Of a stretch of DNA of 64,000 nucleotides, positions 1 to 64,000 are shown piece after piece. The stretch covers positions 887 to 64,886 of the forward strand of contig CAZNYW010000017.1 of the NCBI GenBank assembly GCA_964577375.1, written 5' to 3'. Numbering within the stretch: position 1 is the first letter of the stretch; each line of letters begins with the position of its first letter. The notes beneath the pieces are model-generated. The model was given only the letters and a program-made list of their open reading frames with translations. It had not been told where the DNA came from and ran no database searches. This DNA comes from an uncultured Spirochaetales bacterium (lineage in GTDB: Bacteria > Spirochaetota > Spirochaetia > DSM-27196 > DATKUC01). Both the position numbers and the translations under genes were made by a program.

Positions 1-1259
1 ACGCCGACATTCTCGAGAGCCCGGTCGTCGTGGTCGAAGGGAGCTCACGCGTAACCGACATCCTCGAGGTATTGAGCGGGCGGGTCAAAAAGAACGAGCT
101 GATATCCAACACCATGTTCGACCTTCTGTTCTGCGAGGGCTGCATTGCCGGCCCGATGATGCCGAACGATCTCACCTTCTACGAACGCAAAAAGTACATC
201 ATCGATTACATGAAGAAGCGGCCACTCGTCGATGACATGGACGAGTGGGTGCGCCTGCACAACGAGTATCTTTCCATCGACCTCGGCAAGAAATTCTGTC
301 CGGCGATTCCTCAGGAAGTCGAGGTGCCGGAGTCGGAAATCAAGCGGATACTCGCGCTTACCGGGAAGCTGAAGCCGGAGGATGAGCTGAACTGCCGGGC
401 GTGCGGTTATTCCTCCTGCAGGGACAAGGCTGTAGCGGTCTACCGCGGCATCGCGGAAGTCGAGATGTGTCTGCCCTACCTGATTTCGAAGCTTGAGGTG
501 ACGATCACGGATCTGAAGGACAACCAGCTCAAGCTCATTCAAGCAGAGAAGCTCGCGTCGATGGGGCAGATGGCTGCAGGCATTGCGCACGAGATCAACA
601 ATCCGCTCGGCGTGGTACTGATGTACGCGCATCTCCTGAAGGATGCGGTCGACCTGCACGAGGAAAGCTCTTCCGACGTCTCGCGCATCATTCACGAAGC
701 GGAGCGGGCGCGGCAGATCGTTCGCGGGATCCTCAACTTCGCGCGCAAGGAGCAGCTCGTGCGCGAACCGACCAACATCAACGCCCTGCTGAGGCGGTCG
801 GCCGAATCCTTCGGTGCGCGGGCGGCGGAGATCGACTTCCGTTTCGAGCTCGACGACGATCTCGCGCAGCACGCGGTGGATCCCGATCAGCTTCGGCAGG
901 TGTTCGACAACATCATTTCGAACGCGGTCGAAGCAACCTCGGGCCGCGGACTCATCGAGATTCGAAGTGAAGAGAGCGTCGGCGGCTTTCACGTCGTGAT
1001 CGGCGATTCCGGTCCCGGTATCGCCGCCGATGTACTGCCGAAACTGTTCACTCCGTTTTACACCACGAAACCTCCCGGAAAGGGGACGGGCCTGGGGCTC
1101 GCGGTGTGTTATGGAATCGTGAAAATGCACGGAGGGACGATTCAGGCAGGCAACAGGCCGGAGGGAGGCGCGTCCTTCGACATCTTCATCAAGGATCCGG
1201 AAAAAGCGACACCGGATGACCGGCCGTCTTCCACGACGAAAACTGCGGTTTCGGGGTAA
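1..1259 (+). CDS. Sensor histidine kinase, 5' end outside the window; Cys-rich Fe-S / [FeFe]-hydrogenase-like sensory module fused to HisKA + HATPase_c
   Basis: The frame is open from nt 3, with no stop upstream of the listed GTG at 30, so the gene is cut by the window edge. FCEGC (nt 132-143) and CxxCx4Cx16C (nt 393-470, RnfB-type putative Fe-S motif) come first. They are followed by H-box AHEINNPL, N-box NIISNAVEA and G-boxes DSGPGI / GTGLGLAV. Confidence 0.8.
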   Translation, partial: ADILESPVVVVEGSSRVTDILEVLSGRVKKNELISNTMFDLLFCEGCIAGPMMPNDLTFYERKKYIIDYMKKRPLVDDMDEWVRLHNEYLSIDLGKKFCPAIPQEVEVPESEIKRILALTGKLKPEDELNCRACGYSSCRDKAVAVYRGIAEVEMCLPYLISKLEVTITDLKDNQLKLIQAEKLASMGQMAAGIAHEINNPLGVVLMYAHLLKDAVDLHEESSSDVSRIIHEAERARQIVRGILNFARKEQLVREPTNINALLRRSAESFGARAAEIDFRFELDDDLAQHAVDPDQLRQVFDNIISNAVEATSGRGLIEIRSEESVGGFHVVIGDSGPGIAADVLPKLFTPFYTTKPPGKGTGLGLAVCYGIVKMHGGTIQAGNRPEGGASFDIFIKDPEKATPDDRPSSTTKTAVSG

Positions 1260-1289
1260 CGCTTCCATGTCGGGATAGTGCGGGTGACG

Positions 1290-2768
1290 ATGCAGAGCGA
1301 TCCGGTGAAACCCGATTCAGAAACAATGTCAGTCCTCGTGGTTGACGACGAAGATGGCATGCGCGAAGGAATGCGCAGAATCCTCGGACGAGTCGGCTAC
1401 CACGTCGCCGTTGCCGACGGCGGGGTCGAGGCGATCCGGATGATCGATTCCGGACAGTACGACCTTGCTCTCATCGATCTGCGGATGCCGGAGATCGACG
1501 GATTTGCAGTCACCGACTACATTGCTCGTCGGCCCGGCAACAAAACAATCGTGGTCATTGTATCCGCTCTTGCGACGGTCGAGGCCGCCGTCGAAACGAC
1601 GAGGAAAGGGGCCTTCGATTTCCTGGTGAAACCGTTTGCACCGGCGGATCTGCTTTCGGTTGTCGAACGGGCAGGGCGTCAGTGTCGCCTTCTCCAGGAG
1701 CATGAAAAGTACCTGGTCGAGCTCGACGGGGAGAGAAGCCTGTCGCGCTCACTCATCAACTCCATGCGAGAGGGCGTGATCGTGTTCAACCTGCGTCAGG
1801 AGGTGGTTCTTCTCAACCCGCGGGCTGAGTTCTACCTCGGCACGCGATATCGGTCCGGCATGACCTCCGGCGACCTCGGTTTCGATCCAGGGTTTCCCGA
1901 CATGGTTCGCGGCGTCCTTTCCGGTGACTCCGGCGAAAAGCTGCTCGATCAGGAGATCGGGGAGCAGCGCGTTCGGACACGGATTACTCCCTACGTCCGC
2001 GGCCAGGAGGTCGGCGGCGCCATTGTTCTTCTTCACGATTTTACCGAGGAATGGCGCGCCGAGCAGGACAAGAACCGGTTTGTATCGATGGTGGCCCACG
2101 AGCTGCGCGGTCCGCTTGCGGCGATTCTGAACTACCTCAACCTGATCCTCGATCACTCGGTCGACGACGAACCGGAACGGGTTCGCGAGCTTCTCGAGCG
2201 CAGCAGGAAGCGCGGAGAGGCGCTTCTCGAGCTCGTCGGCGACCTTCTGTTTCTGAACAAACGCAATGCAGGCAAAGCAGAAAAGTCACTCGAAATACTC
2301 GATCTTTCGGAAGTGCTCACGGATGAGGTTGCGTTTGTCGAAGGCCACGCCCAGCGGGCAAACGTTACTGTACGATACGCGGCTCAGGAGGAAAGCTTTC
2401 CGTTCCTCGCAGACCGCGGCGATCTGGATCGCATATTCCTCAACCTGATGTTCAACGGCATAAAGTACAACCGGCCGGGCGGTTCGCTTTCGATAACGAT
2501 CCGGCGGACCGACGACGGACACTGGTTCGAAGTATCGTTCCGTGACACGGGAATCGGAATGACCGACGAAGAGATGAAAAATCTCTTCCAGGATTTCTTT
2601 CGCGTGCTCAACAGCAAGACAAAATCGATACCCGGAACCGGCCTCGGGCTGTCGACCGCAAAGAGAGTACTCTCCGAATACAACGGGCGGATCACCGTCG
2701 AGTCAAAACCCGATGAGGGCTCGACCTTCACGGTGCTGCTGCCGACGAGGGATTCTCTCAATGGCTGA
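1290..2768 (+). CDS. Hybrid sensor: response-regulator receiver + PAS + HisKA/HATPase_c histidine kinase
   Basis: Receiver signature VLVVDDEDG...LALIDLRMPEIDGF...LVKPF. PAS-like SLINSMREGVIVFN. H-box VAHELRGPL. N/G boxes NLMFNGIKYN, DTGIGM, GTGLGLS. Start is uncertain (GTG 1278, ATG 1290 or ATG 1326). Confidence 0.85.
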   Translation: MQSDPVKPDSETMSVLVVDDEDGMREGMRRILGRVGYHVAVADGGVEAIRMIDSGQYDLALIDLRMPEIDGFAVTDYIARRPGNKTIVVIVSALATVEAAVETTRKGAFDFLVKPFAPADLLSVVERAGRQCRLLQEHEKYLVELDGERSLSRSLINSMREGVIVFNLRQEVVLLNPRAEFYLGTRYRSGMTSGDLGFDPGFPDMVRGVLSGDSGEKLLDQEIGEQRVRTRITPYVRGQEVGGAIVLLHDFTEEWRAEQDKNRFVSMVAHELRGPLAAILNYLNLILDHSVDDEPERVRELLERSRKRGEALLELVGDLLFLNKRNAGKAEKSLEILDLSEVLTDEVAFVEGHAQRANVTVRYAAQEESFPFLADRGDLDRIFLNLMFNGIKYNRPGGSLSITIRRTDDGHWFEVSFRDTGIGMTDEEMKNLFQDFFRVLNSKTKSIPGTGLGLSTAKRVLSEYNGRITVESKPDEGSTFTVLLPTRDSLNG

Positions 2769-5175
2769 TCGGGGAGAGAATCCGGGTTCGCCGCAGAGCG
2801 AGTTCATGCGGCTTCTTTCTCACCAGATGAAGGCTCCTGTGCACGCGGTCCAGGCGCTGCTCCAGTCCATCTTCGACGCTCACAGTCAGGAGGTCCCTGC
2901 GTCGGTGAAGGATGCTCTCGAGCGCGCAATCTCCCGTGCCGGGGAAGCGGGTCGTATCGTCGACGACCTGCTCGAGTATCAGTCCTACGAGAGCGGCAGG
3001 AAGAAGGATCACCGGGATTTTGATGTCGTCGGTCTGGTGTCCGACCTTGGTCTCCGGTTTTCTCTCGGCGCGGCAGCGAAGGAGGTTAGCATCGATGTCG
3101 CGCTTCCCGAGAACCTGGCGGTCTTCGTTACCGGCGTGAGAACGGGAGTCGAGCACGCAATTCGGAACCTCATCGACAATGCCGTCAAGTATTCACCGCC
3201 TCTCGGCCGGGTGGAGATCGCGGTCGTGCTCGACGAATCGGAAAAGCGTGTACGAATCTCAGTGAGCGATGCCGGCGCCGGAATCCCGAAGACGGAGATC
3301 GAGCAGCTGTTCACGCCGTTCTTCCGCTCGAAGTCGCACGTGGCGAACACAGGCGGGACAGGCCTCGGCCTTGCGCTGACGGCGAGAATTGTCGAGGCGC
3401 ACAACGGAACGGTCCAGGTATCGTCGGAGGAGGGGAAGGGGACTACCTTCACGGTCACGCTTCCGGCTGAAAGGATAGAGCGGCTGCCTGACCGCCGTGT
3501 GCGTCGACGCAGAGTGGTCATCGTCGGCGGGGTGACATCCGGACCGAAGGCCGCGTCGAGGCTTCGTCGCCTTTCCGAAGATCTCGATATCACGATCGTG
3601 GAGCGCAACGAATTCCTTTCCTATTCGGGCTGCCAGCTTCCCTTCTTCATCCGCGATTCGATCGCGCACGATAGACTCCCTTCTCAGGCCGAGCGTCCTG
3701 CAGTCTCCTCTCACGGGACTCGTACCGCGCACTTCTTTGATGCCATGAAGAACATCACAGTGCTGAATCTAACCTCTGCCGATGAGATCGACCGTAAATC
3801 GAAAAGCCTTCGTGTGAAGCGGAGGAAGGATGGGTCGATTTTCCACGTTCCGTATGACGTTCTGATTCTCGCGACGGGCTCGGTTCCGGTCGTGCCGTCG
3901 GTTCCCGGCGGCGCGGAGGACCTCGTGTTCCCGCTGCACAGCCTCGAGGATGCGAAACGCATCACCGAGCGGCTCGGACGTGAGAACGCGCAGGACGTTA
4001 TCATCGTTGGCGGCGGACTCATCGGCGTGTCGGTCATAGAGGCTTTGGTGGCAACAGGGGCGCGGGTCACGCTGGTCGAGCGTGAATTGAACATCCTCAG
4101 CACATATTTCGATCCCGATTTTGCCGGAAAGATCGAGAACGAGCTCACGCGAAAGGGCGTGAAGGTCGCCACCGGTACTGCGATCACGTCGGTGTCACCG
4201 GTTGAAGGCGGTGTCGTCGCCCATTCGCCGGACCGTACATTCAGAGGTGATTTCGTCATCCTCAGCAGCGGCATGCGTCCGAACACTGATCTCGCCCGCG
4301 CAGCCGGGCTTGCTCTCGGGGAGACCGGGGGAATACAGGTCGACGAAGAGTTGCGCACGAGCGATCCGGACATCTTTGCGGTGGGAGACTGCGCGGAAAC
4401 GCGTCACCTGCTTACGGGACGCCACGAGTACTGGCCGCTCGGTGCCATTTCGATGAAGATGGGGCACATAGCAGCCGATGTCGTGGCCGGCAAGCGCGCC
4501 GTCTACCCCGGGTCGCTCGGCTCGGTTCTTCTCGGCTGCGTAGACCAGCAGTTCGGTCGAACCGGAGTCACCTCCGCGAGTGCGAGGTCGGCCGGGTTCG
4601 ACCCTGTCTCTTTCGTCCTCGCGGGGCCGGAGAGGCCGGGCTACGCTGCAGCGTCGACCGACATCTTCCTCAAAGTCATTGCCGATCGCCCGACACGGCG
4701 CATCATCGGCGTACAGGCTTTCGGCACCGGCGACGTCGGATCGAAGGTCTCCCTCTTTGCCACGGCAATTGCGAACGGGGTGACCACCGAGGGGATGTTT
4801 GTGCTCGATCTCGGTCACGCGCCGGAGTTCAACCATCCCATCGACATCGTCCAGGCCGCCTGCATGATGCTGAACAACAAGATGGACGGCCTCATCGAGA
4901 CGATTTCGGTTTCCGAGTTCGAGCGCGGCCGCGGCGGCCTTACCGCGGCGGCCATCGTCACGCCCGACCTGTCGTTACGGTATCTCATACCGGGGAGCGT
5001 CGAGATCACGCCGGAAAATCTGCGAAGGGAACACCTCCCCTTCGGGGAGCAGGAGCAGGTAATGCTCTACAGCCGGACATCAATGGAAGCCTACCAGGCG
5101 TATCGGTACCTCGTGCAGCGCGGGTATTCCGGCGTTCGCGTTCTCGAGGGTGGTTCTCTCTTCTGGTCGGAATAG
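2761..5175 (+). CDS. Histidine kinase fused to a CoA-disulfide-reductase/NADH-oxidase-type FAD oxidoreductase and a C-terminal rhodanese-like domain
   Basis: H-box LLSHQMKAP and G-boxes DAGAGI / GTGLGLAL. Then GxGxxG VVIVGGVTSGPKAA, redox Cys motif SYSGCQLPF (Cys at nt 3631-3633), a second dinucleotide fold IIVGGGLIGVS and AVGDCA. The C-terminal rhodanese-like fold is ...VMLYSRTSMEAY...VLEGG. ATG 2761 overlaps the upstream stop (2768). Confidence 0.8.
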   Translation: MADRGENPGSPQSEFMRLLSHQMKAPVHAVQALLQSIFDAHSQEVPASVKDALERAISRAGEAGRIVDDLLEYQSYESGRKKDHRDFDVVGLVSDLGLRFSLGAAAKEVSIDVALPENLAVFVTGVRTGVEHAIRNLIDNAVKYSPPLGRVEIAVVLDESEKRVRISVSDAGAGIPKTEIEQLFTPFFRSKSHVANTGGTGLGLALTARIVEAHNGTVQVSSEEGKGTTFTVTLPAERIERLPDRRVRRRRVVIVGGVTSGPKAASRLRRLSEDLDITIVERNEFLSYSGCQLPFFIRDSIAHDRLPSQAERPAVSSHGTRTAHFFDAMKNITVLNLTSADEIDRKSKSLRVKRRKDGSIFHVPYDVLILATGSVPVVPSVPGGAEDLVFPLHSLEDAKRITERLGRENAQDVIIVGGGLIGVSVIEALVATGARVTLVERELNILSTYFDPDFAGKIENELTRKGVKVATGTAITSVSPVEGGVVAHSPDRTFRGDFVILSSGMRPNTDLARAAGLALGETGGIQVDEELRTSDPDIFAVGDCAETRHLLTGRHEYWPLGAISMKMGHIAADVVAGKRAVYPGSLGSVLLGCVDQQFGRTGVTSASARSAGFDPVSFVLAGPERPGYAAASTDIFLKVIADRPTRRIIGVQAFGTGDVGSKVSLFATAIANGVTTEGMFVLDLGHAPEFNHPIDIVQAACMMLNNKMDGLIETISVSEFERGRGGLTAAAIVTPDLSLRYLIPGSVEITPENLRREHLPFGEQEQVMLYSRTSMEAYQAYRYLVQRGYSGVRVLEGGSLFWSE

Positions 5176-5240
5176 CGCCAGGTGGCAGTGCCGTGCTGGT
5201 GTCGCGTCAGATCATTAACTGTTCTCTATTGCATTAGTGC

Positions 5241-5269
5241 TTGCAAGTCCGCGAATCTTGGTGTACGAT
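5241..5269 (+). promoter_or_regulatory. Candidate sigma70-type promoter for the hox operon (TTGCAA-N17-TACGAT)
   Basis: Lies in the only AT-rich patch of the 185-nt gap between the kinase gene and hoxF. Hexamers read directly from the sequence. Confidence 0.4.
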
Positions 5270-5307
5270 AATAATATACGGATAAAATTTTCCGCATATG
5301 TCTCACC

Positions 5308-5332
5308 CCATCCGGCAGCAACAGCCGGATGG
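5308..5332 (+). promoter_or_regulatory. Perfect 9-bp inverted repeat CCATCCGGC-N7-GCCGGATGG in the hoxF leader
   Basis: Arms 5308-5316 and 5324-5332 are exact reverse complements. The repeat sits between the candidate promoter and the GGAGG Shine-Dalgarno (5349-5353). Function unknown (operator or RNA hairpin). Confidence 0.5.
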
Positions 5333-5360
5333 AGCAAACCAGTGCCACGGAGGTTGAGAC

Positions 5361-7172
5361 ATGGGGAGTCCCATCCAGCGGAGTGCGGAAACAGTCTGCG
5401 CTCAGCGCCACAACGACCGAACCCGCCTTATGGACATCGTCAGAGCTCTCCACGCCGAACACGGCTTCATGGACGACGACGCTATCGAGACCGTCGCCGC
5501 CCGGCTGGGCGTTCATCGCGTGGAAGTCGAGAGCATGCTGACGTTCTACTCGTTCTTCTCGCGGAAAAAACGGGGAAAACTTGTCATTCGGCTCTGCAAC
5601 GACGTCATCGACCGGATGAACGGGGCCGACCTGGTTGCCGATGCATTCCGGGAGCAGCTGGGCATCGATTTCGGGGAGACCACCCCCGACGGCAGAATCA
5701 CGCTCGAGCACACGCCGTGCATCGGGATGAGCGATCAGGCTCCTGCCGCTCTGGTGAACGACGAGGTGGTGACCTATCTTTCGACCGACCGCGTCAAGGA
5801 GATCGTAGCGATTCTCCGGCACACGGATGATGCGCACAAACTGGTCCATCGGCTCGGCGACGGGCAGAATGCGCACGATCTCATTCGCTCCATGGTGCAC
5901 AACAACGTTCGTCGCAGAGGTGAGGTCATATTCGGCTCGCACGAGGCAAACAACACCGGCCTCGCGAAGGCACTCGTGATGAGCCCGGTGGAAGTCATAA
6001 ACGAAATCAAGACCGCCCGCCTGCGGGGTCGCGGTGGGGCCGGCTTCCCGACGGGCCTCAAGTGGGAGTTCACACGCGGCGCCGAAGGCGAAAAGAAATA
6101 CGTCATCTGCAACAGCGACGAGGGCGAGCCGGGTACGTTCAAGGATCGAGTGCTTCTTACCGAGTTTCCCGATCGGATACTCGAAGGGATGACGATCGCC
6201 GGCTACGCGATAGGGGCGCAGATGGGACTGCTCTACCTTCGCGGTGAGTATGCATACCTGTATCGATACCTGGCAACGGTGCTCGAGGAGAGGCGGTCCA
6301 ACGGCCTCCTCGGCACGAACATCATGGGAAAGGATTTCTCCTTTGACGTTCGAATCGAGCTGGGGGCGGGAGCCTACATATGTGGCGAGGAGACCGCGCT
6401 GATAAGCTCGCTCGAAGGCACTGCCGGCCTGCCCAAGACGAAACCGCCGTTCCCGGCGCAGGAGGGATTTCTCAGCCGACCGACCGCCGTAAACAATGTT
6501 GAGACACTCTGCGTCGTTCCCGACATTCTCGACCGCGGCGCCGCCTGGTTCGCCGGGATCGGATCGAAGAACAGCTCCGGAACGAAGCTCCTGAGCGTAG
6601 CGGGAGATTGCGCGCGGCCCGGTATCTACGAGTATCCCTTCGGTGTGACCGTCGCCCAGATCCTCAAGGATACCGGGGCCGAGGATACCTACGCGGTACA
6701 GGTCGGCGGCGCATCGGGCCAGATGATCAACGAGACGGACTTCCGGCGCTCGATCTCTTACGAGGATCTTGCAACCGGCGGTTCCGTCATGATCTTCGAT
6801 CGTACCCGTGACATCCTCGACGCGGTGAAGAGCTTCATGGAGTTCTTCGTCGACGAGAACTGCGGATACTGCACGCCGTGCAGGGCGGGAAACCGCCTGA
6901 TGCTCGCCATCCTCGACCGCATCATCAAGGGCAATGGCGCGCCGGAAGACCTTGACACGTTGAAACGCATCGGCAACTCGGTGAAGATTGCCAGTCGCTG
7001 CGGGCTCGGGCAGACCTCGCCCAATCCCATCCTCAGTTCGATCGAAAAATTCGCTCCGGCTTACGAGAAGCTGATGAAGAAGAGCGGGGCGCTGCGGGCC
7101 TCTTTCGACATCGAGAGCGCACTGGCAGAGTCGTCGAAGATATCAGGGCGCCGTTCGACGGTCCTGTCCTGA
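5361..7172 (+). CDS. hoxF: NAD-reducing [NiFe] hydrogenase diaphorase subunit HoxF (NuoE-like domain + NuoF-like FMN/NADH/[4Fe-4S] module)
   Basis: GRGGAGFPTGLKW (FMN/NADH site), SRCGLGQT and CGYCTPCR cluster motifs. N-terminal thioredoxin-like NuoE-type region. GGAGG lies 7 nt upstream of the ATG. Confidence 0.9.
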   Translation: MGSPIQRSAETVCAQRHNDRTRLMDIVRALHAEHGFMDDDAIETVAARLGVHRVEVESMLTFYSFFSRKKRGKLVIRLCNDVIDRMNGADLVADAFREQLGIDFGETTPDGRITLEHTPCIGMSDQAPAALVNDEVVTYLSTDRVKEIVAILRHTDDAHKLVHRLGDGQNAHDLIRSMVHNNVRRRGEVIFGSHEANNTGLAKALVMSPVEVINEIKTARLRGRGGAGFPTGLKWEFTRGAEGEKKYVICNSDEGEPGTFKDRVLLTEFPDRILEGMTIAGYAIGAQMGLLYLRGEYAYLYRYLATVLEERRSNGLLGTNIMGKDFSFDVRIELGAGAYICGEETALISSLEGTAGLPKTKPPFPAQEGFLSRPTAVNNVETLCVVPDILDRGAAWFAGIGSKNSSGTKLLSVAGDCARPGIYEYPFGVTVAQILKDTGAEDTYAVQVGGASGQMINETDFRRSISYEDLATGGSVMIFDRTRDILDAVKSFMEFFVDENCGYCTPCRAGNRLMLAILDRIIKGNGAPEDLDTLKRIGNSVKIASRCGLGQTSPNPILSSIEKFAPAYEKLMKKSGALRASFDIESALAESSKISGRRSTVLS

Positions 7173-7192
7173 ACGAATAGAGGGAGACACGT

Positions 7193-7906
7193 ATGGCGGA
7201 CACCTTTACGTTCAATATTGACGGCACGGAAGTCACGGGCGCTCCGGGTCAGACCATAATGGAAGCGGCGGACGAGGCGGGCGTCTACATTCCGCGCCTC
7301 TGCACGATGAAGGGACTCAAGACCCTCGGAAGCTGCCGGGTTTGTACGGTCCTTGTCGACGGCCGGCCACAGGCCGCCTGCACGCAGCCGGCTGCTGCGG
7401 GAATCAACGTCGACAACGATACCGAGAAGCTCAACGCAATTCGACGCGACATCATCGAGTTGCTCTTCGTGGAGGGCAATCACTTCTGCATGTTCTGCGA
7501 GAAAAGCGGCAACTGCGAGCTGCAGGCGGCCGCGTATCGGCTCGGGATAGCGGCGCCCGAACTGCCCTATCTCTATCCCAAACGAGAAATCGACGCGACT
7601 CACCCGGAGGTTCTGATAGAACGGAACCGGTGCATTCTGTGCGGCCGGTGCGTCACCTCCTCCGAATACGCCGACGGTAAACATGTGTTCGATTTTGTCG
7701 GCAGAGGTTCCGATCGCAGGATTGCGGTCGATTCCCGGGGCGACCTCTCTGACACCAGTCTGAAGTCGACCGACAGGGCGGTGGAGGTGTGTCCCGTCGG
7801 CGCAATTCTCAAGAAGGGAACGGCGTACGCGACGCCGATCGGACGGCGGACATACGATGCGCAGCCGATCGGGGCCGACATCGAGGAGCGAGGAGGACGA
7901 ACATGA
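7193..7906 (+). CDS. hoxU: NAD-reducing hydrogenase diaphorase Fe-S subunit HoxU (NuoG N-terminal-like)
   Basis: 2Fe-2S ferredoxin motif CTMKGLKTLGSCRVC...C, His/Cys cluster HFCMFCEKSGNCELQ and 4Fe-4S motif CILCGRCV. The stop overlaps the hoxY ATG (ATGA at 7903-7906). Confidence 0.9.
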   Translation: MADTFTFNIDGTEVTGAPGQTIMEAADEAGVYIPRLCTMKGLKTLGSCRVCTVLVDGRPQAACTQPAAAGINVDNDTEKLNAIRRDIIELLFVEGNHFCMFCEKSGNCELQAAAYRLGIAAPELPYLYPKREIDATHPEVLIERNRCILCGRCVTSSEYADGKHVFDFVGRGSDRRIAVDSRGDLSDTSLKSTDRAVEVCPVGAILKKGTAYATPIGRRTYDAQPIGADIEERGGRT

Positions 7907-8448
7907 GCAAACCGAAGGTGGCGACTGCTTCGCTCGCCGGCTGTTTTGGCTGTCACATGTCCCTGCTCGACATAGACGAACGGATACTGCAGCTAATCGA
8001 CCTGGTTGATTTCGACAAATCGCCCATCGACGACATCAAGGAGTTCACCGGCCGCTGCCAGATCGGCCTTATCGAGGGTGGCTGCACCACCGACGAGAAT
8101 GTCCGTGTGCTCAAAAGCTTTCGTGAGCACTGCGACATCCTCATCTCGGTCGGGGACTGTGCTACCATGGGCGGTTTGCCTGCGCTTCGCAACACAGTTC
8201 CGCTGCGGGAATGTCTGGAAGAGGCCTATTTGAACGGTCCGACGGTCTACAACCCTGAGAAGAAGATACCGGGAGATCCGGAAATCCCGTTGATGCTCGA
8301 CAGGGTCTATCCCTGTCACGAAGTGGTAAAGATCGATTATTTCCTCCCCGGCTGCCCTCCCTCGGCTGACACGCTGTGGGAAGCGTTGACCGCACTTCTC
8401 AGTGATAAACCCGTGAAGCTGCCCTACTCACTGCTCAAGTACGATTGA
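7903..8448 (+). CDS. hoxY: [NiFe] hydrogenase small subunit, group-3 type (HoxY)
   Basis: Internal ATG of listed ORF 7789-8448. MSKPKVATASLAGCFGCHMS, GDCATMGG and PGCPP motifs typical of short cytoplasmic small subunits. Confidence 0.9.
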   Translation: MSKPKVATASLAGCFGCHMSLLDIDERILQLIDLVDFDKSPIDDIKEFTGRCQIGLIEGGCTTDENVRVLKSFREHCDILISVGDCATMGGLPALRNTVPLRECLEEAYLNGPTVYNPEKKIPGDPEIPLMLDRVYPCHEVVKIDYFLPGCPPSADTLWEALTALLSDKPVKLPYSLLKYD

Positions 8449-8467
8449 GCGGAAGGAGAAACAGACC

Positions 8468-9913
8468 ATGGCCCAGGAAGGTACTGCTTACAAGCGCGTC
8501 GTTATCGAACCGGTCACGAGGATCGAAGGACACGGCAAGGTCTCGCTTCTGCTCGACGAGTCGGGCGGCATACATCAGGCCCGATTCCACGTTGTCGAGT
8601 TCCGCGGATTCGAACGCTTCGTGCAGGGGCGCCCATACTGGGAAGCTCCCGTGCTGGTGCAGCGACTCTGTGGAATCTGCCCGGTGAGTCACCACCTCGC
8701 CGCGGCGAAAGCGATGGACCGAATTGTGGGCGCGGACAAGCTCACACCGACGGCGGAAAAGATGCGACGGCTGATGCACTACGGTCAGTTCTTTCAGTCG
8801 CATTCGCTGCACTTCTTCCACCTCGTTTCACCCGACCTCCTGTTCGGGTTCGAAGCGGATCCCGCGATCCGCAACGTCATCGGGGTGGCGAGAAAGTATC
8901 CCGACCTCGCCGTCCAGGGCGTCATGATGCGCAAGTTCGGACAGGAGATCATCAAGGCGACCGCCGGAAAGAAGATACACGGCACCGGGGCAATCCCGGG
9001 AGGCATAAACAAGAATCTTTCGATAGAGGAACGGGACTTTCTGTTGAAGGATATCGACCAGATGATCGAATGGTCGCGCGGCGCCGTGAAAATTGCCCGC
9101 GACTACACTGCCGAGAACGCGTCGCGGCTCGGCGAGTTCGCTGCCTTCGACTCGAATCACCTGTCTATAGTCCGTCCCGACGGGGCGCTCGAGATATACG
9201 ACGGTGAGCTGCGCGCGATCAGCGCCGACGGAAAGACGATCTTTGATCACGTGGACTGTCAGACCTTCCCGGAGTACCTTGCCGAAGAGGTTCGCGACTG
9301 GTCCTACATGAAGTTTCCGTTCATCCGGTCGCTCGGACCCGAGAAAGGGTGGTATCGCGTCGGGCCGCTTGCACGCGTCAACAACTGCAGCTTCATCGAC
9401 ACGCCCGAGGCCGAGGCTGCCAGAAAGGAATTCTACAAAACGCTCGGAGAAGGGCCATGCAACCTCACGATGGCTTATCACTGGGCGCGAATGATCGAGA
9501 CGCTGCACGCCGCTGAAAAGATTCGCGAACTGCTCAACGACAGCGACCTGCAGGGCAAGGACCTGACGGTGAAAGGCAAGCGGCGCAAAGTCGGTATCGG
9601 CGTGATCGAAGCGCCGCGCGGGACGCTCTTTCACTATTACGAGGTGGACAAGAACGACCAGATCGTGAGAGCGAATCTGATTGTCTCGACGACGAACAAC
9701 AACGAACCGATCAACAGGGCGGTCGCCGACGTGGCCGAGAAGGACCTCGCAGGCAAGGAGCTGACCGAAGGGCTTCTGAACCATATCGAGGTAGCGATTC
9801 GCGCATACGACCCCTGCCTTTCGTGTGCTACGCACGCGATGGGGCAGATGCCGCTTCTGGTGGAGCTCTACGATTCGAACAACCAGCTTCTCGACAGGAA
9901 GACCAAGGATTGA
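8468..9913 (+). CDS. hoxH: [NiFe] hydrogenase large subunit (HoxH)
   Basis: RIEGHG, N-terminal RLCGICPVSH and C-terminal DPCLSCATH Ni-Fe ligand motifs. A 24-aa C-terminal extension after the His matches a protease-processed precursor. Confidence 0.95.
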   Translation: MAQEGTAYKRVVIEPVTRIEGHGKVSLLLDESGGIHQARFHVVEFRGFERFVQGRPYWEAPVLVQRLCGICPVSHHLAAAKAMDRIVGADKLTPTAEKMRRLMHYGQFFQSHSLHFFHLVSPDLLFGFEADPAIRNVIGVARKYPDLAVQGVMMRKFGQEIIKATAGKKIHGTGAIPGGINKNLSIEERDFLLKDIDQMIEWSRGAVKIARDYTAENASRLGEFAAFDSNHLSIVRPDGALEIYDGELRAISADGKTIFDHVDCQTFPEYLAEEVRDWSYMKFPFIRSLGPEKGWYRVGPLARVNNCSFIDTPEAEAARKEFYKTLGEGPCNLTMAYHWARMIETLHAAEKIRELLNDSDLQGKDLTVKGKRRKVGIGVIEAPRGTLFHYYEVDKNDQIVRANLIVSTTNNNEPINRAVADVAEKDLAGKELTEGLLNHIEVAIRAYDPCLSCATHAMGQMPLLVELYDSNNQLLDRKTKD

Positions 9914-10383
9914 CCGAAACTGCGGAGCAGACAGTTCTGGTACTCTGCTACGGCAATCCGGCGCGCGAGGACGACGGGCTCGGGCCGGCGGTCGCCGAGA
10001 TGCTGGCGTCGTCTCCCATGGCGGGGGCGAGAGTCGAATCCAACTATCAGCTTCTGGTCGAGGATGCGGTAGCCGTCTCGGAGGCGTCACTCGTCGTCTT
10101 TGTGGACGCTGCCGCGGCGGGACCTGAACCCTTCGAGTTTCGGACAATCGAACCGGGCGAGACCGGCGGGTACATGGCGCATAGCATTGGGCCGGCGCAG
10201 CTTCTCGGGCTTGCCCGCGAGTTGTTCGGCAGGTCGCCCGTGGCATACATGCTTGCGATCCGCGGGTACTCGTTCGAGATGTTCCACGAGGGGCTCTCGC
10301 GCCGGGCGTCCGAAAACCTCTCCCGCGCGACAGAATACCTGCGCGAGTTTGTGCGTGCGAGGGTTGTCGAGGAGGTAACATGA
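9910..10383 (+). CDS. hoxW: Hydrogenase maturation endopeptidase (HoxW/HycI family)
   Basis: VLVLCYGNPAREDDGLGPAV signature and position directly after hoxH. Start taken as TTG 9910, overlapping the hoxH stop; the start is uncertain. Confidence 0.8.
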   Translation: MTETAEQTVLVLCYGNPAREDDGLGPAVAEMLASSPMAGARVESNYQLLVEDAVAVSEASLVVFVDAAAAGPEPFEFRTIEPGETGGYMAHSIGPAQLLGLARELFGRSPVAYMLAIRGYSFEMFHEGLSRRASENLSRATEYLREFVRARVVEEVT

Positions 10384-10393
10384 GGAGGCAGCG

Positions 10394-10771
10394 ATGAGGG
10401 AGGGCAAGTTCGTTGTTCTGGCGATCGATGACGACGAGGACGTCTTGTATGCTCTTCGGATAGTGCTGGAAAAGAACGGCTACGTCATGTCCGAGGCCCA
10501 TTCGGCCGAAACTGGCGTTCGCTCTTTCAAGAATGAACGACCGGACTTCATCATAGTCGATCTGATGATGGAATCGATCGACGCGGGCAAGAACCTGGTG
10601 AAGGAACTGAAGTTCCTGGGCAATGAGGCTCCGGTGTACATGCTCTCTTCGGTCGGCGACGAGCTGTCGGGAAATGTCGACGTTCGGGAGCTCGGCCTTC
10701 AGGGAGTGTTCCAGAAGCCGATTAACAACGATGTTCTCCTCAAGACCCTGGAGCGGAAGCTTAAGAAGTAG
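10394..10771 (+). CDS. Single-domain response-regulator receiver (CheY-like), last gene of the hox operon
   Basis: VVLAIDDDED, phospho-acceptor context FIIVDLMM, and MLSS / FQKP conserved positions. 125 aa with no output domain. Confidence 0.85.
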   Translation: MREGKFVVLAIDDDEDVLYALRIVLEKNGYVMSEAHSAETGVRSFKNERPDFIIVDLMMESIDAGKNLVKELKFLGNEAPVYMLSSVGDELSGNVDVRELGLQGVFQKPINNDVLLKTLERKLKK

Positions 10772-11498
10772 CGATCAGCGCTTCGAGTGCCGGTGCGAGG
10801 AATGCTGCGAAACGTCCCTCGACGAGTTCCTCGGGCTTTCCAATTTCGTCTTCGATTTCGGGCGTGTAGGGGATCTTTCCGAGCAGCGTCAATCCTCGGT
10901 CCGGCGGCAGAGGTGTCGGAGTGGTCTGGTCGTCGCGTACCATGTTGAGGATGCATCCGGCCGGATGCACGCGCCCGGCGTTCAGCACCTCCGCAAGCCG
11001 CTCCATTATGCGAAGAGACAGGGTGGATGCGCTCGAGACCAGCGCCACCCGGACTCGCGGAACGTACCGTGAAACGTCGAGAATCGCTTCGCCGATTCCC
11101 GGCGGCATGTCGATGACGAGCAGATCCAGAGAGCCCCATACGACCACTGCGAGCAGTTCCCGGATAGCGTCGGTAACCGCGTCCCCACGAAGTGCGACCC
11201 CTCGCTCGCCGGTAAACGGGGTTATTCCCATGTAGCGCAGCCCGAAGGCGGCTTCGAACGGCAGGATGCCGCCCTCTTCCTGCGGAAGGTGGGGATCGAT
11301 ACCGAGGATGAGATGGGCAGATGCACCGTGGAAATCGAGATCGAGCAGGCCCACTTTGCGGCCCGCCTTCGCGAGCAGCAGCGCAGCAGTTGCCGAGCAG
11401 CAGCTCTTGCCGACGCCGCCTTTTCCGCTGGCAAAGGCGAGAATCGTCGTTACCGATTGCAGCCGGTGCTGGATGATGGAAACCCGGGGGTCGCTCAT
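10761..11498 (-). CDS. Mrp/MinD-family P-loop ATPase (ApbC/NBP35-like), probable [NiFe]-hydrogenase Ni-insertion partner of HypA
   Basis: Deviant Walker A ASGKGGVGKS. Internal ATG 11498 of listed ORF 10761-11576 forms ATGA with the hypA stop. The 3' end overlaps the convergent receiver gene by 11 nt. Confidence 0.75.
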   Translation of the reverse strand: MSDPRVSIIQHRLQSVTTILAFASGKGGVGKSCCSATAALLLAKAGRKVGLLDLDFHGASAHLILGIDPHLPQEEGGILPFEAAFGLRYMGITPFTGERGVALRGDAVTDAIRELLAVVVWGSLDLLVIDMPPGIGEAILDVSRYVPRVRVALVSSASTLSLRIMERLAEVLNAGRVHPAGCILNMVRDDQTTPTPLPPDRGLTLLGKIPYTPEIEDEIGKPEELVEGRFAAFLAPALEALIATS

Positions 11499-11923
11499 TG
11501 AGCCTCTTGCCTCGGTTGCGGCTCGTTGAGCTCTATCGACGCCAGCGTGATTCCCCGCCCCTTTGTGACCTGGCAATCGGCACTACTGCACGAGGGGCAG
11601 TGCACGAAGGCGTGCGCGGCCTCGGGAAGAAAATGGATAGCTTCCCGGTGTTCATCGGTGAGGCCGTCCACTTGGTCGAATCCCCACTGATGGCCGCAGA
11701 CATTGCACCTGAAGCGAACGGGCTCGACAATGATGCGGACGGCATCGCGATCGTGCGGAACGTCGTCGAGCATGGTGGCAAGACCGTCCTCGAAAATCCC
11801 GCGGTCGATGTTCTGGAGCTCTCCGAAGACGAGGTTTACGGCGTGAAGTGTCGCGCCGGAATGGCCCGCCATTTCGTTTCTGATCGTCGCCGCGACGGAT
11901 TCGGCAAGTGCCCATTCGTGCAT
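11495..11923 (-). CDS. hypA: Hydrogenase nickel incorporation protein HypA
   Basis: Canonical N-terminus MHEWALAES (Ni-binding MHE) and zinc motifs CNVC...CPSC. Internal ATG of listed ORF 11495-11995. Confidence 0.9.
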   Translation of the reverse strand: MHEWALAESVAATIRNEMAGHSGATLHAVNLVFGELQNIDRGIFEDGLATMLDDVPHDRDAVRIIVEPVRFRCNVCGHQWGFDQVDGLTDEHREAIHFLPEAAHAFVHCPSCSSADCQVTKGRGITLASIELNEPQPRQEAQ

Positions 11924-12013
11924 GGAGCTATAGTAGCTCCTATTGCAGACAAGGGAAAGTGCGGATAGCATTGAATCGGCCAACAGTAGCATCATCTTAG
12001 CGGAAGGTTTCCC

Positions 12014-14335
12014 GTGAGCGAGGCTGACGAAATCCGGAGAGTACGAATCACCTATCGAGGAATTGTTCAGGGAGTCGGGTTCCGGCCCTCGGTCTATCGC
12101 TGCGCAGTCGCGTGCGGTCTCGACGGTTTCGTGCAGAACCGGCGGTCCGAGGTCGTCGCCGAGCTTCAGGGAGCTGCCGTTTCGATCGCCAGGTTCGAGA
12201 AGATGATGTCGCAGAACCTGCCTGCTCCTGCGAGAATCGAATCGACGAAAACAGATCAGATAGAGCTGCGAAAGAACTCCGGTTTTCGGATCGCCGAGAG
12301 CAGCAACTCCAGTTACATTTTCCCGCCGATTCCTCCGGACATCGCGATGTGCGACGCCTGCCGGCGAGAGCTTCTCGATCCGTCGAACAGGCGGTATCTG
12401 TATCCGTTCATAACATGTACCGAATGCGGTCCACGCTATTCAATTGTCGAAGATACGCCGTTCGATCGTGAGAGAACGTCCATGGCGGATTTCTCGCAGT
12501 GCGGCGCGTGCCGGGCCGAATACTCAGAACCTGCCGACCGTCGATTTCATTCGCAGACCAACGCGTGCGCGGAGTGCGGTCCGGTTCTGCACCTGGTGAC
12601 CGCCGCCGGACGCGCCGTGTCCGGTGATCCTCTTTCGGCGGCGGTGGAGGCGCTGGCAGGCGGCAAGGTGGTCGCTCTGCAGGGTATCGGCGGCTTTCAT
12701 CTCGCTGCCGATCCACGGTTTCCCGAGGCGGTCGCGCGTCTTCGGCTGGTGAAGAGCCGCCGGGCGAAGCCGTTTGCGCTCATGGTGCGCGACGTCGCCG
12801 AAGCGGCCGAGCTGTGCGAGCTCTCGTCGTCGGACCGGAAACTCCTCACTTCGCCGGCGAGCCCGATCATCATTCTGCCTGCGAAGGACCCCTCACCAGC
12901 GCACCTGGCCTCCGTTTCGGATCTGGGTACGCTCGGCATCATGGTACCGTACAGCCCGCTGCATTACCTTCTTTTCTTCCACCCCGGACTGCAGATTCCC
13001 TACCGGCACCTGATCATGACCAGCGGCAACCTCGGCGAGGAGCCGATCATCATCGACGAGGCGGAGGCTCGGGCGAAGCTTTCGGAGTCTGCGGACCTCT
13101 TCCTGTGCCACAATCGCCGCATACTTCTTTCGACCGACGATTCGGTCATGAGGCCTTTGCCCCCACGTGTCGGGGGCCACCATCTGGTTCGCCGTTCGCG
13201 TGGATTCGTGCCGCAGACGATCCGGGTGGCAGGGCGGGTTGCCGTACCCACGCTCGCAGCCGGAAGCGACCTCAAGAGTGCGCCCGCGCTCGGTCGGGAA
13301 CGATCGGTTCTTGTCGCGCCTCATCTCGGTGACCTTTCGAACCCTGAGAGCCGCGCTGCCTACGTCCGGACGGTTGATCAGATGCAGAGGCTGTTTGGAG
13401 GCGCGCCCTCCCGGGTGGTTTTCGATCTGCATCCTGGCTACTTCAGCTCCGGGTGGGCGATGGAGTCCTCGATTGTGCAGAAGGTGGCGGTGCAGCATCA
13501 TTACGCGCACGTGCTGTCGGTGATGGCCGAACATGGCCTCGAAGAATCGATCGGCATAGCGTTCGACGGCACCGGTTTCGGAAGCGACGGAGCAATCTGG
13601 GGCGGCGAGTTCCTGCACGCAACCCGAATGCAATTCCGGCGGCTGGGCAGCCTGCGAAGTTTTGCATTGCCGGGGGGTGAGGCTGCTATCCGCAAACCGG
13701 CGAGGATCGCCTTCTCGCTTCTGCACGGCCGCGGTGAGGTCGGCTCAGCAGACGGAACGATTGACAGGATAGGTGAAGCTGAAGCGGAGCTCCTTTCGCA
13801 GATGATCGAACAGTCACTAAACAGTCCGCTCACCTCGTCTGCGGGCAGACTGTTCGATGCGGCGTCTGCTCTTCTGGGGCTGGTCGACGAGGTAAGCTAC
13901 GAGGGTGAGGGAGCGATGAAGCTCGAAAGCGCCGCCGCCGGTGCGGCGGGCAGAGAGCGGAACGTTGACGGTCTTTTCGAAGATCTCGTACCGCTCGAGC
14001 CGGATTCAGGCGCGTCCGAGCCGTTTCTCTTCGACTTCAGACCGCTCTTTCGAGAGCTGGTGCGTAGCCGTTCATCTGAACGCGATTCCCTTTCGCTCCT
14101 GTTTCACGAGGCGATGGCGAGCGCAATTGTCAGAGGCGCGTCCGTCCTGCGGGAACGCACCGGACTCAGTACGCTCTGCCTCGCGGGCGGTGTCTTTCAG
14201 AATGCTTTGCTGTGGGAGCTTATACTGCCGGCGCTCGACCGGCAGAATTTCACGGTCTGCAGCAACCTCGCGGTCCCTCCCGGTGACGGCGGACTTGCCG
14301 TCGGACAGGCGTGGTATGCAGGCGACGGAGGTTGA
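12014..14335 (+). CDS. hypF: Carbamoyltransferase HypF
   Basis: Acylphosphatase-like N-terminus (GIVQGVGFRPSVYR), paired CxxC zinc fingers (CDACRREL, CTECGPRYS, CGACRAEY, CAECGP), then YrdC-like and Kae1-like regions. GTG start preceded by GGAAGG. Confidence 0.95.
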   Translation: MSEADEIRRVRITYRGIVQGVGFRPSVYRCAVACGLDGFVQNRRSEVVAELQGAAVSIARFEKMMSQNLPAPARIESTKTDQIELRKNSGFRIAESSNSSYIFPPIPPDIAMCDACRRELLDPSNRRYLYPFITCTECGPRYSIVEDTPFDRERTSMADFSQCGACRAEYSEPADRRFHSQTNACAECGPVLHLVTAAGRAVSGDPLSAAVEALAGGKVVALQGIGGFHLAADPRFPEAVARLRLVKSRRAKPFALMVRDVAEAAELCELSSSDRKLLTSPASPIIILPAKDPSPAHLASVSDLGTLGIMVPYSPLHYLLFFHPGLQIPYRHLIMTSGNLGEEPIIIDEAEARAKLSESADLFLCHNRRILLSTDDSVMRPLPPRVGGHHLVRRSRGFVPQTIRVAGRVAVPTLAAGSDLKSAPALGRERSVLVAPHLGDLSNPESRAAYVRTVDQMQRLFGGAPSRVVFDLHPGYFSSGWAMESSIVQKVAVQHHYAHVLSVMAEHGLEESIGIAFDGTGFGSDGAIWGGEFLHATRMQFRRLGSLRSFALPGGEAAIRKPARIAFSLLHGRGEVGSADGTIDRIGEAEAELLSQMIEQSLNSPLTSSAGRLFDAASALLGLVDEVSYEGEGAMKLESAAAGAAGRERNVDGLFEDLVPLEPDSGASEPFLFDFRPLFRELVRSRSSERDSLSLLFHEAMASAIVRGASVLRERTGLSTLCLAGGVFQNALLWELILPALDRQNFTVCSNLAVPPGDGGLAVGQAWYAGDGG

Positions 14336-14336
14336 T

Positions 14337-14570
14337 ATGTGCCTTGCGGTACCCCTACAGGTAGAGGAGATTCTCGATGCGCGAACTGCGGTGGTTGCGC
14401 AGGGCAGCTTTCGTCTCACCGTCGACATCTCCATGGTGGAGGACGCGGCTCCCGGCGATTTCGTCATCGTACATGCCGGCTTTGCCATAGAAAAACTCGA
14501 CGAACAGTCCGCACAGAAAACGCTCGCACTGTTCGACGACTTCCGGGCGGCGAATGAAGATGCAACCTGA
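14337..14570 (+). CDS. hypC: Hydrogenase assembly chaperone HypC
   Basis: MCLAVP N-terminus, 77 aa. Internal ATG of listed ORF 13941-14570, 1 nt after the hypF stop. Confidence 0.9.
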   Translation: MCLAVPLQVEEILDARTAVVAQGSFRLTVDISMVEDAAPGDFVIVHAGFAIEKLDEQSAQKTLALFDDFRAANEDAT

Positions 14571-15657
14571 TCTCGCGTTTCGCGACCGGGAGCGGGCTGC
14601 CGGCATAGTCGCCCGGATCAGAGAGATCGCGGGGCGGCTCGGCCGGGACATTCGCATCATGGAGGTGTGCGGCACACACACAGTTTCGCTTCGCAGACAT
14701 GGCATTCACTCGCTTCTGCCGCGGACCGTCCGACTTGTATCCGGGCCCGGCTGTCCGGTCTGCGTCACCCCCTCCGGCTTCGTGGCAAATGCGCTGCGAC
14801 TGATCGAGAAACGAGGCGTGACGGTCGCCACTTTCGGCGACATGGTGAAAGTTCCCGACCCGGAGGGAAGGAGTCTTTCGAGCTATCTCGGATCCGGAAG
14901 GGTGCGCATCGTGTACTCACCTCTCGAGCTTCTTGAGCTCGCGGAAGAGGTCCCGGGACCGACAGTGTTTCTCGGCATAGGGTTCGAGACAACGATCCCC
15001 GCAATCGCCTCGGTTTTTGAACGGGCCCGGCAGCAGGGGATCCGCGAACTGTACCTCTACTCGGCGTTCAAGACGGTGCCGAGAGCTCTGCGTGCACTCG
15101 TGACGGATCCCGAATGCGCAATAGACGGTTTTCTGCTTCCGGGCCACGTCTCGGTTGTCATCGGTCTCGACCCATACCGTTTCCTTGCCGGTGAGTTCGG
15201 CCTGCCCGGCGTCGTCGGTGGTTTCGAGCCGGTCGACATGCTCGGGGCAATTCTCGGCATTCTGAGTCAACTCGAAAGCGGGGTGAGCGCAATCGAGAAC
15301 GCCTATCCGCGCGCGGTGAGAGACGACGGCAACCCGGCCGCGCGCGCCGTAGTGAACCGGACGCTCGTCGAATCGGATGCCGTATGGCGTGGTCTTGGCC
15401 GCATCGACGGGAGCGGACTCCGGCTTCGCGAGGAGTATGCAGACATGGACGCCGGCCGTGTCTTTTCGCTTCCGGAGGTCGTTGATCGCGATCCGCCGGG
15501 TTGTCTGTGCGGCCGGGTCATCCAGGGCAAGGTGACCCCGCCCGAGTGCCCGCTTTTCGGCCGCCGGTGCACACCCGACAGGCCGGTTGGACCATGTATG
15601 GTATCTTCAGAGGGAACCTGCGCGGCCTACCTCAAGTACCGGGAGGAGTCTGCATGA
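14554..15657 (+). CDS. hypD: Hydrogenase maturation protein HypD
   Basis: CGTHT, GPGCPVCV and C-terminal CxxxP Cys motifs. Overlaps hypC by 17 nt (alternative ATG at 14560). Confidence 0.95.
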   Translation: MKMQPDLAFRDRERAAGIVARIREIAGRLGRDIRIMEVCGTHTVSLRRHGIHSLLPRTVRLVSGPGCPVCVTPSGFVANALRLIEKRGVTVATFGDMVKVPDPEGRSLSSYLGSGRVRIVYSPLELLELAEEVPGPTVFLGIGFETTIPAIASVFERARQQGIRELYLYSAFKTVPRALRALVTDPECAIDGFLLPGHVSVVIGLDPYRFLAGEFGLPGVVGGFEPVDMLGAILGILSQLESGVSAIENAYPRAVRDDGNPAARAVVNRTLVESDAVWRGLGRIDGSGLRLREEYADMDAGRVFSLPEVVDRDPPGCLCGRVIQGKVTPPECPLFGRRCTPDRPVGPCMVSSEGTCAAYLKYREESA

Positions 15658-16676
15658 ACGGTCACGAGCACGATCTCATCACCCTCGAGCACGGAAGCGG
15701 GGGAGCACTCTCACGTGAGCTCGTCGAACAGATAGTGTATCCCTGCTTTCACGGCGAGGCCTATCCGGAGCTCGCTGATTCCACCCGTTTCACGCTTACC
15801 GGAACGGTGTGTATGACCACCGACAGCTACACGGTAGATCCTCCCTTCTTTCCCGGCGGCGACATTGGACGGCTCGCGGTGCACGGTACGTGCAACGATC
15901 TCGCCGTCGCCGGTGCCGTACCCCGTTTCCTGAGTCTTGGTCTGATTGTGGAGGAGGGGTTCGCAGTTGCCGATCTGTCGCGTCTGCTTCGGTCGGTGAG
16001 CTCCGCTGCAGAGGAAACGGACGTCGCCGTCGTAACAGGCGACACGAAGGTGGTCCCTCGCGGCAAGGGCGGAGGGATCTACATCAACACTGCCGGGATC
16101 GGTGAGTTTCGAGCGCATCCGGCGCTCTCGGCGGCTTCAATCGAAGAGGGCGACGCCGTGCTGGTGTCGGGCCCGATCGGTGCCCACGGAATCGCCGTCA
16201 TGGCGGCACGCGAAAAGCTTCGAGTCGGTTCAGCCGTACAGTCCGACTGCGCGCCGCTCCTTCCGCTGTGCACGTCACTGGTCGCTTTCGGGAACGAGCT
16301 TCGTTTCATGCGGGATGCCACTCGCGGCGGAGTCGCCGCCGTCCTCAACGAGGCGATCTCCGGTCGGGAAATCGGGATGGAGATTGCAGAGGAGCTCCTG
16401 CCGGTAGACGCGACGGTTCAATCGGTTGCAGACATTCTGGGCCTGAGCCCGCTCGAAATAGCAAATGAAGGGGTCCTCGTCGCGGTTGTGTCGAATCGCA
16501 TCGCACAGGAGGCGGTCGCCTCTCTGCGGGCGAATGCTATCGGCCGTCGGGCGGCGGTTGTCGGCAGGATAGTCGGCGGGGGAGGACACAGCGGGTCGGT
16601 GGTGCTCGAGACGGCGGTCGGTGGGCGGCGGATTGTCGACCTGCCGAGGGGGCTCCTTCTTCCGAGGATCTGCTAG
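15654..16676 (+). CDS. hypE: Hydrogenase maturation protein HypE
   Basis: Internal ATG (MNGHEHDLITLEHGSGG) forms ATGA with the hypD stop. PurM-like fold signature and C-terminal PRIC motif. Confidence 0.95.
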   Translation: MNGHEHDLITLEHGSGGALSRELVEQIVYPCFHGEAYPELADSTRFTLTGTVCMTTDSYTVDPPFFPGGDIGRLAVHGTCNDLAVAGAVPRFLSLGLIVEEGFAVADLSRLLRSVSSAAEETDVAVVTGDTKVVPRGKGGGIYINTAGIGEFRAHPALSAASIEEGDAVLVSGPIGAHGIAVMAAREKLRVGSAVQSDCAPLLPLCTSLVAFGNELRFMRDATRGGVAAVLNEAISGREIGMEIAEELLPVDATVQSVADILGLSPLEIANEGVLVAVVSNRIAQEAVASLRANAIGRRAAVVGRIVGGGGHSGSVVLETAVGGRRIVDLPRGLLLPRIC

Positions 16677-16683
16677 GAGCGGG

Positions 16684-16712
16684 TCGACCGCCGGCGTTGG
16701 TTTCCGTATACT
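16684..16712 (+). promoter_or_regulatory. Candidate promoter TCGACC-N17-TATACT, 9 nt upstream of the PUR-like ATG
   Basis: Hexamers read from the sequence. No Shine-Dalgarno lies between the -10 and ATG 16722. Confidence 0.35.
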
Positions 16713-16721
16713 GATGAAACT

Positions 16722-16997
16722 ATGGGCATACGTGGCGAAGTTTTTTCCGCAAGGTTGAACACCGAAAGGCGGACCTATTTTTTCAACGTGAAGGAGAACC
16801 GCAAGGGCGATCTCTTTCTCAACCTTGTCGAAAGCGTGAAACAGGAAGATGCCAGCTTTGATCGCCACCAGATCTTCGTCTACAGGGAAGACATCGACGA
16901 ATTCGCGCGCAACCTGGAAAGAGCAATACGGGCGCTCAGGGGATATCGAAGCGGAAGCTCCGGCGCTGGATCTTCGAGGGGCCGTAGCGACCGATGA
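16722..16997 (+). CDS. Bacterial PUR-alpha-like ssDNA/RNA-binding protein (DUF3276-type)
   Basis: [31 protein letters not shown]...[13 protein letters not shown] matches the PUR-repeat pattern known from the spirochaetal Pur-alpha homologue. RG/SG-rich tail. Confidence 0.65.
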
Positions 16998-17538
16998 GCC
17001 GGCGGTGCTCGACCGTCGGGTATCCCTTATGCTTCTCGAAAAGGTAGAGTGGCTCCCGGGCCGCGTATTCGATCATCCATCGATCTCTGGCGGTCTTGGC
17101 GAGTATTGAGGCTGCCATGATCTCCGGCACAATAGCGTCGCCGCGCACAACGGCTTTGGCCGCACATCCAAAATCGGGAAGGCGGTTTCCATCCACAAGT
17201 ATCAGCGCAGGTTCCACGTGGAGCGTGCCAACCGCTCTGACCATGGCAAGCAGGCTTGCCTGCAGAATATTCAGCTGATCGATTTCTTCATGGCTGGCCC
17301 AGCCCACGCCAAAGGCGACGGCCCTCTTCCTGATGATGCGCTCGACGCGCTCGCGTTTCGCTCGAGCCAGTACTTTTGAATCGGCGAGGACCTCACGCGG
17401 AAAGTCATCGGGCAGAATTACGGCCGCGGCGGTCACCGGACCGGCAAGCGGCCCGCGTCCCGCCTCGTCGACACCGCAGAGAAACGCGCCTTCAGACGGA
17501 AGCTCGACGGTGAGCCCGTCCGCGATGATATGCAGCAA
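16936..17538 (-). CDS. rnhB: Ribonuclease HII
   Basis: [13 protein letters not shown] catalytic motif and C-terminal HRR-like ...RRSF. Confidence 0.95.
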
Positions 17539-17605
17539 AGCCGGCTCCTGAAGCGTAATGTCGCCGCCCTGCAGCAGATTCTGCCGCGGGACGGCGCCGG
17601 TCGAG

Positions 17606-18001
17606 TCAGCCTACTTTGACCTCTTTTGTGCTTTCCCACAAGCCGTGAATGTTGCAGTAGGAGAGCGCATGAATCGTTCCGGATTGCTTGAGTGTGACGG
17701 TGGCGGTAACGGCAGGTTCGGTGTAGGCACTGCCCTGATTTGCCCCCTTGGCCGAGGCTCCGTGAGCGAAAAACTCGTTGGTCGAAAGATGCTGGGTGAA
17801 CTTCTCACCCTCCGGCTGAAAGTAGAGCTGGATCCAGCTGATGTAGTGCTCGGTGGTGTTCGGATGCGCAATCTCCTTCCCGACGCTGGCGGTAATGGTA
17901 ACCTTCTCTCCGGCCTTGAAACTGTCCGGACACTCGATCAGCGGTGCATGCTTCTCGTTCTTGAAATCGGCAGTCTGGGTGTAATCGCCAAGTTTGGTCA
18001 T
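17606..18001 (-). CDS. Superoxide reductase, 1Fe neelaredoxin type
   Basis: EKHAPLIE, HPNTTEH and CNIHGLW iron-ligand motifs. Internal ATG (MTKLGDY) preceded by GAGGAGG. Confidence 0.9.
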   Translation of the reverse strand: MTKLGDYTQTADFKNEKHAPLIECPDSFKAGEKVTITASVGKEIAHPNTTEHYISWIQLYFQPEGEKFTQHLSTNEFFAHGASAKGANQGSAYTEPAVTATVTLKQSGTIHALSYCNIHGLWESTKEVKVG

Positions 18002-18085
18002 GTCACTCCTCCTCGTGAAATGGTGGTGTGATCTAAAGATACACTTCGCACGGGCCGCGAGCAAGGAGCGCGAAACTGGGTCAAC

Positions 18086-18114
18086 TTGACCGTGATATTC
18101 CTTGGTGGTAGAGT
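18086..18114 (+). promoter_or_regulatory. Candidate sigma70-type promoter for smc (TTGACC-N17-TAGAGT)
   Basis: Hexamers read from the sequence in the divergent SOR-smc intergenic region. Confidence 0.4.
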
Positions 18115-18142
18115 AAATCTGCGCTTTTTCGAAAACTGGGAG

Positions 18143-20950
18143 ATGACATTGTTTCTTAAGAGTATCGAGCTTTTCGGCTTCAAGTCCTTTGCGGACCGCT
18201 GCCGCATCGAATTTATCGACGGCATTTCAGCACTGCTCGGGCCAAACGGCTGCGGCAAGAGCAATGTTGTCGACGCCATCAAGTGGGTGCTTGGCGAGCA
18301 GGCGACCAAGAGTCTCCGTGCGGACCGCATGGAAGACGTCATCTTCAACGGCACCGAGAATCGCAAGGCCGTGAACGTCGCGGAGGTGACGCTCACCCTC
18401 GCCAACGACACCGGCATTCTCCCCATCGATTCGGCGGAGATAGCCATCAAGCGACGGCTGTTCCGGTCGGGCGAAAGCGAATACTACGTCAACAACACTC
18501 CTGCAAAACTCAAGGAGATCCGCGAGCTGTTCTACGACACCGGAATCGGCAAGTCGGCCTACTCCATAATGGAGCAGGGCAAGATCGATCAGGTGCTGTC
18601 GAACAAACCCGAAGAGCGGCGGAACATTTTTGAAGAGGCTGCCGGCATCACGAAATACAAGGCGAAGGGGCAGGAGGCGGAGCGCAAGCTCGAGCGAACC
18701 GAGGAGAATATGCGCCAGGTTGAGGGAATTCTCGGCGAGGTGAAGCGCAGCTACGATTCGCTCAAGAAGCAGTCCGAGAAGACCCTTCAGTACCGCGAGC
18801 TTCGAGAGAGAAGCTTCGCTGTTGAGCTCGATATGCAGCTTCTGCGGCTGAAGCAGTTCATCGAAGACCGCGATAACCGCCAGGTGCAGCTCAAGGAAAA
18901 GAGCGAACGCCGCGACGCGACGCGCAAGGAAATCGACGCCATCAACGAATCGCTCGAAGCGAACCTCGATCAGGTCAACTCGATGGAGGCCAATCTGATC
19001 GAGTGCCAGAAACGGCTCTACGGCGTGGAGCTCGAAAGGAACAATCAGACGAACCAGACCCGGCTGCTCCAGGAGCGCGTCGTCGAGATCGAGGAAAAGC
19101 ACGCGGCGGACATCGCGCGCGAGAAATCGATCTCCGAAAAGCTCGCCCGGTTGCGCGACGACGTCGATCAGAAACTGAAGACTCTCCGGGAATTCACCGT
19201 TCGGATCGAGGAGACAGAAACAAATATCGCCGGTTTCGAGGGGAATATCGAGGGCGCAAACGCGCGCATCCGGGAAAACGAAGCGGGCGCCGCGCGCAAA
19301 GACGAGGAGATACATGCCTTCGAGCAGCGCCAGGAGGCGCTCCAGAACGATCTCCGCGCGCTCACCGACGACATCGTCCAGCAGCTCGACCAGGGACTTA
19401 AGGAGAGCGGCTACTCGTATCAGGAACGGCAGCGGGTGGAGGATGAGCTTTCACAGCTCCTCGACGGAGTCCGCATCCTCACCGAAGGCCGCAGAAACCT
19501 CTTCGGGGACGTGAGCAGCCTGAGCGGGGCACAGCAGTCTGAGATCGAGAAGGTGGTGCGCTCGGGAGCGGCGGCGTTCGAGGAGCTTCACGGACAGGTT
19601 TCCCGCCTGACCGAGCTCTTCGCGAAGTATCGCACCTTCACTCCCGCCTTCCTCGACGATTTTCTCGCGCCCGAGGGCATCATCACCCGAAAGCGCGACA
19701 TCGACGAGGAGATCATCGACCTGCGCGGGAAGGTGCGCACAAACCGTGAAGAGATTGCAGGGCTCGGCGAGGAGAATCGCGCCCTTGCGGCGAAAATCGA
19801 CGAATACCGCAAAACCCTCGAGGAGCTTCGCATGAGCCGGGTGCGGCTTCGCACTCAGGTGAACGCGGTAAAGGAGACCATCGATCGCAATCAGAGCGAG
19901 ATCGCCGATCATGAAAAGAGCCTCGAGTCCAACCGGCGCGCGATAAAGGATGCAAAGGAGCGAATCGAAAGCATCCGCAGGCAGGTCGAGACTGTGCAGG
20001 CGCACCAGGCGGAGCTCAAAGAGCGCGAGAAGACGCTTCGGGAGGAGCTCGCCGGGTTGGAAAAGAACATCTCGAGCAAAAATCGCGACCTGGTAGAGAA
20101 GGAAAAGAGGCTCAAGGGCCGAATGGAGGATCTCGGCAAGACCCAGACCCAGGTCGAAAAGCTGCAGATGGATCTTGCCGAGGTGAATGCCGAGATCCGA
20201 AACATCTATACCAACTTCCGTGACCGGCACTCACGCGAGCTTTCGGAATACGAGAGCCGCATGCTCGAGGTTAGCACCTCCGCGAAAGAGCTTCGTGACC
20301 AGCTTGCCGAGATACGGGAGGAGCAGAAGAAGCTCGGCCAGGTCAACCTGATGGCCCCGGAGGAGTTTGCGGAGGTCAAAGACCGCTACGATTTCCTCTC
20401 GGGCCAGATCGAGGATCTCAGAAAGGCCAAGGAGGACCTGGTCCGGGTGACCGGCCAGATCAGAACCGAATCGGCGGAGCTCTTTCTCGACACCTATGAA
20501 AAGATAAAGAAGAACTTCCACAGCATGTTCCGCCGGCTCTTCGGAGGCGGGCGGGCCGAGCTCAAGCTGATTGAGGGCGAAGAGGTGCTGGAATCCGGGA
20601 TCGAAATCCTCGTCCAGCCGCCGGGCAAGAAACTCGAGAACATAGCGCTGCTTTCGGGCGGCGAGCGATCGCTGACGGCGGTAGCTCTGCTGTTTGCGAC
20701 CTACATGGTGAAGCCTTCGCCCTTCTGTCTGCTGGACGAGATCGATGCGGCCCTCGACGAGAACAATGTGATGCGCTTTGTGAACATGCTCGCCGAGTTC
20801 GGCACGACATCGCAGTTTATCGTGATCACGCACAACAAGAAGACCGTCTCAGGGGCAAAAACCCTTCTTGGTGTTACAATGGAAGAGTCGGGCGTCTCGA
20901 AAGTGATCGCCCTTCGTCTGGATATGAAGGAGCCGGTACATGCAGGATGA
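18143..20950 (+). CDS. smc: Chromosome segregation protein SMC
   Basis: Walker A GPNGCGKSN, long coiled coils, signature LSGGERSL and Walker B FCLLDEIDAALD. Start at the internal ATG (MTLFLKSIEL). Confidence 0.95.
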   Translation: MTLFLKSIELFGFKSFADRCRIEFIDGISALLGPNGCGKSNVVDAIKWVLGEQATKSLRADRMEDVIFNGTENRKAVNVAEVTLTLANDTGILPIDSAEIAIKRRLFRSGESEYYVNNTPAKLKEIRELFYDTGIGKSAYSIMEQGKIDQVLSNKPEERRNIFEEAAGITKYKAKGQEAERKLERTEENMRQVEGILGEVKRSYDSLKKQSEKTLQYRELRERSFAVELDMQLLRLKQFIEDRDNRQVQLKEKSERRDATRKEIDAINESLEANLDQVNSMEANLIECQKRLYGVELERNNQTNQTRLLQERVVEIEEKHAADIAREKSISEKLARLRDDVDQKLKTLREFTVRIEETETNIAGFEGNIEGANARIRENEAGAARKDEEIHAFEQRQEALQNDLRALTDDIVQQLDQGLKESGYSYQERQRVEDELSQLLDGVRILTEGRRNLFGDVSSLSGAQQSEIEKVVRSGAAAFEELHGQVSRLTELFAKYRTFTPAFLDDFLAPEGIITRKRDIDEEIIDLRGKVRTNREEIAGLGEENRALAAKIDEYRKTLEELRMSRVRLRTQVNAVKETIDRNQSEIADHEKSLESNRRAIKDAKERIESIRRQVETVQAHQAELKEREKTLREELAGLEKNISSKNRDLVEKEKRLKGRMEDLGKTQTQVEKLQMDLAEVNAEIRNIYTNFRDRHSRELSEYESRMLEVSTSAKELRDQLAEIREEQKKLGQVNLMAPEEFAEVKDRYDFLSGQIEDLRKAKEDLVRVTGQIRTESAELFLDTYEKIKKNFHSMFRRLFGGGRAELKLIEGEEVLESGIEILVQPPGKKLENIALLSGGERSLTAVALLFATYMVKPSPFCLLDEIDAALDENNVMRFVNMLAEFGTTSQFIVITHNKKTVSGAKTLLGVTMEESGVSKVIALRLDMKEPVHAG

Positions 20951-21542
20951 CGAATCATTTCAGGATGATTCGGAATCTAGTGACGATCTGTCGGGCGGCA
21001 GGCGAGCTGCACGTCCGGGGGAGGGGAGCGTTCCCGGCCGAATGCTACGGCTGGCCGTTGAATCGATACGCAATGCCGCGGAAGATCTGCGTCCGCGGAT
21101 CAGGGAGTTCCTCTCCTCTTCGGAAGGCTTCACACGGGGGCTCAAAGTCATCGTCATCGGAACTCTCTCCCTTGCCTTCCTGATCGTCGTATTGCTTCTA
21201 GTTTTCTATAGACCTGCGGGCCGCGCGGCGGCGCCGGGGACCGGTCGGGCGTCGATAGCTGCCGATATGTCGTCTGCGGCGAAGTCTGCCGGAGGAAGCC
21301 CCGGTGGCACGGTCCTCAGCTGGATCACCACGCCGATACAGCCGACGGACTATCTGGTACCCCGGACCGACCGGGAGGCGCTCAATAGTGGTCTGTCGTG
21401 GCGGCTTTCGCGCACGCCGAAGGAGTCCTGGGGCCAGAAGGAAATCTCACGGTTCTGGATAGATCCGACCCAGCTGGTGATCGAACATTTATCGAAGAGG
21501 AACGACGGACTGATCGACGGGCTGTTGAAAGACGCGCCCTGA
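20940..21542 (+). CDS. Hypothetical membrane-anchored protein (acidic N-terminus, one TM helix)
   Basis: ORF overlaps the smc stop by 11 nt. TM segment VIVIGTLSLAFLIVVLLLVF. No recognisable domain. Confidence 0.5.
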   Translation: MQDDESFQDDSESSDDLSGGRRAARPGEGSVPGRMLRLAVESIRNAAEDLRPRIREFLSSSEGFTRGLKVIVIGTLSLAFLIVVLLLVFYRPAGRAAAPGTGRASIAADMSSAAKSAGGSPGGTVLSWITTPIQPTDYLVPRTDREALNSGLSWRLSRTPKESWGQKEISRFWIDPTQLVIEHLSKRNDGLIDGLLKDAP

Positions 21543-21616
21543 CGATACGGAAATGCAGGTGAATGCCCGGTGGGCATGAATCGAGTGTGACCGCAATGCC
21601 ATCACGGGAGGGGACG

Positions 21617-23530
21617 ATGGGTAACAGGGTTCACACAGGACAGGCAAGGTGGATTCTCGCAGCCGGAGCCGCGGCGATTCTGCTGGGGCTTGTCGTCTCC
21701 TGTTCGAGTACGCCAAAACCAAAGACTGCACTGTCAACGACTCAGGGTCCAACGTCTGAGGCTGCTTCGAAGCCGGGAGGCGTTCCGGGAAGCGACTCGG
21801 GCGAGAGATCCGCCTCGAGCACGACGGCACCTGTCATTGCGCAGGCTGTTCCGGCGCTCGAAGCGCCGCTGCCGGTTCCATCCGAGACGCCCGGCGCCGG
21901 GAGCCCGGTCGGTTCGGCCGGCCTGCAGCTGCTGCCGGAGCCTGAGCTGCCGCCGCCCGGGAGTCCGCCGACGACCGCGGCCAGCGGCGCAGAGCCGTCG
22001 GAGGGATCCGCAGGCGCGTCGCATGCAGGAGCCGCTCCGACGGCCGCCGCGAGTCAATCGCAGTCGAACGAAAATCAGCCGCTGCTGCCTGAGACGCCTT
22101 CGAGTGCCGGAGCGCTCCCGGTTCCCTTCCTCCCGGGGGCCGATGTGACCACACCGAAGAAGACTCCGGATGCAACGCCTGCGCGGCCGTCGAATCCGGC
22201 CCCCGCGGAGCCGCCTGCCGCATCGCATTCACCTGCGATGGCGGCGCCGCGCGTTCCGGCAGCCGCGCCCGCGGAGAGGGCACAGAGGCCGGCACCTGCA
22301 CGGCCGTCTATTGCCGCGGCGCCGGCCGGACCGGCGTTCCGGGGACGACCAGCCTCTTCGGCTGCGCCGCAGCGAGCGAGCAGCGCAGCAGCTTCGACGC
22401 GGGCAACCCCTGCTGCACCGGCATCAACGCCGTCGAGCGGCCCCGTCGCTCAGCCGCAGGAGTCGCCTGCCGTGGCTGTTTCGGAGCACATTTCCGGCCT
22501 GCTCGGTCGGGACCTTTCGGTGAGCTTTCCGGGTGACGGCTGGATCTACCTCGGCACCGAGACCGGAAGCGATGCGGTGAATTTCGTGAACAAGAAGGTG
22601 ATGGACGGGCATTCGGAGTTCGTCTTTCGGGTCACGCGCCCGGGGGACTTCACGCTGCTGTTCGAGCGGCAGAACCTGCAAACGGGCAGCCAGGAGGATC
22701 GGAACATTGCCCTCAAGATAGTCACCCCACCGCCGGATTTCGGAGGGCGGACGCCTCGGGGAACGGCCATGGGCGGCGGGGCGCCGATGGCGGACAAGGT
22801 TGCAGCCGCCGGCAGCGATGGGGGAACCTCTCAGCCGGCTCCTGCCGGGACCGGTTCCTCGTCCGGCGGTGCCGCCGCGCCGGCTGACGGATCGGGCGGC
22901 ACCGGCGGGGTGGCGTCTGGAACCTCGACGCCCGGAGCAGCGCCTGTCGCGCAGCAGGGAGCGGCCTCGGGATCCGGTGGCACGACACCCGGCTCGGTGA
23001 GTCCATCGCCAGGGGCTGCGCCGACCGGAACCGTGGGGAAGGGAACGTCTACCGCGACTGGGGCTATCCTGGGAAATCCGGCGGGCGCCACTTCGTCTTC
23101 CGGCGGTAACGGCGGGGCGGCCGCAGCCGGAGGGGCAACCGGGCCTAGCGGAGCAACCGGACCCAGCGGAGCGGCCGGAGGCCCGCAATCGACCCAGCCC
23201 GCCGGGCAGGGCAGCACCGTGCCGAGCTTCGACCTCACGACCGCGGAGGGGCTTCTGGCGGCTGCAAAGTACTATCTCGCCCAGAACAACGCAACCGAGG
23301 CCGAAAAGCTCCTGAACGAATACATCGATCGCTACAGCTATGCGAACAATGCGGACGAGGCCTACTACCTGCTCGCGAAGCTCTACGAGCAGGATGCCAG
23401 GGTCAGGAACATCGAAAAATCGCTTCAGTACTACACCATGCTGCGGAACGAGTTCCCGCTGAGCAGTTACTGGGAAGAGGCGGGGAAGCAGATCCGGTAC
23501 CTCACCCGCCATTTCATCTACGTCCGGTAG
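21617..23530 (+). CDS. Lipoprotein with long Pro/Ala/Ser/Gly-rich disordered regions and a C-terminal TPR/BamD-like helical module
   Basis: GGGAGGGG Shine-Dalgarno before ATG 21617. Signal peptide with lipobox LVVSC. More than 250 aa of low complexity. C-terminal LLAAAKYYLAQNNATEAEKLL...YYLLAKLYEQ helical repeats. Confidence 0.7.
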   Translation: MGNRVHTGQARWILAAGAAAILLGLVVSCSSTPKPKTALSTTQGPTSEAASKPGGVPGSDSGERSASSTTAPVIAQAVPALEAPLPVPSETPGAGSPVGSAGLQLLPEPELPPPGSPPTTAASGAEPSEGSAGASHAGAAPTAAASQSQSNENQPLLPETPSSAGALPVPFLPGADVTTPKKTPDATPARPSNPAPAEPPAASHSPAMAAPRVPAAAPAERAQRPAPARPSIAAAPAGPAFRGRPASSAAPQRASSAAASTRATPAAPASTPSSGPVAQPQESPAVAVSEHISGLLGRDLSVSFPGDGWIYLGTETGSDAVNFVNKKVMDGHSEFVFRVTRPGDFTLLFERQNLQTGSQEDRNIALKIVTPPPDFGGRTPRGTAMGGGAPMADKVAAAGSDGGTSQPAPAGTGSSSGGAAAPADGSGGTGGVASGTSTPGAAPVAQQGAASGSGGTTPGSVSPSPGAAPTGTVGKGTSTATGAILGNPAGATSSSGGNGGAAAAGGATGPSGATGPSGAAGGPQSTQPAGQGSTVPSFDLTTAEGLLAAAKYYLAQNNATEAEKLLNEYIDRYSYANNADEAYYLLAKLYEQDARVRNIEKSLQYYTMLRNEFPLSSYWEEAGKQIRYLTRHFIYVR

Positions 23531-23555
23531 CAACGGGCCCAGGAATCGGGTCCGG

Positions 23556-23584
23556 TTGACACTGGCAGGTCAGGCAAGTATAAA
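23556..23584 (+). promoter_or_regulatory. Near-consensus sigma70 promoter upstream of ffh (TTGACA-N17-TATAAA)
   Basis: Exact -35 consensus, 17-nt spacer and TATAAAT -10, about 90 nt upstream of the ffh ATG. Confidence 0.6.
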
Positions 23585-23676
23585 TAAGGATAAAACTCCC
23601 GGCTCGTCTGGCGCAAGCAATTGCCGCTTTCGGCGCTGGAGTTGTAAATTAGTCGGCAGCTCAAGGCTCGCAGAAC

Positions 23677-25005
23677 ATGCTCGATAGAATTTCGCGGAAA
23701 TTTTCGGATGTTGTCCGGCAGGTGTCGGGCAAGGCGGCTATTTCCGAAAAGAACATACAGGACGCAGTCCAGGAGATCAAAGTCGCGCTTCTTGAGGCGG
23801 ACGTGAATCTCCGCGTCGTCCGGCGATTCGTTAACCGCACGATCGAAGACGCGACGGGCGAACAGGTAATACGTGCCGTATCGCCCGGGCAGCAGTTCAT
23901 CAAGATCATCTATGATCGGATGGTACAGCTGCTCGGTGACGAACGGCAGGAGCTCTCGCTCCGCGGACCGGACACGCAGTCGGTTATCCTGCTTCTGGGA
24001 CTTCAGGGGTCAGGCAAGACGACGACAGCTGCGAAGCTCGGCGTTCATCTCGCCAGACGGAGCCGGAAGCCGCTGCTTGTGGCGGCAGACCTTGTCCGTC
24101 CTGCAGCGGTCGAGCAGCTCGTCGTCCTGGGGAGACAGGCCGGGATCGAAGTCTACCGCGAAGAGGGGGCGAGCGATCCGGTGAAGGTCGTGAAAAACGG
24201 CCTCGCGTTTGCCCGGAAAGGGCAGTTCGACACCGTTCTCGTCGATACCTCCGGACGGATGCAGATCGATGAGGCGTTGATGGCCGAGATCGTCAGGATT
24301 CGCGATGCGGCGAAGCCTGACGAGACGCTTCTCGTTGCCGATGCAATGACCGGTCAGAACGCGGTCGACATCGCCAGGGAGTTCGACGAAAAGGTCGGAG
24401 TTACCGGAGTCGTGCTCACGAAGTTCGATTCCGACACCCGCGGCGGCGCAGCGCTTTCGCTCAAGTCGATAACCGGGAAGGCGGTGAAGTACATCGGCGT
24501 GGGCGAGAAGCTCGATGCCCTGGAGCCCTTCTACCCTGATCGAATCGCTTCACGGATTCTGGGGATGGGCGATGTGGTCAGCCTGGTCGAGAAGGCGCAG
24601 GAAAACTTCGACCAGGAAGAGGCCGTAGCGCTCCAGCAGAAGATGGCGTCGGAGACCTTCACGCTCCAGGATTACCTGGATCAGTTTCAGAAGGTCCGAA
24701 AGATGGGAAGTGTTCAATCGCTGGTCGAGATGATGCCCGGGCTCAAGGGACGGGTGGATGAGAATTCGATAGACGACGGCGAAATGAAACGTGAAGAGGC
24801 GATTATCCAGTCGATGACCCGGAACGAACGGGGCAACTACCGGATAATCGGGCCTTCGCGGAGAAAGCGAATTGCCCACGGAAGCGGAACATCCGTGTTC
24901 GAAGTGAATCGATTGTTGAAGAAGTTCGAGAAGATGAAACTCATGATGAGAAAGGTGTCAAAGAGCAAAAAGCTTCAATCCCGGCTGTTTGCCGGCGATC
25001 TGTAG
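23677..25005 (+). CDS. ffh: Signal recognition particle protein Ffh
   Basis: GLQGSGKTTT, DTSGR and TKFD GTPase motifs. Met-rich M domain. Confidence 0.97.
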   Translation: MLDRISRKFSDVVRQVSGKAAISEKNIQDAVQEIKVALLEADVNLRVVRRFVNRTIEDATGEQVIRAVSPGQQFIKIIYDRMVQLLGDERQELSLRGPDTQSVILLLGLQGSGKTTTAAKLGVHLARRSRKPLLVAADLVRPAAVEQLVVLGRQAGIEVYREEGASDPVKVVKNGLAFARKGQFDTVLVDTSGRMQIDEALMAEIVRIRDAAKPDETLLVADAMTGQNAVDIAREFDEKVGVTGVVLTKFDSDTRGGAALSLKSITGKAVKYIGVGEKLDALEPFYPDRIASRILGMGDVVSLVEKAQENFDQEEAVALQQKMASETFTLQDYLDQFQKVRKMGSVQSLVEMMPGLKGRVDENSIDDGEMKREEAIIQSMTRNERGNYRIIGPSRRKRIAHGSGTSVFEVNRLLKKFEKMKLMMRKVSKSKKLQSRLFAGDL

Positions 25006-25052
25006 GCTGCAATTCGCGGCACCTCGAAGTTGCATGCGCGAGGAGGATTTAG

Positions 25053-25304
25053 GTGAGTGTCAGTATCAGACTGAAAAGGTTCGGGACAAAGAAGCGCCCA
25101 TTCTATCGGATCGTTGTAACCGATTCACGGGCTCCGCGGGACGGCGCCACGCTCGAGGAGGTCGGCCTCTACCATCCGATCGAGCTGGAAGAGAAGCAGA
25201 TTACGCTTCAGGAAGACCGCATCAAAGAGTGGCTGGACAAGGGTGCCCGGCCGAGCGATACCGTACGGAGACTTCTGAATCGCAAGAACTTCCACCTCAA
25301 ATAG
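25053..25304 (+). CDS. rpsP: 30S ribosomal protein S16
   Basis: [19 protein letters not shown] signature. GTG start preceded by GAGGAGG. Confidence 0.95.
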
Positions 25305-25329
25305 CGGCGGCTCGTCGAATCTCAAGGAG

Positions 25330-25569
25330 TTGAGTGTGGAAAAAGAGTTGGTAACCTACGTTGCACGGGCCCTTGTGGACGAGCCCGATGGCGTCGAGGT
25401 GAACATGATCGAAGGTGAAAAGTCCACGATACTCGAATTGAAGGTCTCGCAGGCCGATATCGGAAAGGTCATCGGCAAGCACGGGCGGATCGCAAAGGCT
25501 ATTCGCACGATTCTCAGTGCGACCGCCACGAAGACCGGAAAGCGAATCGTTCTGGAGATTCTCGACTGA
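25330..25569 (+). CDS. KH-domain RNA-binding protein (YlqC/UPF0109)
   Basis: VIGKHGRIAKAIRTIL GxxG KH motif. Conserved position between rpsP and rimM. Confidence 0.9.
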   Translation: MSVEKELVTYVARALVDEPDGVEVNMIEGEKSTILELKVSQADIGKVIGKHGRIAKAIRTILSATATKTGKRIVLEILD

Positions 25570-25581
25570 CAGGGTGAGGGT

Positions 25582-26115
25582 ATGAGTGATTCGTCGACCG
25601 CGAACGACATGCCGGCGGATATGCTGGCGGTCGGCGTGGTCCGGGGTACCCATGGTCTTGACGGCAGAATCAAGGTGGAAAGCCTGTCCGGCGAGGCGGA
25701 CCACTTTTTCAGGATGACGGCGGTCACCGTTTTCCAGAACGGTCGGAAGAGGCAGTACCGGATTGAATCGGTTACCGGTTCCGGCAGCTCGCTGATCGTA
25801 AAGCTTGACGGAGCGGACGACGTGGACGAGGCGCGCAGGCTCGTCGGCGCCGAATTGTGGCAGCCGCGTGAGCTTGCCGCGCCGCTCGGCGAAGCGGAGT
25901 TCTATTACCGGGACCTGTGCCGGTGTGAACTGGCTTTCGATGGCCGCACGGTCGGAAGGATTGCCGGCGTCAGCAGCGCTGCGGGTGCCGAGCTTCTGGA
26001 GGTCCGCTGCACGGACGGAAAGACGGTGCTTGTGCCGTTCCGGGACGAGTTCATTGGTGAAGTGAACGTCGACAAGCGAACGGTTGAGCTGAAGGCCGGC
26101 TGGATTCTGGAATGA
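25582..26115 (+). CDS. rimM: 16S rRNA processing protein RimM
   Basis: VGVVRGTHGLDGRIKVE and ...LVPFRDEFIGEVNVD pattern, plus synteny. Confidence 0.9.
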   Translation: MSDSSTANDMPADMLAVGVVRGTHGLDGRIKVESLSGEADHFFRMTAVTVFQNGRKRQYRIESVTGSGSSLIVKLDGADDVDEARRLVGAELWQPRELAAPLGEAEFYYRDLCRCELAFDGRTVGRIAGVSSAAGAELLEVRCTDGKTVLVPFRDEFIGEVNVDKRTVELKAGWILE

Positions 26116-26861
26116 AGATCACCGTGCTCAGCCTTTTTCCGGAAATTGTCGACGCATTTTTTGATTCGTCGATAATGGCGAAGTCGCGGGAGAAGGGGCT
26201 GATCGAATACCGGTCCGTCAATATCCGCGACTACGCGCATGACCGCCACCGCACCTGCGATGACGCACCCTACGGTGGCGGCGCCGGAATGGTGCTGAAA
26301 CCGGAGCCCGTCGCACGGGCGCTCGAAGACGCCGGGGCAAAGGCGGTTCGGACGGTTTTCGCGACACCGTCGGGCAGGCTTTTCGACCAGGCATGCGCGC
26401 GAGAGCTCGCCGCGGAGCCGGAGCTGCTTTTCCTGTGCGGCCGCTACGAGGGGGTCGATCAGCGCGTGATCGACCTCTACATCGATGACGAGATATCGAT
26501 CGGCGACTACGTGATTTCGTCGGGAGAGATTGCGACCCTGGTGATTGTGGATGCGGTGTACCGGCTGATCGAAGGGGTGATCTCGGCCGATTCTCTCGAA
26601 GAGGAGAGTTTTGAGCGGGGGCTTCTGGAATACCCGCACTACACCAGGCCGGAGAACTTCGAAGGTTTGCGGGTGCCGGAAGTGCTGCTTTCCGGCCACC
26701 ATGAGAATATTCGTGGGTGGCGGCTTTCGCAGAGCCTTGCGAAGACTGCGAAGTATCGGCCGGACCTGATGGAACGGGTGGTGCTGACGACCGAAGAAAA
26801 GAGATTGATTGAAAAAGCAGGATGGGAAGGAGCGGATTATGGATGCGATAAAGGCAGTTGA
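26112..26861 (+). CDS. trmD: tRNA (guanine37-N1)-methyltransferase TrmD
   Basis: [22 protein letters not shown] and [11 protein letters not shown] motifs. ATGA overlap with rimM. Confidence 0.97.
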
Positions 26862-27240
26862 AACACCGCAGATGAAGGACAATGCGGAGAACTTCCGCAT
26901 CGGAGATACCATCAAGGTTCACTTCAACATCGTTGAAGGAAGGAACGAGCGCGTACAGGTTTACGAGGGTCTGGTAATTGCGTTGAAGAACGGCGGACTT
27001 CGAAAGACCGTGACCGTGCGCAAAATGTCCTACGGCGTTGGGGTGGAAAGAGTCTTTCCGCTGCATTCTCCGCGGATCCAGAAGATTGAAGTTGTTCGCG
27101 CCGGAAAGGTGCGGCGATCGAAGCTATATTATATCCGTGAGCGTGTCGGAAAGTCGGCCAAGGTCAAAGAGCTTATCCGGAAGAAGTCTACTTCGAGGTC
27201 TGCGCCGCAGGCGGCCGCGGAATCTCAGGAACAGCAATAA
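26839..27240 (+). CDS. rplS: 50S ribosomal protein L19
   Basis: [26 protein letters not shown]...RRSKLYYIR. Internal ATG of listed ORF 26809-27240. Confidence 0.95.
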
Positions 27241-27265
27241 GCCCTCCGGCGGGAGATGACGCGCG

Positions 27266-28468
27266 TTGAGCGGTCCTGTCGATCCCCCGCCTGGCTCCTT
27301 CAATCACTCGCCTTCCCGCGCTCAACCCGGAGCCGGTGGGAACGTGACCGCGGCCGGACGATCCGGCGGCAGCGGCGTCGCGCTCTCGCTCGGGAGAGGT
27401 GTTGCATCGCAGCTCAAGCCCGGTGAAATTGTAACTCTCCGTGTAGTACAGCCGGTAGCCGGCGGACAGTGGCAGGTAAGCCTTTCAGGAAAGCTTCTCA
27501 CCGTGACGGCGCAGGTACAGCTTCAGCCCGGCGCCGTGATGAGAGCCGTGGTCGAAAAGACCGCGGGTCGTGTGCTTCTGCGACTGATTCCGGACTCGCT
27601 GCCGGCGAGGATTTCACAGTCACTCGGTCTCCCGAATACTCCGCAGCTCGGTCTCGCAGTCGATGCGCTTTTGCAATCGCACATGGCGCTGTCTGCCGGA
27701 CAGGTCACCTCAGTCCTCAAGGCACTGCTGCGTCTCCGGCGTCAGGACGCCGGGAGTGCCCGCGTGCTCGCGCTGCTGCACGACCGTGGGCTGAGCTTCA
27801 CCTCGGATCAGGTTGAAGAGCTCTTGACGGCTCTGGAAGGCGCTCCAGCATGGGCAGGTGACGCCGATGGAGGACAGAGACGGAATTACCGCGAGCCGGA
27901 TGGGAACCACGAGGAGCCGGAATCACGCAGCCGTCCTTCCGCACGGGCCGGTGTCAGGGATGCCGTAGGGGGCGCGCTGCGCTTCTTTTGCGGCAGGACC
28001 GCCGGGATTGGAGATCACCTGTTGCAGCTTTTCAACCACATTCCGGCGCGCCATGACGGGTGGGTGGTGATTCCTTTCGGATACGCGGTGACGGAGCGCA
28101 GCGGGGTGCGCGCGCAGGAGGAAATGAGCGTCAATGGAAGTCTGCGGTTGCATGTCACCACGCAGACAGCCAGATCGGTCGGCCCGGAAGTGGACAGCGC
28201 CCGGCTCTACGTCAGCTGTGGCGGCTCGAGCTGGCTCTTCGGCTGGCCGCTCGATGGAGATCGAGAGCCAGGGAACCCGGCCGAGACGCGGCGCATGGAA
28301 ATACACACGGATGCGGAGCCCGGCCGCGCTTCGCTGCGGGAGCTCTTTGCGACGGTGCGCAGGCTTGGCTTCGTACCCCCGGCGTCGCTGTTGCCGCTGA
28401 GCAATTCCGACGGGTTTTCGGTGGGCGAACCGGAGCGTGGAGCCTTCGAGGTCAACGAAAGTCTCTGA
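27266..28468 (+). CDS. Hypothetical protein, possibly FliK-like (YlqG-position) partner of the downstream FlhB-C-like protein
   Basis: TTG start. The N-terminal LKPGEIVTLRVVQPVAGGQWQVSLSGKLLTVTAQVQLQPG pattern resembles proteins annotated as hook-length-control-like. Assignment is weak and rests mainly on context. Confidence 0.4.
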   Translation: MSGPVDPPPGSFNHSPSRAQPGAGGNVTAAGRSGGSGVALSLGRGVASQLKPGEIVTLRVVQPVAGGQWQVSLSGKLLTVTAQVQLQPGAVMRAVVEKTAGRVLLRLIPDSLPARISQSLGLPNTPQLGLAVDALLQSHMALSAGQVTSVLKALLRLRRQDAGSARVLALLHDRGLSFTSDQVEELLTALEGAPAWAGDADGGQRRNYREPDGNHEEPESRSRPSARAGVRDAVGGALRFFCGRTAGIGDHLLQLFNHIPARHDGWVVIPFGYAVTERSGVRAQEEMSVNGSLRLHVTTQTARSVGPEVDSARLYVSCGGSSWLFGWPLDGDREPGNPAETRRMEIHTDAEPGRASLRELFATVRRLGFVPPASLLPLSNSDGFSVGEPERGAFEVNESL

Positions 28469-28492
28469 ACAGGGGAGTGAGGCGGTCAAGGC

Positions 28493-28747
28493 GTGAAGAA
28501 ATCAGTTGCGATCCGGTACGAAAAGGGTCTTCCGGCGCCGTTTATTCTGGCGAAGGGGAGGGAGCAGCTTGCCGACCGGATCGTGGAGCTCGCGGAGGCG
28601 AACGGAGTTCCGATCGTCGAACGGACGGAGCTCGCCGAGGCGCTGTACATGGTGGATGCAGGCGCGTTTCTTCCGGACCAGTTTTTCGAAACCGTTGCAG
28701 AATTGCTGGTTTTCGTGCAGAATGTCGGGAAAGGGCGAAGAAGGTAG
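28493..28747 (+). CDS. FlhB C-terminal-domain-like protein (EscU/YscU/HrcU switch-domain family, YlqH-like)
   Basis: VAIRYEKGLPAPFILAKGREQLADRIVELAEANGVPIVERTELAEALY matches the FlhB segment that follows the NPTH autocleavage site. 84 aa with no TM region. Confidence 0.85.
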   Translation: MKKSVAIRYEKGLPAPFILAKGREQLADRIVELAEANGVPIVERTELAEALYMVDAGAFLPDQFFETVAELLVFVQNVGKGRRR

Positions 28748-28753
28748 TCACTG

Positions 28754-29914
28754 ATGCGCAGTATCAAGCTCTCCGAGTTGAAAGCCGGAATGAGATTCGA
28801 TCAACCAGTCTACATCGACGGGGTGAACCTTCTGGTGCCCGAAGACGTCCCGATAAAGGAAAAGGACCTTGAGCGGCTCCGTCGATGGAACATCGACGAG
28901 GTGAGCACCGATGGAAAGGTGGTCGACCCCGGCGGAAGGGACGACTCGACAAGCGTGATAGGCGGAACAACGGTCGCGCCGGGTCAGCATCAGGTGATGG
29001 GAGTTTACTCGAAGCTGGCAACCCGCCTTGCCGGGATCCACTCCTCGGTGAAGCGGCAGCAGGACGTTGATTCGTCGGATATTGACGCGGTGGTCGATAC
29101 CCTTTTTGCCTCGCTTCGCACGGACAAGAACGACATGATTCAGTACATCCTGTATGGCCTGCAGGGTGAGTCCGGCTTCGTGGAAAATGCGCTCAACTGT
29201 GCCGTTCTTGCGACCCTGGTCGGCATGAACATGAACATGGTTCAGCACAAGCTGCTGCATCTGGCGACGGGAGCGCTTCTGCACGACATAGGGATGCTGA
29301 GGCTGCCGGACGCGATCGTCTCCAAGCGGGGCGAGCTCACGCGTGAAGAGCGGCAGACTATTGCGACGCATCCGATACACTCCTACAAGATCATAACGCG
29401 TGAGATGAAGTTCCCCGATGAAATCGGTATCGTCGCCCTGCAGCACCAGGAAAGGTGGGACGGCGAAGGTTATCCGAAGGGACTTTCCGGGAAGGATATA
29501 GCGCTGCCGGCACGCATAGTTGCGGTTGCGGACTCATTCGAGGCGATGGTCAGCAAACGCCCCTATCGCAATTCCATGATCGGCTACGCTGCGATGCGGG
29601 CGATCCTTTCGGACAATGCGCGGCGGTTCGATCCGGCCGTGCTGAAGTCCTTTATCCGTACAATGGGGATCTATCCGATCGGGAGCGTTGTGCTGCTCAG
29701 CAATTCGTGCGTCGGGCGGGTCATTGAAACGAACCCGGAATCTCCACTGCGTCCCCAGATCAAGATCATGATCGACGATGTCGGCAGGGAGTACCGCAAG
29801 GATGAGGGAGAGGTGATCGACCTTATGCACGAAAAGAAGGTGTTCATTGCCCGGGCAGTCGATCCCAAGGAGAAAAGCGAAGCGTCCGCCGGGGGAGCCG
29901 GAAACAACGGTTGA
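28754..29914 (+). CDS. HD-GYP domain protein (probable c-di-GMP phosphodiesterase)
   Basis: HDIGM and HP..SY motifs, and HQERWDGEGYPKG (GYP motif). Confidence 0.9.
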   Translation: MRSIKLSELKAGMRFDQPVYIDGVNLLVPEDVPIKEKDLERLRRWNIDEVSTDGKVVDPGGRDDSTSVIGGTTVAPGQHQVMGVYSKLATRLAGIHSSVKRQQDVDSSDIDAVVDTLFASLRTDKNDMIQYILYGLQGESGFVENALNCAVLATLVGMNMNMVQHKLLHLATGALLHDIGMLRLPDAIVSKRGELTREERQTIATHPIHSYKIITREMKFPDEIGIVALQHQERWDGEGYPKGLSGKDIALPARIVAVADSFEAMVSKRPYRNSMIGYAAMRAILSDNARRFDPAVLKSFIRTMGIYPIGSVVLLSNSCVGRVIETNPESPLRPQIKIMIDDVGREYRKDEGEVIDLMHEKKVFIARAVDPKEKSEASAGGAGNNG

Positions 29915-29920
29915 CCCGGC

Positions 29921-30304
29921 ATGAAGGCGCTCCGGTCGACTCGCGAACGTGGCGCAGACGGCGAATCGGTCGCTGCGCGATACCTCGAGGAGCAGGGCTT
30001 CCGAATTCTGGAAAGAAACTTCAGAATCCGCCGGGGAGAGGTCGATATAATAGCTGTACGGGGCGAAATCCTCGCATTCTGCGAGGTGAAGACCTGGAGA
30101 TCTCTTCCCATGGAGAGCCTTGAACACGCGATATCGCGGGATAAGAGACGGCGGATCGTCACAACGGCAGCGTTCTTTCTGAGCCGCAACCCCAGTTTCC
30201 GGAACCACCAGGCGCGCTTTGACGTGCTCTACGTACCGGCCGGCGGTGGGCGGACGGAGGTCTGCCACATTGAGGGTGCGTTTGACGGAGACGGTGGATG
30301 GTAA
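29921..30304 (+). CDS. yraN: YraN-family endonuclease (UPF0102)
   Basis: GESVAARYLEEQGFRILERNFRIRRGEVDIIA...FCEVK signature. Confidence 0.9.
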   Translation: MKALRSTRERGADGESVAARYLEEQGFRILERNFRIRRGEVDIIAVRGEILAFCEVKTWRSLPMESLEHAISRDKRRRIVTTAAFFLSRNPSFRNHQARFDVLYVPAGGGRTEVCHIEGAFDGDGGW

Positions 30305-30462
30305 GGATCGCGAAACAGAGTGACCCGAAGAAGCTCCGCGACCTGAAAAGGCGAATAAACGATCCGGCATATCTGGCGTCAGCGATTCAGCGCATCGCAC
30401 AAACGCTCACAAATGAGCTCTACATGGGAGCAGAGATCAGAAATGGCCAGAAACAACAATGA
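30298..30462 (+). CDS. Possible 54-aa small protein, below the ORF-track cutoff
   Basis: The ATG at 30298 overlaps the yraN stop (ATGGTAA) and has GGAG 9 nt upstream. Translation is MVRIAKQSDPKKLRDLKRRINDPAYLASAIQRIAQTLTNELYMGAEIRNGQKQQ. No homology is known to me. Confidence 0.3.
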   Translation: MVRIAKQSDPKKLRDLKRRINDPAYLASAIQRIAQTLTNELYMGAEIRNGQKQQ

Positions 30463-30922
30463 CCAGCGTCGGCGCAGAGGCCGCCGCCGATCGAATCGAA
30501 ACTCGGACCGTTCCGTTGAACGCGGAGGGGCCGACCGCGCGCCGAAAGCTCCAAGAAGGGAGATCAACGCGGATGTGCCTCGCGAGGTCAAGTACCGGAT
30601 GCCGGATCCACCGCCTACAAGAGAGTACGGCGCCTGTCCAATCTGCAACCAGCCGATGCGCGACATACAGTCAGCCATCGCGTTTCCACCCTCCGATCAG
30701 CCTGCCCACTTCGAGTGTGTAATCAGGCGCATCGGCGAGGATGAGAAGATATCCGAGAGTGAGAGGGTGGTCTACCTTGGCAACGGCTCGTTTGGCATAA
30801 TCGAGGACCGCACCGCATCGGGGGAGTCAAAATACGTAATCAGAAAGCGGATTCAGTTCGAGGAGCCCGAGAAAGCGGTCGGCTGGCGCAAGGAGCTCAG
30901 CCCGGGAATATCCCGGGAGTAG
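30413..30922 (+). CDS. Hypothetical protein with an Arg-rich disordered N-terminus and a CPIC...HFEC zinc-knuckle-like motif
   Basis: ORF with coding-like composition. RRRRGRRRSNR stretch and a C2HC arrangement. Start is uncertain (ATG 30413 or 30443). Confidence 0.55.
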   Translation: MSSTWEQRSEMARNNNDQRRRRGRRRSNRNSDRSVERGGADRAPKAPRREINADVPREVKYRMPDPPPTREYGACPICNQPMRDIQSAIAFPPSDQPAHFECVIRRIGEDEKISESERVVYLGNGSFGIIEDRTASGESKYVIRKRIQFEEPEKAVGWRKELSPGISRE

Positions 30923-30942
30923 ACCCGGCGGAGTCCCGTTTC

Positions 30943-31776
30943 CTACCTGTTCTTTGCATCCCTGATAAGATTCATGACCTCGATGGCGCGGGCGCGGACC
31001 TGTGAAGCGTAGGAACCGAGGGCGACCTCGGCGACCGCCTGAAACAGGCCCGGATCCCGGAGGTCGGGAGCGGTGTAGACTGGGTTCTTGATGCCGGGGA
31101 CCTCGGGACGCCGAGCGGCAGTGTAGACCGTGGCGACTGCATCGAGCGTTGCGAGCGCAAGCCGGTCGTCTCTCCACCGGGCGTTGTTGGACGCAAGCAG
31201 CTCTCGCAGCATGGAAATCTCATCTCTGGTGGGCTCCGGTGTGAGCCGGACTACGGCAACGACGGCAGCTGCCCGAACGTCGGGGCTTGGATCCGAGATG
31301 CATATCTGTTTGACCTCACTCAGAGCATCGGCTCCGCCGATTTGTGCCAGCAGCTCTACCGCGCGTGCCCGGAGGATCGGGTAGTCGTTGGCAATGGTGG
31401 CTCCCTTGCGAAGCTGTTCACGGGTACCCTGGCTCGCAAGCGCGGAGAGCAGGGAGAGAGCGCCCGGGCTGTCTGCGGTTATCTCTCCGGAATGAATGAG
31501 CGGTGCCAGAAAATCGAGTGCCTGCGCTTTGATGGACGGATCGTCGGACCGCGCCCAGTAGCCGGCGATCGCGGCGTCGATCTCTTCGCGGGTCAAAGGG
31601 CGTCCGGCGCCGGGGTACTTTACCCAGTCCGGCGTGGAACCATTCTCCGCGGTGTTCGCCGGCGCCTGTTGAGCCTGAACTGCTGCCGGCAGAGTCGCAA
31701 GCAGGAGCACCAGGCTGAGCTGGAGAACGTGTAGGAGCGCTGCGAATTTCCGGTGCGCGGACGCGGGGACGGGCAC
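30943..31776 (-). CDS. Secreted HEAT/PBS-lyase-repeat protein
   Basis: Start reassigned to in-frame GTG 31776 so that a signal peptide ([28 protein letters not shown]) is N-terminal and overlap with the coaD promoter is avoided. HEAT-like repeats ([33 protein letters not shown]). Confidence 0.6.
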
Positions 31777-31835
31777 GGGGATAGTATACGTCCGCCCGGT
31801 TGACGGTGTCAAAACGGCGCGAGATCGGCCCTTTG

Positions 31836-31864
31836 TTGACCCCTGCCCATTCTCCCGGTACAAT
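31836..31864 (+). promoter_or_regulatory. Candidate promoter TTGACC-N17-TACAAT, ending 6 nt before the coaD ATG
   Basis: Good hexamers and spacing read from the sequence. They imply a leaderless or near-leaderless coaD mRNA. Confidence 0.55.
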
Positions 31865-31870
31865 GGAGCG

Positions 31871-32365
31871 ATGCTGAGGGCGCTGTTTCCGGGGTCCTTC
31901 GACCCGCCCACAAATGGCCATCTGAACCTCATCCAGCGCGCTTGCGGCATCTACGATCACATTCACGTGGTCATTGCGGTCAACCCGACGAAGGAGTACA
32001 CCTTTACGGCCGAAGAGCGTCTTCACATGATGCGCGAGCTGCTGAAGGGATATGACAACGTAGATGTGGAGCTCTGGGACAAGCTCATCGTCGAGTACGC
32101 CGAAAAGGTGGGAGCGCGACTGATGATCCGCGGCGTTCGCGCACTTGCCGATTTCAGCTACGAGTTCGAGCTTTCGATGGTCAACAAGGGCTTGAACAGC
32201 GGCATCGAAACGATTTTCATGCCTACAGACCCGCAGTATTTTGTGCTGCGATCTTCTCAGATCAAGGAACTTGCCCGTCTGGGCGGTGATATCTCCACTA
32301 TGGTGCCTGACATGGTCGCCGAGGCGCTCCGGAAGAAGGTTTTCCGGCAGTCGGAAGTGCATTAA
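31871..32365 (+). CDS. coaD: Phosphopantetheine adenylyltransferase
   Basis: [16 protein letters not shown] nucleotidyltransferase motif and ...ISSTMV-like C-terminal motif (ISTMVPD). Confidence 0.95.
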
Positions 32366-32384
32366 TCGGGTGGCGGCCGAGTTC

Positions 32385-32413
32385 TTGACAAGCGACAGTT
32401 GATCGGATAAGGT
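32385..32413 (+). promoter_or_regulatory. Candidate promoter upstream of rpmF (TTGACA-N17-TAAGGT)
   Basis: Exact -35 but a weak -10. Position fits the rpmF-acpP-rnc transcription unit. Confidence 0.35.
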
Positions 32414-32444
32414 TGGCTTCATTATCATTGAAGAGGGGTAACGC

Positions 32445-32633
32445 ATGGCCGTACCAAAGTACAAACCGTCTAAGGCACGTACCAGACGGCGAGGCGCCAT
32501 CAATATGAAGCTGACCGTCACAAATCTGTCGACTTGCAGCAACTGTGGTGCCAAGAAGCTGCCGCACAGGGTCTGCCCCAAGTGTGGTTTTTATCGTGGA
32601 AAACAGGTTATCGAACCGGAGCAGCTGGCCTAA
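32445..32633 (+). CDS. rpmF: 50S ribosomal protein L32
   Basis: MAVPKYKPSKARTRRR...CSNCG...CPKCG. Confidence 0.95.
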   Translation: MAVPKYKPSKARTRRRGAINMKLTVTNLSTCSNCGAKKLPHRVCPKCGFYRGKQVIEPEQLA

Positions 32634-32666
32634 TCCGGCCCAAAACATCGCTGAGGAGGAATCAGA

Positions 32667-32903
32667 ATGGACGAGCTTTTCGAAAAGATGAAGAAGCTGA
32701 TTGCCGACAAACTTGAAGTGGACGAGAGCAAGATCACGCTCGACTCCTCGTTCCGACAGGATCTTGGCGCTGATAGTCTCGACACATACGAGCTCGTGTA
32801 TGCGATCGAGGAAGAAATGGGAATCACCATTCCGGACGAAAAAGCGAACGAATTCGAAACCGTGCGTGACGCGCTGGACTACATCCGCTCGCAGCAGAAG
32901 TAA
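32667..32903 (+). CDS. acpP: Acyl carrier protein
   Basis: LGADSLDTYELV phosphopantetheine attachment motif, 78 aa. Confidence 0.95.
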   Translation: MDELFEKMKKLIADKLEVDESKITLDSSFRQDLGADSLDTYELVYAIEEEMGITIPDEKANEFETVRDALDYIRSQQK

Positions 32904-32908
32904 TTTCG

Positions 32909-33721
32909 GTGCTGAGTCTGAAGAATGCCAACCAGCACCGTGAGTTGTCTATAACTTCAGAACGAAAGAAAGAACTACAGCTATTCGAGAAACACGCAGG
33001 AATCAGGTTCAGGAGGCTCGACCTTCTGAACCTCGCTTTTTCTCACCGTTCGTATGCGAACGAGAATCCTGCGAATGTGGGGAACAACGAACGGCTGGAG
33101 TTCCTCGGTGATTCGGTACTTGGCCTGGTAGTAGCTGAGTACCTTTTCACCGAGTTGCCCGATCGACCGGAAGGTGATCTGGCAAAGATCAAGTCTTTCG
33201 TAGTAAGCGAAGAAAGCCTCGCGGAAGTCGCACGCAAGCTGAAAGTCGACAATTTCATCCTCATTGGCAAGGGCGAAGAGTACTCCGGCGGCCGGACCAA
33301 GAAGGCGCTGCTTGCCGACTGCCTCGAAGGTATCATCGGCGCCTATTTCCTCGACTCGGGCTTCAAGGATGCACGGAAGTTCGTCGAGCGCTACCTCGCT
33401 CCTGAAATAAACAAGGTCCTCGAGAACCGTCACCGCAAAGACTACAAGACCCTGCTGCAGGAGCTTGTGCAGAAGCGGTTCAAGACCTATCCTCGCTACG
33501 AGCTGGTGAAGCGCACCGGCCCGGACCACAACAAGACGTTCTGGATGGAAGTACACATCAACGAGAAGGTGTTTGGGCCCGGAAACGGAAAGAACAAGAA
33601 AGAGGCGGAGCAGAACGCGGCCCGGATTGCCTACCTTGCGATTGCGCACGAGCCGGAAAACGGCGAAGGGCCCTCACGGAGACGCAGGGGCGCGCAGCGC
33701 GGCGAGGGCGGCAGGCGATAG
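32909..33721 (+). CDS. rnc: Ribonuclease III
   Basis: ERLEFLGDSVLG catalytic signature and a C-terminal dsRBD (GPDHNKTFWMEV...GKNKKEAEQNAA). GTG start. Confidence 0.95.
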   Translation: MLSLKNANQHRELSITSERKKELQLFEKHAGIRFRRLDLLNLAFSHRSYANENPANVGNNERLEFLGDSVLGLVVAEYLFTELPDRPEGDLAKIKSFVVSEESLAEVARKLKVDNFILIGKGEEYSGGRTKKALLADCLEGIIGAYFLDSGFKDARKFVERYLAPEINKVLENRHRKDYKTLLQELVQKRFKTYPRYELVKRTGPDHNKTFWMEVHINEKVFGPGNGKNKKEAEQNAARIAYLAIAHEPENGEGPSRRRRGAQRGEGGRR

Positions 33722-33736
33722 TCACAGGAGCCGTCG

Positions 33737-35161
33737 TCAGCTTTCGTGCGGTGAGTCAGGCTTGACCTGCTCGCGGTAGAAGTTGCGCGCGAGCCGCAGA
33801 AGCGTTTCCTTCTGGTTCTGGGTGGGGTCGTCGAGGACGGTCTCAAGCAACAGATTCAAAACCACACCCATCAGCGGGCCCTTCGGTATTCCGGCGGCGG
33901 CGAGGTCGTTGCCGTTGATCTGGAGGTCGGCGATGGTCAGTACCGCGTCGGCGTGCATGACCCGCTCGACGCGGCGCGCAAGTTCGTCGAGGTTTGCGTC
34001 GGGCGTGGGCCGTCCCGTCTTGCCGTAGGTGTCGGCGCGCCTGAGCAGATAGAGCGAGGGCAAGGCCGATGCCCCGACGCGGGCGACAAAGCGCCTCACC
34101 GCTGCGTCGGACCAGTCCGGCTGGTAATGGAACATGTGCTGGCGTATCAAATGGCATACGCTGCGGATAAACTGGTTTGGATACTTAAGCCGTGTCAGGA
34201 TCGCGGCCGCCATCTCGGTGGAGACCTCCTCGTGATGGTGGAAAGAGATGTTTCCATCCTCATCGCGCGTATAGGTAGGCGCCTTTCCGATGTCGTGAAG
34301 GAGGGCTGCGGTGCGGACCTCGAGCATCTCGGCCGGGGCTCCGTCACAGGCGAGAAGCGAGTGATCGAGGACATCGAACTGCAAGGCTGGACGGCGGTTT
34401 CGAAGGGCCCGCGGCGGTTCGGCCTGCTCGATTCCTGCGCATGCGGCAAGCTCGGGCAGTATCTTTTCGAGCACGCCCGACTCGACTGCGGGCCTCAGTC
34501 CAAGCGATGGGCGCGACGATTCGAGAATGCGGTTCAGCTCTTCGCGGATGCGCTCGGCTGACACCGCGTCGAGCCGGTCGCGGCACCGGCCTATCGCCTT
34601 GAAGGTTTCCGGCTCAATTTCAAACCCGAGCTGGGCGGCAAAACGCAGCGCCCGGAGCACCCGCAGGCCGTCCTCATTGAATCGCTCGACCGGGTCGCCG
34701 ATCGCCCGGACCGTTCGCCGGCGGATGTCCTCGATGCCTCCGTGCGGGTCCACGAAGGCCGCGGTCTCCAGATTGAGCGCCATCCCATTCATCGTGAAAT
34801 CTCTTCTCTTGAGGTCCTCTTCGATTGTCGAGGCGAAGGAAACAGCATCTGGATGACGTGAGTCGGTATAGCCCGATTCGGTGCGAAAGGTGGTGACCTC
34901 GAGCTTCTCCTTCCTGAAGAGCACGGTGACCGTGCCGTGCTTTGCGCCGGTGGGAATCACCCGGCGAAAGAGACCGGTGACCTGCTCCGGCGATGCGTCG
35001 GTTGCGATATCCCAGTCGGAAGGGTCGTTGCCCATGACGATGTTCCGGATTGCGCCGCCCACCAGAAAGCACTGGAATCCTGCGTCCTGAAAGACGCGGG
35101 CAAATGACTTGAGTGCCCGGGGCGGCACTACCGCGCGGCGCGGGTGAAACAGCGAAGACAT
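33737..35161 (-). CDS. cca: CCA-adding tRNA nucleotidyltransferase / poly(A) polymerase family with HD domain
   Basis: LVGGAIRN...DWDIAT head-domain motifs and HD motif LLHDIGK. ATG 35161 is preferred over the listed TTG 35197, which would lie inside the flaB terminator. Confidence 0.85.
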   Translation of the reverse strand: MSSLFHPRRAVVPPRALKSFARVFQDAGFQCFLVGGAIRNIVMGNDPSDWDIATDASPEQVTGLFRRVIPTGAKHGTVTVLFRKEKLEVTTFRTESGYTDSRHPDAVSFASTIEEDLKRRDFTMNGMALNLETAAFVDPHGGIEDIRRRTVRAIGDPVERFNEDGLRVLRALRFAAQLGFEIEPETFKAIGRCRDRLDAVSAERIREELNRILESSRPSLGLRPAVESGVLEKILPELAACAGIEQAEPPRALRNRRPALQFDVLDHSLLACDGAPAEMLEVRTAALLHDIGKAPTYTRDEDGNISFHHHEEVSTEMAAAILTRLKYPNQFIRSVCHLIRQHMFHYQPDWSDAAVRRFVARVGASALPSLYLLRRADTYGKTGRPTPDANLDELARRVERVMHADAVLTIADLQINGNDLAAAGIPKGPLMGVVLNLLLETVLDDPTQNQKETLLRLARNFYREQVKPDSPHES

Positions 35162-35168
35162 AGAGCGA

Positions 35169-35197
35169 ATTATACCCGGTTTGTGGTTTCTATACAA
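35169..35197 (-). promoter_or_regulatory. Candidate promoter TTGTAT-N17-TATAAT, ending 7 nt before the cca ATG
   Basis: Consensus -10 read on the minus strand (plus-strand ATTATA at 35169-35174). No Shine-Dalgarno before ATG 35161. Confidence 0.5.
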
Positions 35198-35223
35198 AAA
35201 GGGCCGCCCTTTTGAGGGCGGCC
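35196..35223 (-). terminator. Rho-independent terminator of flaB
   Basis: On the minus strand, GGCCGCCC-tcaaaa-GGGCGGCC is followed by C-TTTTT. It lies 26 nt downstream of the flaB stop. Confidence 0.75.
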
Positions 35224-35248
35224 TGGAATTGCTGCTCGGTAACCGGAA

Positions 35249-36121
35249 TTACCGGAAGAGCTGCAGTACCGACTGCGGTTTCTGGTTCGCCTGGGCGAGC
35301 ATTGCAGTCGATGCCTGGACGAGGATCTGATCCTTGACGAACTGGACCATCGCATGAGCCATGTCGGTGTCGCGGATTCGCGACTCGGCTGCCTGGAGGT
35401 TTTCAGCGCCGACCGCGAGACCCTTGCGGGCGTACCCGAGACGGTTCTGATAGGCGCCCAGGTCCGCACGCTGCTTGTTGACGATCTTCAAGGCCTTGTC
35501 GAGGACGCCGATGGAAGCGTTGGCCTTGTCGGGAGTCGAAAGGGAGATGAAGCTTGCGGTGTGGGGGAGGCCATTGGTGCTCTGGATACCGAGGCCCTGC
35601 GCGGTCATCGTTCCGATGTAGACGCGGATGCGCTGGTCCATGTTCGCGCCGATGTGGAACCACATGCTGGCGGTGACGACGTTCACGCCGGTGTCCCGGG
35701 CGAAACGGCCGGTCAGCAGGTTCATGCCGTTGAACTGGGCGTGGGACGCGATCCGGTTGACCTCGTTGACGAGCTGGGAAACTTCGACCTGGATTTGCAT
35801 GCGGTCTTCACTGGTGTAGATACCGTTCGAAGACTGTACGGCAAGCTCACGAATCCGCTGAATGATGTCTTCACTCTCCTGGAGGTATCCTTCAGTGGTC
35901 TGGATGAGCGAAATGCCGTCCGCTGCGTTCATCTCGGCGCGGTTGAGTCCACGGATCTGAGCACGCATCTTTTCGGAAACCGCCAGACCGGAGGCGTCGT
36001 CTCCCGCCCGGTTGATCCGCATTCCCGAGGACAGCTTCTCGATGTCCTTGTTCAGCCGCAGGTTGTTGAACTTGAGCTGCCTGTCGGCAAACATGGCGCT
36101 CAGGTTGTGGTTGATTACCAT
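35249..36121 (-). CDS. flaB: Flagellar filament core protein FlaB (spirochaetal periplasmic flagellin)
   Basis: [10 protein letters not shown]...[19 protein letters not shown]-terminus, [14 protein letters not shown] core block and C-terminal [23 protein letters not shown] Shine-Dalgarno. Internal ATG (codon 215) of listed ORF 35249-36763. Confidence 0.97.
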
Positions 36122-36159
36122 ACAATCCTCCTTGATTGTACCGTACGTGGGACGTGTTG

Positions 36160-36226
36160 CGTCGAACTTCCGTGTTCGACGACCCTCTTCCCCCCCCCTA
36201 CGGGGGGAGTCTCCGGACAGGAGACT
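36160..36226 (-). promoter_or_regulatory. Structured flaB 5' leader: three adjacent perfect hairpins
   Basis: Plus-strand coordinates. CGTCGAAC/GTTCGACG at 36160-36181; C6/G6 within 36190-36207; AGTCTCC-ggaca-GGAGACT at 36208-36226. All read directly. Confidence 0.5.
36190..36198. repeat. Homopolymeric C9 (G9 on the flaB-sense strand) tract in the flaB/tpk intergenic region
   Basis: Nine consecutive C residues read directly. This is the longest G/C homopolymer I noticed in the window. Confidence 0.9.
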
Positions 36227-36331
36227 TCTACATTGATTGTCGACACGGTGAAAATCGGCTTGAGCTTTTTTTTGCAGTGCGTGCTGGTCAGTCTTTGCAA
36301 AGCGGGGGAAATGGCCTAATCTCATCCGCAT

Positions 36332-36955
36332 ATGCGCGGTATCCTTTTCACCGGCGGTGAATGTCCCAGATTCGAGCTCGTGAGACAGTGGCTGACCGAC
36401 GGCTGCATCATAGTCGCCGCGGATTCGGGTTATGATAGCGTGCGTGAATATGGGCTGGCGCCGGCCCTCGTCGTCGGTGACATGGATTCGATCCGGGACC
36501 GCGACGCAGTGATGCGGCTTCCGGAGGAAAAGCGGCGGATCTATCCGGCGGAAAAAGACGATACCGACACCGAGCTGGGACTTGCAGCATTGCGCGACCT
36601 GGGTGCGGATGAGATCGTTGTGGTCGGGGGCGGCGGCGGGCGTCTCGATCACCTGCTCGGGATTGTGGCTCTTTTCAGCCGGCCGGCCGGACCGCTGGTA
36701 TGGCTGCTGCCCGGGAACGAGGTGCACCGGATCGAAGGCCGGTGGGCATTGCGGGTGGACCACGGGGAGACGCTCTCCTTTTTTCCGGCTTCGGATGGAC
36801 CGTGCCGGATGCGGAGCACCGGGCTGAAATGGCCCCTGGACGGGCTGACCTGGCGGACCGGATCGGTTGGAATCAGCAACGTCGCCACGAGGGATGAGGT
36901 GACGGTGGAGATGCTGAGCGGCCGGTTGATCATGGTCAGATCAACACAGGAGTAA
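36332..36955 (+). CDS. Thiamine pyrophosphokinase
   Basis: [15 protein letters not shown] and [12 protein letters not shown] motifs, with a C-terminal thiamine-binding beta domain. Confidence 0.85.
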
Positions 36956-36959
36956 CGGT

Positions 36960-38837
36960 GTGACTGGGCGCAAGAGTCTTCAGGAGCTGGTAGATGAGTT
37001 GCCGGCCGAGGAGCGGAAGGAGCTTTACGAGCGTGTCAAACGCAGTCTCAGTCTGCAGACGGACGAGAGCCGGAAGATCTATCACGCCGAGCTTCCCCGC
37101 GACCGCCGCGCGGAGCTGATTCAGCAGGAGATACAATCGCTGGGCCTCTGGGCGCGATTCGTCTACTGGCTCATGAGGCTTCTCTCTCACCGTCCCGACG
37201 AAGAGGTTTTTCTCCGTTACAAAATGGGCCGCATGCGGCGAACGATAAGCGGAGCGGGCACGGACCTGGTGGATTTTGTCGAGAAGTTCCTGCTGCCGGA
37301 AGCCGGCCGACGGCTCTTTTCACTCTATCAGGCGGCATATCCGATAATTCCGATGTTCCGTCTGCTCTGGACTGATACCGACTTCCTTCAGGAAATGGTC
37401 TCTTTTCTCCTCGAGAGGCGAATCCCCGACGCAAAAACCGAAATCAATCAGTTCATGCCCATGAAGGAGATGCAGGACCTCTTCATGCAGACTGAGAAGA
37501 AGCAAAGCATTCGAAACGAGGTGATGGCGCGGCTCGAACGGTATCTGTCCGCGCTGCAGCCGGATATGTTCTCTCATCTCGAAGAAGGCCTGCTCCCGCT
37601 CTATTACCTGAAGGGGCTGTGTCTGTTTCCCTACGACGAGTTCTACTCGATGATGGGCGCCGACCTCGGGTACAGCGCGCCGGAGAAGATTCCGGAGCTG
37701 CAGGCAGTACGTATACTTGATATCGAGCATTATCTGGAGGAGCTGTACTACGCGATCTACAGCACGCACAGGCTGCCGAAGAATGTCATTGTACACAGTG
37801 AGCTTCTCGAGTACTACGTAGACAATTCGGAACAGGAGAGGATTGCTCTGATCGGGGTGGTCGCCGGAAGCGAGGGAGCCGGCGAACCTGAAGAGGTTGA
37901 AGCGGGCGATGATGAGGAAGCTTCCGAAGAGGCGCCTGAAGGAGACGATGAGGGATCTGACGCGCGCCAGCAGCGTATCTCGTCTCTGAGAAAGGCGCTG
38001 CGGAGCGCAAAGGATCAGGCCGAGCGACTCCACCGGTCGCTTCCGATTGCGGATATCATCAAATACTTCCGGGAGGATCCCTACTACAGGTTTCTCGTAT
38101 ATGTTCCACGGTTGAACCTTCGGGAGTACTACGCATCTGCTTTGACGGTCAGTATTCTCGGCCAGCTCGAGTCGAGGTTCGAGGACGTCCGGATGGGCGT
38201 GATCGGGCGTATGATTACGCACATTTTCGGGACCGAGCCGCCTGAGTTCGAAAATTTTCGTTCCTCCAGTTTTGCCTGGGTAAAGGGAATCGGACTTCCC
38301 ACGATCAGGTACGTCAAATCGGTGAATATACTCTACAACTACATTCGCCTTCACTATTTTGGCGAGCTGCATGAGCTTGTCCAGGCGCTGAGCCGCATAA
38401 TACCGGCACGCTATCGGGAGGAACAGAGCTCCATGGTTTTTCACGCTGCCGGGCTGGAAGATCTGATGGACAAGATTCACGCGTTTGATCTTTCGTTCAG
38501 CCCGGATACCGATGAGGGGAAGAGCCTGATCCGTATGCGGACCGCGATGGAGAAGGACCCGTCACTGCAGCGATCTTTCCGGATCATCATGGCGCAGAAG
38601 GACCGTGATGCCCGTTCACTGCTGGACAAAGGCGCCGAGCATATTCAGGGGCTGCAGAATGCCTTTTCCAACCTTCGCCAGGCAAGGGAGCCGGCGCTGT
38701 CGGGTCGTCTTGCGCAGTACCAGGGCGTCGAAGGCGTACAAAGGGACGGAGACTCACTTCTTGCCCGGTACATCGAAACCTTCGTCTTTCTGAGGAAGCT
38801 ACTCAATCAGCTGATCGCAATGGAGGAGGGGTATTGA
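36960..38837 (+). CDS. Large conserved-looking hypothetical protein (625 aa) with an internal acidic linker
   Basis: GTG start 4 nt after the tpk stop. Coding-like composition throughout and an acidic stretch GEPEEVEAGDDEEASEEAPEGDDEGSD. I recognise no motif. Confidence 0.6.
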   Translation: MTGRKSLQELVDELPAEERKELYERVKRSLSLQTDESRKIYHAELPRDRRAELIQQEIQSLGLWARFVYWLMRLLSHRPDEEVFLRYKMGRMRRTISGAGTDLVDFVEKFLLPEAGRRLFSLYQAAYPIIPMFRLLWTDTDFLQEMVSFLLERRIPDAKTEINQFMPMKEMQDLFMQTEKKQSIRNEVMARLERYLSALQPDMFSHLEEGLLPLYYLKGLCLFPYDEFYSMMGADLGYSAPEKIPELQAVRILDIEHYLEELYYAIYSTHRLPKNVIVHSELLEYYVDNSEQERIALIGVVAGSEGAGEPEEVEAGDDEEASEEAPEGDDEGSDARQQRISSLRKALRSAKDQAERLHRSLPIADIIKYFREDPYYRFLVYVPRLNLREYYASALTVSILGQLESRFEDVRMGVIGRMITHIFGTEPPEFENFRSSSFAWVKGIGLPTIRYVKSVNILYNYIRLHYFGELHELVQALSRIIPARYREEQSSMVFHAAGLEDLMDKIHAFDLSFSPDTDEGKSLIRMRTAMEKDPSLQRSFRIIMAQKDRDARSLLDKGAEHIQGLQNAFSNLRQAREPALSGRLAQYQGVEGVQRDGDSLLARYIETFVFLRKLLNQLIAMEEGY

Positions 38838-38850
38838 GCGCGGCCTGCTT

Positions 38851-39345
38851 TCAGCCGCGGGTCGACTCGAGCTCCTGAATGGCGTTTCGAATTCTTTCGG
38901 TAGTCTCCTGAGGATCTTCGACAAGCACCCTCTTGCCGGCAAGCAGGTCCGCAATTCCTGTTTCCCGTGGATAGCGCGGGATAATGTGCAGATGGATGTG
39001 GTCGATTGACGCGCCAGCAACCGGCCCCATGTTGTAACCTATGTTGTATGCCCGCGGTGTGTGGGTGCGGTCTAGCGCGTCGAGGATCAGACGGTTGACC
39101 TTTGAGAGGTCCTCCTCCTCTTCCTTTGTGTATTCCCGGATATCGAGGAGATGGCGCCGTGGAAATACCATTATGTGGCCGGGGTTGTAGGGGTAAAGAT
39201 TGACTGCTGCAATGAAGTGCGCGCTGCGATAGACGGTGAGATTGACGACATCCGGCGAGTTGTCCCGTATGAGGCAGAGAATGCAGCCTACCGGCCGGCC
39301 GCCCTTGATATAGGCCATCTTCTCGAAATTGAAGAAATATTCCAT
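38851..39345 (-). CDS. HIT-family (histidine triad) nucleotide hydrolase/transferase
   Basis: DHIHLHIIPRY histidine-triad motif. Confidence 0.85.
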   Translation of the reverse strand: MEYFFNFEKMAYIKGGRPVGCILCLIRDNSPDVVNLTVYRSAHFIAAVNLYPYNPGHIMVFPRRHLLDIREYTKEEEEDLSKVNRLILDALDRTHTPRAYNIGYNMGPVAGASIDHIHLHIIPRYPRETGIADLLAGKRVLVEDPQETTERIRNAIQELESTRG

Positions 39346-39354
39346 TGCGCGACA

Positions 39355-40272
39355 CTATCGGAGTGTGTTCGGCAGCTGCCCGGACCCGCCGCCCGAAGAG
39401 GACTGTGTCGACGGTGGTTGCGACGAGGGGGGAGTGGTCGATGGAAGCATCAGATCATTGAGATTGATCGAATCGGGATTCTTGCCGTTTTCGAGTGCGA
39501 GGTACTTGAGAAGGATGGGATACTGGGTGAGAACCTCCCCGTATTGCCGGAGCAGGTCGAGGGTATTGGTCTTGTTGACCTGCTGCTGCGCGGCTGCCTG
39601 TGTCGCCTGCTCCAACGCTCTGGTCTTGTTGTCGATCAGGGAGGTGTAAGAAGACTGCGCTTTGCTGTAGAGCGAGAGGTCCGGCAGCTGGAATTTGGTG
39701 ACGGCGGCACTGAAAAAGGTGAAATCGGGAAACTGGCTCGAGAGCTGGGATACCAGGTCGGGTCCAATCGACGCCGGGCCAATTGACTGTGTTCCCGCCT
39801 TCTGATTCATGAGTGCAGGGACCATCTTCTGGAGAGTCGAAAGAAGTCCGGTCTCGAAATGGCTGTAGTAGGCATCGAGCGAATCGGGGGAGAGTAGACC
39901 ATCCCTGGTTAGCTGCGGCAGCGCGTCCGGTTTCAGACGATAGGAAACCGTTACATCAAGTGAATAGGAAAACGAGGGATTTCCGGGAAGATACTGCGAG
40001 TAGACATCGCCCGAAGGCAGCGTGCCTGTTGCGTTCAGCGTGCTCTGTCTCGTCTGAAGCTGATAGGTGTAAAGCTCAAAGTTGGTGGGAATCACCCGTT
40101 CCCATCGCCAGATGAACCTGCCGGGCTCCAGGACCGATGAATCCCATCCGCCGGTTTTGGTGAAGGCAACCGCGTAGGTGTCGGCCGGCAGTTGCAGCTG
40201 AACCCAGCCGAAATAGAAAACCACCGCACCTGCAATTATCAGTATCACAAGAGAGACAAGGAACTTCTTCAT
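39355..40272 (-). CDS. Membrane-anchored hypothetical protein, possibly a distant SPFH/band-7 fold, with an S/P/Q-rich tail
   Basis: N-terminal TM helix. LQLPADTYAVAFTKTGGWDSSVLEPGRFIWRW resembles the SPFH N-terminal pattern (weak). Confidence 0.5.
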   Translation of the reverse strand: MKKFLVSLVILIIAGAVVFYFGWVQLQLPADTYAVAFTKTGGWDSSVLEPGRFIWRWERVIPTNFELYTYQLQTRQSTLNATGTLPSGDVYSQYLPGNPSFSYSLDVTVSYRLKPDALPQLTRDGLLSPDSLDAYYSHFETGLLSTLQKMVPALMNQKAGTQSIGPASIGPDLVSQLSSQFPDFTFFSAAVTKFQLPDLSLYSKAQSSYTSLIDNKTRALEQATQAAAQQQVNKTNTLDLLRQYGEVLTQYPILLKYLALENGKNPDSINLNDLMLPSTTPPSSQPPSTQSSSGGGSGQLPNTLR

Positions 40273-41255
40273 CGGTGCTCCTTTCGGGCTGTCGTTGTCA
40301 GATCGAGAATTCCCGTCACCTGCGCGAGCGCGTCTACCGCAGCGTCCGCGTGCAGATGGACACAGCGCGGATCGTCCTCTCGCAGCCGGAGCGAGCGGGA
40401 ATCGCCGGCAAAGAGGCAGGTCGAGAATCCGGCCTGCTGTGCGGGGAGTATGTCGTTGAGCATGTCGTTGCCGACGTACAGAACGCTGTGAGGGGACAGG
40501 GCGTAATTACGAAGAAGTTCCTCGCGCACCGACTCGAAGAGTCTCGGCGCGGGCTTGGCGACGCCGCGGCGGTAGGACCAGCTGCAGAGGCACTCGTGGA
40601 TTCCGAGCTCGGCAAGTGTCGCGTCCAACAACGCTGGAAAGAGCAGCGGCGTGTAGAATTGCGCGTTGGAAATCAGTCCCACGGGGATACCGGCCCGAGC
40701 GAGGCCGGTCAACAGCTCCCGGGCGCCGGGCATAGGCCACACCGGGTTGGTCAGGCACTCGTACATTACTGCCGCCCGATAAACCGTGACCGGATCCTCG
40801 GGAGAGCGGATAAGCCCGGTTCCGTTGAGCTCTTCGAAAACAGCGGCCCAGACCTTTACGATATCCACCTCAGGAAACTCGATGCCGAGGTTCTGCTTCT
40901 CCGAGTGGATGGTTTTGATGACCGCGAGGTACTCGGAACGTCCCACCTGTTCAGCCGCCGACGCGTCGAGGATGTCGCACCCTGCAGCGCGAAGCGCCAA
41001 CTCCACCGGCCCGGATCCCGCGCTTCTCCCTTCCGGGATACTCGACGCGTGGAGCGAGATATCTCCTGAGGCGGACACGAAAAGCGTGCCATAGACGTCG
41101 AAAAGAACGGCATGGACCGGAACTTCCAGATGGTCGTAGGGTGGATATTCCGGCCTGCGCGGCTCTGCAGGCCTGCTTTCCCGGCGGATGATGCGGACGA
41201 GATCGAGAGCAAGATCGTCCGTGACGTTCGCTTCCTCGCGTTCCGATTCCGCCAT
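40269..41255 (-). CDS. HAD-superfamily hydrolase
   Basis: Motif I LFDVYGTLF (DxYGT variant). Motif IV VGDMLNDILPAQQAGF. Confidence 0.75.
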   Translation of the reverse strand: MAESEREEANVTDDLALDLVRIIRRESRPAEPRRPEYPPYDHLEVPVHAVLFDVYGTLFVSASGDISLHASSIPEGRSAGSGPVELALRAAGCDILDASAAEQVGRSEYLAVIKTIHSEKQNLGIEFPEVDIVKVWAAVFEELNGTGLIRSPEDPVTVYRAAVMYECLTNPVWPMPGARELLTGLARAGIPVGLISNAQFYTPLLFPALLDATLAELGIHECLCSWSYRRGVAKPAPRLFESVREELLRNYALSPHSVLYVGNDMLNDILPAQQAGFSTCLFAGDSRSLRLREDDPRCVHLHADAAVDALAQVTGILDLTTTARKEHR

Positions 41256-41334
41256 GAGAAGAATACTAAAAGAAAATCGCTATTCAATGCAAGCTCCCAT
41301 CCGTGTTAGACTCGGGCCTGTGGAAAGGGGCCAC

Positions 41335-41691
41335 ATGCTTCGAACGCCAGGACATCCCACGTTCTATAGATCACTGCGAATGCTCGAGGCTGCTACTGCC
41401 TTTCTGCTTCTCTTCCTTCTGTTTGTGCTGGGTCTCTTCTTCCTCGGCAACGATCAGGAGTTCCTCGACAGCTCACAGACAATGCTGCTCGATGTCCTGC
41501 GGCTCGTCAGTCTGCTGTGCGCGCTCGTCGCCCTGTACTACACGATAGGCCTGATCGTCTGGATGATCCGGCGAGGCAGGTTCCTTCTTGGACGAACGCT
41601 CCTGGGAGCGGTATCGATCCTGCTCGGGTTCGGTCTGAGCATCGGGGTGAATCTGGTGCTGGTGCTGCTCGCACCTGTGAGCGGAGGGTGA
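41335..41691 (+). CDS. Small integral membrane protein (3-4 TM helices), hypothetical
   Basis: Internal ATG with GAAAGGGG 6 nt upstream. Earlier in-frame starts would overlap the divergent HAD gene's start. Confidence 0.45.
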   Translation: MLRTPGHPTFYRSLRMLEAATAFLLLFLLFVLGLFFLGNDQEFLDSSQTMLLDVLRLVSLLCALVALYYTIGLIVWMIRRGRFLLGRTLLGAVSILLGFGLSIGVNLVLVLLAPVSGG

Positions 41692-41692
41692 G

Positions 41693-42511
41693 GTGCGCAT
41701 GGAACCCGATCTGTATGCCGATGAGGTCGAGCTGAAGACAGCCGAAGAGGTGGAGAGTATCCGCCGCGCGGCGTCGGTGATCACGCTGATACTCGCTCAC
41801 GTACGCCAGGGAATCTCGCCGGGCCGCACCACGGCAGAGGTGGAGCGCGAATGCGCCGGTCTCCTTGCGAGACACAACGCGACCTCGCCGGAAGAGAGTA
41901 CAGGGGGGTTCCCGGCGACGGTGTGCATCTCGGTAAACAACGTGGTGGCTCACGGCATTCCGGGGGACTATGAGCTGCGTGACGGCGATATTCTCACGGT
42001 CGACGTGACCGCCTGCATCGACGGCTGGTACGCGGACGGCGCCTGGACCTACCTGGTGGGGGAGGGTGACGAGGAGACGCGGAGGCTCGTCTCAGCGGCC
42101 TGGCAGTGCTGCCGGAGCGGAGTGCGGGCGGCGCGTGCAGGCGCGCGACTCGGTGACGTCGGCGCGGCGATTCAGTCGACGGCGCGGCGGCTCGGCTGCG
42201 TGGTTCTCGGCGAGTTTGCCGGGCACGGAATCGGCAGAAAGATCCACGAACCGCCGACTGTCTATCATGTCGCGGAGCGCGCGACCGGTACCCCGATCGT
42301 ACCGGGACTGGTATTTACCGTTGAGCCGATCGTGAGCTTCGGCGCGGCGGAGACACGGCTTCTGGATGACGGTTGGACCTACGAGAGCATAGACGGCAGC
42401 CGGACGGCGCAATTCGAGCACACAATTGCAGTCTTCGGTTACCGAACCGAGAACCTTACCTTTCCCGACGGCGCCCGGAACCGGCACGTTGACTTTCCAC
42501 CGTTTTTCTAA
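41693..42511 (+). CDS. map: Methionine aminopeptidase, type I
   Basis: Pita-bread fold metal-ligand pattern (DILTVDV, DGWYADGAWT, GHGIGRKIHE, FTVEP, EHT). Start is GTG 41693 or ATG 41699. Confidence 0.9.
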   Translation: MRMEPDLYADEVELKTAEEVESIRRAASVITLILAHVRQGISPGRTTAEVERECAGLLARHNATSPEESTGGFPATVCISVNNVVAHGIPGDYELRDGDILTVDVTACIDGWYADGAWTYLVGEGDEETRRLVSAAWQCCRSGVRAARAGARLGDVGAAIQSTARRLGCVVLGEFAGHGIGRKIHEPPTVYHVAERATGTPIVPGLVFTVEPIVSFGAAETRLLDDGWTYESIDGSRTAQFEHTIAVFGYRTENLTFPDGARNRHVDFPPFF

Positions 42512-42542
42512 TAGCGTAGGTTTCTGCGTACGAATACAACAC

Positions 42543-42616
42543 GCCGCCTTAGCTCAGATGGCCAGAGCACGTGACTTGTAATCTCGGGGTCCCCGGTTCG
42601 AATCCGGGAGGTGGCT
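42543..42616 (+). tRNA. tRNA-Thr (anticodon UGU)
   Basis: Manual cloverleaf. Acceptor GCCGCCT/AGGTGGC, D arm GCTC-AGATGGCCA-GAGC, anticodon loop CTTGTAA, T arm CCCGG-TTCGAAT-CCGGG. CCA is not encoded. Confidence 0.9.
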
Positions 42617-42639
42617 TGTTCCAAAAAAAACACGAACTA

Positions 42640-42669
42640 TTGACATCGCGCGCGGCGGCATGCTATGTT
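42640..42669 (+). promoter_or_regulatory. Sigma70-type promoter between the two tRNA genes (TTGACA-N18-TATGTT)
   Basis: Exact -35 hexamer. The -10 ends 12 nt before the tRNA-Tyr 5' end. Confidence 0.55.
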
Positions 42670-42681
42670 CGTGGCTCTCAA

Positions 42682-42763
42682 GGGGAGATTCCCGAGCGGT
42701 CAAAGGGGGCAGACTGTAAATCTGTTGGCTCAGCCTTCGAAGGTTCGAATCCTTCTCTCCCCA
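42682..42763 (+). tRNA. tRNA-Tyr (anticodon GUA), long variable arm
   Basis: Near-identical in architecture to the E. coli tRNA-Tyr pattern (..TTCCCGAGCGG.CAAAGGG.GCAGACTGTAAATCTG...TTCGAAGGTTCGAATCCTTC...). Confidence 0.92.
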
Positions 42764-42929
42764 TATCTTCAGATTCAGAAATTGCCTGCGGCTCGATATC
42801 AAACGACCAGTCTTGACTTCCTTATTTCAGCCGGTCATTTTGTGCAGGAACCCCACGGATGCAGCTGCCCGGGATCGCCTGTCTCTCTGTTGAAAGAGAC
42901 CGGCGTGATATACTACGCTTGAGGAACGC

Positions 42930-43385
42930 ATGGAGCGTGAACCATTTTACCGCAATGGACTTCGTTTCTCGTGCACGCGCTGTTCGCGCTGCTGCCGTCA
43001 CCAGCCCGGCTACGTCTTCCTGTCGGAACAGGATGTGGAGCAGCTTTGCGTGGCGAAAGGGATGAGCAGGGCGGAAGTGCTCGACGGATTCTGCCGTCAG
43101 GTTAATATAAGCGGATTCATTCGACTCAGTCTCAAGGAGAAGCCGAATTACGACTGTGTGTTCTGGGAACGTGGTCACTGCACGGTGTATGAGAATCGGC
43201 CGCTGCAATGCCGGAACTATCCGTTCTGGCACGCCAACCTCGATTCGCAGAGCTCCTGGGATGAGCTTCAGAGTGAGTGCCCGGGAGTGAATATAGGGCG
43301 GCTTCACAGCCGTGAGGAAATCGAAGCGCGCCTGAAAGAGCGGAGGCTTTCACCGATCATGGAGATCCGCGGAGCAGACACGTAG
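42930..43385 (+). CDS. YkgJ-family Cys-cluster (CxxCxxCC) Zn/Fe-binding protein (UPF0153)
   Basis: FSCTRCSRCCRHQPGYVFL, plus a second cluster CTVYENRPLQCRNYPFW. Confidence 0.8.
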   Translation: MEREPFYRNGLRFSCTRCSRCCRHQPGYVFLSEQDVEQLCVAKGMSRAEVLDGFCRQVNISGFIRLSLKEKPNYDCVFWERGHCTVYENRPLQCRNYPFWHANLDSQSSWDELQSECPGVNIGRLHSREEIEARLKERRLSPIMEIRGADT

Positions 43386-43441
43386 GCGCGTCGTCGCCGA
43401 GTTCAGTATGAGAATCGGGAAGTAGAGATGGTGGCCCGGCA

Positions 43442-44386
43442 ATGAAGGTTCGATTCTGGGGCGTGCGAGGCTCTCACCCCACACCCATGACCCCTGACGC
43501 GGTGCGAAGCAAGATCGCGAGTGTCGTGCAGCGCATACGGCCGGAGGATCTCGCCAACGCCCGGGCCCGAGAATCCTTCCTGGCGTCGCTGCCGCACTGG
43601 TTGTTCGGGGCAACAGGGGGAAACACGCCGTGCGTCGAAATCCAGCTGGCGGACGGCACCTTTCTGCTTTTCGACACCGGGTCCGGCATACGCGAGCTCT
43701 CGGCGCATTTTTCGCATCAATTGCAGATTCCGCAGCGGTTCCACATCTTTTACTCGCATTTCCACTATGACCATGTTCAGGGACTGCCCTTCTTCGGGCC
43801 GGCCTACAATCCGCGAACCGAGATCCGTTTCTACAGCCCGGTCACGGACTTTCGGCGCTATCTGAGCGAGCACATGCGACACCCCTATTTCCCGGTGACG
43901 ATGGAAGATCGGATGACGAAGAACATGGATTTTCGTGTGCTTTCGGGCGACTCGCTTCCGCTCGGTTCTGCAACGATCACCTGGCGGTTTCTCAACCATC
44001 CGGGAGGCTCCTATGCCTACAGGCTGGACGAGAACGGGAGATCGCTGATATTCGCCACCGACACCGAGCTGCTCGAGTCCGACTTTGAACGCAACCCGGC
44101 GAACATCCGGTTCTTTCGGGGCGCGGACGTTCTGATACTCGACACACAGTACACGCTCGGGGAAGCGATCGAGAAGTTCAACTGGGGCCACAGCTCCTTC
44201 AGTCTCGGTGTGGATTTCGCTACAGCCTGGGACATCAACAAGCTTTTTCTTTTCCATCACGAGCCGCTATACGACGATAAGAAACTTCACCGAAACCTGC
44301 AGTCGGCGCGCTGGTACGCGCATCGCCTGGGAAACGAGCAGCTGCGGATCTTCCTTTCGGAAGAGGGCATGGAGATCCCGATATGA
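43442..44386 (+). CDS. MBL-fold metallo-hydrolase
   Basis: HFHYDH (HxHxDH) zinc motif, with downstream H and D ligands (LNHPGGS, FATDTE, FHHEP). Confidence 0.85.
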   Translation: MKVRFWGVRGSHPTPMTPDAVRSKIASVVQRIRPEDLANARARESFLASLPHWLFGATGGNTPCVEIQLADGTFLLFDTGSGIRELSAHFSHQLQIPQRFHIFYSHFHYDHVQGLPFFGPAYNPRTEIRFYSPVTDFRRYLSEHMRHPYFPVTMEDRMTKNMDFRVLSGDSLPLGSATITWRFLNHPGGSYAYRLDENGRSLIFATDTELLESDFERNPANIRFFRGADVLILDTQYTLGEAIEKFNWGHSSFSLGVDFATAWDINKLFLFHHEPLYDDKKLHRNLQSARWYAHRLGNEQLRIFLSEEGMEIPI

Positions 44387-44613
44387 GCGGCAATCACCTT
44401 TCCGTCCGGATGAACGGACGCGAAGTCACGGCACTCTATCTGCTGCTGCGACGGGAAGAGGACAGACTCGACGAGGAGCTGCTTTCTCTCCTTGGCCGCA
44501 TCGAAGAGATGCTCTTTTCGAGACTTTCGATCGACGAGATGGAGCGTATCGACGATCTGTACCGGAGCGGAGTGAACGTGTTCGACGCCGGAGACGACGT
44601 CTCCCCGGCGTGA
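44383..44613 (+). CDS. Hypothetical 76-aa acidic protein, translationally coupled to the MBL-fold gene
   Basis: ATGA overlap with the upstream stop. No recognisable motif. Confidence 0.45.
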   Translation: MSGNHLSVRMNGREVTALYLLLRREEDRLDEELLSLLGRIEEMLFSRLSIDEMERIDDLYRSGVNVFDAGDDVSPA

Positions 44614-44633
44614 ACAGAATCCGGAGAAAACCA

Positions 44634-47600
44634 ATGAAAAGAACAATCATTACCGCTATTCTGAGCATATCGGCACTGTCGGGCGCGTTTGCTCAGTACA
44701 ATCCACCGGCGGGGGGCGAGGAGATCCCGAGATTCTATTCTCCTCTGTTCCTCGCGACCGGAACGAGCGTGACTTCTTCCGAAACCCCCGAAGCCGATGC
44801 GGTAAATCCGGCCATTTCGGGCGCAAATCAGCGACCGGTGATCGACCTGAGTTACATCGGCCTTACCGGCTTCGATGCCGCCGGCGGGAACGGCTGGCTT
44901 GGCCACGCTGCCAATATCGGTTTGAGCTTTCCCACCAGGGCCGGCGTGATCACCGGTTCGGCGCACTTTCTCTCCTCCTTTCTCCCTGAGATGACGCTTG
45001 GTAACAACGTCGGGCTGCGCTTCTCTTTTGCGAAAGACCTCTATCCCGACCTTCTTGTCGGCATTGGACTGAACCTCGATGCGGGCGGCTACAACACTAC
45101 CGACTTCGGCGCAAGCGTCGATCTCGGGGCACTGGTACTTCCAGGGTCCGTGGGGCCGCTGAGGAATTTTCGCTGGGGAGTGGTTCTGCAGAATCTGGGG
45201 AAATGGTACACCCCGGTTCCCGGTCGGTCTCCGGTGCCCGCTCCGTTCACGCCGGCATTTGGCGTCGGTTTCGACCTTATCGACAACCCGGTTATACGCG
45301 TCGGGCTCACCGGCGATCTGAGCTTTCCGACATTCCAGGATGTCCGCTTCAATGTCGGCGGATCGATCTCGCTCTGGAACACAGTCTCGTTGAACGCAGG
45401 GTGGCGGACCAGCCTGCGGAGCCTTCTGGACAGCAGCCTTCCGCAGGAGAGCATGCTGCCGTCGTTCGGAATCTCCGTGGATCTGAAGACAAACCTGAAG
45501 GGCAAGTCGGGTTTCATCGCCGAGAACGGCTGGAACCAGAGCGATGTGCGGACTCACATGAGTGCAGCCCCGCTCTATGGGAAGGTGTGGGGGATCGGCG
45601 GCGGCATCAACGCAGCCCTCGGGATCGTCGATCGCACACCGCCCGATATCCGGGTGGATTATCCGACCGTCCAGTCCATTTCGCCGAACAATGACGGTGT
45701 TCAGGACGCGCTTGTGTTTCCGGTGACCATTACCGACCGGCGTTACGTGAGCGGCTACATACTGCGCATCAGCGACTCCGAGGGCCGAGTGGTCCGGCAG
45801 ATAGTCAACAAGGAAAACAGGCCGGAGAATCGGGGGCTGAAGAACATTTTCGACCGTCTCGCCTACGTAAAATCCGGAATTCCGATCCCGTCGCAACTCC
45901 GGTGGGATGGAACGGCAGACGACGGCAGCGTCGTACCCGACGGTACCTACAGCTTCGCGATAGAAGCATGGGATGATAACGGGAACCGCGCGACGACGCC
46001 CGAATACAAGGTCCACGTCGACGATACGGCTCCAGAGGTGAAGATAGCTGCCGTCTCCCCTGATGACCGGATCTTCTCACCCAACGGCGATGGGCACAAG
46101 GACACGCTGCCAATAGACCAGTCGGGCAGTCTCGAAAAGAGCTGGAGCGGTGAGATCCGGGCCGTGGACGGCACGGCAATCTATCACCGAACGTGGAATG
46201 ACTCAGCTCCTGCGTCGTTTGCCTGGGATGGAACCGATGACAACGGAAAGAAGGTTCCGGACGGTGTATACAGCTACCGCGTCCAGAGCACCGATGCCGC
46301 GGGCAATCATGGAAGCGCTACGCTTGCAAACATAATCGTGAATACCACACCTACGCCGGTTGCACTTACCATCGACCGGTCCTACTTCTCACCCAACGGT
46401 GATGGTGTCGACGACGCAGTTTCCTTCACGCTCAAGGTGCCTTCGGAGAAGGAGGTAGTTTCCTGGAGCATGACTATCGAAGGAGCAGGGGGCAGTTCGG
46501 CAAAAAGAACCTTCTCGGGGTCCGAGGCACCGCCTCAGGCGATTCGTTTCGATGGAAAGGACGATTCGGGAGCGGTCCTTGCGGAGGGTGAGTACCGTGC
46601 GCATCTCCAGGTAGCCTATCGCAACGGAAACGCGCCGGAGGCCGAATCGCCGTCGTTCGTTCTGGACAACACCGCCCCGCAGGGTTCGGTGACCTCCAGT
46701 GAAACGGTGTTCTCCCCGAACGGGGACGGAAGCAAGGACACTGTCACCTTCTATCAGGACACATCCAGGGAGGAGCTCTGGGTGGGGCAGATCAGTGATG
46801 GCACCGGAGAGGTGGTGAAAAAGTTCACCTGGCACGGTGCGGCAGACTCGCAGGTCACCTGGGACGGACGTGATGCCAACGGCCAACTGGTTCCCGACGG
46901 CAGCTACCATTACCAGCTCTCTTCGGTGGACCGTGCCGGTAACCGGGGCATCTCCAATACTGTCGATGTCCGTGTCGATACCGAGGCGACGCCGGTCCTG
47001 CTCTCGGCCGGGTACGATGCCTTTTCTCCGAACGCCGACGGCGTAAAGGACACGATCACGCTGACACCGACGCTTCGACGAAACGATGGAATTGACAGGT
47101 ACACGCTGAGTATCGAATCGGTCGGCGGAACGGGTCAGGATGCGGCGGCAAAGGTCGTGCACAGCGTCAGCGGCCGGGGAAGCATCAACGGACCCTTCGT
47201 CTGGGACGGGCGGGATGACAACGGCGTGCGCGTCGCGGACGGTTCCTACCGCGGCGTGCTGAACGTACAGTACGCCAACGGAAACCGGGAGACGGCGAGG
47301 ACGGGCTCCTTCCTGCTCGACACCGTGTATCCGTCCGTCGTTATAGGATCTGACAACACTCCCTTCTCTCCCGATGGGGACGGTAACAGGGATACCTTCA
47401 CCATAACCCAGACCTCGAGCGACGAAACCCTTTGGGAGGCAAAAATCCTTTCGAGCTCCGGCGCCGAGGTGCGCCGCTACTACTGGAAGGGCAGGCTGGC
47501 CAACGTTGTCTGGGACGGAACCGACGACGCCGGGAACAGGGTGCCCGACGGCCGCTACAGCTACGTGGTAAGCGCCGAAGATCAGGCCGGCAACCGAACA

Positions 47601-48698
47601 CAGAAGTCGCTGAAGGACATCGTCGTGGACACCCGCCCCGCCGCCGTGTATGTGACCGCAGCAGATGCAGGCTTCTCGCCCAATGGAGACGGGGTACAGG
47701 ACACCGAAACCTTCACCATGTACACCAATCTCCTCGACGGGGTGAAGAGCTGGAAGCTGTCGGTATTCACGGTGGGACCCGACGGTAAGGAGGGGCCTGT
47801 GGTGCGCGAGTTCACCGGCGATTCGGTGACCGCGAGCTTCAAGGTGGTATGGGACGGGAGGCGTTCCGACGGAGGGCCGACCGCGCCCGACGGCCGATAC
47901 CGCGCGCGGTTCGAGGTGATTTATGCCAAGGGGAATCATCCAGTTGCCGAGACACCCGCGATAACCCTCGACACGACAGCTCCTTCGGTGGAGCTCAATA
48001 TTGCGCCTCGTCCGTTCTCGCCGGACAACGACGGCGTGGACGACGAGCTCCATATCGGCATCAGTGTTAAGGATGCTAGCGAGATTCGCGACTGGCGTTT
48101 CGAGATACTAGACCGGAACAACAACTTCTTCACCGACTTCACGGGTAAGGGAAAACCGTCGAAAGAGCTCATCTGGGATGGGCGGTCGAAAACCGGCGAG
48201 CTCGTCATCTCGGCGGAGGACTACCCCTACGTTTTCACCATCACCGACGTCCTCGGGAATACCACCGTGCGGCGTGGGGTGATCCCGGTCGATATCCTGG
48301 TAATCCGGGAGGGCGATCAGCTGAAGGTACGCATCAGCAGTATAACGTTCACACCGGACAGCCCGGAGCTGGTCCTCGACCCGTCGACTCTGCGGGGACT
48401 CAAGAACGACGAAATACTGAAGCGTCTGGTCCAGATATTCTCGAAGTACTCCAGCTATCGGATCCGGATCGAGGGACACGCCGTTAACATAAGCGGCACG
48501 CAGCGCGAGCAGCAGGAGGAGCTGATTCCTCTGAGCAAGGCCCGGGCCCAGTCGGTCAAGGACGCCCTGGTGGCGAGGGGTATAAGTGCCGACCGGATTA
48601 CCGCGGCCGGACTGGGCGATCAGAACCCGGTTGTGCCTGACACCGACATCGAGAACCGCTGGAAGAACCGTCGCGTAGAGTTTATATTGATAAAGTAG
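44634..48698 (+). CDS. Giant secreted OmpA-family protein: signal peptide + beta-rich N-terminal domain + 8 FlgD-Ig-like repeats + C-terminal OmpA/peptidoglycan-binding domain
   Basis: Internal ATG (MKRTIITAILSISALSGAFAQ, signal peptide) of listed ORF 44208-48698. There are 8 recurrences of FSPNGDGxxD ... WDGxDxxG..VPDGxY ... GN. The C-terminus is RIRIEGHAVN...LSKARAQSVKDALVARGI...GLGDQNPV...NRRVEFILIK. Confidence 0.9.
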   Translation: MKRTIITAILSISALSGAFAQYNPPAGGEEIPRFYSPLFLATGTSVTSSETPEADAVNPAISGANQRPVIDLSYIGLTGFDAAGGNGWLGHAANIGLSFPTRAGVITGSAHFLSSFLPEMTLGNNVGLRFSFAKDLYPDLLVGIGLNLDAGGYNTTDFGASVDLGALVLPGSVGPLRNFRWGVVLQNLGKWYTPVPGRSPVPAPFTPAFGVGFDLIDNPVIRVGLTGDLSFPTFQDVRFNVGGSISLWNTVSLNAGWRTSLRSLLDSSLPQESMLPSFGISVDLKTNLKGKSGFIAENGWNQSDVRTHMSAAPLYGKVWGIGGGINAALGIVDRTPPDIRVDYPTVQSISPNNDGVQDALVFPVTITDRRYVSGYILRISDSEGRVVRQIVNKENRPENRGLKNIFDRLAYVKSGIPIPSQLRWDGTADDGSVVPDGTYSFAIEAWDDNGNRATTPEYKVHVDDTAPEVKIAAVSPDDRIFSPNGDGHKDTLPIDQSGSLEKSWSGEIRAVDGTAIYHRTWNDSAPASFAWDGTDDNGKKVPDGVYSYRVQSTDAAGNHGSATLANIIVNTTPTPVALTIDRSYFSPNGDGVDDAVSFTLKVPSEKEVVSWSMTIEGAGGSSAKRTFSGSEAPPQAIRFDGKDDSGAVLAEGEYRAHLQVAYRNGNAPEAESPSFVLDNTAPQGSVTSSETVFSPNGDGSKDTVTFYQDTSREELWVGQISDGTGEVVKKFTWHGAADSQVTWDGRDANGQLVPDGSYHYQLSSVDRAGNRGISNTVDVRVDTEATPVLLSAGYDAFSPNADGVKDTITLTPTLRRNDGIDRYTLSIESVGGTGQDAAAKVVHSVSGRGSINGPFVWDGRDDNGVRVADGSYRGVLNVQYANGNRETARTGSFLLDTVYPSVVIGSDNTPFSPDGDGNRDTFTITQTSSDETLWEAKILSSSGAEVRRYYWKGRLANVVWDGTDDAGNRVPDGRYSYVVSAEDQAGNRTQKSLKDIVVDTRPAAVYVTAADAGFSPNGDGVQDTETFTMYTNLLDGVKSWKLSVFTVGPDGKEGPVVREFTGDSVTASFKVVWDGRRSDGGPTAPDGRYRARFEVIYAKGNHPVAETPAITLDTTAPSVELNIAPRPFSPDNDGVDDELHIGISVKDASEIRDWRFEILDRNNNFFTDFTGKGKPSKELIWDGRSKTGELVISAEDYPYVFTITDVLGNTTVRRGVIPVDILVIREGDQLKVRISSITFTPDSPELVLDPSTLRGLKNDEILKRLVQIFSKYSSYRIRIEGHAVNISGTQREQQEELIPLSKARAQSVKDALVARGISADRITAAGLGDQNPVVPDTDIENRWKNRRVEFILIK
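45678..48303 (+). repeat. Array of 8 divergent protein-level FlgD-Ig-like repeats (about 100-130 aa each)
   Basis: In-frame (F/I)SP(N/D)xDG codon positions at 45678, 46074, 46386, 46710, 47022, 47364, 47673 and 48015. The DNA copies are diverged, so this is not a recent tandem duplication. Confidence 0.85.
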
Positions 48699-48758
48699 CT
48701 GGCTGCGGCGGATTTCAGCGATGGAATAGCGCCGCAGATCACCCCAAACTGCCAGAAC

Positions 48759-49913
48759 GTGGCCGATAATCGGACCATGGAAGAGTCACGCACGCCGGTG
48801 TCTGATACCGCTACCAATACCAGTACTGCGCCGACGAGCCCGCCTCCCGAGGAGAGCGGCAGAGCCGGGAGAAGGCCGGCGAGAAGGGCAGTTTCTGCCT
48901 TTCTTGCAGTGCTGCTGATATTGTTGATCGCGCTCGCCGCGATCGGCGCGTACGCATATTATCTGAACCTTCCCGCAGGAGACTCTTCCTCCGGTGTCGA
49001 TTTCGCCGTGAACAGGGGTGATTCGCTCGATGCGGTTGCGACGAGGCTGGCCGGCGACGGGCTCATTCGGTCGCCGCTGCTGATGAAGCTGATCGGGCTC
49101 ATCTCGGGAACGAGCGGTGAGATACAGGCCGGCCACTATCTGCTTCGGTCCGACATGACCTCCGCGGCAGTCTACCGCTCCCTCGTCGAGGGGAAACAGA
49201 TTCTTCTACGGGTTACCATTCCGGAAGGGTTCACCATGCGGCAGATCGCGGGTAGATTCGACAGCGAGGGGATCGTTTCTAAAGAAGACTTTCTCGCTGC
49301 AGCGACCGATTCGACGCTGTTGAGAAACCTCGGAATTCCGGGGAAAAGTGCCGAGGGGTACCTGTTCCCGGACACCTATCTGTTTCCCAGGGATTATCCT
49401 GCAAAGGAAGTGGTGTCTCATCTGGTGTCCAATTTCTTCTCACATCTGAAGCAGATCGATCCGGGCTACGATTCTCTAAGCCCCCCGCAGCTGTTCGACA
49501 AGGTTACGCTCGCATCGATAGTGGAGCGTGAGTATGTAAGCTCCGACGAGGCACCGCTCATCGCGTCGGTTTTCTATAACCGCCTGAGAGCCGGGATGCG
49601 ACTTGAAAGCTGTGCGACGGTGGTCTACGTCATGACCGAACAGGAGAGGCTTCCCCATCCGGAGCGGCTCTACTATCGTGATCTCGACCGACCCTCGCCC
49701 TACAACACCTACCTGCACCGGGGGCTTCCGCCGGGACCCATCTCCAACCCCGGGGTAACCGCGCTGAAGGCGGCACTCTTTCCGGCCAAAACCGACTACT
49801 GGTACTTCGTCCTCAAGTCCGACGGCGCTACGCATCACCATTTTTCGAAAACCCTTACCGACCACAATCAGGCGGCCGTTTTCTACCTAAAAACCCTGTC
49901 GAGCGGCAACTAG
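48759..49913 (+). CDS. mltG: Endolytic murein transglycosylase MltG (YceG-like)
   Basis: N-terminal TM anchor, LysM-like region, EGYLFPDTY and YNTYLHRGLPPGPISNPG signatures. Start is GTG 48759 or ATG 48777. Confidence 0.9.
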   Translation: MADNRTMEESRTPVSDTATNTSTAPTSPPPEESGRAGRRPARRAVSAFLAVLLILLIALAAIGAYAYYLNLPAGDSSSGVDFAVNRGDSLDAVATRLAGDGLIRSPLLMKLIGLISGTSGEIQAGHYLLRSDMTSAAVYRSLVEGKQILLRVTIPEGFTMRQIAGRFDSEGIVSKEDFLAAATDSTLLRNLGIPGKSAEGYLFPDTYLFPRDYPAKEVVSHLVSNFFSHLKQIDPGYDSLSPPQLFDKVTLASIVEREYVSSDEAPLIASVFYNRLRAGMRLESCATVVYVMTEQERLPHPERLYYRDLDRPSPYNTYLHRGLPPGPISNPGVTALKAALFPAKTDYWYFVLKSDGATHHHFSKTLTDHNQAAVFYLKTLSSGN

Positions 49914-49923
49914 GATAGCGGGC

Positions 49924-51741
49924 TTGAAGATCCCCGAGCAGATCATCGAAGAGATTTCCTCACGCGCGGATATCGTCGCAATCGTTGGGGAGTACGTCAC
50001 CCTTCAGAAACGCGGAAATCGTTACTGGGGACTCTGTCCGTTTCACACCGAAAAGACAGGATCCTTTACGGTCAGCCCGGAACGGGACAGCTACTACTGC
50101 TTCGGGTGCAAGAAGGGCGGTTCGATCTTCAATTTTCTCATGGAAATGGAGAAGGTGAGCTTTCCCGAAGCGGTGGAGATGCTCGGGAAGCGCACGGGCG
50201 TTGCGGTACCGTCGCGCGATGCGGGCCGGGATTCCGCCGCCGACGATGAGAGATCCCGGAGGCGTGATGCACTGACCGAGCTCTACCGACGGCTTTCTGG
50301 CAGCTTTCACCACCTGCTCGTCGAAAGCGAAAAGGGGCGTGAGGGGCTCGACTACCTGTTGCGACGGGGACTCAACCGCGAGGTTATAGATCGCTTCGAG
50401 CTCGGCTATGCGCCGGCCGACCCCTACTGGCTGCACAGATTCCTGAAGACGAAGGACTATTCGCCGGATTTCCTTTCGGAATCGGGACTGTTCAGCCGCC
50501 GGTCGGCGGAACGGGCGCTGTTTGCCGACCGCGTCATGTTTCCAATCCGTTCGCGGTCGGGCGAGGTTATTGCGTTCGGAGGACGGGCTCTTGCCGGAGG
50601 TGGCGATACCCCTGCGGGGATGCCGAAGTACATTAATTCTCCGGACTCGGAGCTCTTTCACAAGGGAGATCAGCTTTACGGTCTGGATGTCGCGTTGCCG
50701 GAGATCCGCAAATCCGGAACGTTCATGCTGGTGGAAGGCTACATGGATGTGCTTGCGCTGCATCAGGCGGGGGTGGGGATAGCAATTGCGCCGCTCGGAA
50801 CCGCCTTCACCGAGAACCAGGCACGTCTGCTCCGCCGATACGCGTCCACCGGTTACCTCCTTTTCGACGCAGATGAGGCGGGCAGACGTGCCGCCGAGCG
50901 GGCGTCGGTGATCCTCGAAAAGCAGGGGCTGGACTCGCTCGTGGTGCAGTTTCCGGACGGGAAGGATCCGGCCGAGATGCTGGAAAAGGGTCTCACGGAG
51001 CAGTTGAATAACTACAACAATTACACTATAAGTATACTGGAGTATCTTATAGCCCTTGCGAAGAATAACAACGACGTGAGCACACCGCGAGGTAAAGAAT
51101 TTGTCTTAAACGAGATATTTCCTTACATTAGTGCCATAACGTCCGATATTAAGCGCGAGGACAGTCTGGGGCTTGTAGCGGACGCTCTTGGGGTTGACCG
51201 GCAAGCAGTGATCAGTGATTTCCGCAAAAAGGGAGGACATGCTTCAGAGCCGGGGCGTACGGTTCCAACAATTACGGATTCCCAAATAACTACGGATCTG
51301 TTTCTCATGATGGCCACGGTGGTGAATCGCGGTCATTTTGTGTTTGTTCGTCGGATGCTAAAGCCTGAAGACCTTGTCGATGGCCGCGCGAGGGGGCTTT
51401 TCATTGCCCTTGAGGAGTGCTATCGAAGAGAGGAAACCTCCCTTGAGATGCTCTTGGCTCGGATTGAAGACGAGAGTTTGTGTGCGCTTGTACTTGAGAA
51501 GACGAATTCAGACGAATTTAACCTTAATCAGGAGAAATCCATCAAAGATGCTGTCTACCGGATCCGCCAACGGAATCTCGAAAAACAGCGTTCTGCGGTT
51601 GAAAGTCAGATTCGCCAATCGGGTCGTAAGAGTGGTGGGGACATTGCAGGTCAACTCCTCGAACTGCAACAGGAAAAGATGTACCTCGATGCAGAACTCG
51701 AGAAGTTGAAGGTGATGATACATGATAGAGTTGCAGAATGA
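49924..51741 (+). CDS. dnaG: DNA primase
   Basis: Zinc ribbon [29 protein letters not shown] and [17 protein letters not shown] ... [15 protein letters not shown] start. Confidence 0.95.
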
Positions 51742-53455
51742 TCCTGCGATTGCGAAGCTGATTGAATACGCAAAGAACAAAAAGAGTATCAGTTTTGATG
51801 AGGTGAGTGATTTTCTCCCCGAAGCCATAGTCAACTCAGAGAAAATAGAGGAGGTCATCACGCTGCTCGGAAAGTACAACGTTCGCCTCGAAGACGAGGA
51901 CATCCGGCTCGAAGAGGAAGAGGCGGAACCGGCACCCAAGCCGGAGAAGAAGAAGAAGCTGGTATACGGCGAGAAGGATGCGGCAATTGATGACCCTATC
52001 CGGCTCTACCTCCGTGAAATTGGCAAGGAGAGCCTGCTCACTGCAGAGCAGGAGGTCGAACTTTCCAAGAAGATGGAGCAGGGCGAGAACATCATAAAGA
52101 GCGTCATCAAAGGTTCCGGTATCCTGATTCCCGAGTTTTACCTGCTTGCGCAACGCGCGTTCTCCAAGAAGGATCCCCGCGAGATGAACCTTTCCAAGAA
52201 GGAAATCTCCGAGTATCTCGCGGAGCGCCGCCGCCTGTCGCAGTTCTACCGTGAATCGCTTCGCGAATATCTGCCCCAGCTCAAGGGCTACATGGAGCAG
52301 AAGCGCAAGGTGATGCAGAAAGGGACCGACATACTCTCGGACCACTCCCTTGTCGGAAAACGGTCGGATCTGCTCAAACAGCTGCAGAACGTCGAAATAC
52401 ATCAGGAGGAGATTCTCCTTTTTTCGGACAAGTTCATCACCGCATCCCGCAAGATAAAGAAATACCAGCGGGAGCAGGAAAAGATTGAAAAGCGGCTGCG
52501 AGTCTCCAACATGCGTGAACTGCGCGGACTTGGCCGCGGCCTTGCGATGACGGATCAGCGCCAGAAGATCGAGAATGAACTCGGCATGGACGCGGATCAG
52601 ATCAAAGAGAAGATTCGCCAGATACAGGTCACGGACAAGAAGCTCAAGAGCCTGGAGATCGATTTCGAGAACAGCATCGAGGACATCATCCAGATGTCCA
52701 AAGAGATCACCCACGGCAAGACCATGATGCAGAACGCCAAGGACCGGCTGATCAAGGCCAACCTGCGTCTGGTAGTGAGCATCGCCAAGAAGTACACAAA
52801 TCGCGGCCTCCATTTCTTCGATCTGGTGCAGGAGGGAAACATCGGCCTTATAAAGGCGGTGGAAAAGTTCGAATACCGCAAGGGCTACAAGTTTTCCACC
52901 TACGCGACCTGGTGGATCCGGCAGGCCATAACGCGTTCGATCTCCGATCAGGCGCGCACGATCCGGGTCCCTGTTCACATGATCGAGCAGATCAACAAGG
53001 TGGTGCGGGAGTCGCGCCAGCTTATGCAGATCCTCGGCCGCGAACCTACCGACGAAGAGATCGCACAGCGTCTCGGCTGGACAGTGAGCCGCGTGAAATC
53101 GGTCAAGAACGTCGCTCGTGAGCCTATCTCCCTCGAAACGCCCATCGGAGAGGAAGAGGATTCACTGCTCGGAGACTTCATCGAGGACAAGGACGTCGAG
53201 AACCCGGCCCACCAGACCGCCTTCACCCTGCTGCAGGAACAGCTGCGTGAGGTGCTCGGCACCCTGCCTGCGCGAGAGCAGGAGGTGCTGAAGATGCGGT
53301 TCGGCCTGGAGGACGGTTACTCGCTCACCCTCGAAGAGGTGGGGCTCTACTTCAATGTGACCCGCGAGCGAATCCGGCAGATTGAAGCGAAAGCGCTGCG
53401 GCGGCTCCGGCATCCCAAGCGGAGCAGGCGGCTGAAAGACTATCTCGATCATTGA
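51722..53455 (+). CDS. rpoD: RNA polymerase primary sigma factor (sigma70)
   Basis: Region 2 is [39 protein letters not shown]. Region 4.2 is [30 protein letters not shown]. Confidence 0.97.
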
Positions 53456-53466
53456 TATAATCGTTT

Positions 53467-54381
53467 TTGACGGAGAAGCCAATGGCAGTCACGACGGAAG
53501 AGGTATACGAGAAACTGCGAAACCTGCAGGAGGTCCTGTCGGAGAAGTTCGCAATCGAAGCGGAAATCCGCGACATCCCCAAGGCGCTTGCCACAAAGCA
53601 GGAGCTGGTCAACAGGCTCAAGAAAACCTACATCGAGAAGAGCACTCAGTACAATGAGGTGAAAGAGCGCATAAAGAGCCTCCGTTTCCGCATGGAAGAG
53701 GCGGAGCAGGCTCGGGAGACCTACGAGCAGCAGATGGATCTCATCAAGACCCAGCGCGAGTACGAAGCGCTGGACAAGGAGATCCGTGATGCCTCGGAGA
53801 AGGAGCAGTCGCTGCGCAAAGAGGTCCAGCGGGAAGAGAAGGTCATGGAAGAGATGTCGAAGGCGCTCGAGCGCGACGAGTCCATGATCAAGGAGCAGGA
53901 AAAAGAGCTCGGCGCGGAACAGGAGCACATCAAGAACGAGAGCGACAAGCGCAAGGATGCGCTCAAGGACCTCGAAAAACGGGAGAAGAAGATCACGCCC
54001 GGACTCGACGAAGAGATGGTCTTCAAGTTCGAACGCATCATTCGAAGCAAGGCCGGTGTCGGAATTGTTCCGCTTCGGAAAGGCGTCTGTACCGGATGCC
54101 ATATGATCCTGCCGATGCAGTTCGTCAACGACGTTCGAGAAGGCGAGGGCATTCTTTTCTGTCCCTACTGTTCGCGGATCCTCTTCTTCCAGGAGGAGGC
54201 CGACACCGCGTACGCCGAGGTGGATGCGGAAGGTCTTGCCGACCTCTTCAACGATGAGGAAGAGGAGGACATCGAGGAATCGGAGGTCGACGACGAAGAG
54301 GTCGGGGCCGAGGACGAAGAGGAAGAAAACGACGAGACCGACGACGAAGAAGACGATATAGAGGAACAGGACGAGGAGTAG
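53467..54381 (+). CDS. Coiled-coil C4 zinc-ribbon protein (COG1579/DUF164-like) with a long acidic C-terminal tail
   Basis: Long heptad-rich region, then CTGCHMILP...CPYCSRILF, then about 55 aa of D/E-rich tail. Confidence 0.75.
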   Translation: MTEKPMAVTTEEVYEKLRNLQEVLSEKFAIEAEIRDIPKALATKQELVNRLKKTYIEKSTQYNEVKERIKSLRFRMEEAEQARETYEQQMDLIKTQREYEALDKEIRDASEKEQSLRKEVQREEKVMEEMSKALERDESMIKEQEKELGAEQEHIKNESDKRKDALKDLEKREKKITPGLDEEMVFKFERIIRSKAGVGIVPLRKGVCTGCHMILPMQFVNDVREGEGILFCPYCSRILFFQEEADTAYAEVDAEGLADLFNDEEEEDIEESEVDDEEVGAEDEEEENDETDDEEDDIEEQDEE

Positions 54382-54446
54382 TCCCGAACATCGTTCGGGC
54401 CGAGAGGAAGTTCCGGCCGCCGACAGAGCGCTGTCGTTCCGCGGTA

Positions 54447-54856
54447 GCCGGGGCAGGTCGGGCGGCCGTCGCCGCACTTCAGTGCGGCGGAGGAAAGTCC
54501 GGGCTCCGTAGAGCATGGCACCGGGTAACACCCGGGCTTCGCGGGTGCGAAAGCACGCGCGGAGACAGATAGGGCCACAGAAAACAGACCGCCTGATACG
54601 ACAGGACGGCAACGTCCGTCGCCTCGGGTAAGGGTGAAAAGGTGGGGTAAGAGCCCACCGGCTGCAGGGTAACCTGCAGCGCACGGTAAACCTTGCCAGG
54701 AGCAAAACCAAGCAGCGGAGAGTTGCTCGCTCACATCCGCGGGTAGGTTGCTCGAGCCGGGCGGCAACGCTCGGTCAAGATAGATGGCAGCCCTCCGAAA
54801 GTCGCGCAAAGCCGCGCCTTTCGGGGCCAGAACCCGGCTTACAGACCTGCCCCGCC
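54447..54856 (+). ncRNA. rnpB: RNase P RNA, bacterial type A
   Basis: Universal blocks GAGGAAAGTCCGGGCTCC, ACAGAAAACA, GGGTAAGGGTGAAAAGGTGGGGTAAGAGCCCACC and CCAGAACCCGGCTTA. P1 pairing is CGGGGCAGGTC (54449-54459) with GACCTGCCCCG (54844-54854). Ends are good to about +/-5 nt. Confidence 0.93.
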
Positions 54857-54861
54857 TCCCC

Positions 54862-54879
54862 CGGAACGCCTCCGTTCCG
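54862..54879 (+). terminator. Hairpin CGGAACG-cctc-CGTTCCG just downstream of rnpB (possible 3'-end/terminator element, no U-tract)
   Basis: 7-bp perfect stem read from the sequence. Confidence 0.3.
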
Positions 54880-54890
54880 CCGGCGCTACA

Positions 54891-54919
54891 TTGACTTTTT
54901 AGGGAAACTGTACTTTAAT
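54891..54919 (+). promoter_or_regulatory. Candidate promoter for the TPR gene/mre cluster (TTGACT-N17-TTTAAT)
   Basis: Hexamers and spacing read from the sequence, 15 nt upstream of ATG 54935. Confidence 0.5.
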
Positions 54920-54934
54920 GTCTGCCGTTGACTC

Positions 54935-55894
54935 ATGATTTACCCCGATAGCCGTTACCGCTTCTCCCAGGGAAGAGGAAACAGAAGAAAGGCAAGAAGC
55001 AGACTCCTGGGAGCATTACTGTTCCTGATTGTGCTTGGCGTGGGAGGCTACTTCGTCCTGCGGAACGGCGTTCCGTTCACCGGATCGCAGAAACAACCGG
55101 CGCCGGCGCGGGTAGATCTGGCCTCGCTGTGGAACAGCCAGCGATATGCGGAACTGATAAAGGCAGCAGACGACGAGCTTAACAACAATCCTATGGACGG
55201 TACCGCCTTGGTATTCGATGGGTTTTCCAGCTTTTATGCGGGAATAACCCAGGTTGCACTGGACGACAAGCTCCAGTACATTGAAAAATCCATATCCGCC
55301 CTTCGTCGCGCGCTCCTGCTCGCACATCCGCCCTATGTCGCACAAATCCACTATGTCCTCGGAAAAGCCTACTACCAGAAGGGGCTGTACTTCACCGATC
55401 TGGCGATCAAGCATCTGAAAACCGCGCTGGACATGGGATACAAGGCCGATGACATATACGAGTATCTCGGGCTCAGCTATAATCGTCTGGGACTCTACAA
55501 GGAAGGGGTCGACTGGTTTTTGAAGGCTGTCAGTCAGAACCCCAAAGACGTGCTCTTCCTGACGATTGCGCAGACCTACTTCAAGATGGGCGACAGTCGA
55601 CAGGCGACCGATTATGTGGACAAGGCCATCAGCGCCTCCTCTGACGACTTTCTCGTTCAGAAGGCGATGTTTCTTCTCGGCGAGATCTACCGCAAAGAGG
55701 GCAACCTGGACGCCGCGGAACGGGAATATCAGAAGATCATCGCAAGCAATCCACAATCGAGCGACGGACACTTCTATCTTGGAGAAACCTACTTGGCGAT
55801 GGGCGACCGTGCCCGCGCACGCGCGGAGTGGCGCGAGGCGCTGCGAATAGATCCGAACAACGAAGCCGCCTACAACAGGCTGCGGGGGAAATAG
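54935..55894 (+). CDS. Membrane-anchored tetratricopeptide-repeat protein
   Basis: N-terminal TM helix [19 protein letters not shown]. Several TPR units ([13 protein letters not shown]..., [14 protein letters not shown]..., [13 protein letters not shown]...). Confidence 0.8.
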
Positions 55895-55923
55895 GTGACG
55901 AGGTCACGAAGGGAGGGGATTTT

Positions 55924-56967
55924 ATGGGTGTAGGGAGTGTGTTCAACGCGTTCTCGACAGACCTCGGCATCGATCTGGGGACCTGCAACACGCTGATATA
56001 CGTGCGCGGCCGCGGCATCATGGCAAACGAGCCGTCGGTCGTTGCAGTCGAGCGCGGCACGAAACGGGTGGTAGCGGTAGGCGAAGAGGCCCGTCTGATG
56101 CTGTGGAAGACTCCGGGCGATATCATTGCGATCCGGCCGCTGCGTGACGGCGTCATCGCGGATCTCGAGACCACCGAGAAGATGATCCGCTACTTCATTT
56201 CGAAGGTCATTCCGCGGCGCTGGTTCGTCAAACCGCGAATGGTGATCGGGGTTCCTTCCTGCATCACCGAAGTCGAGCGACGGGCCGTCGAGGAGAGCGC
56301 CTATAAGGCGGGCGCCCGCGAGGTCAAGGTGATCGAGGAATCGCTCGCCGCCGCAATCGGCGCCAACATCCCCATCTACGAGCCGGCCGGACACATGGTG
56401 GTCGACATCGGCGGTGGAACAAGCGAGATCTCGGTCATTTCTCTCGGCGGTATGGTCGTGACCAACGCGATCAGGCTCGGCGGCGACGAGTTCGACGAAG
56501 CCATCATGAAGCACGTCCGCACGGTCCACAATCTGATCGTGGGTGAACGGACCGCGGAGGAGCTGAAGAAGAGCATCGGCAACGCAACACCGGAAAAGAA
56601 GATCGAAAAGATGGAGGTGAAGGGCACCGATGCCATCACCGGACTTCCGCGGCGTCTGGAGATCGACAGCGTCGAGGTCCGCGAGGCGCTTCAGGAACCG
56701 ATAAACGCCATCATCGAGGAGATCAAGCGCACGCTCGGCCAGACCCCTCCGGAGCTTGCGGCTGACATCGTCGAGCGGGGAATCGTCATGACCGGGGGCG
56801 GCTCACTCCTCAAGGGGCTGGACACCCTCATCTCGAACGAAACCGGGGTGCCTGCCTTCCTCGCGGAGGACCCGCTCAACTGCGTCGCACTGGGTGCGGG
56901 ACTCTATTTTGATCATGTGAAGGGAAAGAACAACACCCGGAACATCTACAACAACCTGAATACCTGA
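55924..56967 (+). CDS. mreB: Rod-shape-determining protein MreB
   Basis: [30 protein letters not shown] and [18 protein letters not shown] actin-fold motifs. Internal ATG of listed ORF 55828-56967. Confidence 0.97.
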
Positions 56968-56984
56968 CAGAGTAGGTTGTTTCC

Positions 56985-57977
56985 ATGCAATTTCGCGATT
57001 TCGCGACGAAAAACAGAACGGTGCTGACCCTCGTGGTCTGCATCGTCATTTCACTTTTGTCTCTCGCCTTTTCATCACAGAGCTTCGTGCTCCGCCCGAA
57101 AGAGGTGGGGCTGTCGGTATTCTCGCTCATCCAGAGCGGCATCTACCAGGTCGGCAGCTTCGTCTCACGGACCGTTGCGTCGGTGAAGGAGCTTGGAGAA
57201 CTTCGCCGCAACTATGCGATTCTGCTCGATCGCGTGAAACAGTACGAGGGAATTCAGAACGATATCACCGAGCTCCGGCAGGAGAACTCGAGGTTGAAGA
57301 CCATTCTCGACTTCTCGCAGCAATTCTCCTTCAAGAACATTCCGGCACAGATCATCGGAAAGGATCCCGGGAACATCTTCTCCACCATCATGATAAACAA
57401 GGGCAGCGCCGACGGCGTGCGGGCGAACATGCCGGTGGTGGCTGTACAGGATGGCGTTCAGGGACTCGTGGGAAAGATCGAAAGCGTGGGGATCAAGACA
57501 GCGATGGTCCTCCCGCTGTACGACCACCTCACCTACGTCGCAGCGAGACTGCAGCGATCGCGCTACGAAGGGCTCGTGAACGGCGGAGGCGACAGTTCGG
57601 TCACCATGCAATGGGTAGAGAAGACCGCCGCGAAATACCTGCAGACCGGCGACCTTGTCATCACCTCCGGGATGAACTCGATCTATCCCAAGGGCATCAG
57701 AATCGGCTATGTGTCGAGCATCAGCGCCCGGCCGTCGGACACCTCGCTGCAGCTCGAAATCAAACCCATAATCGACTTTGCGAAGCTCGAATATGTGTTC
57801 GTTATCGCCGAGCAGCCACCGCCGGTCGAGCCTGTGACCACGGTGGAGACGGTGAAGCCGGCGGAAGCCGCTGGCGTGCAGGAGCAGAATGCAGCTCCGC
57901 AGCCCAATGTTCCGGCTCCCCACACTGAGCCGCCGCCGGAGGCTCCCGGCACCGGTCAGGTGAGACCTGGAGGCTGA
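56985..57977 (+). CDS. mreC: Rod-shape-determining protein MreC
   Basis: N-terminal TM helix, coiled coil (ELRQENSRLK) and beta-barrel domains (VVAVQDGVQGLVGKIESVG, VITSGMNSIYPKGIRIG). Synteny also supports the call. Confidence 0.9.
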   Translation: MQFRDFATKNRTVLTLVVCIVISLLSLAFSSQSFVLRPKEVGLSVFSLIQSGIYQVGSFVSRTVASVKELGELRRNYAILLDRVKQYEGIQNDITELRQENSRLKTILDFSQQFSFKNIPAQIIGKDPGNIFSTIMINKGSADGVRANMPVVAVQDGVQGLVGKIESVGIKTAMVLPLYDHLTYVAARLQRSRYEGLVNGGGDSSVTMQWVEKTAAKYLQTGDLVITSGMNSIYPKGIRIGYVSSISARPSDTSLQLEIKPIIDFAKLEYVFVIAEQPPPVEPVTTVETVKPAEAAGVQEQNAAPQPNVPAPHTEPPPEAPGTGQVRPGG

Positions 57978-57980
57978 TCC

Positions 57981-58493
57981 GTGGGGATAAACGTTCTCAT
58001 ATCATCCGGTTTGCTCAGCCTGCTGGTGCTGCTTCAGACCAACATCCTGCGGGTCATCGCTATTGGTGGAGCAGTTCCCGACCTGGCGCTGATTGTGCTC
58101 GTATTTCTCGCCAACCGGAACGGCAGCATGGCCGCGCAGGTAAGCGGCTTTGTCGCGGGAATCGTGCAGGATCTGGTAAGCCTTGCTCCGCTCGGTTTTC
58201 ACGCTTTTGTGCGCACGTTGACCGGTTACCTGTTCGGGCTAACAAGAGGCAACATCTTTGTCGATCCTATACTTGTGCCGGTACTGATCGTTCTTGCAGC
58301 TACGATACTGAAGGGGGTGCTGACGGCGCTGCTGGCCGCCGTGTTCGGCATCTCGTCGGCGTTTGCCGGTCTGTTCTCGACCACCTTCCTGATTGAGCTC
58401 TTGTACAACGCAGTCCTCGCGCCCTTCCTGTTTGGACTTCTCGGCGTGATAAAGCCCCTCCGGCTCGACACAAGGGGGCGTGCTCTTGAGTGA
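57981..58493 (+). CDS. mreD: Rod-shape-determining protein MreD
   Basis: Polytopic 170-aa membrane protein between mreC and mrdA. GTG start. Confidence 0.85.
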   Translation: MGINVLISSGLLSLLVLLQTNILRVIAIGGAVPDLALIVLVFLANRNGSMAAQVSGFVAGIVQDLVSLAPLGFHAFVRTLTGYLFGLTRGNIFVDPILVPVLIVLAATILKGVLTALLAAVFGISSAFAGLFSTTFLIELLYNAVLAPFLFGLLGVIKPLRLDTRGRALE

Positions 58494-60339
58494 GTTCGGC
58501 CGCAACGGACGTCAGGACGTCTCGAAATCGCGTATAAAACTACTGGGCGGCATAATTTTGGCAACGGTGATTGCCTATGTGTGCTATCTCTTTTCGATGC
58601 AGATCGTCGACGGCTACATCTATTCGGTACGCGCCGCGCAGGTCACCACCCGGAGCATCGTGGTTCCACCGCAGCGGGGCGAGATCTTCGACCGAAATAT
58701 GGACGTACCCCTTGCGACCAACATCGACTCCTTCGCGGTAGATGTAATACCGGCCGAGATTCCGAAGCCCGACCTGGACCGCGTGCTGACGGAAATCGGG
58801 CGGTTCCTGGGAATGAGCCTGAAAGACGTGAAGACGGCGATCCCCGAAGCCGCCTACAGCCGATACCAGCCCGTCGAGCTGAAGAGCGGGCTCACTTTCG
58901 AAACAATTTCCCGGATCGCCGAGCACATCAACGAGCTCCCGGGCATTACGTGGCGGAACAAGCCTATCCGCAACTATCTCGACGGCAATACCCTGGCGCA
59001 CGTGGTGGGCTATGTCGGCGATATTACCCCGGAGGAGCTTCAGACCCTGTACAACCAGGGGTACACCGCCAATTCCGTCATCGGAAAGAGCGGTGTGGAG
59101 TATCAGTACGACAACCTCCTCCGCGGCAAAGACGGCCGGGAGTTCCGCACGGTGGATGCGCACGGTCGAAAAATCAACGAGGGCAGCAAGGAAGATGTGG
59201 CCCCTGTGGCCGGCGACAATCTGGTGTTGACGTTGGACCGCAGAATCCAGCACCTTGCGCAGGATGCGCTCGGCAATCGGAGCGGCGCCGTTGTGGTTCT
59301 CAAACCTTCGACTGGAGAGATCCTGGCGATGGTTTCCTACCCGACCTACGACCCCAACGTCTTTTACGCTCCCAACGGATCGGCAGAGTACACGAGGCTC
59401 GTGAACGACCCATCCGCGCCCTTCCTCAATCGCGCCATCCAGGGGGCCGCGGCGCCTGCGTCGACCTTCAAGATCATCATGTCCACGGCAGTTATCGAAG
59501 AGAACGCCTTTCCGCTCGACGCCACCGTGTACGACCCCGGCTGGTTTCGACTCGGGAATCAGATTTTCAAGTGCTGGGTGAGCTACGGGCACGGGGCGGT
59601 GAACCTGGCCGAGGCACTCGCGCAATCCTGCGATGTGTACTTCTACACTATGGGCGCTGATTACCTCGGTGTCGACACCATAGTCGACTACTCGCGCCGG
59701 TTCGGCTACGGCGAGAAGACCGGCGTCGACCTGCCGGGCGAGGTCCCCGGCCTTGTGCCGAGCCCCGCGTGGAAGGAGCGCGCACTCGGAGAGCGCTGGG
59801 TCGGCGGCGACACGGTGAACATGTCGATCGGGCAGGGCTATCTGATGGTGACGCCCACTCAGATGGCCGACGCGCTCGCCATGGTGGCAAACGACGGAAT
59901 CGTCTACAAGCCGCATGTGCTCAAGGAAGTCCGCGACCACAACACCGGAGAGGTGATCAAGCGGATCGAGCCGGAGGTTCTGCACACCTCTTCTATCAGC
60001 AGAAAGACCTTCGAGACCTTACAGAAGGATCTCCGAGGCGTCATCACGCACGGCACCGCCGAGTACGTCATCACGACGGACGCGGTGAAGGTTGCAGGCA
60101 AAACCGGAACGGGCGAGGTCGGATCGGATACGAACTGGAACTCCTGGTTTGTGGCGTACGCGCCCTATGACTCGCCGAACCCGGACAATCAGGTGGTGGT
60201 AAGCGTCTGGGTCGACTCGAAAAACACCTGGGAATGGTGGGCGCCCAAGGCTGCGAATATCATCCTTCACGGGATTTTCAAGGACATGAACTATACCGAC
60301 GCGCTCGCCGACCTGCGTCGAAAGGGATGGTGGTATTGA
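58480..60339 (+). CDS. mrdA: Penicillin-binding protein 2 (elongasome transpeptidase)
   Basis: STFK active-site motif, QSCDVYF and KTGTGE motifs. N-terminal TM anchor. Confidence 0.95.
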   Translation: MLLSEFGRNGRQDVSKSRIKLLGGIILATVIAYVCYLFSMQIVDGYIYSVRAAQVTTRSIVVPPQRGEIFDRNMDVPLATNIDSFAVDVIPAEIPKPDLDRVLTEIGRFLGMSLKDVKTAIPEAAYSRYQPVELKSGLTFETISRIAEHINELPGITWRNKPIRNYLDGNTLAHVVGYVGDITPEELQTLYNQGYTANSVIGKSGVEYQYDNLLRGKDGREFRTVDAHGRKINEGSKEDVAPVAGDNLVLTLDRRIQHLAQDALGNRSGAVVVLKPSTGEILAMVSYPTYDPNVFYAPNGSAEYTRLVNDPSAPFLNRAIQGAAAPASTFKIIMSTAVIEENAFPLDATVYDPGWFRLGNQIFKCWVSYGHGAVNLAEALAQSCDVYFYTMGADYLGVDTIVDYSRRFGYGEKTGVDLPGEVPGLVPSPAWKERALGERWVGGDTVNMSIGQGYLMVTPTQMADALAMVANDGIVYKPHVLKEVRDHNTGEVIKRIEPEVLHTSSISRKTFETLQKDLRGVITHGTAEYVITTDAVKVAGKTGTGEVGSDTNWNSWFVAYAPYDSPNPDNQVVVSVWVDSKNTWEWWAPKAANIILHGIFKDMNYTDALADLRRKGWWY

Positions 60340-61646
60340 AGTCCCGATCGATTTTCAGCTTTGACGTCTACCTGCTCGTCGCCTCTCTTTCGCTGATGGT
60401 GATCGGCATTCTATTCGTCTACTCCAGCGGCGTCACCGCAACAGGTGAGGTCTTTTCCAAAGAGTATCTGAAGCAGATTGTATGGGTGCTCATCGGCATC
60501 GCAATCCTGTTCGGTGTTTCGATCATCGACTATACGAGGCTGCGCGACTGGGCCCCCTATCTCTACGTCGTTCTCGCGCTCGCGCTCGTCGTGACACTCG
60601 TCACCGGGCGGGTAGTAAACGGATCGCGCTCCTGGCTTGGGGTTGGCGGTCTGGGAATCCAGCCGTCCGAGTTCATGAAAATAGCGACGATCCTTCTGCT
60701 TGCTCGATATCTCGAACGGACCGGAGGACGGGAGCAGGAGCTGAAGCGCTTCGGGATTGCCCTCGGAATCGTTGTTTTTCCGATGCTCCTCATACTTGCC
60801 CAGCCGGACCTCGGCACCGCTCTTGTCTACCTTCCGATCTTCATGTTCATGGTGTTTACCGCCGGGGGGAAGGCACGCCACATTCTGTTTATTCTGCTCG
60901 CAGGGATGCTCGTCATCGTGCTGACCGTTCTGCCCGCATGGCAGAGCCAGATTCTGGGCGCGCAGATACCGGCCCTTCAGGTGTTCACCTCGGTGCACCT
61001 GATGTTCTATCCGCTTGTCGGTGTTCTCGCGGTGGTCGGGCTCTCACTCATCGGCCTCCTGGTCCTCAAGCGAAGATACTATTACTGGATTCTCTACGCA
61101 TCACTGATAGTACTGTCCGGGCTTCTCGGCTCCATTGCCGCGCGAGCATTTCTCAAAGACTATCAGATCATGCGACTCATCGTGTTCCTCGACCCGTATG
61201 TCGATCCGCGCGGCGCCGGATGGAACATCATTCAGTCGGTAACGGCGGTCGGTTCCGGGGGGCTGTTCGGAAAGGGATTTCTCCAGGGCACGCAGAGCCA
61301 CTATCAATATCTCCCACAGCAGAGCACCGACTTCATCTTCTCCATACTGGCGGAGGAATGGGGCTTTGTGGGAGCGCTGCTTGTTTTTGCGCTCTTCATG
61401 GTGATTCTCATTCGCGGTCTCTACATCGTTACCCAGGCAAAGGACCGGTTTGCCGCGATTACGGGCGCCGGAATAGTTGGAATGATCTTCTTCCATTTCG
61501 TCGTCAACGTCGGCATGGCCATAGGAATCATGCCGATCACAGGCATACCGCTCTTCTTCCTTTCGCATGGTGGATCCTCTCTGTGGACGGCGCTAATCGG
61601 GGTGGGGCTGCTCATGAGCATCTACCACAACCGCTACCAGTACTAG
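60327..61646 (+). CDS. rodA: SEDS-family peptidoglycan glycosyltransferase RodA
   Basis: Polytopic. Conserved blocks IQPSEFMKI, QPDLGTAL, LPQQSTDFIFS..EEWGF and PITGIPLFFLSHGGSS. Internal ATG overlaps the mrdA end by 13 nt. Confidence 0.95.
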   Translation: MVVLKSRSIFSFDVYLLVASLSLMVIGILFVYSSGVTATGEVFSKEYLKQIVWVLIGIAILFGVSIIDYTRLRDWAPYLYVVLALALVVTLVTGRVVNGSRSWLGVGGLGIQPSEFMKIATILLLARYLERTGGREQELKRFGIALGIVVFPMLLILAQPDLGTALVYLPIFMFMVFTAGGKARHILFILLAGMLVIVLTVLPAWQSQILGAQIPALQVFTSVHLMFYPLVGVLAVVGLSLIGLLVLKRRYYYWILYASLIVLSGLLGSIAARAFLKDYQIMRLIVFLDPYVDPRGAGWNIIQSVTAVGSGGLFGKGFLQGTQSHYQYLPQQSTDFIFSILAEEWGFVGALLVFALFMVILIRGLYIVTQAKDRFAAITGAGIVGMIFFHFVVNVGMAIGIMPITGIPLFFLSHGGSSLWTALIGVGLLMSIYHNRYQY

Positions 61647-61655
61647 CCGGATCAC

Positions 61656-64000
61656 GTGGGTAAGACCAGGCGCCACATCGACCCTGAAAACGAACTCGAG
61701 GATGTGCTTCTCAGAGTCGATACACCGAGCCGCTACGTCGGCGGCGAGCATGGACGTACAGTCAAGCCGGACGACTCTCTCTTCACCGTAGCACTCTGTT
61801 TTCCTGATCTCTACGAGATCGGTATGTCCAACACGGCGATCAAGATCCTCTATACCGTGATGAACAGGCTTCCCGGCGTCAGATGTGAACGGGTATTCGC
61901 CCCGGCACCCGATTTCGAGCTGGCGCTTCGCGACAAAGGTGTACCCCTGTACACCCTCGAGTCGGGAATTCCGCTGTGCGAGTGCGACATGATCGCCGTG
62001 TCGGTCGGATTCGAGCTTTCGGCGACCAACATCCTGGCCGTGCTCGAAGCCGGGCAGGTGCCCATTAACCGTCGGGAAAGAACCGATGCGCATCCGGTCG
62101 TCATTGCGGGAGGACCCGCCGTGACCAATCCGGTCCCCTTTGGGGACTACTTCGATGCCGTAGTGGTCGGCGAGGCCGAGGCTTGTCTTCCTCGGCTGCT
62201 CGAACCGTTGACGAGATTGAAACGGGAGGGGGCGTCGAGACCGGCACTCATTGCCTCAATGGAGAGCGACGAGGCTGTCTGGACTGCTCAGAAGAAAGGA
62301 CGGGCCTCTCGCGCGATCTGGAACGATTTTGGCCGCGAGCCCTTTCTTATCGAGTTTCCGCTGCCGCATCTCCGGCCGGTTCACGACCACGGTGTGATAG
62401 AGATAATGCGCGGCTGCCCGAATGGATGCCGTTTCTGTCACGCCGGGATCTACTATCGACCCTATCGCATGAAGGATATCGACGCCATCGTGCGCGAATC
62501 GGACCATCTCGTATATCGCTACGGCTACCGGGATATCACGCTCTCATCGCTGAGCTCCGGCGACTACGGTGAAATCGCCGAGCTGATGCAGCTGCTTCAC
62601 GAGAGATACAGCGGGATGAATGTCTCTTTCTCGCTGCCCTCGCTGAAGGTCGACAGCTTCACGCTGCCGATAATCGAACAGCTTTCGGCAGTGAGAAAGA
62701 GCGGACTCACCTTCGCGGTAGAGACGCCGTGGGACGAGGGGCAACTGTCACTGAATAAACGCGTATCTACCGAACAGATTGTCGAAATACTGACGACGGC
62801 GAAGGAGCGGGGATTTCGAAGCGCGAAGTTCTACTTCATGCTCGGGTTGCCAGTCGGACGCCCGGAGCCGGAGTCGGAAGTCGAAGGCATCGTATCATTC
62901 GTGAAAACCGTTTTCGGGGCGACAGGCGTCCACCTTCATGTCACAATCGGAACCTTTGTACCGAAGCCGCATACCCCCTACCAGTGGGCGCGTCAGATAG
63001 GCGAGACGGATGCTCTCACGAGAATCCACGCAATCAGAAACGCGCTGCGGCGCTACGGCTTCGTGAAGTTGGGCTGGTCATCGCCGTTTCACTCGACAAT
63101 CGAGGGTCTCATATCGCGCGGAGACGAGCGAGTAGGGAAGCTGATCCTCTCGGCCTATAGCGCGGGTGCGCGGTTCGATGCATGGGAAGATCGATCACAA
63201 CGAGAAGCCTGGCGGACGGCGATCGAAGAGGCAGAATGGGACGTTGAGCAGGAGCTCCTTCGAGAGAGGTCCACAGACGAACTGCTGCCCTGGAAATCTG
63301 TAAGTCTCGGAGTGTCGGAGGCGGTACTGAAGCAGGAGCTCGACCGGTCACGGAGAGCCGAGCTCTCCACGATCTGTGCGCCGGAGTGCGTACAGCCTTG
63401 CGGCGTGTGCAACCGGCGCACGAAGCCGCGTCACCCGCAACGTGAGCATCTGCTGTTCGACGTAGAAGAAGTCTCAGTAAGTACACACAAAGATACACCC
63501 AACCGGGCTGCCGGATTGCGTGTTGAGCCTGTGGAGCACATCCTGTATTTCTCCTACCGAAAGGAGGGGCCGGCTCGGTTTCTTCCGCACAGGAGCGTCC
63601 TGATTGCGTTCGAGCGGGCAATGCAGGCGGCGGGACTCCCGGTCAGGTTCACCAAGGGCTACGTCCCGAAACCCGAGATGGAACTGTCGCCGCCTCTTCC
63701 GCTGGGTGTCGTCGGACACGCCGAAGTAGGGCGGGTGACTGTATCGGATGACATACATGTTGAGAGTATTTGCGATAAGCTGACGAATCTTCTGCCGGAA
63801 GGACTTTCCGTCGCGGCGGTGCGGCTGCTCAAGGCTCGCGACGGCGGACGGAAGCGCCCGACCATCGGACGCCAGATATGGGGAGGACGTTATGAGCTTC
63901 TCTTGCCGCCTGAATTGAGCAGGGACCTGCTCGGAGAGTTCGGCGAAGCCGGCGCAGGAGCGTTCACGGTCGAATCGGTTTCGAATGTCGGGGAGGGGAG
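61656..64000 (+). CDS. Radical SAM protein (B12-binding-like N-terminal domain + radical SAM core, TIGR03960-like) fused to a DUF2344/TIGR03936-like C-terminal domain; 3' end outside the window
   Basis: Not in the supplied ORF track because it has no stop within the window. I translated frame 3 by hand from GTG 61656, 9 nt after the in-frame TAG that ends rodA, to nt 64000 and saw no stop. Radical SAM motif GCPNGCRFCHAG at about 62412-62447. Confidence 0.85.
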   Translation, partial: MGKTRRHIDPENELEDVLLRVDTPSRYVGGEHGRTVKPDDSLFTVALCFPDLYEIGMSNTAIKILYTVMNRLPGVRCERVFAPAPDFELALRDKGVPLYTLESGIPLCECDMIAVSVGFELSATNILAVLEAGQVPINRRERTDAHPVVIAGGPAVTNPVPFGDYFDAVVVGEAEACLPRLLEPLTRLKREGASRPALIASMESDEAVWTAQKKGRASRAIWNDFGREPFLIEFPLPHLRPVHDHGVIEIMRGCPNGCRFCHAGIYYRPYRMKDIDAIVRESDHLVYRYGYRDITLSSLSSGDYGEIAELMQLLHERYSGMNVSFSLPSLKVDSFTLPIIEQLSAVRKSGLTFAVETPWDEGQLSLNKRVSTEQIVEILTTAKERGFRSAKFYFMLGLPVGRPEPESEVEGIVSFVKTVFGATGVHLHVTIGTFVPKPHTPYQWARQIGETDALTRIHAIRNALRRYGFVKLGWSSPFHSTIEGLISRGDERVGKLILSAYSAGARFDAWEDRSQREAWRTAIEEAEWDVEQELLRERSTDELLPWKSVSLGVSEAVLKQELDRSRRAELSTICAPECVQPCGVCNRRTKPRHPQREHLLFDVEEVSVSTHKDTPNRAAGLRVEPVEHILYFSYRKEGPARFLPHRSVLIAFERAMQAAGLPVRFTKGYVPKPEMELSPPLPLGVVGHAEVGRVTVSDDIHVESICDKLTNLLPEGLSVAAVRLLKARDGGRKRPTIGRQIWGGRYELLLPPELSRDLLGEFGEAGAGAFTVESVSNVGEG

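Follow-up and report, generated by a model that had tools for sequence, protein, structure and literature searches.

The window analysed here, a 64,000-nt stretch from an uncultured Spirochaetales bacterium, contains three co-directional histidine-kinase genes, K1, K2 and K3, upstream of hoxFUYHW and a receiver-only gene, REC (Table 1). The kinase genes are separated by gaps of 30 nt or less, or overlap, and occupy plus-strand open reading frames (ORFs) at 3–1259, 1278/1290–2768 and 2713/2761–5175. The 8-nt overlap of the last pair described in the initial annotation holds with the ATG at 2761, which is the start of an identical database protein (P0001) and agrees with the homologue alignment. 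HisKA and HATPase_c score above Pfam cut-offs in all three kinases, bearing out the domain calls made previously, and the earlier count of three transmitters and two receivers is correct. The kinases are soluble, as had been proposed: 19-residue Kyte–Doolittle means reveal no membrane segments in K1, K2 or K3, the highest values being 1.45 in K1, 1.6 in K2 (on a receiver strand) and 2.3 in K3 (on the GGGLIG Rossmann strand).

Table 1 Features of the kinase–hox region
Feature	Position	Strand	Description and basis
K1, 3′ part	1..1259	+	Residues about 260–677 of the 677-aa P0122; Pfam, full-length protein, alignment
K2	1290..2768	+	Receiver, PAS-like region, HisKA, HATPase_c; Pfam, NCBIfam, structure-protein alignments, synteny
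K3	2761..5175	+	HisKA (His21), HATPase_c, CoA-disulfide-reductase-like flavoprotein (Cys291), rhodanese-like domain; Pfam, NCBIfam, alignments
Putative sigma-70-type hox promoter	5240..5269	+	CTTGCA, 18-nt spacer, TACGAT preceded by GGTG; read from sequence
Palindrome ATATACGGA-N8-TCCGCATAT	5274..5299	.	Immediately 3′ of putative −10; candidate operator
Structured hoxF leader	5296..5363	+	Closing helix AUGUCUCA x UGAGACAU around inner hairpin; consensus fold
hoxFUYHW	5361..10383	+	NAD-linked [NiFe] hydrogenase; Pfam, PF27537, TIGR00072
hoxF	5361–7172	+	With fused HoxE-like 2Fe-2S domain
hoxU	7193–7906	+	
hoxY	7903–8448	+	
hoxH	8468–9913	+	PF27537 HoxH match on identical protein
hoxW-type maturation protease	9910–10383	+	TIGR00072 hydrogenase maturation protease
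REC	10394..10771	+	Receiver-only response regulator, 125 aa; Pfam, orthologue synteny, invariant columns

K1 is truncated at its 5′ end by the window edge. P0122, whose final 418 residues are identical, adds two 4Fe-4S motifs and the remainder of a hydrogenase H-domain to the part within the window, which comprises the H-domain end with its FCEGC cluster motif, a Cx2Cx4Cx16C Fe–S motif, HisKA and HATPase_c (Pfam also matches FeS, PF04060, E = 4.8e-10); the full-length protein thus runs from the two 4Fe-4S motifs through the H-domain and the Cx2Cx4Cx16C motif to HisKA and HATPase_c. Alignment to solved [FeFe] hydrogenases places all four H-cluster cysteines in K1, with Pro at the proton-relay position (C299 of CpI) and Gly at the M353 position. 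The L3 motif is CxGC, one residue shorter than the CxxGC of catalytic enzymes, and three additional Fe–S sites flank the H-domain. These features are widely shared: of 119 K1 homologues, 114 have S[ST]PCP, at least 111 have GPCxxKK and 118 have the four-Cys motif, and the four H-cluster cysteines and Lys358 are conserved across at least 110. The putative sensors TmHydS and TamHydS have also lost C299, have an altered M353 and carry the same C-terminal four-Cys motif (PMC8163306), and ‘histidine kinase-linked (putative)’ is the HydDB label for [FeFe] group C1 (PMC5037454). We therefore describe K1 as a putative HydS-type sensory [FeFe]-hydrogenase that is continued directly by a fused kinase core. 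Judged by these traits rather than by phylogeny or HydDB placement, it would belong to HydDB [FeFe] group C1, a class that is predicted but unproven. The label ‘Fe-S/hydrogenase-like’ was right but too modest, as the features of K1 are typical of a putative [FeFe] hydrogenase that senses H2, and a non-classical H2 sensor is therefore probably present. The classical HoxBC/HoxJ/HoxA circuit is absent, as previously stated.

K2 is the next kinase gene after K1 at every K1 locus examined. It matches Response_reg, HisKA and HATPase_c in Pfam, and weakly PAS_8 (16.5 bits, cut-off 21.8). The kinases VicK (4I5S) and ThkA (3A0R), which contain PAS domains, align across the PAS stretch, and an NCBIfam PnpS/PhoR-like alignment spans residues 136–485.

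In K3, HisKA and HATPase_c are followed by Pyr_redox_2 (E = 3e-57) and Pyr_redox_dim. A Rhodanese match lies slightly under its cut-off (21.7 versus 22.2), and the alignment to a solved protein of the CoADR–rhodanese type, 6PFZ, reaches the C terminus. His21, the ATP-binding boxes, the FAD and NAD glycine motifs, Cys291 and a GD motif are invariant in the family alignment, and the flavoprotein catalytic motifs are all intact. In the rhodanese domain Ser replaces the catalytic Cys, which, on comparison of the relatives’ sites, is also absent from most hox-linked members. At least 120 full-length clusters have this architecture; we found no description of such a kinase–flavoprotein family in the literature. 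Its sensor module follows the kinase core, which is unusual, and we know of no transmission mechanism for this order.

The hydrogenase operon has its own conserved promoter region and a structured leader. The element at 5240..5269, which falls below the threshold of a consensus scan, is a putative hox promoter: the pattern CTTGCG ... GGTGTA(C/A)(G/C)AT is conserved in loci L003, L005, L089 and L097, where the flanking non-coding DNA diverges. The adjoining palindrome, found once in the window and in none of 100 shuffles, is identical in L003 and L005 and missing from L088, L089 and L097; a DNA-binding regulator with its gene elsewhere may use this candidate operator. In the consensus fold of the leader, built from five loci, both closing arms are invariant and the inner hairpin shows compensatory changes. 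The UGAGACAU arm overlaps the hoxF start codon. The leader has a minimum free energy of −31.3 kcal/mol (z = −3.9) and no Rfam match. Given this promoter region and leader, co-transcription of the kinases with hox is not implied, which qualifies the suggestion that the kinases are controlled with the hydrogenase.

REC follows hoxW after 10 nt and has an intact Asp pocket (DDD, D56 in VDLMME, S86 and K108). Its orthologues (55–100% identity) lie directly 3′ of hoxW in metagenome loci, in essentially all of those long enough to show it (80 metagenome loci), and the best 120 REC relatives are all single-domain proteins of 123–128 aa. Across phyla, hox operons of this type conserve REC as their final gene; the orphan receiver of the initial annotation keeps its position at the end of the operon, but it is no incidental orphan. 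A literature search returned no description of a hox–receiver operon. Some kinase lies near REC in about half of the long hox–REC loci, and in about half there is none within the flanks. The receivers linked to hyd and to hox share only about 33% identity. The absence of a DNA-binding output domain from the window was confirmed: a scan of about 40 further ORFs (a few short ORFs excluded), which are hyp and housekeeping genes, revealed no DNA-binding regulator. A flagellin gene and an HD-GYP-type gene are also present in the window; no che or fli genes adjoin REC.

A survey of gene neighbourhoods shows that the linkage of the kinases to hydrogenases is real. K1–K2 adjoin hox in the window, L003, L005, L089/L090 and L097, and hydCBA or hydBA in L091–93, L104, L174 and L175. 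The hydCBA-linked pairs, about 60% identical, are placed behind bifurcating [FeFe] hydrogenase genes, and the order hydC-hydB-hydA-K1-REC-K2 recurs in three unrelated assemblies. The gene order of the window itself also recurs in independent assemblies and is not chance. K1–K2 stand beside hydrogenase structural genes in every sampled context and so are not randomly placed in relatives. K3 homologues (31–49% identity) adjoin hox–REC, convergently or divergently, in L016, L018, L099, L104, L106, L115 and L156. Among the loci examined, the window, L003 and L005 alone have the full K1–K2–K3 triad (K3 of the two relatives is about 70% identical). K1-K2-hoxFUYHW-REC without K3 also occurs, as does K3-hoxFUYHW-REC without K1 and K2 (L088 and L096). 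K1–K2 and K3 are thus two separable modules, not a fixed triad: the gene order of three kinases before hox stands, but the single fixed relay does not, as each module is found alone with hox. The linkage of K3 to hox is present but partial. In a genome scan hox lay near 3 of 22 fused K3 loci, with none nearby in the other 19, and near none of 58 stand-alone CoADR–rhodanese loci. Since most K3-family loci have no hox nearby, K3-type kinases have other partners too; one non-hox homologue pairs with a different receiver and a PilZ protein.

We favour, with rather better than even confidence, a hydrogenase-dedicated cytoplasmic two-component network in which two mobile sensor modules precede hoxFUYHW–REC. 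Their sensors, one hydrogenase-like and the other a flavin disulfide-reductase, probably inform REC of hydrogen and of NADH/thiol redox state. K1 autophosphorylation would depend on H2 or on the redox state of its chain of clusters, and phosphate would pass to the K2 receiver domain and/or free REC, with K2 serving as a second kinase or phosphatase stage. K3 would work as a dimeric kinase whose fused CoA-disulfide-reductase-like flavoprotein modulates it through the redox state of FAD and Cys291, which NADH/NAD+ and an oxidant (for example, CoA disulfide, persulfide or O2) would set. Both modules would converge on REC, and we infer that REC, as it has no output domain, must work through protein contacts, with either a regulator encoded elsewhere or the enzyme itself. 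These two inputs would match the two substrates that Hox uses, H2 and NAD(H).

The sensory roles could be read differently. K1 may not be an H2 sensor: with Fe–S clusters only, or a non-turning H-cluster, it would report ferredoxin-pool redox state or O2, like Fe–S redox sensors, and its hydrogenase linkage would reflect general redox control. ORF scans found no HydE, HydF or HydG maturase genes in the window, so K1 could hold [4Fe-4S] clusters only; the short L3 motif and the three extra Fe–S sites around the H-domain point the same way, and H2 sensing by group C [FeFe] hydrogenase–kinases remains ‘putative’ in the literature for the whole class (PMC8163306, PMC5037454). We nevertheless consider this doubtful, although it deserves some weight, because retention of the H-cluster cysteines and Lys358 in at least 110 homologues is unexpected for an empty site, and enzymes with a demonstrated H-cluster show a matching pattern of C299 lost and M353 changed to Gly (PMC8163306). 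Moreover, K1 lies directly behind hydA in genomes that must have maturases, and several [FeFe] hydrogenases are reported for Salinispira (PMC4511686). K3, for its part, could be primarily a CoA-disulfide, persulfide or NADH oxidase-type reductase, with the kinase regulating it or unrelated, and hox adjacency secondary, through NADH metabolism. Its intact flavoprotein motifs, its strong resemblance to CoADR, NPSR and Nox enzymes of solved structure, the location of most family members away from hox and a sensor-after-kinase order atypical of sensor kinases would all suit an enzyme. Loss of the rhodanese Cys, however, speaks against turnover of persulfide or CoA-persulfide, the phospho-accepting His and ATP-binding boxes are invariant, and adjacency to hox–REC recurs across phyla in three orientations but not among the stand-alone CoADR–rhodanese loci, making this reading distinctly unlikely.

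It is also unlikely, in our estimation, that the output is something other than hox expression, with REC acting CheY-like on motility, on second-messenger enzymes or on the Hox enzyme, in H2/redox taxis or post-translational control. The lack of an output domain in the best 120 REC relatives and of a DNA-binding regulator in the window would fit such a role, as would the PilZ-associated K3 homologue, the flagellin and HD-GYP-type genes and the chemotaxis-linked sensory class C2 of HydDB (PMC5037454). Yet the co-operonic position of REC with hoxW in many phyla ties it to the hydrogenase and not to motility genes, no chemotaxis or flagellar genes lie next to it, and REC acting directly on the Hox enzyme would itself amount to hox control. 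That the adjacency of kinases and hox is a fortuitous gene order of a single lineage is highly improbable: the complete triad was observed in close relatives only, but each module recurs independently with hydrogenase genes in distant lineages and varied orientations.

The proposed network of hydrogen and NADH/thiol sensors upstream of REC can be compared with several known systems. K1 resembles the putative HydS sensors of Thermotoga maritima (group C, M2f) and Thermoanaerobacter mathranii (group D, M2e) (PMC8163306) in its N-terminal 2x[4Fe-4S] region, its H-domain with all cluster cysteines, the loss of Cys299 and the C-terminal Cx2Cx4Cx16C motif; it shares the M353-to-Gly change with TmHydS, and its gene likewise adjoins hydrogenase structural genes, in many relatives bifurcating hydABC. 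Unlike HydS, K1 has no PAS domain, its Fe–S motif running straight into HisKA/HATPase_c so that sensor and kinase form one polypeptide; Cys299 is replaced by Pro, the L3 motif is shorter by one residue, and the operon that the gene precedes here is of [NiFe] group 3d rather than of the [FeFe] type. As in HoxBC–HoxJ–HoxA of Cupriavidus necator or HupUV–HupT–HupR, a slow hydrogenase-like sensor and a histidine kinase would govern hydrogenase genes. In contrast to those systems, an [FeFe]-type sensor is fused to its kinase, there are no group 2b genes and no NtrC-type DNA-binding regulator here, and the sole local receivers are the receiver-kinase K2 and the stand-alone REC.

K3 aligns end to end with CoADR–rhodanese, NADH-dependent persulfide reductase and CoA-persulfide reductase (PDB 3ICR/3ICS, 3NTD, 8A56 and 6PFZ; E = 2.6e-89 for 6PFZ), sharing their FAD/NADH Rossmann motifs, single redox-active Cys, dimerisation domain and C-terminal rhodanese fold. 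It differs in its complete N-terminal histidine-kinase core of about 245 residues and in the Ser at the rhodanese Cys position, and it scores well under the NCBIfam CoADR equivalog cut-off (331 versus 578.8 bits). NifL, MmoS (FAD-PAS) and RegB/ArcB couple histidine-kinase output to the redox state of a cofactor or cysteine, as K3 would; there, however, the sensor is an N-terminal PAS-flavin domain or a membrane quinone site, whereas the sensor of K3 is an entire class-I pyridine-nucleotide disulfide oxidoreductase that follows the kinase core. Multi-kinase networks without output domains are exemplified by RedCDEF of Myxococcus and LovK–LovR, in which, as here, several kinases and receiver-only proteins are co-encoded with no DNA-binding domain, an arrangement that implies phosphate flow between receivers and a protein–protein output. 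The sequence relationship to these networks is limited to generic two-component domains; unlike them, the system described here would take its inputs from redox cofactor modules, and its genes are tied to hydrogenase operons.

Three co-directional histidine-kinase genes (K1, K2 and K3) precede the hoxFUYHW operon, as the initial annotation had proposed and as ORF listing and translation confirmed. HisKA and HATPase_c lie above the Pfam cut-offs in all three proteins, whose H-boxes read AHEINNPL, AHELRGPL and SHQMKAP, respectively, and in which GTGLGL is also found. The further domains assigned to each kinase in that annotation were borne out by Pfam: within the window, K1 carries an FeS domain (PF04060), K2 a Response_reg domain, and K3 Pyr_redox_2 (E 3e-57) and Pyr_redox_dim together with a Rhodanese match near threshold. 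The PAS match of K2 falls below threshold, and over this stretch K2 can be aligned with VicK and ThkA, both of them kinases that contain a PAS domain. The 8-nt overlap between K2 and K3 is correct for the K3 start at 2761, which is that of an identical database protein and agrees with the family alignment. Hydropathy analysis found the expected lack of membrane segments in the kinases, and membrane anchoring of any of the three was rejected.

Features of the window and gene arrangements at loci carrying homologues
Feature	Location	Strand	Remarks
K1 ORF	3-1259	+	open at window edge
K2 ORF	1290-2768	+	alternative GTG start at 1278
K3 ORF	2761-5175	+	alternative ATG start at 2713
Promoter-like element	~5240-5269		
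Palindrome	5274-5299		26 nt, ATATACGGA-N8-TCCGCATAT, directly after putative -10
hoxF leader	5296-5363		closing helix AUGUCUCA with UGAGACAU across hoxF start codon
hoxF	5361-7172		with fused HoxE-like domain
hoxU, hoxY, hoxH, HoxW-type protease gene	downstream of K3		
Receiver gene (REC)	10394-10771		125 aa, downstream of K3
P-loop NTPase gene	10761-11576	-	beside hypA
hypA	11495-11995	-	
HD_5 protein gene	28754-29914		
Flagellin ORF	35249-36763	-	
1496-aa protein gene	44208-48698		
Radical-SAM ORF	61656-64000		
K1-K2-K3-hoxFUYHW-REC	window, L003, L005		K3 69-71% identical
K1-K2-hoxFUYHW-REC	L089/L090, L097		without K3
K3-hoxFUYHW-REC	L088, L096		without K1/K2
hydC-hydB-hydA-K1-REC-K2	L091-93, L174, L175		REC 132-136 aa; K1 ~60% identical
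hox and hyd on one contig	L104:2213-17584		
Multi-pass membrane histidine kinase beside hox-REC	L113:3042-4511		
Multi-pass membrane histidine kinase beside hox-REC	L124:483-2417		
Multi-pass membrane histidine kinase beside hox-REC	L165:2144-3676		
Multi-pass membrane histidine kinase beside hox-REC	L168:13021-14475	-	
Multi-pass membrane histidine kinase beside hox-REC	L173:10424-11845	-	

The operon downstream of K3 was identified by Pfam, PF27537 (HoxH) and TIGR00072 as encoding HoxF (NuoE/F-like), HoxU (NuoG-like), HoxY, HoxH and an endopeptidase, and is predicted to specify a NAD-linked bidirectional [NiFe] hydrogenase, the group 3d call being made from subunit content. In HoxF, an N-terminal thioredoxin-like 2Fe-2S (NuoE/HoxE-like) domain is fused to the NuoF-like part, so that there is no separate hoxE gene. 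The classical HoxBC/HupUV-HoxJ/HupT-HoxA/HupR circuit is absent from the window, as first noted, with only one [NiFe] large-subunit and one small-subunit gene present. Among the window ORFs scanned, the reported lack of a DNA-binding response regulator was likewise upheld, and no Sigma54_activat or HTH regulator and no HydEFG genes were found. One radical-SAM ORF was considered as HydE/G and rejected; it carries Radical_SAM_N2 and DUF2344, without HydE/G signatures.

The remainder of the window holds hyp and housekeeping genes, such as those for RNase HII, SMC, Ffh, RNase III, the CCA-adding enzyme, flagellin and MreBCD/RodA. The P-loop NTPase beside hypA is of the ParA/NUBPL (Mrp/MinD) type and not a canonical HypB; the 3′ end of its gene overlaps that of the receiver convergently by 11 nt, and the pair with hypA also occurs in L003 and L088. 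The flagellin ORF runs about 216 codons upstream of Flagellin_N, and its true start is probably internal. Elsewhere, the window encodes a stand-alone HD_5 (HD-GYP-type) protein, a possible cyclic-di-GMP phosphodiesterase, and a 1496-aa protein with repeated FlgD-Ig/CHU_C-like domains and a C-terminal OmpA domain.

The window covers only the final 418 residues of K1. Its full-length database protein, P0122 (677 aa), consists of two 4Fe-4S motifs, an [FeFe]-hydrogenase H-domain, a Cx2Cx4Cx16C motif and the kinase core, an order shared by the K1 of L003 (82% identical to P0122). The H-domain of full-length relatives matches PF02906, and TIGR04105 reaches E 1e-53, yet under its cut-off; compared with the solved hydrogenases 7QV7, 7P5H and 8A6T, the K1 H-domain gives E-values of 1e-22 to 1e-26. 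Because its SSPCP, GPCVGKK and FCEGC motifs align with TSCCP, MPCxxKK and CPxGC of the solved [FeFe] hydrogenases, K1 retains all four H-cluster cysteines (CpI C300, C355, C499 and C503) and the lysine. In the same alignment, the proton-relay Cys299 is replaced with Pro, Met353 with Gly and Met497 with Leu. The H-cluster cysteine motifs are conserved across homologues, 118 of 119 of which carry the C-terminal four-Cys motif. The K1 family is both large and closely conserved, with more than 120 clusters at 59% identity or above; those clusters with a named source come from Spirochaetia or related spirochaetes. Its motifs are near-universal. The regular expressions for the L3 motif, like those for the rhodanese loop of K3, missed many sequences, and their counts are qualitative only.

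The final 559 residues of K3 align end to end with the CoADR-rhodanese enzymes 6PFZ (E 2.6e-89), 3ICR, 3NTD and 8A56. Across an 18-sequence family alignment, the phospho-accepting His21, the redox-active Cys291 (SYSGCQLP), the FAD/NAD glycines (G256/G257/G261 and G417/G419) and the GD motif (G542/D543) are invariant. A nearly invariant Glu440 closes the second strand of the NAD fold, which in Rossmann folds suggests a preference for NADH. Opposite the rhodanese catalytic Cys of 6PFZ, the window K3 has Ser, as does a spirochaete/Fibrobacterota clade, and a more distant clade has Cys. The full kinase-flavoprotein-rhodanese architecture occurs in at least 120 clusters, those with a named source belonging to Spirochaetota and Fibrobacterota relatives, and a genome scan placed it in bins labelled Spirochaetota, Planctomycetota, Verrucomicrobiota, Lentisphaerota and others. 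Literature searches on kinases with a CoA-disulfide reductase or Pyr_redox_2 fusion yielded no relevant paper, and K3 appears to be undescribed in the literature that could be searched.

Comparison of loci revealed that the two sensor modules are tied to hydrogenase operons independently and repeatedly, and that the window lineage has stacked both of them before hox. A single contig of L104 combines hoxFUYHW-REC and a convergent K3 homologue with hydB-hydA, after which come a K1-like kinase and a receiver; hydrogenases and sensors of both types thus occur together. K3 homologues with 31-49% identity also adjoin hox-REC, in convergent or divergent orientation, in six other loci (L016, L018, L099, L106, L115 and L156). 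In the genome scan, hox genes flank 3 of 22 fused K3 loci versus 0 of 58 stand-alone CoADR-rhodanese loci (one-sided Fisher p ~0.02, calculated by hand). Other K3 homologues have other neighbours, such as a PilZ protein together with a different receiver. The sole other neighbourhood that recurs for distant homologues upon neighbour clustering is found in three loci (L019, L022 and L028), up- or downstream of the K3 homologue; its small genes and genes of 514-622 aa form a set similar to Mrp-antiporter or group-4 membrane hydrogenase modules. L028 additionally has HoxF/HoxU-like genes. Among named proteins, the nearest come from Salinispira pacifica; these partial entries are 77-88% identical to K3, the K1 of L003 and the hox receiver. 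S. pacifica produces H2 by fermentation and has several [FeFe] hydrogenases (PMC4511686).

The receiver that closes the hox operon contains PF00072 only, with an intact Asp pocket (D12/D13/D14, D56, S86 and K108 invariant). Its 120 nearest relatives are all 123-128 aa long without a fused domain, and a Rosetta-stone search for a fusion partner returned only single-domain proteins. A scan with the receiver alignment yielded 80 metagenome loci with orthologues 55-100% identical; wherever the locus extends upstream, hoxF, hoxU, hoxY, hoxH and hoxW precede the receiver in that order, except in L158 and L173. The hox-receiver operon, too, appears to lack a description in the searchable literature. 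Some kinase lies nearby in about half of the long hox-REC loci. A multi-pass membrane type recurs among these, which suggests that the kinase partner of the hox receiver varies between lineages; the membrane part of this kinase carries the motif HYTGG..(N/S)P.

The 185-nt spacer between K3 and hoxF contains a promoter-like element, a palindrome and a leader. The element is conserved in five spirochaete loci, with diverging flanks; a scan for promoter and terminator consensus sequences found sites no more numerous than in shuffles, and the proposed hox promoter rests on cross-locus conservation only. The palindrome occurs once in the window, is exact in the three loci with K1, K2 and K3 (window, L003 and L005) and is missing from hox loci that have K1-K2 alone or K3 alone; it may serve as an operator for a regulator whose gene lies outside the window. 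The leader folds with a minimum free energy of -31.3 kcal/mol (z -3.9), matches no Rfam family and may be a translational control element; the arms of its closing helix are invariant in five spirochaete hox loci, and its inner hairpin shows compensatory changes. These three elements indicate that hox probably has its own promoter and is probably regulated in trans by a DNA-binding protein; control at the level of translation is possible as well.

As the cofactor modules suggest, K1 would respond to H2 (or Fe-S redox) and K3 to NADH/thiol redox, inputs that between them would cover both substrate sides of the Hox reaction. In the hyd-linked loci, a free receiver belonging to the K1 module lies between K1 and K2; in the hox-linked loci this receiver is missing, and the sole free one is that after hoxW. 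The two receivers are about 33% identical and have in common an unusual D-L-M-M-E motif. The presence of a single free receiver, and the motif it shares with its hyd-linked counterpart, suggest that the hox receiver may take its input from K1/K2 and K3. It lacks an effector domain, and its surroundings encode no regulator. A far-reaching reading, which we consider improbable, is that the locus represents an undescribed system in which a sensory [FeFe]-hydrogenase kinase and a flavoprotein-disulfide-reductase kinase measure H2 and NADH/thiol redox and control a [NiFe] hydrogenase through an operon-encoded, output-less receiver whose direct target would be the enzyme or its maturation, with no transcription factor in between. 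If true, hydrogenase control would here operate across classes, and its output would be post-translational.

These loci make the putative H2 sensing by group C [FeFe] hydrogenases, together with signal relay, accessible to testing: the K1 sensor-kinase fusion, its neighbouring receiver and the target operon form a minimal in vitro system, which would allow H2-dependent autophosphorylation and phosphotransfer to be measured. The kinase-flavoprotein family would represent a new class among cytoplasmic sensors of NADH/thiol redox state. In many uncultured anaerobes, hoxFUYHW ends in this receiver, which suggests a widespread and so far unstudied level of control over bidirectional hydrogenases, enzymes that matter for fermentative H2 balance and biohydrogen engineering.

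In work on Thermoanaerobacter HydS, the putative sensory [FeFe] groups C and D are described as having lost C299 and altered M353 and M497, and as having two N-terminal clusters and a C-terminal four-Cys motif; in Thermotoga HydS, M353 is changed to Gly (PMC8163306). K1 resembles these groups in its loss of C299, its altered M353 and M497, its two [4Fe-4S] motifs and its four-Cys motif. In contrast to the M2f/group C form, however, K1 lacks a PAS domain, and its Fe-S motif runs straight into HisKA (no PAS match by Pfam after this motif in the window K1 or in full-length relatives). K1 is also likened, from the class description alone, to HydDB [FeFe] group C1, 'histidine kinase-linked (putative)', for which the role is undetermined (PMC5037454). 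Judged by its sequence, K1 is a variant-architecture member of a predicted, experimentally unproven class. K3 shares with CoA-disulfide/persulfide reductases bearing a rhodanese domain the FAD and NAD(P)H motifs and the redox-active Cys, but differs from them in having lost the catalytic rhodanese Cys and in scoring 331 bits on TIGR03385, below the equivalog cut-off of 578.8. Nothing here is categorically new, all the parts being two-component and redox-enzyme domains; what is new is the combination of these parts and their modular spread.

Follow-up and report, generated by a model that had tools for sequence, protein, structure and literature searches.

The window analysed here, a stretch of 64,000 nucleotides, corresponds to positions 887-64886 of contig C17 (window base 1 being C17:887) in an assembly of 4.54 Mb and 135 contigs that is 98.6% complete. 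Its 5′ end cuts a gene, here termed hydS-HK, whose visible part comprises 1257 nt, namely 418 codons and a stop, in an open frame running from 3 to 1259 on the forward strand and closing with TAA at 1257-1259. Two further kinase genes, a hox operon and a single-domain receiver lie downstream on the same strand. The features considered below are as follows:

1..1259, forward strand: 3′ part of the hydS-HK gene, which starts upstream of the window on contig C17
117..155, forward strand: H-cluster motif 3, FDLLFCEGCIAGP, placed by alignment to solved hydrogenases and invariant in 119 homologues
390..470, forward strand: C-terminal Fe-S domain with a Cx2Cx4Cx16C motif, RnfB-type (PF04060), NCRACGYSSCRDKAVAVYRGIAEVEMC; Pfam E 4.8e-10, four cysteines invariant
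471..647, forward strand: predicted continuous helix, aa 416-474 (AlphaFold2 model, DSSP)
561..755, forward strand: HisKA dimerisation/phospho-acceptor domain with H-box AHEINNPL, His455 at 588-590 (Pfam)
879..1196, forward strand: HATPase_c catalytic domain with intact N, G1, F and G2 boxes (Pfam E 1.7e-25)
1278..2768, forward strand: receiver-PAS-HisKA-HATPase hybrid kinase, 19 nt downstream of hydS-HK (Pfam)
2713..5175, forward strand: third kinase, a fusion of HisKA-HATPase with a CoA-disulfide-reductase-like flavoprotein and a rhodanese domain (Pfam)
5361..9913, forward strand: hoxF (NuoE-NuoF fusion), hoxU, hoxY and hoxH, the operon of an NAD-linked soluble [NiFe] hydrogenase (Pfam)
10394..10771, forward strand: stand-alone receiver (125 aa), last in the hox operon (Pfam)

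An ORF of 186 aa with no family match separates hoxH from the stand-alone receiver, and hyp genes follow the receiver. The 886 bases 5′ of the window on the same contig complete hydS-HK as one ORF (C17:112-2145), which encodes 677 aa when read from the GTG at C17:112. A TTG at C17:127, five codons after the GTG and preceded by GGGGAAA, is more likely to be the start because the N-termini of homologues begin MxxVYTVGE; the full ORF thus spans about 672-677 aa.

The earlier note on this DNA had read the visible frame as the tail of an [FeFe]-hydrogenase H-domain followed by an RnfB-like Fe-S motif and fused directly to a kinase core. The frame quoted there translates exactly, with FDLLFCEGCIAGP and NCRACGYSSCRDKAVAVYRGIAEVEMC at the positions listed, and Pfam analysis of the whole protein bears out the architecture. 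Two ferredoxin-type [4Fe-4S] motifs (Fer4 families) at aa 11-60 precede a full-length Fe_hyd_lg_C domain (PF02906, aa 81-310, E 1.1e-40), which scores 140.3 bits (cut-off 22.1) and spans profile positions 3-245 of 245, so that the upstream sequence confirms what had been a tentative H-domain assignment. The highest-scoring NCBIfam hydrogenase model is that of the monomeric [FeFe] hydrogenase subfamily, far under its cut-off, as expected for a divergent sensory form. The C-terminal ‘FeS’ domain (PF04060, aa 388-417) exceeds the gathering score with the Cx2Cx4Cx16C spacing that the note had described, and is presumably a [4Fe-4S] site. HisKA (aa 446-510, E 4.5e-16) and HATPase_c (aa 552-657) follow in the same frame. 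The N-terminus is accordingly not a generic Fe-S domain, and the full ORF contains no stop or frameshift between the sensor and kinase modules. Pfam detected no PAS domain in the protein; the Fe-S domain passes straight into HisKA, which makes the core M2e-like, since a PAS domain at this point defines M2f, the classical group C. With moderate confidence, we read hydS-HK as a soluble sensor histidine kinase with a HydS-type [FeFe]-hydrogenase input, serving as an H2/redox sensor that feeds a receiver cascade.

Active-site positions were mapped through HMMER alignments to solved [FeFe] hydrogenases and are given in CpI numbering. Cys146, Cys194, Cys303 and Cys306 align with the H-cluster ligands C300, C355, C499 and C503. 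Both motifs that the note had proposed to look for upstream are recognisable: SSPCP stands in place of the canonical TSCCP, keeping the ligand cysteine (Cys300, here Cys146) and exchanging the proton-relay Cys299 for Pro145, and GPCVGKKDE corresponds to MPCxxKxxE, with Cys355, Lys358 and Glu361 kept and Met353 replaced by Gly. Motif 3 reads DLLFC-EGCIAGP against E-x-M-x-C-P-E-G-C, with both cysteines kept and Met497 replaced by Leu; one residue is deleted between the cysteines, as the note had observed (C.EGCIaG against CpEGCIsG in the alignment). The ligand pair equivalent to C499 and C503, the latter being the bridging cysteine, is therefore spaced CxxC instead of CxxxC. Ser319 corresponds to Ala165, and nothing aligned to Glu279 or Glu282 is Glu. 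Three elements that belong to the second sphere of the diiron site in CpI, namely Lys358, the Ala-Pro-Ser stretch and Pro324, are present as K197, A86-P87-S88 and P170 and are invariant.

Conservation was assessed across 119 homologues sharing 59% identity or more. The four H-cluster cysteines are kept in 118-119 of these. Invariance, complete or nearly so, extends to every cysteine of the Fe-S sites and the H-cluster, to Pro145, Lys197 and Glu200, to the CEGC spacing and to the stretches Ala-Pro-Ser, Ser-Pro-Met and Thr-Gly-Gly. Because the CxGC spacing and every cysteine are invariant in this set, the comparison argues that the CxxC form of motif 3 is not due to chance. Omega for the H-domain is about 0.05-0.09, and about 0.06 between two genomes without detectable maturases (the source genome and G002), all values being approximate because dS is saturated; they point to strong purifying selection on the H-domain. 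A pseudogene or decayed-domain reading of the H-domain was rejected on the conservation and the omega of about 0.06.

These substitutions bear on a second reading, which we consider rather unlikely, in which hydS-HK would be a redox or O2 sensor with [4Fe-4S] clusters only, its H-domain lacking the diiron subcluster as in Nar1/NARFL-type proteins. The kinase would then report ferredoxin/NADH poise or damage to the clusters by O2, and not H2 itself. The altered spacing of motif 3 and the loss of the first cysteine of motif 1 fit such a protein, but the bridging cysteine, Lys358, Ala-Pro-Ser and Pro324, whose roles in CpI concern the diiron site only, are invariant and under strong purifying selection, which speaks against it.

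The kinase part is intact. His455 is at least 90% conserved among homologues, and N562, N566, D594, G596, G598, F608 and G618-L625 of HATPase_c are invariant; the closest solved relative of this part is ZraS, at 36% identity. An AlphaFold2 model of the protein (mean pLDDT 80.9) matched [FeFe] hydrogenases over 430-470 columns (target-based TM no higher than 0.67) and the ZraS kinase (TM 0.70). DSSP assigned an unbroken helix from residue 416, immediately after the last Fe-S cysteine (Cys415), to residue 474 and through His455, a prediction whose local pLDDT is moderate (only about 55-77).

The fusion of hydrogenase and kinase, which the earlier note had implied to be unusual, belongs to a class already known from genomics and widespread, of which hydS-HK is one more member. 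HydDB lists [FeFe] group C1 as ‘histidine kinase-linked (putative)’ (PMC5037454), direct hydrogenase-kinase fusions were noted in Elusimicrobia in 2020 (bioRxiv 10.1101/765248), and a 2024 study of Hydrogenedentota described HATPase_c in C1 proteins while doubting their H-cluster motifs (PMC11406978). By the group description and related C1 reports, among them that of a group C1 enzyme in Rectinema cohabitans (PMC6052044), and given a 75%-identical homologue in a Rectinemataceae MAG, hydS-HK would probably fall in C1. Canonical H-cluster motifs are hardly findable in that group according to PMC11406978, a further point in favour of an input with [4Fe-4S] clusters only. The kinase-fused group C proteins already surveyed share with hydS-HK the H-domain, the HATPase_c domain and the proposed role, but they differ in context: their usual neighbours are the trimeric group A3 genes, so that they adjoin [FeFe] hydrogenases, whereas hydS-HK and five close relatives adjoin [NiFe] hoxFUYH and hyp genes.

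Two characterised sensory proteins offer the closest comparison, both of them known to bind the diiron cofactor and to be reactive towards H2 (PMC8163306; PMC8924675). TamHydS from Thermoanaerobacter mathranii (M2e, ‘group D’; Land et al. 2020, PMC8163306) resembles hydS-HK in its pair of [4Fe-4S] motifs at the N-terminus, an H-domain that lacks the Cys299 proton relay, the C-terminal Cx2Cx4Cx16C motif, the lack of a PAS domain and Leu at Met497. It differs in having Ser, not Gly, at the Met353 position and a kinase-like protein encoded by a separate gene, whereas HisKA-HATPase is fused in frame in hydS-HK (PMC8163306). TmHydS from Thermotoga maritima (M2f, group C; Chongdar et al. 2018), as summarised in PMC8163306 and PMC11216029, shares the core of two [4Fe-4S] clusters, H-domain and C-terminal Fe-S domain, together with the absence of Cys299 and Gly at Met353; the enzyme is described there as slow, with a stabilised reduced state. 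According to the same summaries, TmHydS carries a C-terminal PAS domain and relays its signal via separate proteins, unlike hydS-HK with its fused kinase and no PAS. The Cx2Cx4Cx16C motif has been described for both proteins (PMC8163306). The substitution pattern of hydS-HK is the same as that of TmHydS and TamHydS, which supports the H2-sensor reading, and the CxxC spacing of motif 3, confirmed in no characterised enzyme, weakens it. Our literature search found no biochemical study of the kinase-fused group and none joining an H-cluster with autophosphorylation.

The family is large. A word-indexed search retrieved 7,328 relatives, and the best 120 of these were nearly all of the same architecture and mostly from spirochaete MAGs; the protein of a Rectinemataceae MAG (L040) is 75% identical to hydS-HK. 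A HMMER scan with the sensor part yielded 873 clusters (50% identity level) at E <=1e-30. Among the best 150 cluster representatives, 46 end in a kinase, and other endings comprise sigma-54 AAA+/HTH, PAS-sigma-54, GGDEF, MCP signalling, PAS only and GAF-GAF-kinase modules. Fusion of the input module to sigma-54, GGDEF, MCP, PAS and GAF-kinase outputs elsewhere is a pattern typical of true sensor domains. Motif 3 typically takes its CxxC form in the multi-output clade (kinase, sigma-54, GGDEF, MCP), and the PAS type of roughly 570 aa keeps CxxxC. Full-length relatives occur at no fewer than 583 loci (carrier genomes) among species-representative genomes, in about 15 phyla including Spirochaetota, Planctomycetota, Acidobacteriota, Ignavibacteriota/Bacteroidota, Chloroflexota, Myxococcota, Actinomycetota, Nitrospirota and Hydrogenedentota.

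Genomic context was compared across 80 loci drawn from about 15 phyla. hydA was present in 55 and a NuoF-type gene, mostly hydB, in 52, most of them immediately upstream on the same strand, so that the usual order places the sensor gene directly downstream of hydB-hydA ([FeFe] group A3). This position fits a third reading, in which hydS-HK would be a catalytically relevant hydrogenase with the kinase secondary, for example an additional subunit of the adjacent hydrogenase complex; a loose precedent is the group C3 protein drawn as the ‘T subunit’ (BfuT) of bifurcating hydrogenases (PMC11406978). We judge it very improbable, as the proton-relay residues are missing, turnover is very low in the characterised relatives, and kinase motifs and partner receivers are conserved. 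Moreover, no [FeFe] hydrogenase adjoins hydS-HK at the present locus, and G010, from the sister group, retains the signalling genes with no hydrogenase of any kind nearby.

A sensor that feeds receivers, as we prefer to see it, agrees with the remaining neighbours. The receiver-kinase hybrid stands beside the sensor gene in 32 of the 80 loci and in all close relatives and is thus a conserved partner gene, and in 38 of the 80 the gene right after the sensor encodes a single-domain receiver. Here the stand-alone receiver at 10394-10771 (orthologue in locus L037, 79.7% identity) is a likely phospho-acceptor of the sensor kinase, judging by this recurrent linkage. The third kinase (2713..5175) is found in same-genus G001 and G002 and is missing from L037, the 77%-identity locus, a pattern that marks it as a genus-specific insertion into the cluster; with the hybrid kinase it supplies two more redox-type kinases beside hydS-HK, a setting that would also suit a [4Fe-4S]-only redox sensor.

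The [NiFe] hydrogenase operon to which the note had pointed is indeed present, as hoxFUYH, and the HoxH family was assigned to the orthologous gene in L037. The whole arrangement is kept in G001 and G002 and, minus the third kinase, at 75-77% identity. The sensor lies upstream of hoxFUYH only in one small spirochaete clade, the source locus and five relatives; an NAD-linked hydrogenase is the constant neighbour in both the HydABC and the Hox contexts. Maximum-likelihood phylogeny unites the Hox-linked sensors in a single clade (SH-aLRT 100), which falls inside a larger spirochaete clade; the other resolved members of the latter are linked to hydBA, and on this tree a single context switch, from hydBA to hox, would suffice. 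We found no DNA-binding output regulator in the hydS-HK/hox cluster and no sigma-54 promoter (TGGCAC-N5-TTGCW, <=2 mismatches) upstream of hoxF, matches across the window being below chance, so that the regulated target is suggested by adjacency alone.

The check for hydE/F/G maturases that the note had recommended came out negative. No match to HydE, HydF or HydG exceeded the cut-offs in a profile search of the source assembly, and tblastn of the source genome with the HydG of three relatives returned only a weak radical-SAM match. This leaves the diiron subcluster of the H-domain in doubt here and weakens the H2-sensor reading, as does the same gap in most carriers of the order: among nine sensor carriers HydG was found in one, and maturases were undetectable in eight. 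Together with G002, which likewise lacks these genes at 98% completeness, the pattern is what a sensor with [4Fe-4S] clusters only would predict. The gap is, however, not specific to the sensor, because the source genome also encodes two group-A-type HydA proteins, one fully canonical (TSCCPAW) and one with TSCSPGW, and the canonical enzyme needs the same cofactor. Contamination by the contigs that carry the canonical HydA genes, C114 and C60, was considered and rejected, their G+C (0.61 and 0.63) fitting that of the genome (0.60).

Maturase distribution in the wider order is similarly uneven. Among its 99 genomes, a strong Fe_hyd_lg_C match is found in 85 and a HydG match in 23 (22 above the family cut-off). 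HydF presence coincided exactly with HydG presence in the 18 genomes tested for both, and the closed genome G011 lacks HydF and HydG though it has a canonical HydA. In G001, hydG-hydE-x-hydF form one 5.6-kb cluster; its upstream flank corresponds in the source genome to the middle of contig C13, where the sequence continues otherwise, and its downstream flank to a position near the end of contig C89. Active [FeFe] hydrogenases have been reported from maturase-free organisms, an alternative pathway having been proposed for archaea (PMC11216029). Two observations speak against a purely [4Fe-4S] input: 35 of 50 carriers from all phyla (70%) possess HydG, and within the Hox-linked clade itself G001 and G099 pair the sensor with HydG and HydF. 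The HydG of these 35 carriers and the low omega of the H-domain support the H2-sensor reading.

Under that H2-sensor reading, the H-domain would bind an H-cluster via Cys146, Cys194, Cys303 and Cys306, with a proton relay that is predicted to be disabled by the change of Cys299 to Pro and Ser319 to Ala and by the missing relay glutamates. H2 turnover would for that reason be slow, the clusters mainly equilibrating with ambient H2. Electrons may pass among the H-cluster, the pair of [4Fe-4S] clusters at the N-terminus and the Cx2Cx4Cx16C cluster of the C-terminal Fe-S domain. The last ligand of this C-terminal cluster, Cys415, would stand at the head of a long helix that runs on into the His455-bearing DHp helix. 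Given this continuity, the redox state of the C-terminal cluster could set kinase versus phosphatase activity. Phosphate would then go to the adjacent receiver-PAS-kinase hybrid, the stand-alone receiver or both, and the receivers may in turn modulate the NAD-linked hydrogenase encoded next to them, which is the [NiFe] enzyme Hox in this clade and the [FeFe] enzyme HydABC elsewhere in the family. We infer the cofactor content, H2 as the signal, the direction of regulation and the phosphotransfer partners from the conserved ligands, fold, kinase motifs and gene linkage described above.

A functional parallel exists in Cupriavidus necator, where HoxBC (HydDB [NiFe] group 2b), the kinase HoxJ and the regulator HoxA govern the expression of energy-converting hydrogenases, including a soluble NAD-linked Hox enzyme. 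In that system, as proposed for hydS-HK, H2 is sensed by an impaired hydrogenase that in turn controls a histidine kinase. HoxBC is unrelated to hydS-HK in metal site and fold, however; HoxBC and HoxJ are separate proteins, and HoxA is a known output regulator there.

To our knowledge, a signalling output has yet to be demonstrated for any [FeFe]-type H2 sensor, and the presence of sensor and kinase in one chain would permit a direct test of H2 signalling. The size of the kinase-fused family and its tie to NAD-linked hydrogenases across phyla suggest that it is probably one of the main ways in which anaerobes adjust their H2 metabolism. To this the present locus adds a sensor of the same type that adjoins, and may serve, a [NiFe] enzyme, and one that persists under selection in genomes with no detectable H-cluster maturases of the known kind. 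A bolder and less probable reading holds that the sensor left its ancestral [FeFe] HydABC operon for a [NiFe] Hox operon in a single event among the spirochaetes, and that it works in this organism without HydEFG. Signalling would then proceed by [4Fe-4S] clusters alone, or these bacteria, G011 with its canonical HydA included, would build the H-cluster by another route, as proposed for archaea. The group A [FeFe] operon of this genome lies apart from hydS-HK, its hydB-hydA pair being located on contig C114 and followed by a GGDEF-EAL gene.

Across the spirochaete order, [FeFe] hydrogenases are far more widespread than their maturases, with canonical-type Fe_hyd_lg_C genes giving strong matches in 85 of the 99 genomes, whereas a HydG match was found in only 23, exceeding the family cut-off in 22 of these. 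Among the genomes checked for both HydG and HydF, none of those without HydG encodes HydF. The same disparity is seen in the single-contig, 99%-complete genome G011, which carries two strong canonical-type Fe_hyd_lg_C hydrogenase genes and from which HydG and HydF are both absent. Either binning systematically drops the maturase cluster, or the [FeFe] hydrogenases of this order are matured by a different route.

Two further loci of the source genome (G000) involve HydA genes outside the window:

G000:C60:20765-22573, + strand, group-A-type HydA
G000:C114:1968-3596, - strand, the genome's hydB-hydA operon with a GGDEF-EAL protein gene after it

In the C60 enzyme the proton-relay Cys299 is replaced by Ser (TSCSPGW), the protein being otherwise canonical (PCTAKKFE, EVMTCPGGCIGG). 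On C114, the GGDEF-EAL gene occupies the place held by the sensor kinase in most other phyla, and a HATPase_c-only ORF upstream of hydB overlaps the ORF at the hydC position.

Within the window, three further features were recorded:

2713-5175, + strand, histidine kinase, CoA-disulfide-reductase-like pyridine-nucleotide-disulfide oxidoreductase and rhodanese domain in one fusion
9823-10383, + strand, 186-aa ORF between hoxH and a stand-alone receiver
10761-11995, - strand, hypA and a Mrp/ParA-type P-loop ATPase (PF10609)

The kinase-oxidoreductase-rhodanese gene is found in the genus and is missing from L037, a locus of 77% identity that is otherwise syntenic. The 186-aa ORF, without a Pfam match at E <= 1e-3, occupies the expected position of a HoxW-type endopeptidase, and the partner of hypA is the PF10609 ATPase rather than a GTPase-type HypB.

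No hydrogenase lies nearby in the clade of L033, the sensor-kinase locus of G010. At this locus the genes for the sensor kinase and a receiver-PAS protein have a further fusion gene downstream of them:

L033 (G010:C96) 1312-3255, - strand, receiver-HATPase_c-SAM-methyltransferase fusion

The hydrogenase-like sensor module is also joined directly to other outputs, namely HTH-bearing sigma-54 AAA+ activators (one-component regulators), a GGDEF diguanylate cyclase and an MCP signalling domain (representative proteins P0145, P0152, P0160, P0169, P0174, P0180; P0122; P0147).

Follow-up and report, generated by a model that had tools for sequence, protein, structure and literature searches.

What does a protein do that joins a histidine-kinase core to a disulfide-reductase flavoprotein? 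We addressed this question for a gene in a 64,000-nt stretch of DNA from an uncultured Spirochaetales bacterium (GCA_964577375.1 CAZNYW010000017.1:887-64886), referred to below as the window. An earlier note on this DNA had read the protein as an enzyme repurposed as a sensor. All genes and protein features discussed lie on the plus strand.

One intact gene encodes the fusion protein

The target gene (2761..5175), supported by translation, profile matches and a structure model, gives a stop-free translation of 804 aa, in which HisKA, HATPase_c, a CoA-disulfide-reductase (CoADR)-type flavoprotein and a rhodanese (RHD) fold follow one another. Its start codon, ATG at 2761, is preceded by GAGGGA and overlaps the stop codon of the upstream gene within ATGGCTGA. 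An alternative ATG at 2713 would give an 820-aa form and has no ribosome-binding site, and P0001, the copy in the database, has 804 aa. Pfam coordinates were numbered on the 820-aa form (subtracting 16 gives the 804-aa numbering): HisKA at 28-95 (32.8 bits, GA 26.9), HATPase_c at 142-253 (E-value 1e-32), Pyr_redox_2 at 267-564 (3e-57), Pyr_redox_dim at 612-707 (1.4e-11) and Rhodanese (PF00581) at 759-819, the last scoring 21.7 bits, slightly below its gathering cut-off of 22.2; most homologs do match PF00581. The codon of His21 is CAC (2821-2823), and those of Cys291 (TGC, 3631-3633) and Ser771 (AGC, 5071-5073) lie where the earlier note had placed them.

That separate kinase and CoADR-RHD genes were joined by a frameshift, sequencing or assembly error, the possibility against which the earlier note had cautioned, is refuted by the comparative data and has a negligible probability, because the junction (3460-3540) has one open frame with stops in both other frames and the identical architecture recurs in at least 110 full-length homologs of ~800 aa, in independent assemblies and 29 independent loci; nothing was found in favour of such an artefact. 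The homologs belong to Spirochaetota, Planctomycetota, Verrucomicrobiota, Lentisphaerota and others. No publication and no curated NCBIfam family was found covering this fusion, in agreement with the previous remark that it was not recognised as a characterised sensor class. We conclude that the target is a real, conserved signalling protein, made of a histidine-kinase core and a decayed CoA-disulfide/persulfide-reductase flavoenzyme.

The flavoprotein keeps its redox Cys and nucleotide-binding motifs

The flavoprotein part (aa 251-708, 3511..4884) was delimited by Pfam, curated models, Foldseek and alignment. Its nearest characterised counterparts are the CoADR-RHD enzymes, among them NADH-dependent persulfide reductases (Npsr, CoAPR), of A. 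fulgidus (6PFZ), S. loihica (3NTA), B. anthracis (3ICR) and E. faecalis (8A56). The AF2 model of the target protein had a pLDDT of 85.8, and Foldseek showed that its C-terminal 555 residues share fold and domain order with AfNpsr (6pfz, TM 0.94), with further matches to BaCoADR-RHD, SlNpsr and EfCoAPR. Scores for the curated CoADR models were below their cut-offs (TIGR03385, 331.4 vs 578.8 bits; NF007123, 289.2 vs 458 bits), and the NADH oxidase/peroxidase model NF046103 was weaker than these (216.7 vs 600 bits). The proposed combination of a histidine kinase with a CoADR-RHD/Npsr enzyme was confirmed by Pfam, the curated models, the 6pfz alignment and Foldseek.

Like the characterised enzymes, the target has a two-dinucleotide-fold PNDOR with a dimerisation domain, including the FAD GxGxxG (aa 256-261), the NADH GxGxxG (aa 417-422) and a GD motif (aa 542-543). 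Glu440 (4078-4080) aligned with E183 of AfNpsr, the residue that selects NADH (PMC7969121). The flavin-adjacent single redox Cys of these enzymes (Cys42/43) is present as Cys291, which is kept in 109/110 homologs and falls on the equivalent Cys in the alignments to 6pfz, 3ntd and 3icr. Judged from these motifs, FAD and NADH binding and the redox cycling of Cys291 would have been kept. Lys263 and Arg270 of α1 are conserved as well, and Arg270, by position offset the probable equivalent of Arg22 in S. aureus CoADR, is invariant in the family, so CoA may still bind, and CoA-thiol status, not NADH, could be the signal.

The rhodanese site has decayed clade by clade

The degenerate rhodanese-fold domain (aa ~715-804, 4903..5172), recognised by alignment and model, was modelled by AF2 at a pLDDT of about 83-94. 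Alignment to AfNpsr 6pfz put Ser771 on the catalytic rhodanese Cys, numbered Cys519 in AfNpsr (PMC7969121), and Glu776 (5086-5088) on the loop Arg. The DVR…E motif is gone (A731, V733, L737), and His686 (4816-4818) stands in place of the active-site Tyr of the YAPP motif. The target differs from CoADR-RHD/Npsr enzymes in lacking all these residues, in scoring under every curated CoADR cut-off and in being fused to an N-terminal histidine-kinase core. Position 686 is His in P0001-P0008, and the YAPP Tyr, which from the alignment endpoints would be Tyr419 of S. aureus CoADR, is 100% conserved, as are the rhodanese Cys and the loop Arg, in the 53 stand-alone CoADR-RHD enzymes with which the fused family was compared.

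Alignment to characterised enzymes thus bears out what had been noticed before, a flavoprotein Cys that is kept and a rhodanese Cys that reads Ser. The loss stands, but not as a private one, since most of a 72-member clade carries it; Ser occupies position 771 in 86% of the near clade. R755, Y778, L784, G797, G798 and W802 are conserved in the family, and on this sequence evidence the rhodanese fold remains under constraint. All enzyme signatures are retained in a distant fused clade, including the rhodanese C-x4-R loop, whereas the window's clade has kept Cys291 along with the motifs for FAD and NADH and no longer has the DVR motif, the YAPP Tyr or the Cys and Arg of the rhodanese domain. As the alignments have it, the enzyme signatures are lost progressively, clade by clade, toward the window's clade, and this gradient strengthens the idea of an enzyme turned sensor.

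The target gene is linked to a Hox hydrogenase operon

Two genes upstream of the target, a gene truncated by the window edge (1..1259, frame open to base 3) encodes the C-terminal 419 aa of a protein with PF04060 FeS, HisKA and HATPase_c domains and a canonical H-box (AHEINNP). Its full-length homologs (604-682 aa) have Fer4 and Fe_hyd_lg_C domains, suggesting that it is an [FeFe] Group C1-type, putatively H2-sensing kinase; class C1 in HydDB comprises the [FeFe] 'histidine kinase-linked' putative sensory hydrogenases (PMC5037454). Between it and the target lies a gene for a REC–PAS-like–HisKA–HATPase_c protein (1278..2768), also with a canonical H-box (AHELRGP).

Downstream, an intergenic region (5176..5360) leads to hoxE. 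It contains a conserved AT-rich block of ~47 nt (~5253..5299) and, directly before the hoxE ribosome-binding site, a stem, CCATCCGGC-N7-GCCGGATGG (~5299..5323), possibly a promoter/operator and a 5'UTR hairpin; a sigma-70 promoter scan of this upstream region gave no match above threshold. The operon encodes a HoxE/HoxF fusion with a NuoE-like 2Fe-2S domain and a NuoF-like FMN/NADH module (5361..7172), the 2Fe-2S and 4Fe-4S subunit HoxU (7193..7906), the small [NiFe] subunit HoxY (7903..8448, with ATG 7903 as probable start from 181-aa homologs and an upstream GAGGAGG), the large [NiFe] subunit HoxH (8468..9913, PF27537 HoxH being recorded on homologs) and a HoxW-type hydrogenase maturation protease (9910..10383), which matched TIGR00072 (74.7 bits, cut-off 47.45) and had no Pfam match. 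It ends with a REC-only response regulator (10394..10771) that has the canonical D12-14, D56, S85/86 and K108 and is likely to receive the system's phosphoryl groups. Because this regulator has no DNA-binding domain, control of hox transcription is putative.

The genes run in the order [FeFe]-hydrogenase-like kinase, REC-kinase, target gene, hoxEFUYHW and REC-only regulator, and the cluster is conserved in seven near-clade loci (the window, L001, L003, L009, L010, L011 and L093). In the distant clade two loci share the link, L023 adjoining hoxEFUYH and REC and L007 lying inside hyp genes, so the hydrogenase association noted earlier extends to both clades. The REC-only gene closes every Hox-linked cluster examined and adjoins the kinase in 10 of the 13 near-clade loci examined. 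Other NAD(H)-coupled neighbours are Rnf (L012) and a NuoEF-type formate dehydrogenase (L032); some other family members adjoin che genes, and about half of the distant-clade loci are without a hydrogenase or NAD-linked neighbour. The target would resemble the HoxJ-linked, H2-sensing regulatory hydrogenase ([NiFe] group 2b) and the [FeFe] Group C1 systems, one of which is encoded in this same cluster, in that a catalytic redox-enzyme scaffold serves as input to a kinase acting on hydrogenase genes. It differs from them in that the input derives from a flavoprotein disulfide reductase and the signal is presumed to be NAD(H)/thiol redox, not H2.

The flavoprotein probably reports redox state

Directly upstream of the NAD-linked hydrogenase operon, the target most likely reports cellular redox state, and its flavin/thiol centre is probably a sensor of NADH/NAD+. 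An unlikely alternative is that it senses O2 or peroxide. O2/H2O2 would oxidise Cys291 to a sulfenic acid and NADH would re-reduce it via FAD, and the kinase would read the state of Cys291 and shut down or protect the O2-sensitive hydrogenase of an anaerobe living in mats. By structure and sequence, the next-best relatives are indeed NADH oxidases and NADH peroxidase, NADH oxidase activity is also a property of AfNpsr (PMC7969121), and the loss of the sulfur-relay residues with retention of a single Cys fits a Cys-SOH centre. However, the CoADR model TIGR03385 outscored the NOXase model by far (331 against 217 bits). By descent the protein belongs to the CoADR-RHD branch, its α1 Lys/Arg pair, typical of CoA binders, is intact, and neighbours such as Rnf and formate dehydrogenase suit NAD(H) as the signal better than O2.

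A reactive-sulfur sensor, in which the module would perform or sample the Npsr reaction and Cys291–S–S–CoA versus thiol would report the sulfane-sulfur load, has a slim chance. Persulfide reductases are the closest solved relatives, the distant fused clade keeps all catalytic residues, and the invariant Arg270 putatively contacts CoA. Against this, the window protein has itself lost the rhodanese Cys, its loop Arg and the DVR motif as well as the YAPP Tyr, turnover by EfCoAPR requires both cysteines (PMC9405070), and the window cluster contains no sulfur-metabolism genes.

The kinase core carries a non-canonical H-box

The DHp helical hairpin spans aa 11-77 (2791..2991; AF2 helices 11-40 and 47-77) and contains the H-box S20-H21-Q22-M23-K24-A25-P26 (2818..2838), of which H21, Q22 and P26 are (near-)invariant in the family. 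The CA (ATP-binding) domain, defined by Pfam and family conservation, covers aa ~85-241 (3013..3483), and its boxes are all invariant: N140, G1 (D170-G172-G174), F187 and G2 (G199-G201-G203). Sequence and model place a short, Arg-rich linker of nine residues (LPDRRVRRR, aa 242-250, 3484..3510) between the CA domain and the first FAD-domain strand, which it joins directly. With His21 only 20 residues from the start and a modelled helix from residue 11, the protein has no N-terminal sensor or TM segment, as had been stated.

In HisKA kinases, Glu/Asp at H+1 is needed for autokinase and Thr/Asn at H+4 for phosphatase activity. The target shares with EnvZ, NtrB, HK853 and CrdS the DHp hairpin, the phospho-acceptor His with a Pro at H+5, and the full set of N/G1/F/G2 boxes. 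It is unlike them in having neither the acidic H+1 nor Thr/Asn at H+4, and in carrying a 555-residue domain after the CA domain in place of an N-terminal input domain. The phospho-acceptor His21 is present in 109/110 homologs and Gln22 occupies H+1 in 108/110, whereas among 27 neighbouring non-family kinases of the same loci H+1 was Glu/Asp in 26, Cys in one and Gln in none. H+4 is Ser in 86 family members, Ala in 19 and Thr in 3, and in the window protein it is Ala25. The 'complete kinase core' described earlier therefore holds for the ATP-binding boxes and fails for the H-box.

Replacement of Glu by Gln at H+1 abolishes autokinase activity in CrdS and NtrB, which remain phosphatase-positive (PMC3510030), and poor autokinase activity is predicted for the target by analogy. 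With Gln in place of the catalytic acid, it may be a weak kinase, or it may serve the two canonical upstream kinases chiefly as a phosphatase or phosphotransfer partner under redox control. A stronger version, in which the HQ H-box is catalytically dead and the protein is a scaffold, a phosphatase or an NADH-linked HoxEFU partner without flavoprotein sensing, gains from the family-wide Gln and from Ala at H+4. It is nevertheless quite unlikely, as His21 and all ATP-binding boxes are invariant over a wide phylogenetic distance, which would be unexpected for a dead scaffold. Moreover, no other kinase lies near the members at L003, L004, L091 and L092, an argument that a target-type protein must somehow autophosphorylate, and members of this kind are still paired with a REC-only gene.

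A proposed model for redox control of the Hox hydrogenase

To a cytoplasmic two-component protein whose input is a CoADR-RHD/Npsr reductase turned redox sensor, tuning Hox, we give about an even chance. The NADH/NAD+ ratio, against a thiol oxidant, would determine how reduced FAD and Cys291 are in an obligate flavoprotein dimer, and the linker would carry this state on to the CA domain and DHp bundle. The consequence would be altered phosphoryl handling, either on the REC-only regulator that closes the hox operon or on the receiver domain of the adjacent REC-kinase. As part of a multikinase relay for Hox, the target would counteract or complement the two canonical upstream kinases, including the [FeFe]-hydrogenase-like putative H2 sensor, and together they would tune the NAD-linked hydrogenase to H2 and NADH status. 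Of this model, architecture, conservation and gene linkage are observed, and cofactor binding, signal identity, direction of phosphoryl flow and output are inferred from them. With the sensor C-terminal to the CA domain, signal input would take an unusual route, and the coupling mechanism is conjectural for that reason. Flavin redox sensors such as NifL, MmoS and Aer are FAD-PAS proteins in which the bound flavin reports redox state to a kinase or transducer, the small PAS-FAD domain being N-terminal to the transmitter. The target shares the concept, and differs in that its flavin module is an entire disulfide reductase, dimeric and with two dinucleotide folds and a redox Cys, that comes after the CA domain.

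A more far-reaching proposal, which we regard as doubtful, is that the three kinases, the REC-only regulator and hoxEFUYHW form an undescribed device comparing hydrogenase substrate with product. The [FeFe]-hydrogenase-derived kinase would report H2, the CoADR-derived protein with its kinase-impaired HQ H-box would be the NADH/redox-gated phosphatase or phosphotransfer node, and the single-domain regulator would act on Hox directly by protein-protein contact. If true, a bidirectional NAD-linked hydrogenase would for the first time be seen under two-component control, and the target would be the first sensor kinase with a whole disulfide-reductase flavoenzyme as its input.

A histidine kinase fused to a reductase-like flavoprotein

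The target, a fusion of a histidine kinase (HK) with a CoA-disulfide/persulfide reductase carrying a rhodanese domain (CoADR-RHD), occupied a single unbroken frame of 804 codons at 2761..5175 on the forward strand. Pfam search assigned HisKA, HATPase_c, Pyr_redox_2/Pyr_redox and Pyr_redox_dim domains to it, with a marginal Rhodanese match (21.7 bits vs a cut-off of 22.2). No NCBIfam family reached its cut-off with the whole protein; the top models, which covered the C-terminal two thirds, were CoA-disulfide reductases with 331 and 289 bits, both far below their cut-offs. In sequence search, the best solved-structure match was the A. fulgidus reductase Npsr (AfNpsr, 6pfz; 3e-89), followed by S. 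loihica Npsr, B. anthracis CoADR-RHD and E. faecalis CoAPR. The AlphaFold2 model, a predicted monomer fold based on a 55-sequence family alignment, was confident (pLDDT 85.8, pTM 0.74), and its C-terminal 555 residues gave a target-normalised TM of 0.94 when superposed on 6pfz.

The alternative start at 2713 was rejected, as it was without an RBS and the homologs and the database copy begin at 2761. With only 20 residues ahead of His21 (CAC, 2821-2823) and the modelled DHp helix starting at residue 11, no space is left for an N-terminal sensor or membrane segment, as the earlier note had described. The codons it named also proved correct: TGC at 3631-3633 encodes Cys291 and AGC at 5071-5073 encodes Ser771. 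It had further suggested checking the kinase–flavoprotein junction for a frameshift; at the sequence level, 3460-3540 was open in one frame only, and with at least 110 full-length homologs at hand, an artificial merger of two genes can be dismissed as exceedingly improbable.

A search of 5.8 billion proteins returned P0001, the identical database copy, together with over 110 full-length relatives (about 800 aa) with the same domain string and 32-71% identity to the target. The HK, Pyr_redox_2 and rhodanese combination in one polypeptide, which the earlier note had proposed to search for, was thus found in at least 110 full-length proteins. Their source names included Spirochaetia, Chitinispirillaceae/Chitinivibrionales and Hydrogenedentes. 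In GTDB species genomes, full-length copies were found in Spirochaetales/Spirochaetota, Pirellulales/Planctomycetota and Verrucomicrobiota, and further ones in Anaerolineales, Lentisphaerota/Victivallales and one MAG labelled Paceibacterota. Clustering at 50% identity left about seven full-length family representatives among 1.84 billion. The architecture is thus rare, yet old and widely spread. The nearest named relative was a partial Salinispira pacifica protein (P0005, 77% identity).

We found no description of an HK, CoADR and rhodanese fusion in the literature, including hydrogenase and Salinispira contexts, or in curated family libraries, which bears out the view that it is not a characterised sensor class. 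On these grounds the target is classed, from its sequence, as a putative two-component transmitter whose input module is of a new class.

Two other kinds of protein were met in the searches. In CoADR-RHD-like proteins of 809-866 aa (P0203, P0210, P0211, P0221-P0223, P0225 and P0255), the target's flavoprotein half matched the N-terminus and about 270-330 extra residues followed at the C-terminus; these are a different fusion set from the same enzyme. In the Desulfobacterota MAG loci L050, L071, L072, L082 and L087, a kinase-like segment lay directly upstream of, or was fused to, a CoADR-type flavoprotein without a rhodanese domain, and the match to the target stopped at about residue 720. This may be a separate kinase–flavoprotein pairing.

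The flavoprotein half keeps redox signatures and loses sulfur-relay signatures

The genome scan supplied 53 stand-alone CoADR-RHD genes, and these were aligned with two groups of fused proteins: a near clade of 72, sharing 40-100% identity with the target, and a distant clade of 38, at 32-37%. Enzyme signature positions, defined as at least 85% conserved in the stand-alone enzymes, were split into two sets. The first was retained in all groups and comprised both GxGxxG folds, K263 and R270 of helix α1, Cys291, Pro294, Glu440, the G542-D543-C544 motif and many glycines. Glu440 aligned with AfNpsr E183, to which NADH ribose binding and NADPH exclusion have been assigned (PMC7969121).

The distant clade kept the second set, which in the near clade was lost step by step. 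The rhodanese Cys at 771 was present in 100% of stand-alone and 87% of distant-clade proteins, whereas 86% of the near clade, the target included, had Ser. The loop Arg at 776 fell from 100% in stand-alone enzymes to 89% in the distant and 47% in the near clade, with Glu in the target. The D, R and E of the DVR…E motif (731/733/737), kept in stand-alone and distant proteins, were partly lost in the near clade and read A, V and L in the target, and A-N at 564-565 became S-T in the near clade and S-M in the target. Pairwise alignment placed Ser771 on the 6pfz rhodanese Cys and Glu776 on its loop Arg, so that the earlier reading of a kept flavoprotein Cys and a rhodanese Cys replaced by Ser was confirmed.

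The target's own sub-clade (P0001-P0008) had His for Tyr686 in the YAPP motif, which is invariant elsewhere, as well as changes at His627, Asp322, Glu424 and Gly292. By alignment endpoints and offset, position 686 corresponds to Tyr419 of S. aureus CoADR, whose Cys43 and Arg22 fall, at that offset, on Cys291 and Arg270. The model was least confident at residues 686-693 and in an enlarged loop, 301-318, which lies where AfNpsr has its lid over CoA. In a second Hox-linked sub-clade (P0012, P0019, P0028 and others) the Cys was kept and Leu replaced the Arg. The rhodanese fold was still constrained, with R755, Y778, L784, G797, G798 and W802 conserved. Unlike CoADR-RHD/Npsr enzymes, the target lacks the rhodanese Cys-x4-Arg loop and the YAPP Tyr, and falls below the curated score cut-offs. 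These residue patterns suggest that the flavoprotein half is an enzyme in decay, with its FAD/NADH/Cys291 hardware kept and its sulfur-relay hardware shed.

In a crude neighbour-joining tree of the flavoprotein halves, the 72 near-clade proteins formed one long-branched monophyletic clade, and the distant-clade modules interleaved with stand-alone enzymes, reflecting either repeated fusion/fission or poor resolution. The H-Q H-box common to the kinase halves points to the fusion having arisen once.

Residue 701 (4861..4863) was Cys in 96% of the near clade, the target included, and Ala in 92% of stand-alone CoADR-RHD enzymes. Cys701 was considered as a new disulfide partner for Cys291 and dropped.

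The kinase half carries an unusual H-box

The ATP-binding boxes (N140, D170-G172-G174, F187 and G199-G201-G203) were invariant throughout the family. The family H-box reads S-H-Q-(L/M)-K-(S/A)-P (2818..2838 in the target), with Gln at H+1 in 108 of 110 members and Ser or Ala at H+4 (Ala25 in the target). All 29 H-Q kinases in 1.54 Mb of fetched loci were family members; among the other 27 kinases in which the His aligned, H+1 was Glu (20), Asp (6) or Cys (1) and never Gln, and the two kinases immediately upstream of the target have ordinary H-E boxes. The target thus departs from HisKA kinases at both H+1 and H+4. An acidic H+1 residue is needed for kinase but not phosphatase activity, Thr or Asn at H+4 is needed for phosphatase activity, and CrdS E372Q and NtrB E140Q are kinase-negative (Willett and Kirby, PMC3510030). 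The "complete kinase core" of the earlier note therefore requires a caveat: the ATP boxes and His are intact, but H+1 is the Gln that abolishes kinase activity in CrdS and NtrB. By analogy, the target may be an autokinase that is weak or activated in an unusual way, or may work mainly in a phosphatase/phosphotransfer mode.

The gene lies in a conserved Hox hydrogenase cluster

The target is the third gene in a tight forward-strand run. The first (1..1259) is truncated by the window edge and encodes only the C-terminal part of a kinase, whose full-length homologs (604-682 aa; loci L001, L009, L010 and L093) contained Fer4, Fe_hyd_lg_C, PF04060 FeS, HisKA and HATPase_c. This domain set matches the HydDB class "[FeFe] Group C1, histidine kinase-linked (putative)" sensory hydrogenase (PMC5037454), a putative H2-sensing class itself uncharacterised. 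The second encodes a REC–PAS-like–kinase (1278..2768) whose stop overlaps the target's start. After a 185-bp gap come hoxEF (5361..7172), hoxU, hoxY and hoxH, and then a 157-aa ORF (9910..10383, forward strand; likely start TTG 9910, overlapping the hoxH stop) that had no Pfam match at E<=0.01 and was identified with NCBIfam TIGR00072 (74.7 bits) as a HoxW-type hydrogenase maturation protease. A REC-only regulator (10394..10771, forward strand) and hyp genes follow. No DNA-binding regulator was found among the cluster genes in the window.

A promoter and terminator scan of 1..12100 performed no better than on shuffles and reported nothing in the gap upstream of hoxE. Within this gap, an AT-rich block of about 47 nt, GGTGTACGATAATAATATACGGATAAAATTTTCCGCATATGTCTCAC (approximately 5253..5299), hardly differed between the window, L001 and L011, where the flanking target-kinase proteins are only about 70% identical. 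Directly after it lies a stem, CCATCCGGC-N7-GCCGGATGG (approximately 5299..5323); the matching stretches in L001 and L011 differ in sequence, and by eye the pairing may persist. The block and stem could be an operator and a 5'UTR hairpin.

Inspection of about 30 loci showed that the arrangement of target, hoxEFUYHW and REC recurs in L001/L002, L003, L009, L010, L011 and L093, with both upstream kinases in all but L003. In the distant clade, the family gene was divergent from hoxEFUYH and REC in L023 and lay between hypA and hypB in L007. Family members also adjoined rnfC/D/E (L012, 2946..6678), a NuoE/NuoF/molybdopterin formate-dehydrogenase set together with small HATPase_c, PHP and CBS-HATPase genes (L032, 12501..20139), and cheA-cheR-cheB (L014, 8982..12887); with L032 and L012, the NAD(H)-complex theme reaches beyond hydrogenase. 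Of 13 near-clade loci examined, 10 had a REC-only gene of about 125 aa alongside the kinase. In the non-Hox loci L004/5, L091 and L092 it was 125 aa long, convergent and immediately downstream, and PilZ genes adjoined it in two of L004, L091 and L092. L006 and most other distant-clade loci had none of the rnf, formate-dehydrogenase, che or convergent REC-only neighbours. As far as we found, the hydrogenase-regulatory cluster around the target has not been described.

Proposed function and significance

The kinase ATP site and His are intact, and the gene is persistently linked to NAD(H)-coupled complexes and a single-domain receiver. From sequence, the predicted monomer fold and gene linkage, we infer with roughly even confidence that the target is a redox sensor, likened in its mode of working to flavin-based redox sensors and to regulatory hydrogenases, which are enzyme-derived sensors. 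A dimeric flavoprotein would weigh the NADH/NAD+ poise against an oxidant acting on Cys291 or FAD, and the 9-residue linker would carry its state to the CA/DHp unit. In this way the target would set phosphorylation of the REC-only regulator, alone or with the upstream putative H2-sensing kinase and REC-kinase. That the protein instead senses O2 or peroxide through a Cys-sulfenate seems to us unlikely. Sensing of persulfide or CoA-persulfide is a little less probable again for the target; it would suit the enzyme-like distant clade better. That the target serves as a pseudo-kinase scaffold or an accessory enzyme is as doubtful as persulfide sensing.

Among HisKA kinases the H-Q H-box is a natural variant, the engineered counterparts of which are kinase-dead, and an NADH-responsive kinase, if the redox-sensor reading is true, would be a useful synthetic-biology part. 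The family also spans a natural gradation, with a fully enzyme-like clade at one end and a decayed, sensor-like one at the other, that could serve studies of how enzymes become receptors. To our knowledge, little is known outside cyanobacteria of the signals that control bidirectional Hox hydrogenases. The conserved cluster of Hox, a putative H2 sensor and a putative flavoenzyme-derived redox sensor offers a directly testable model in which fermenters would match H2 production or uptake to their NADH load.
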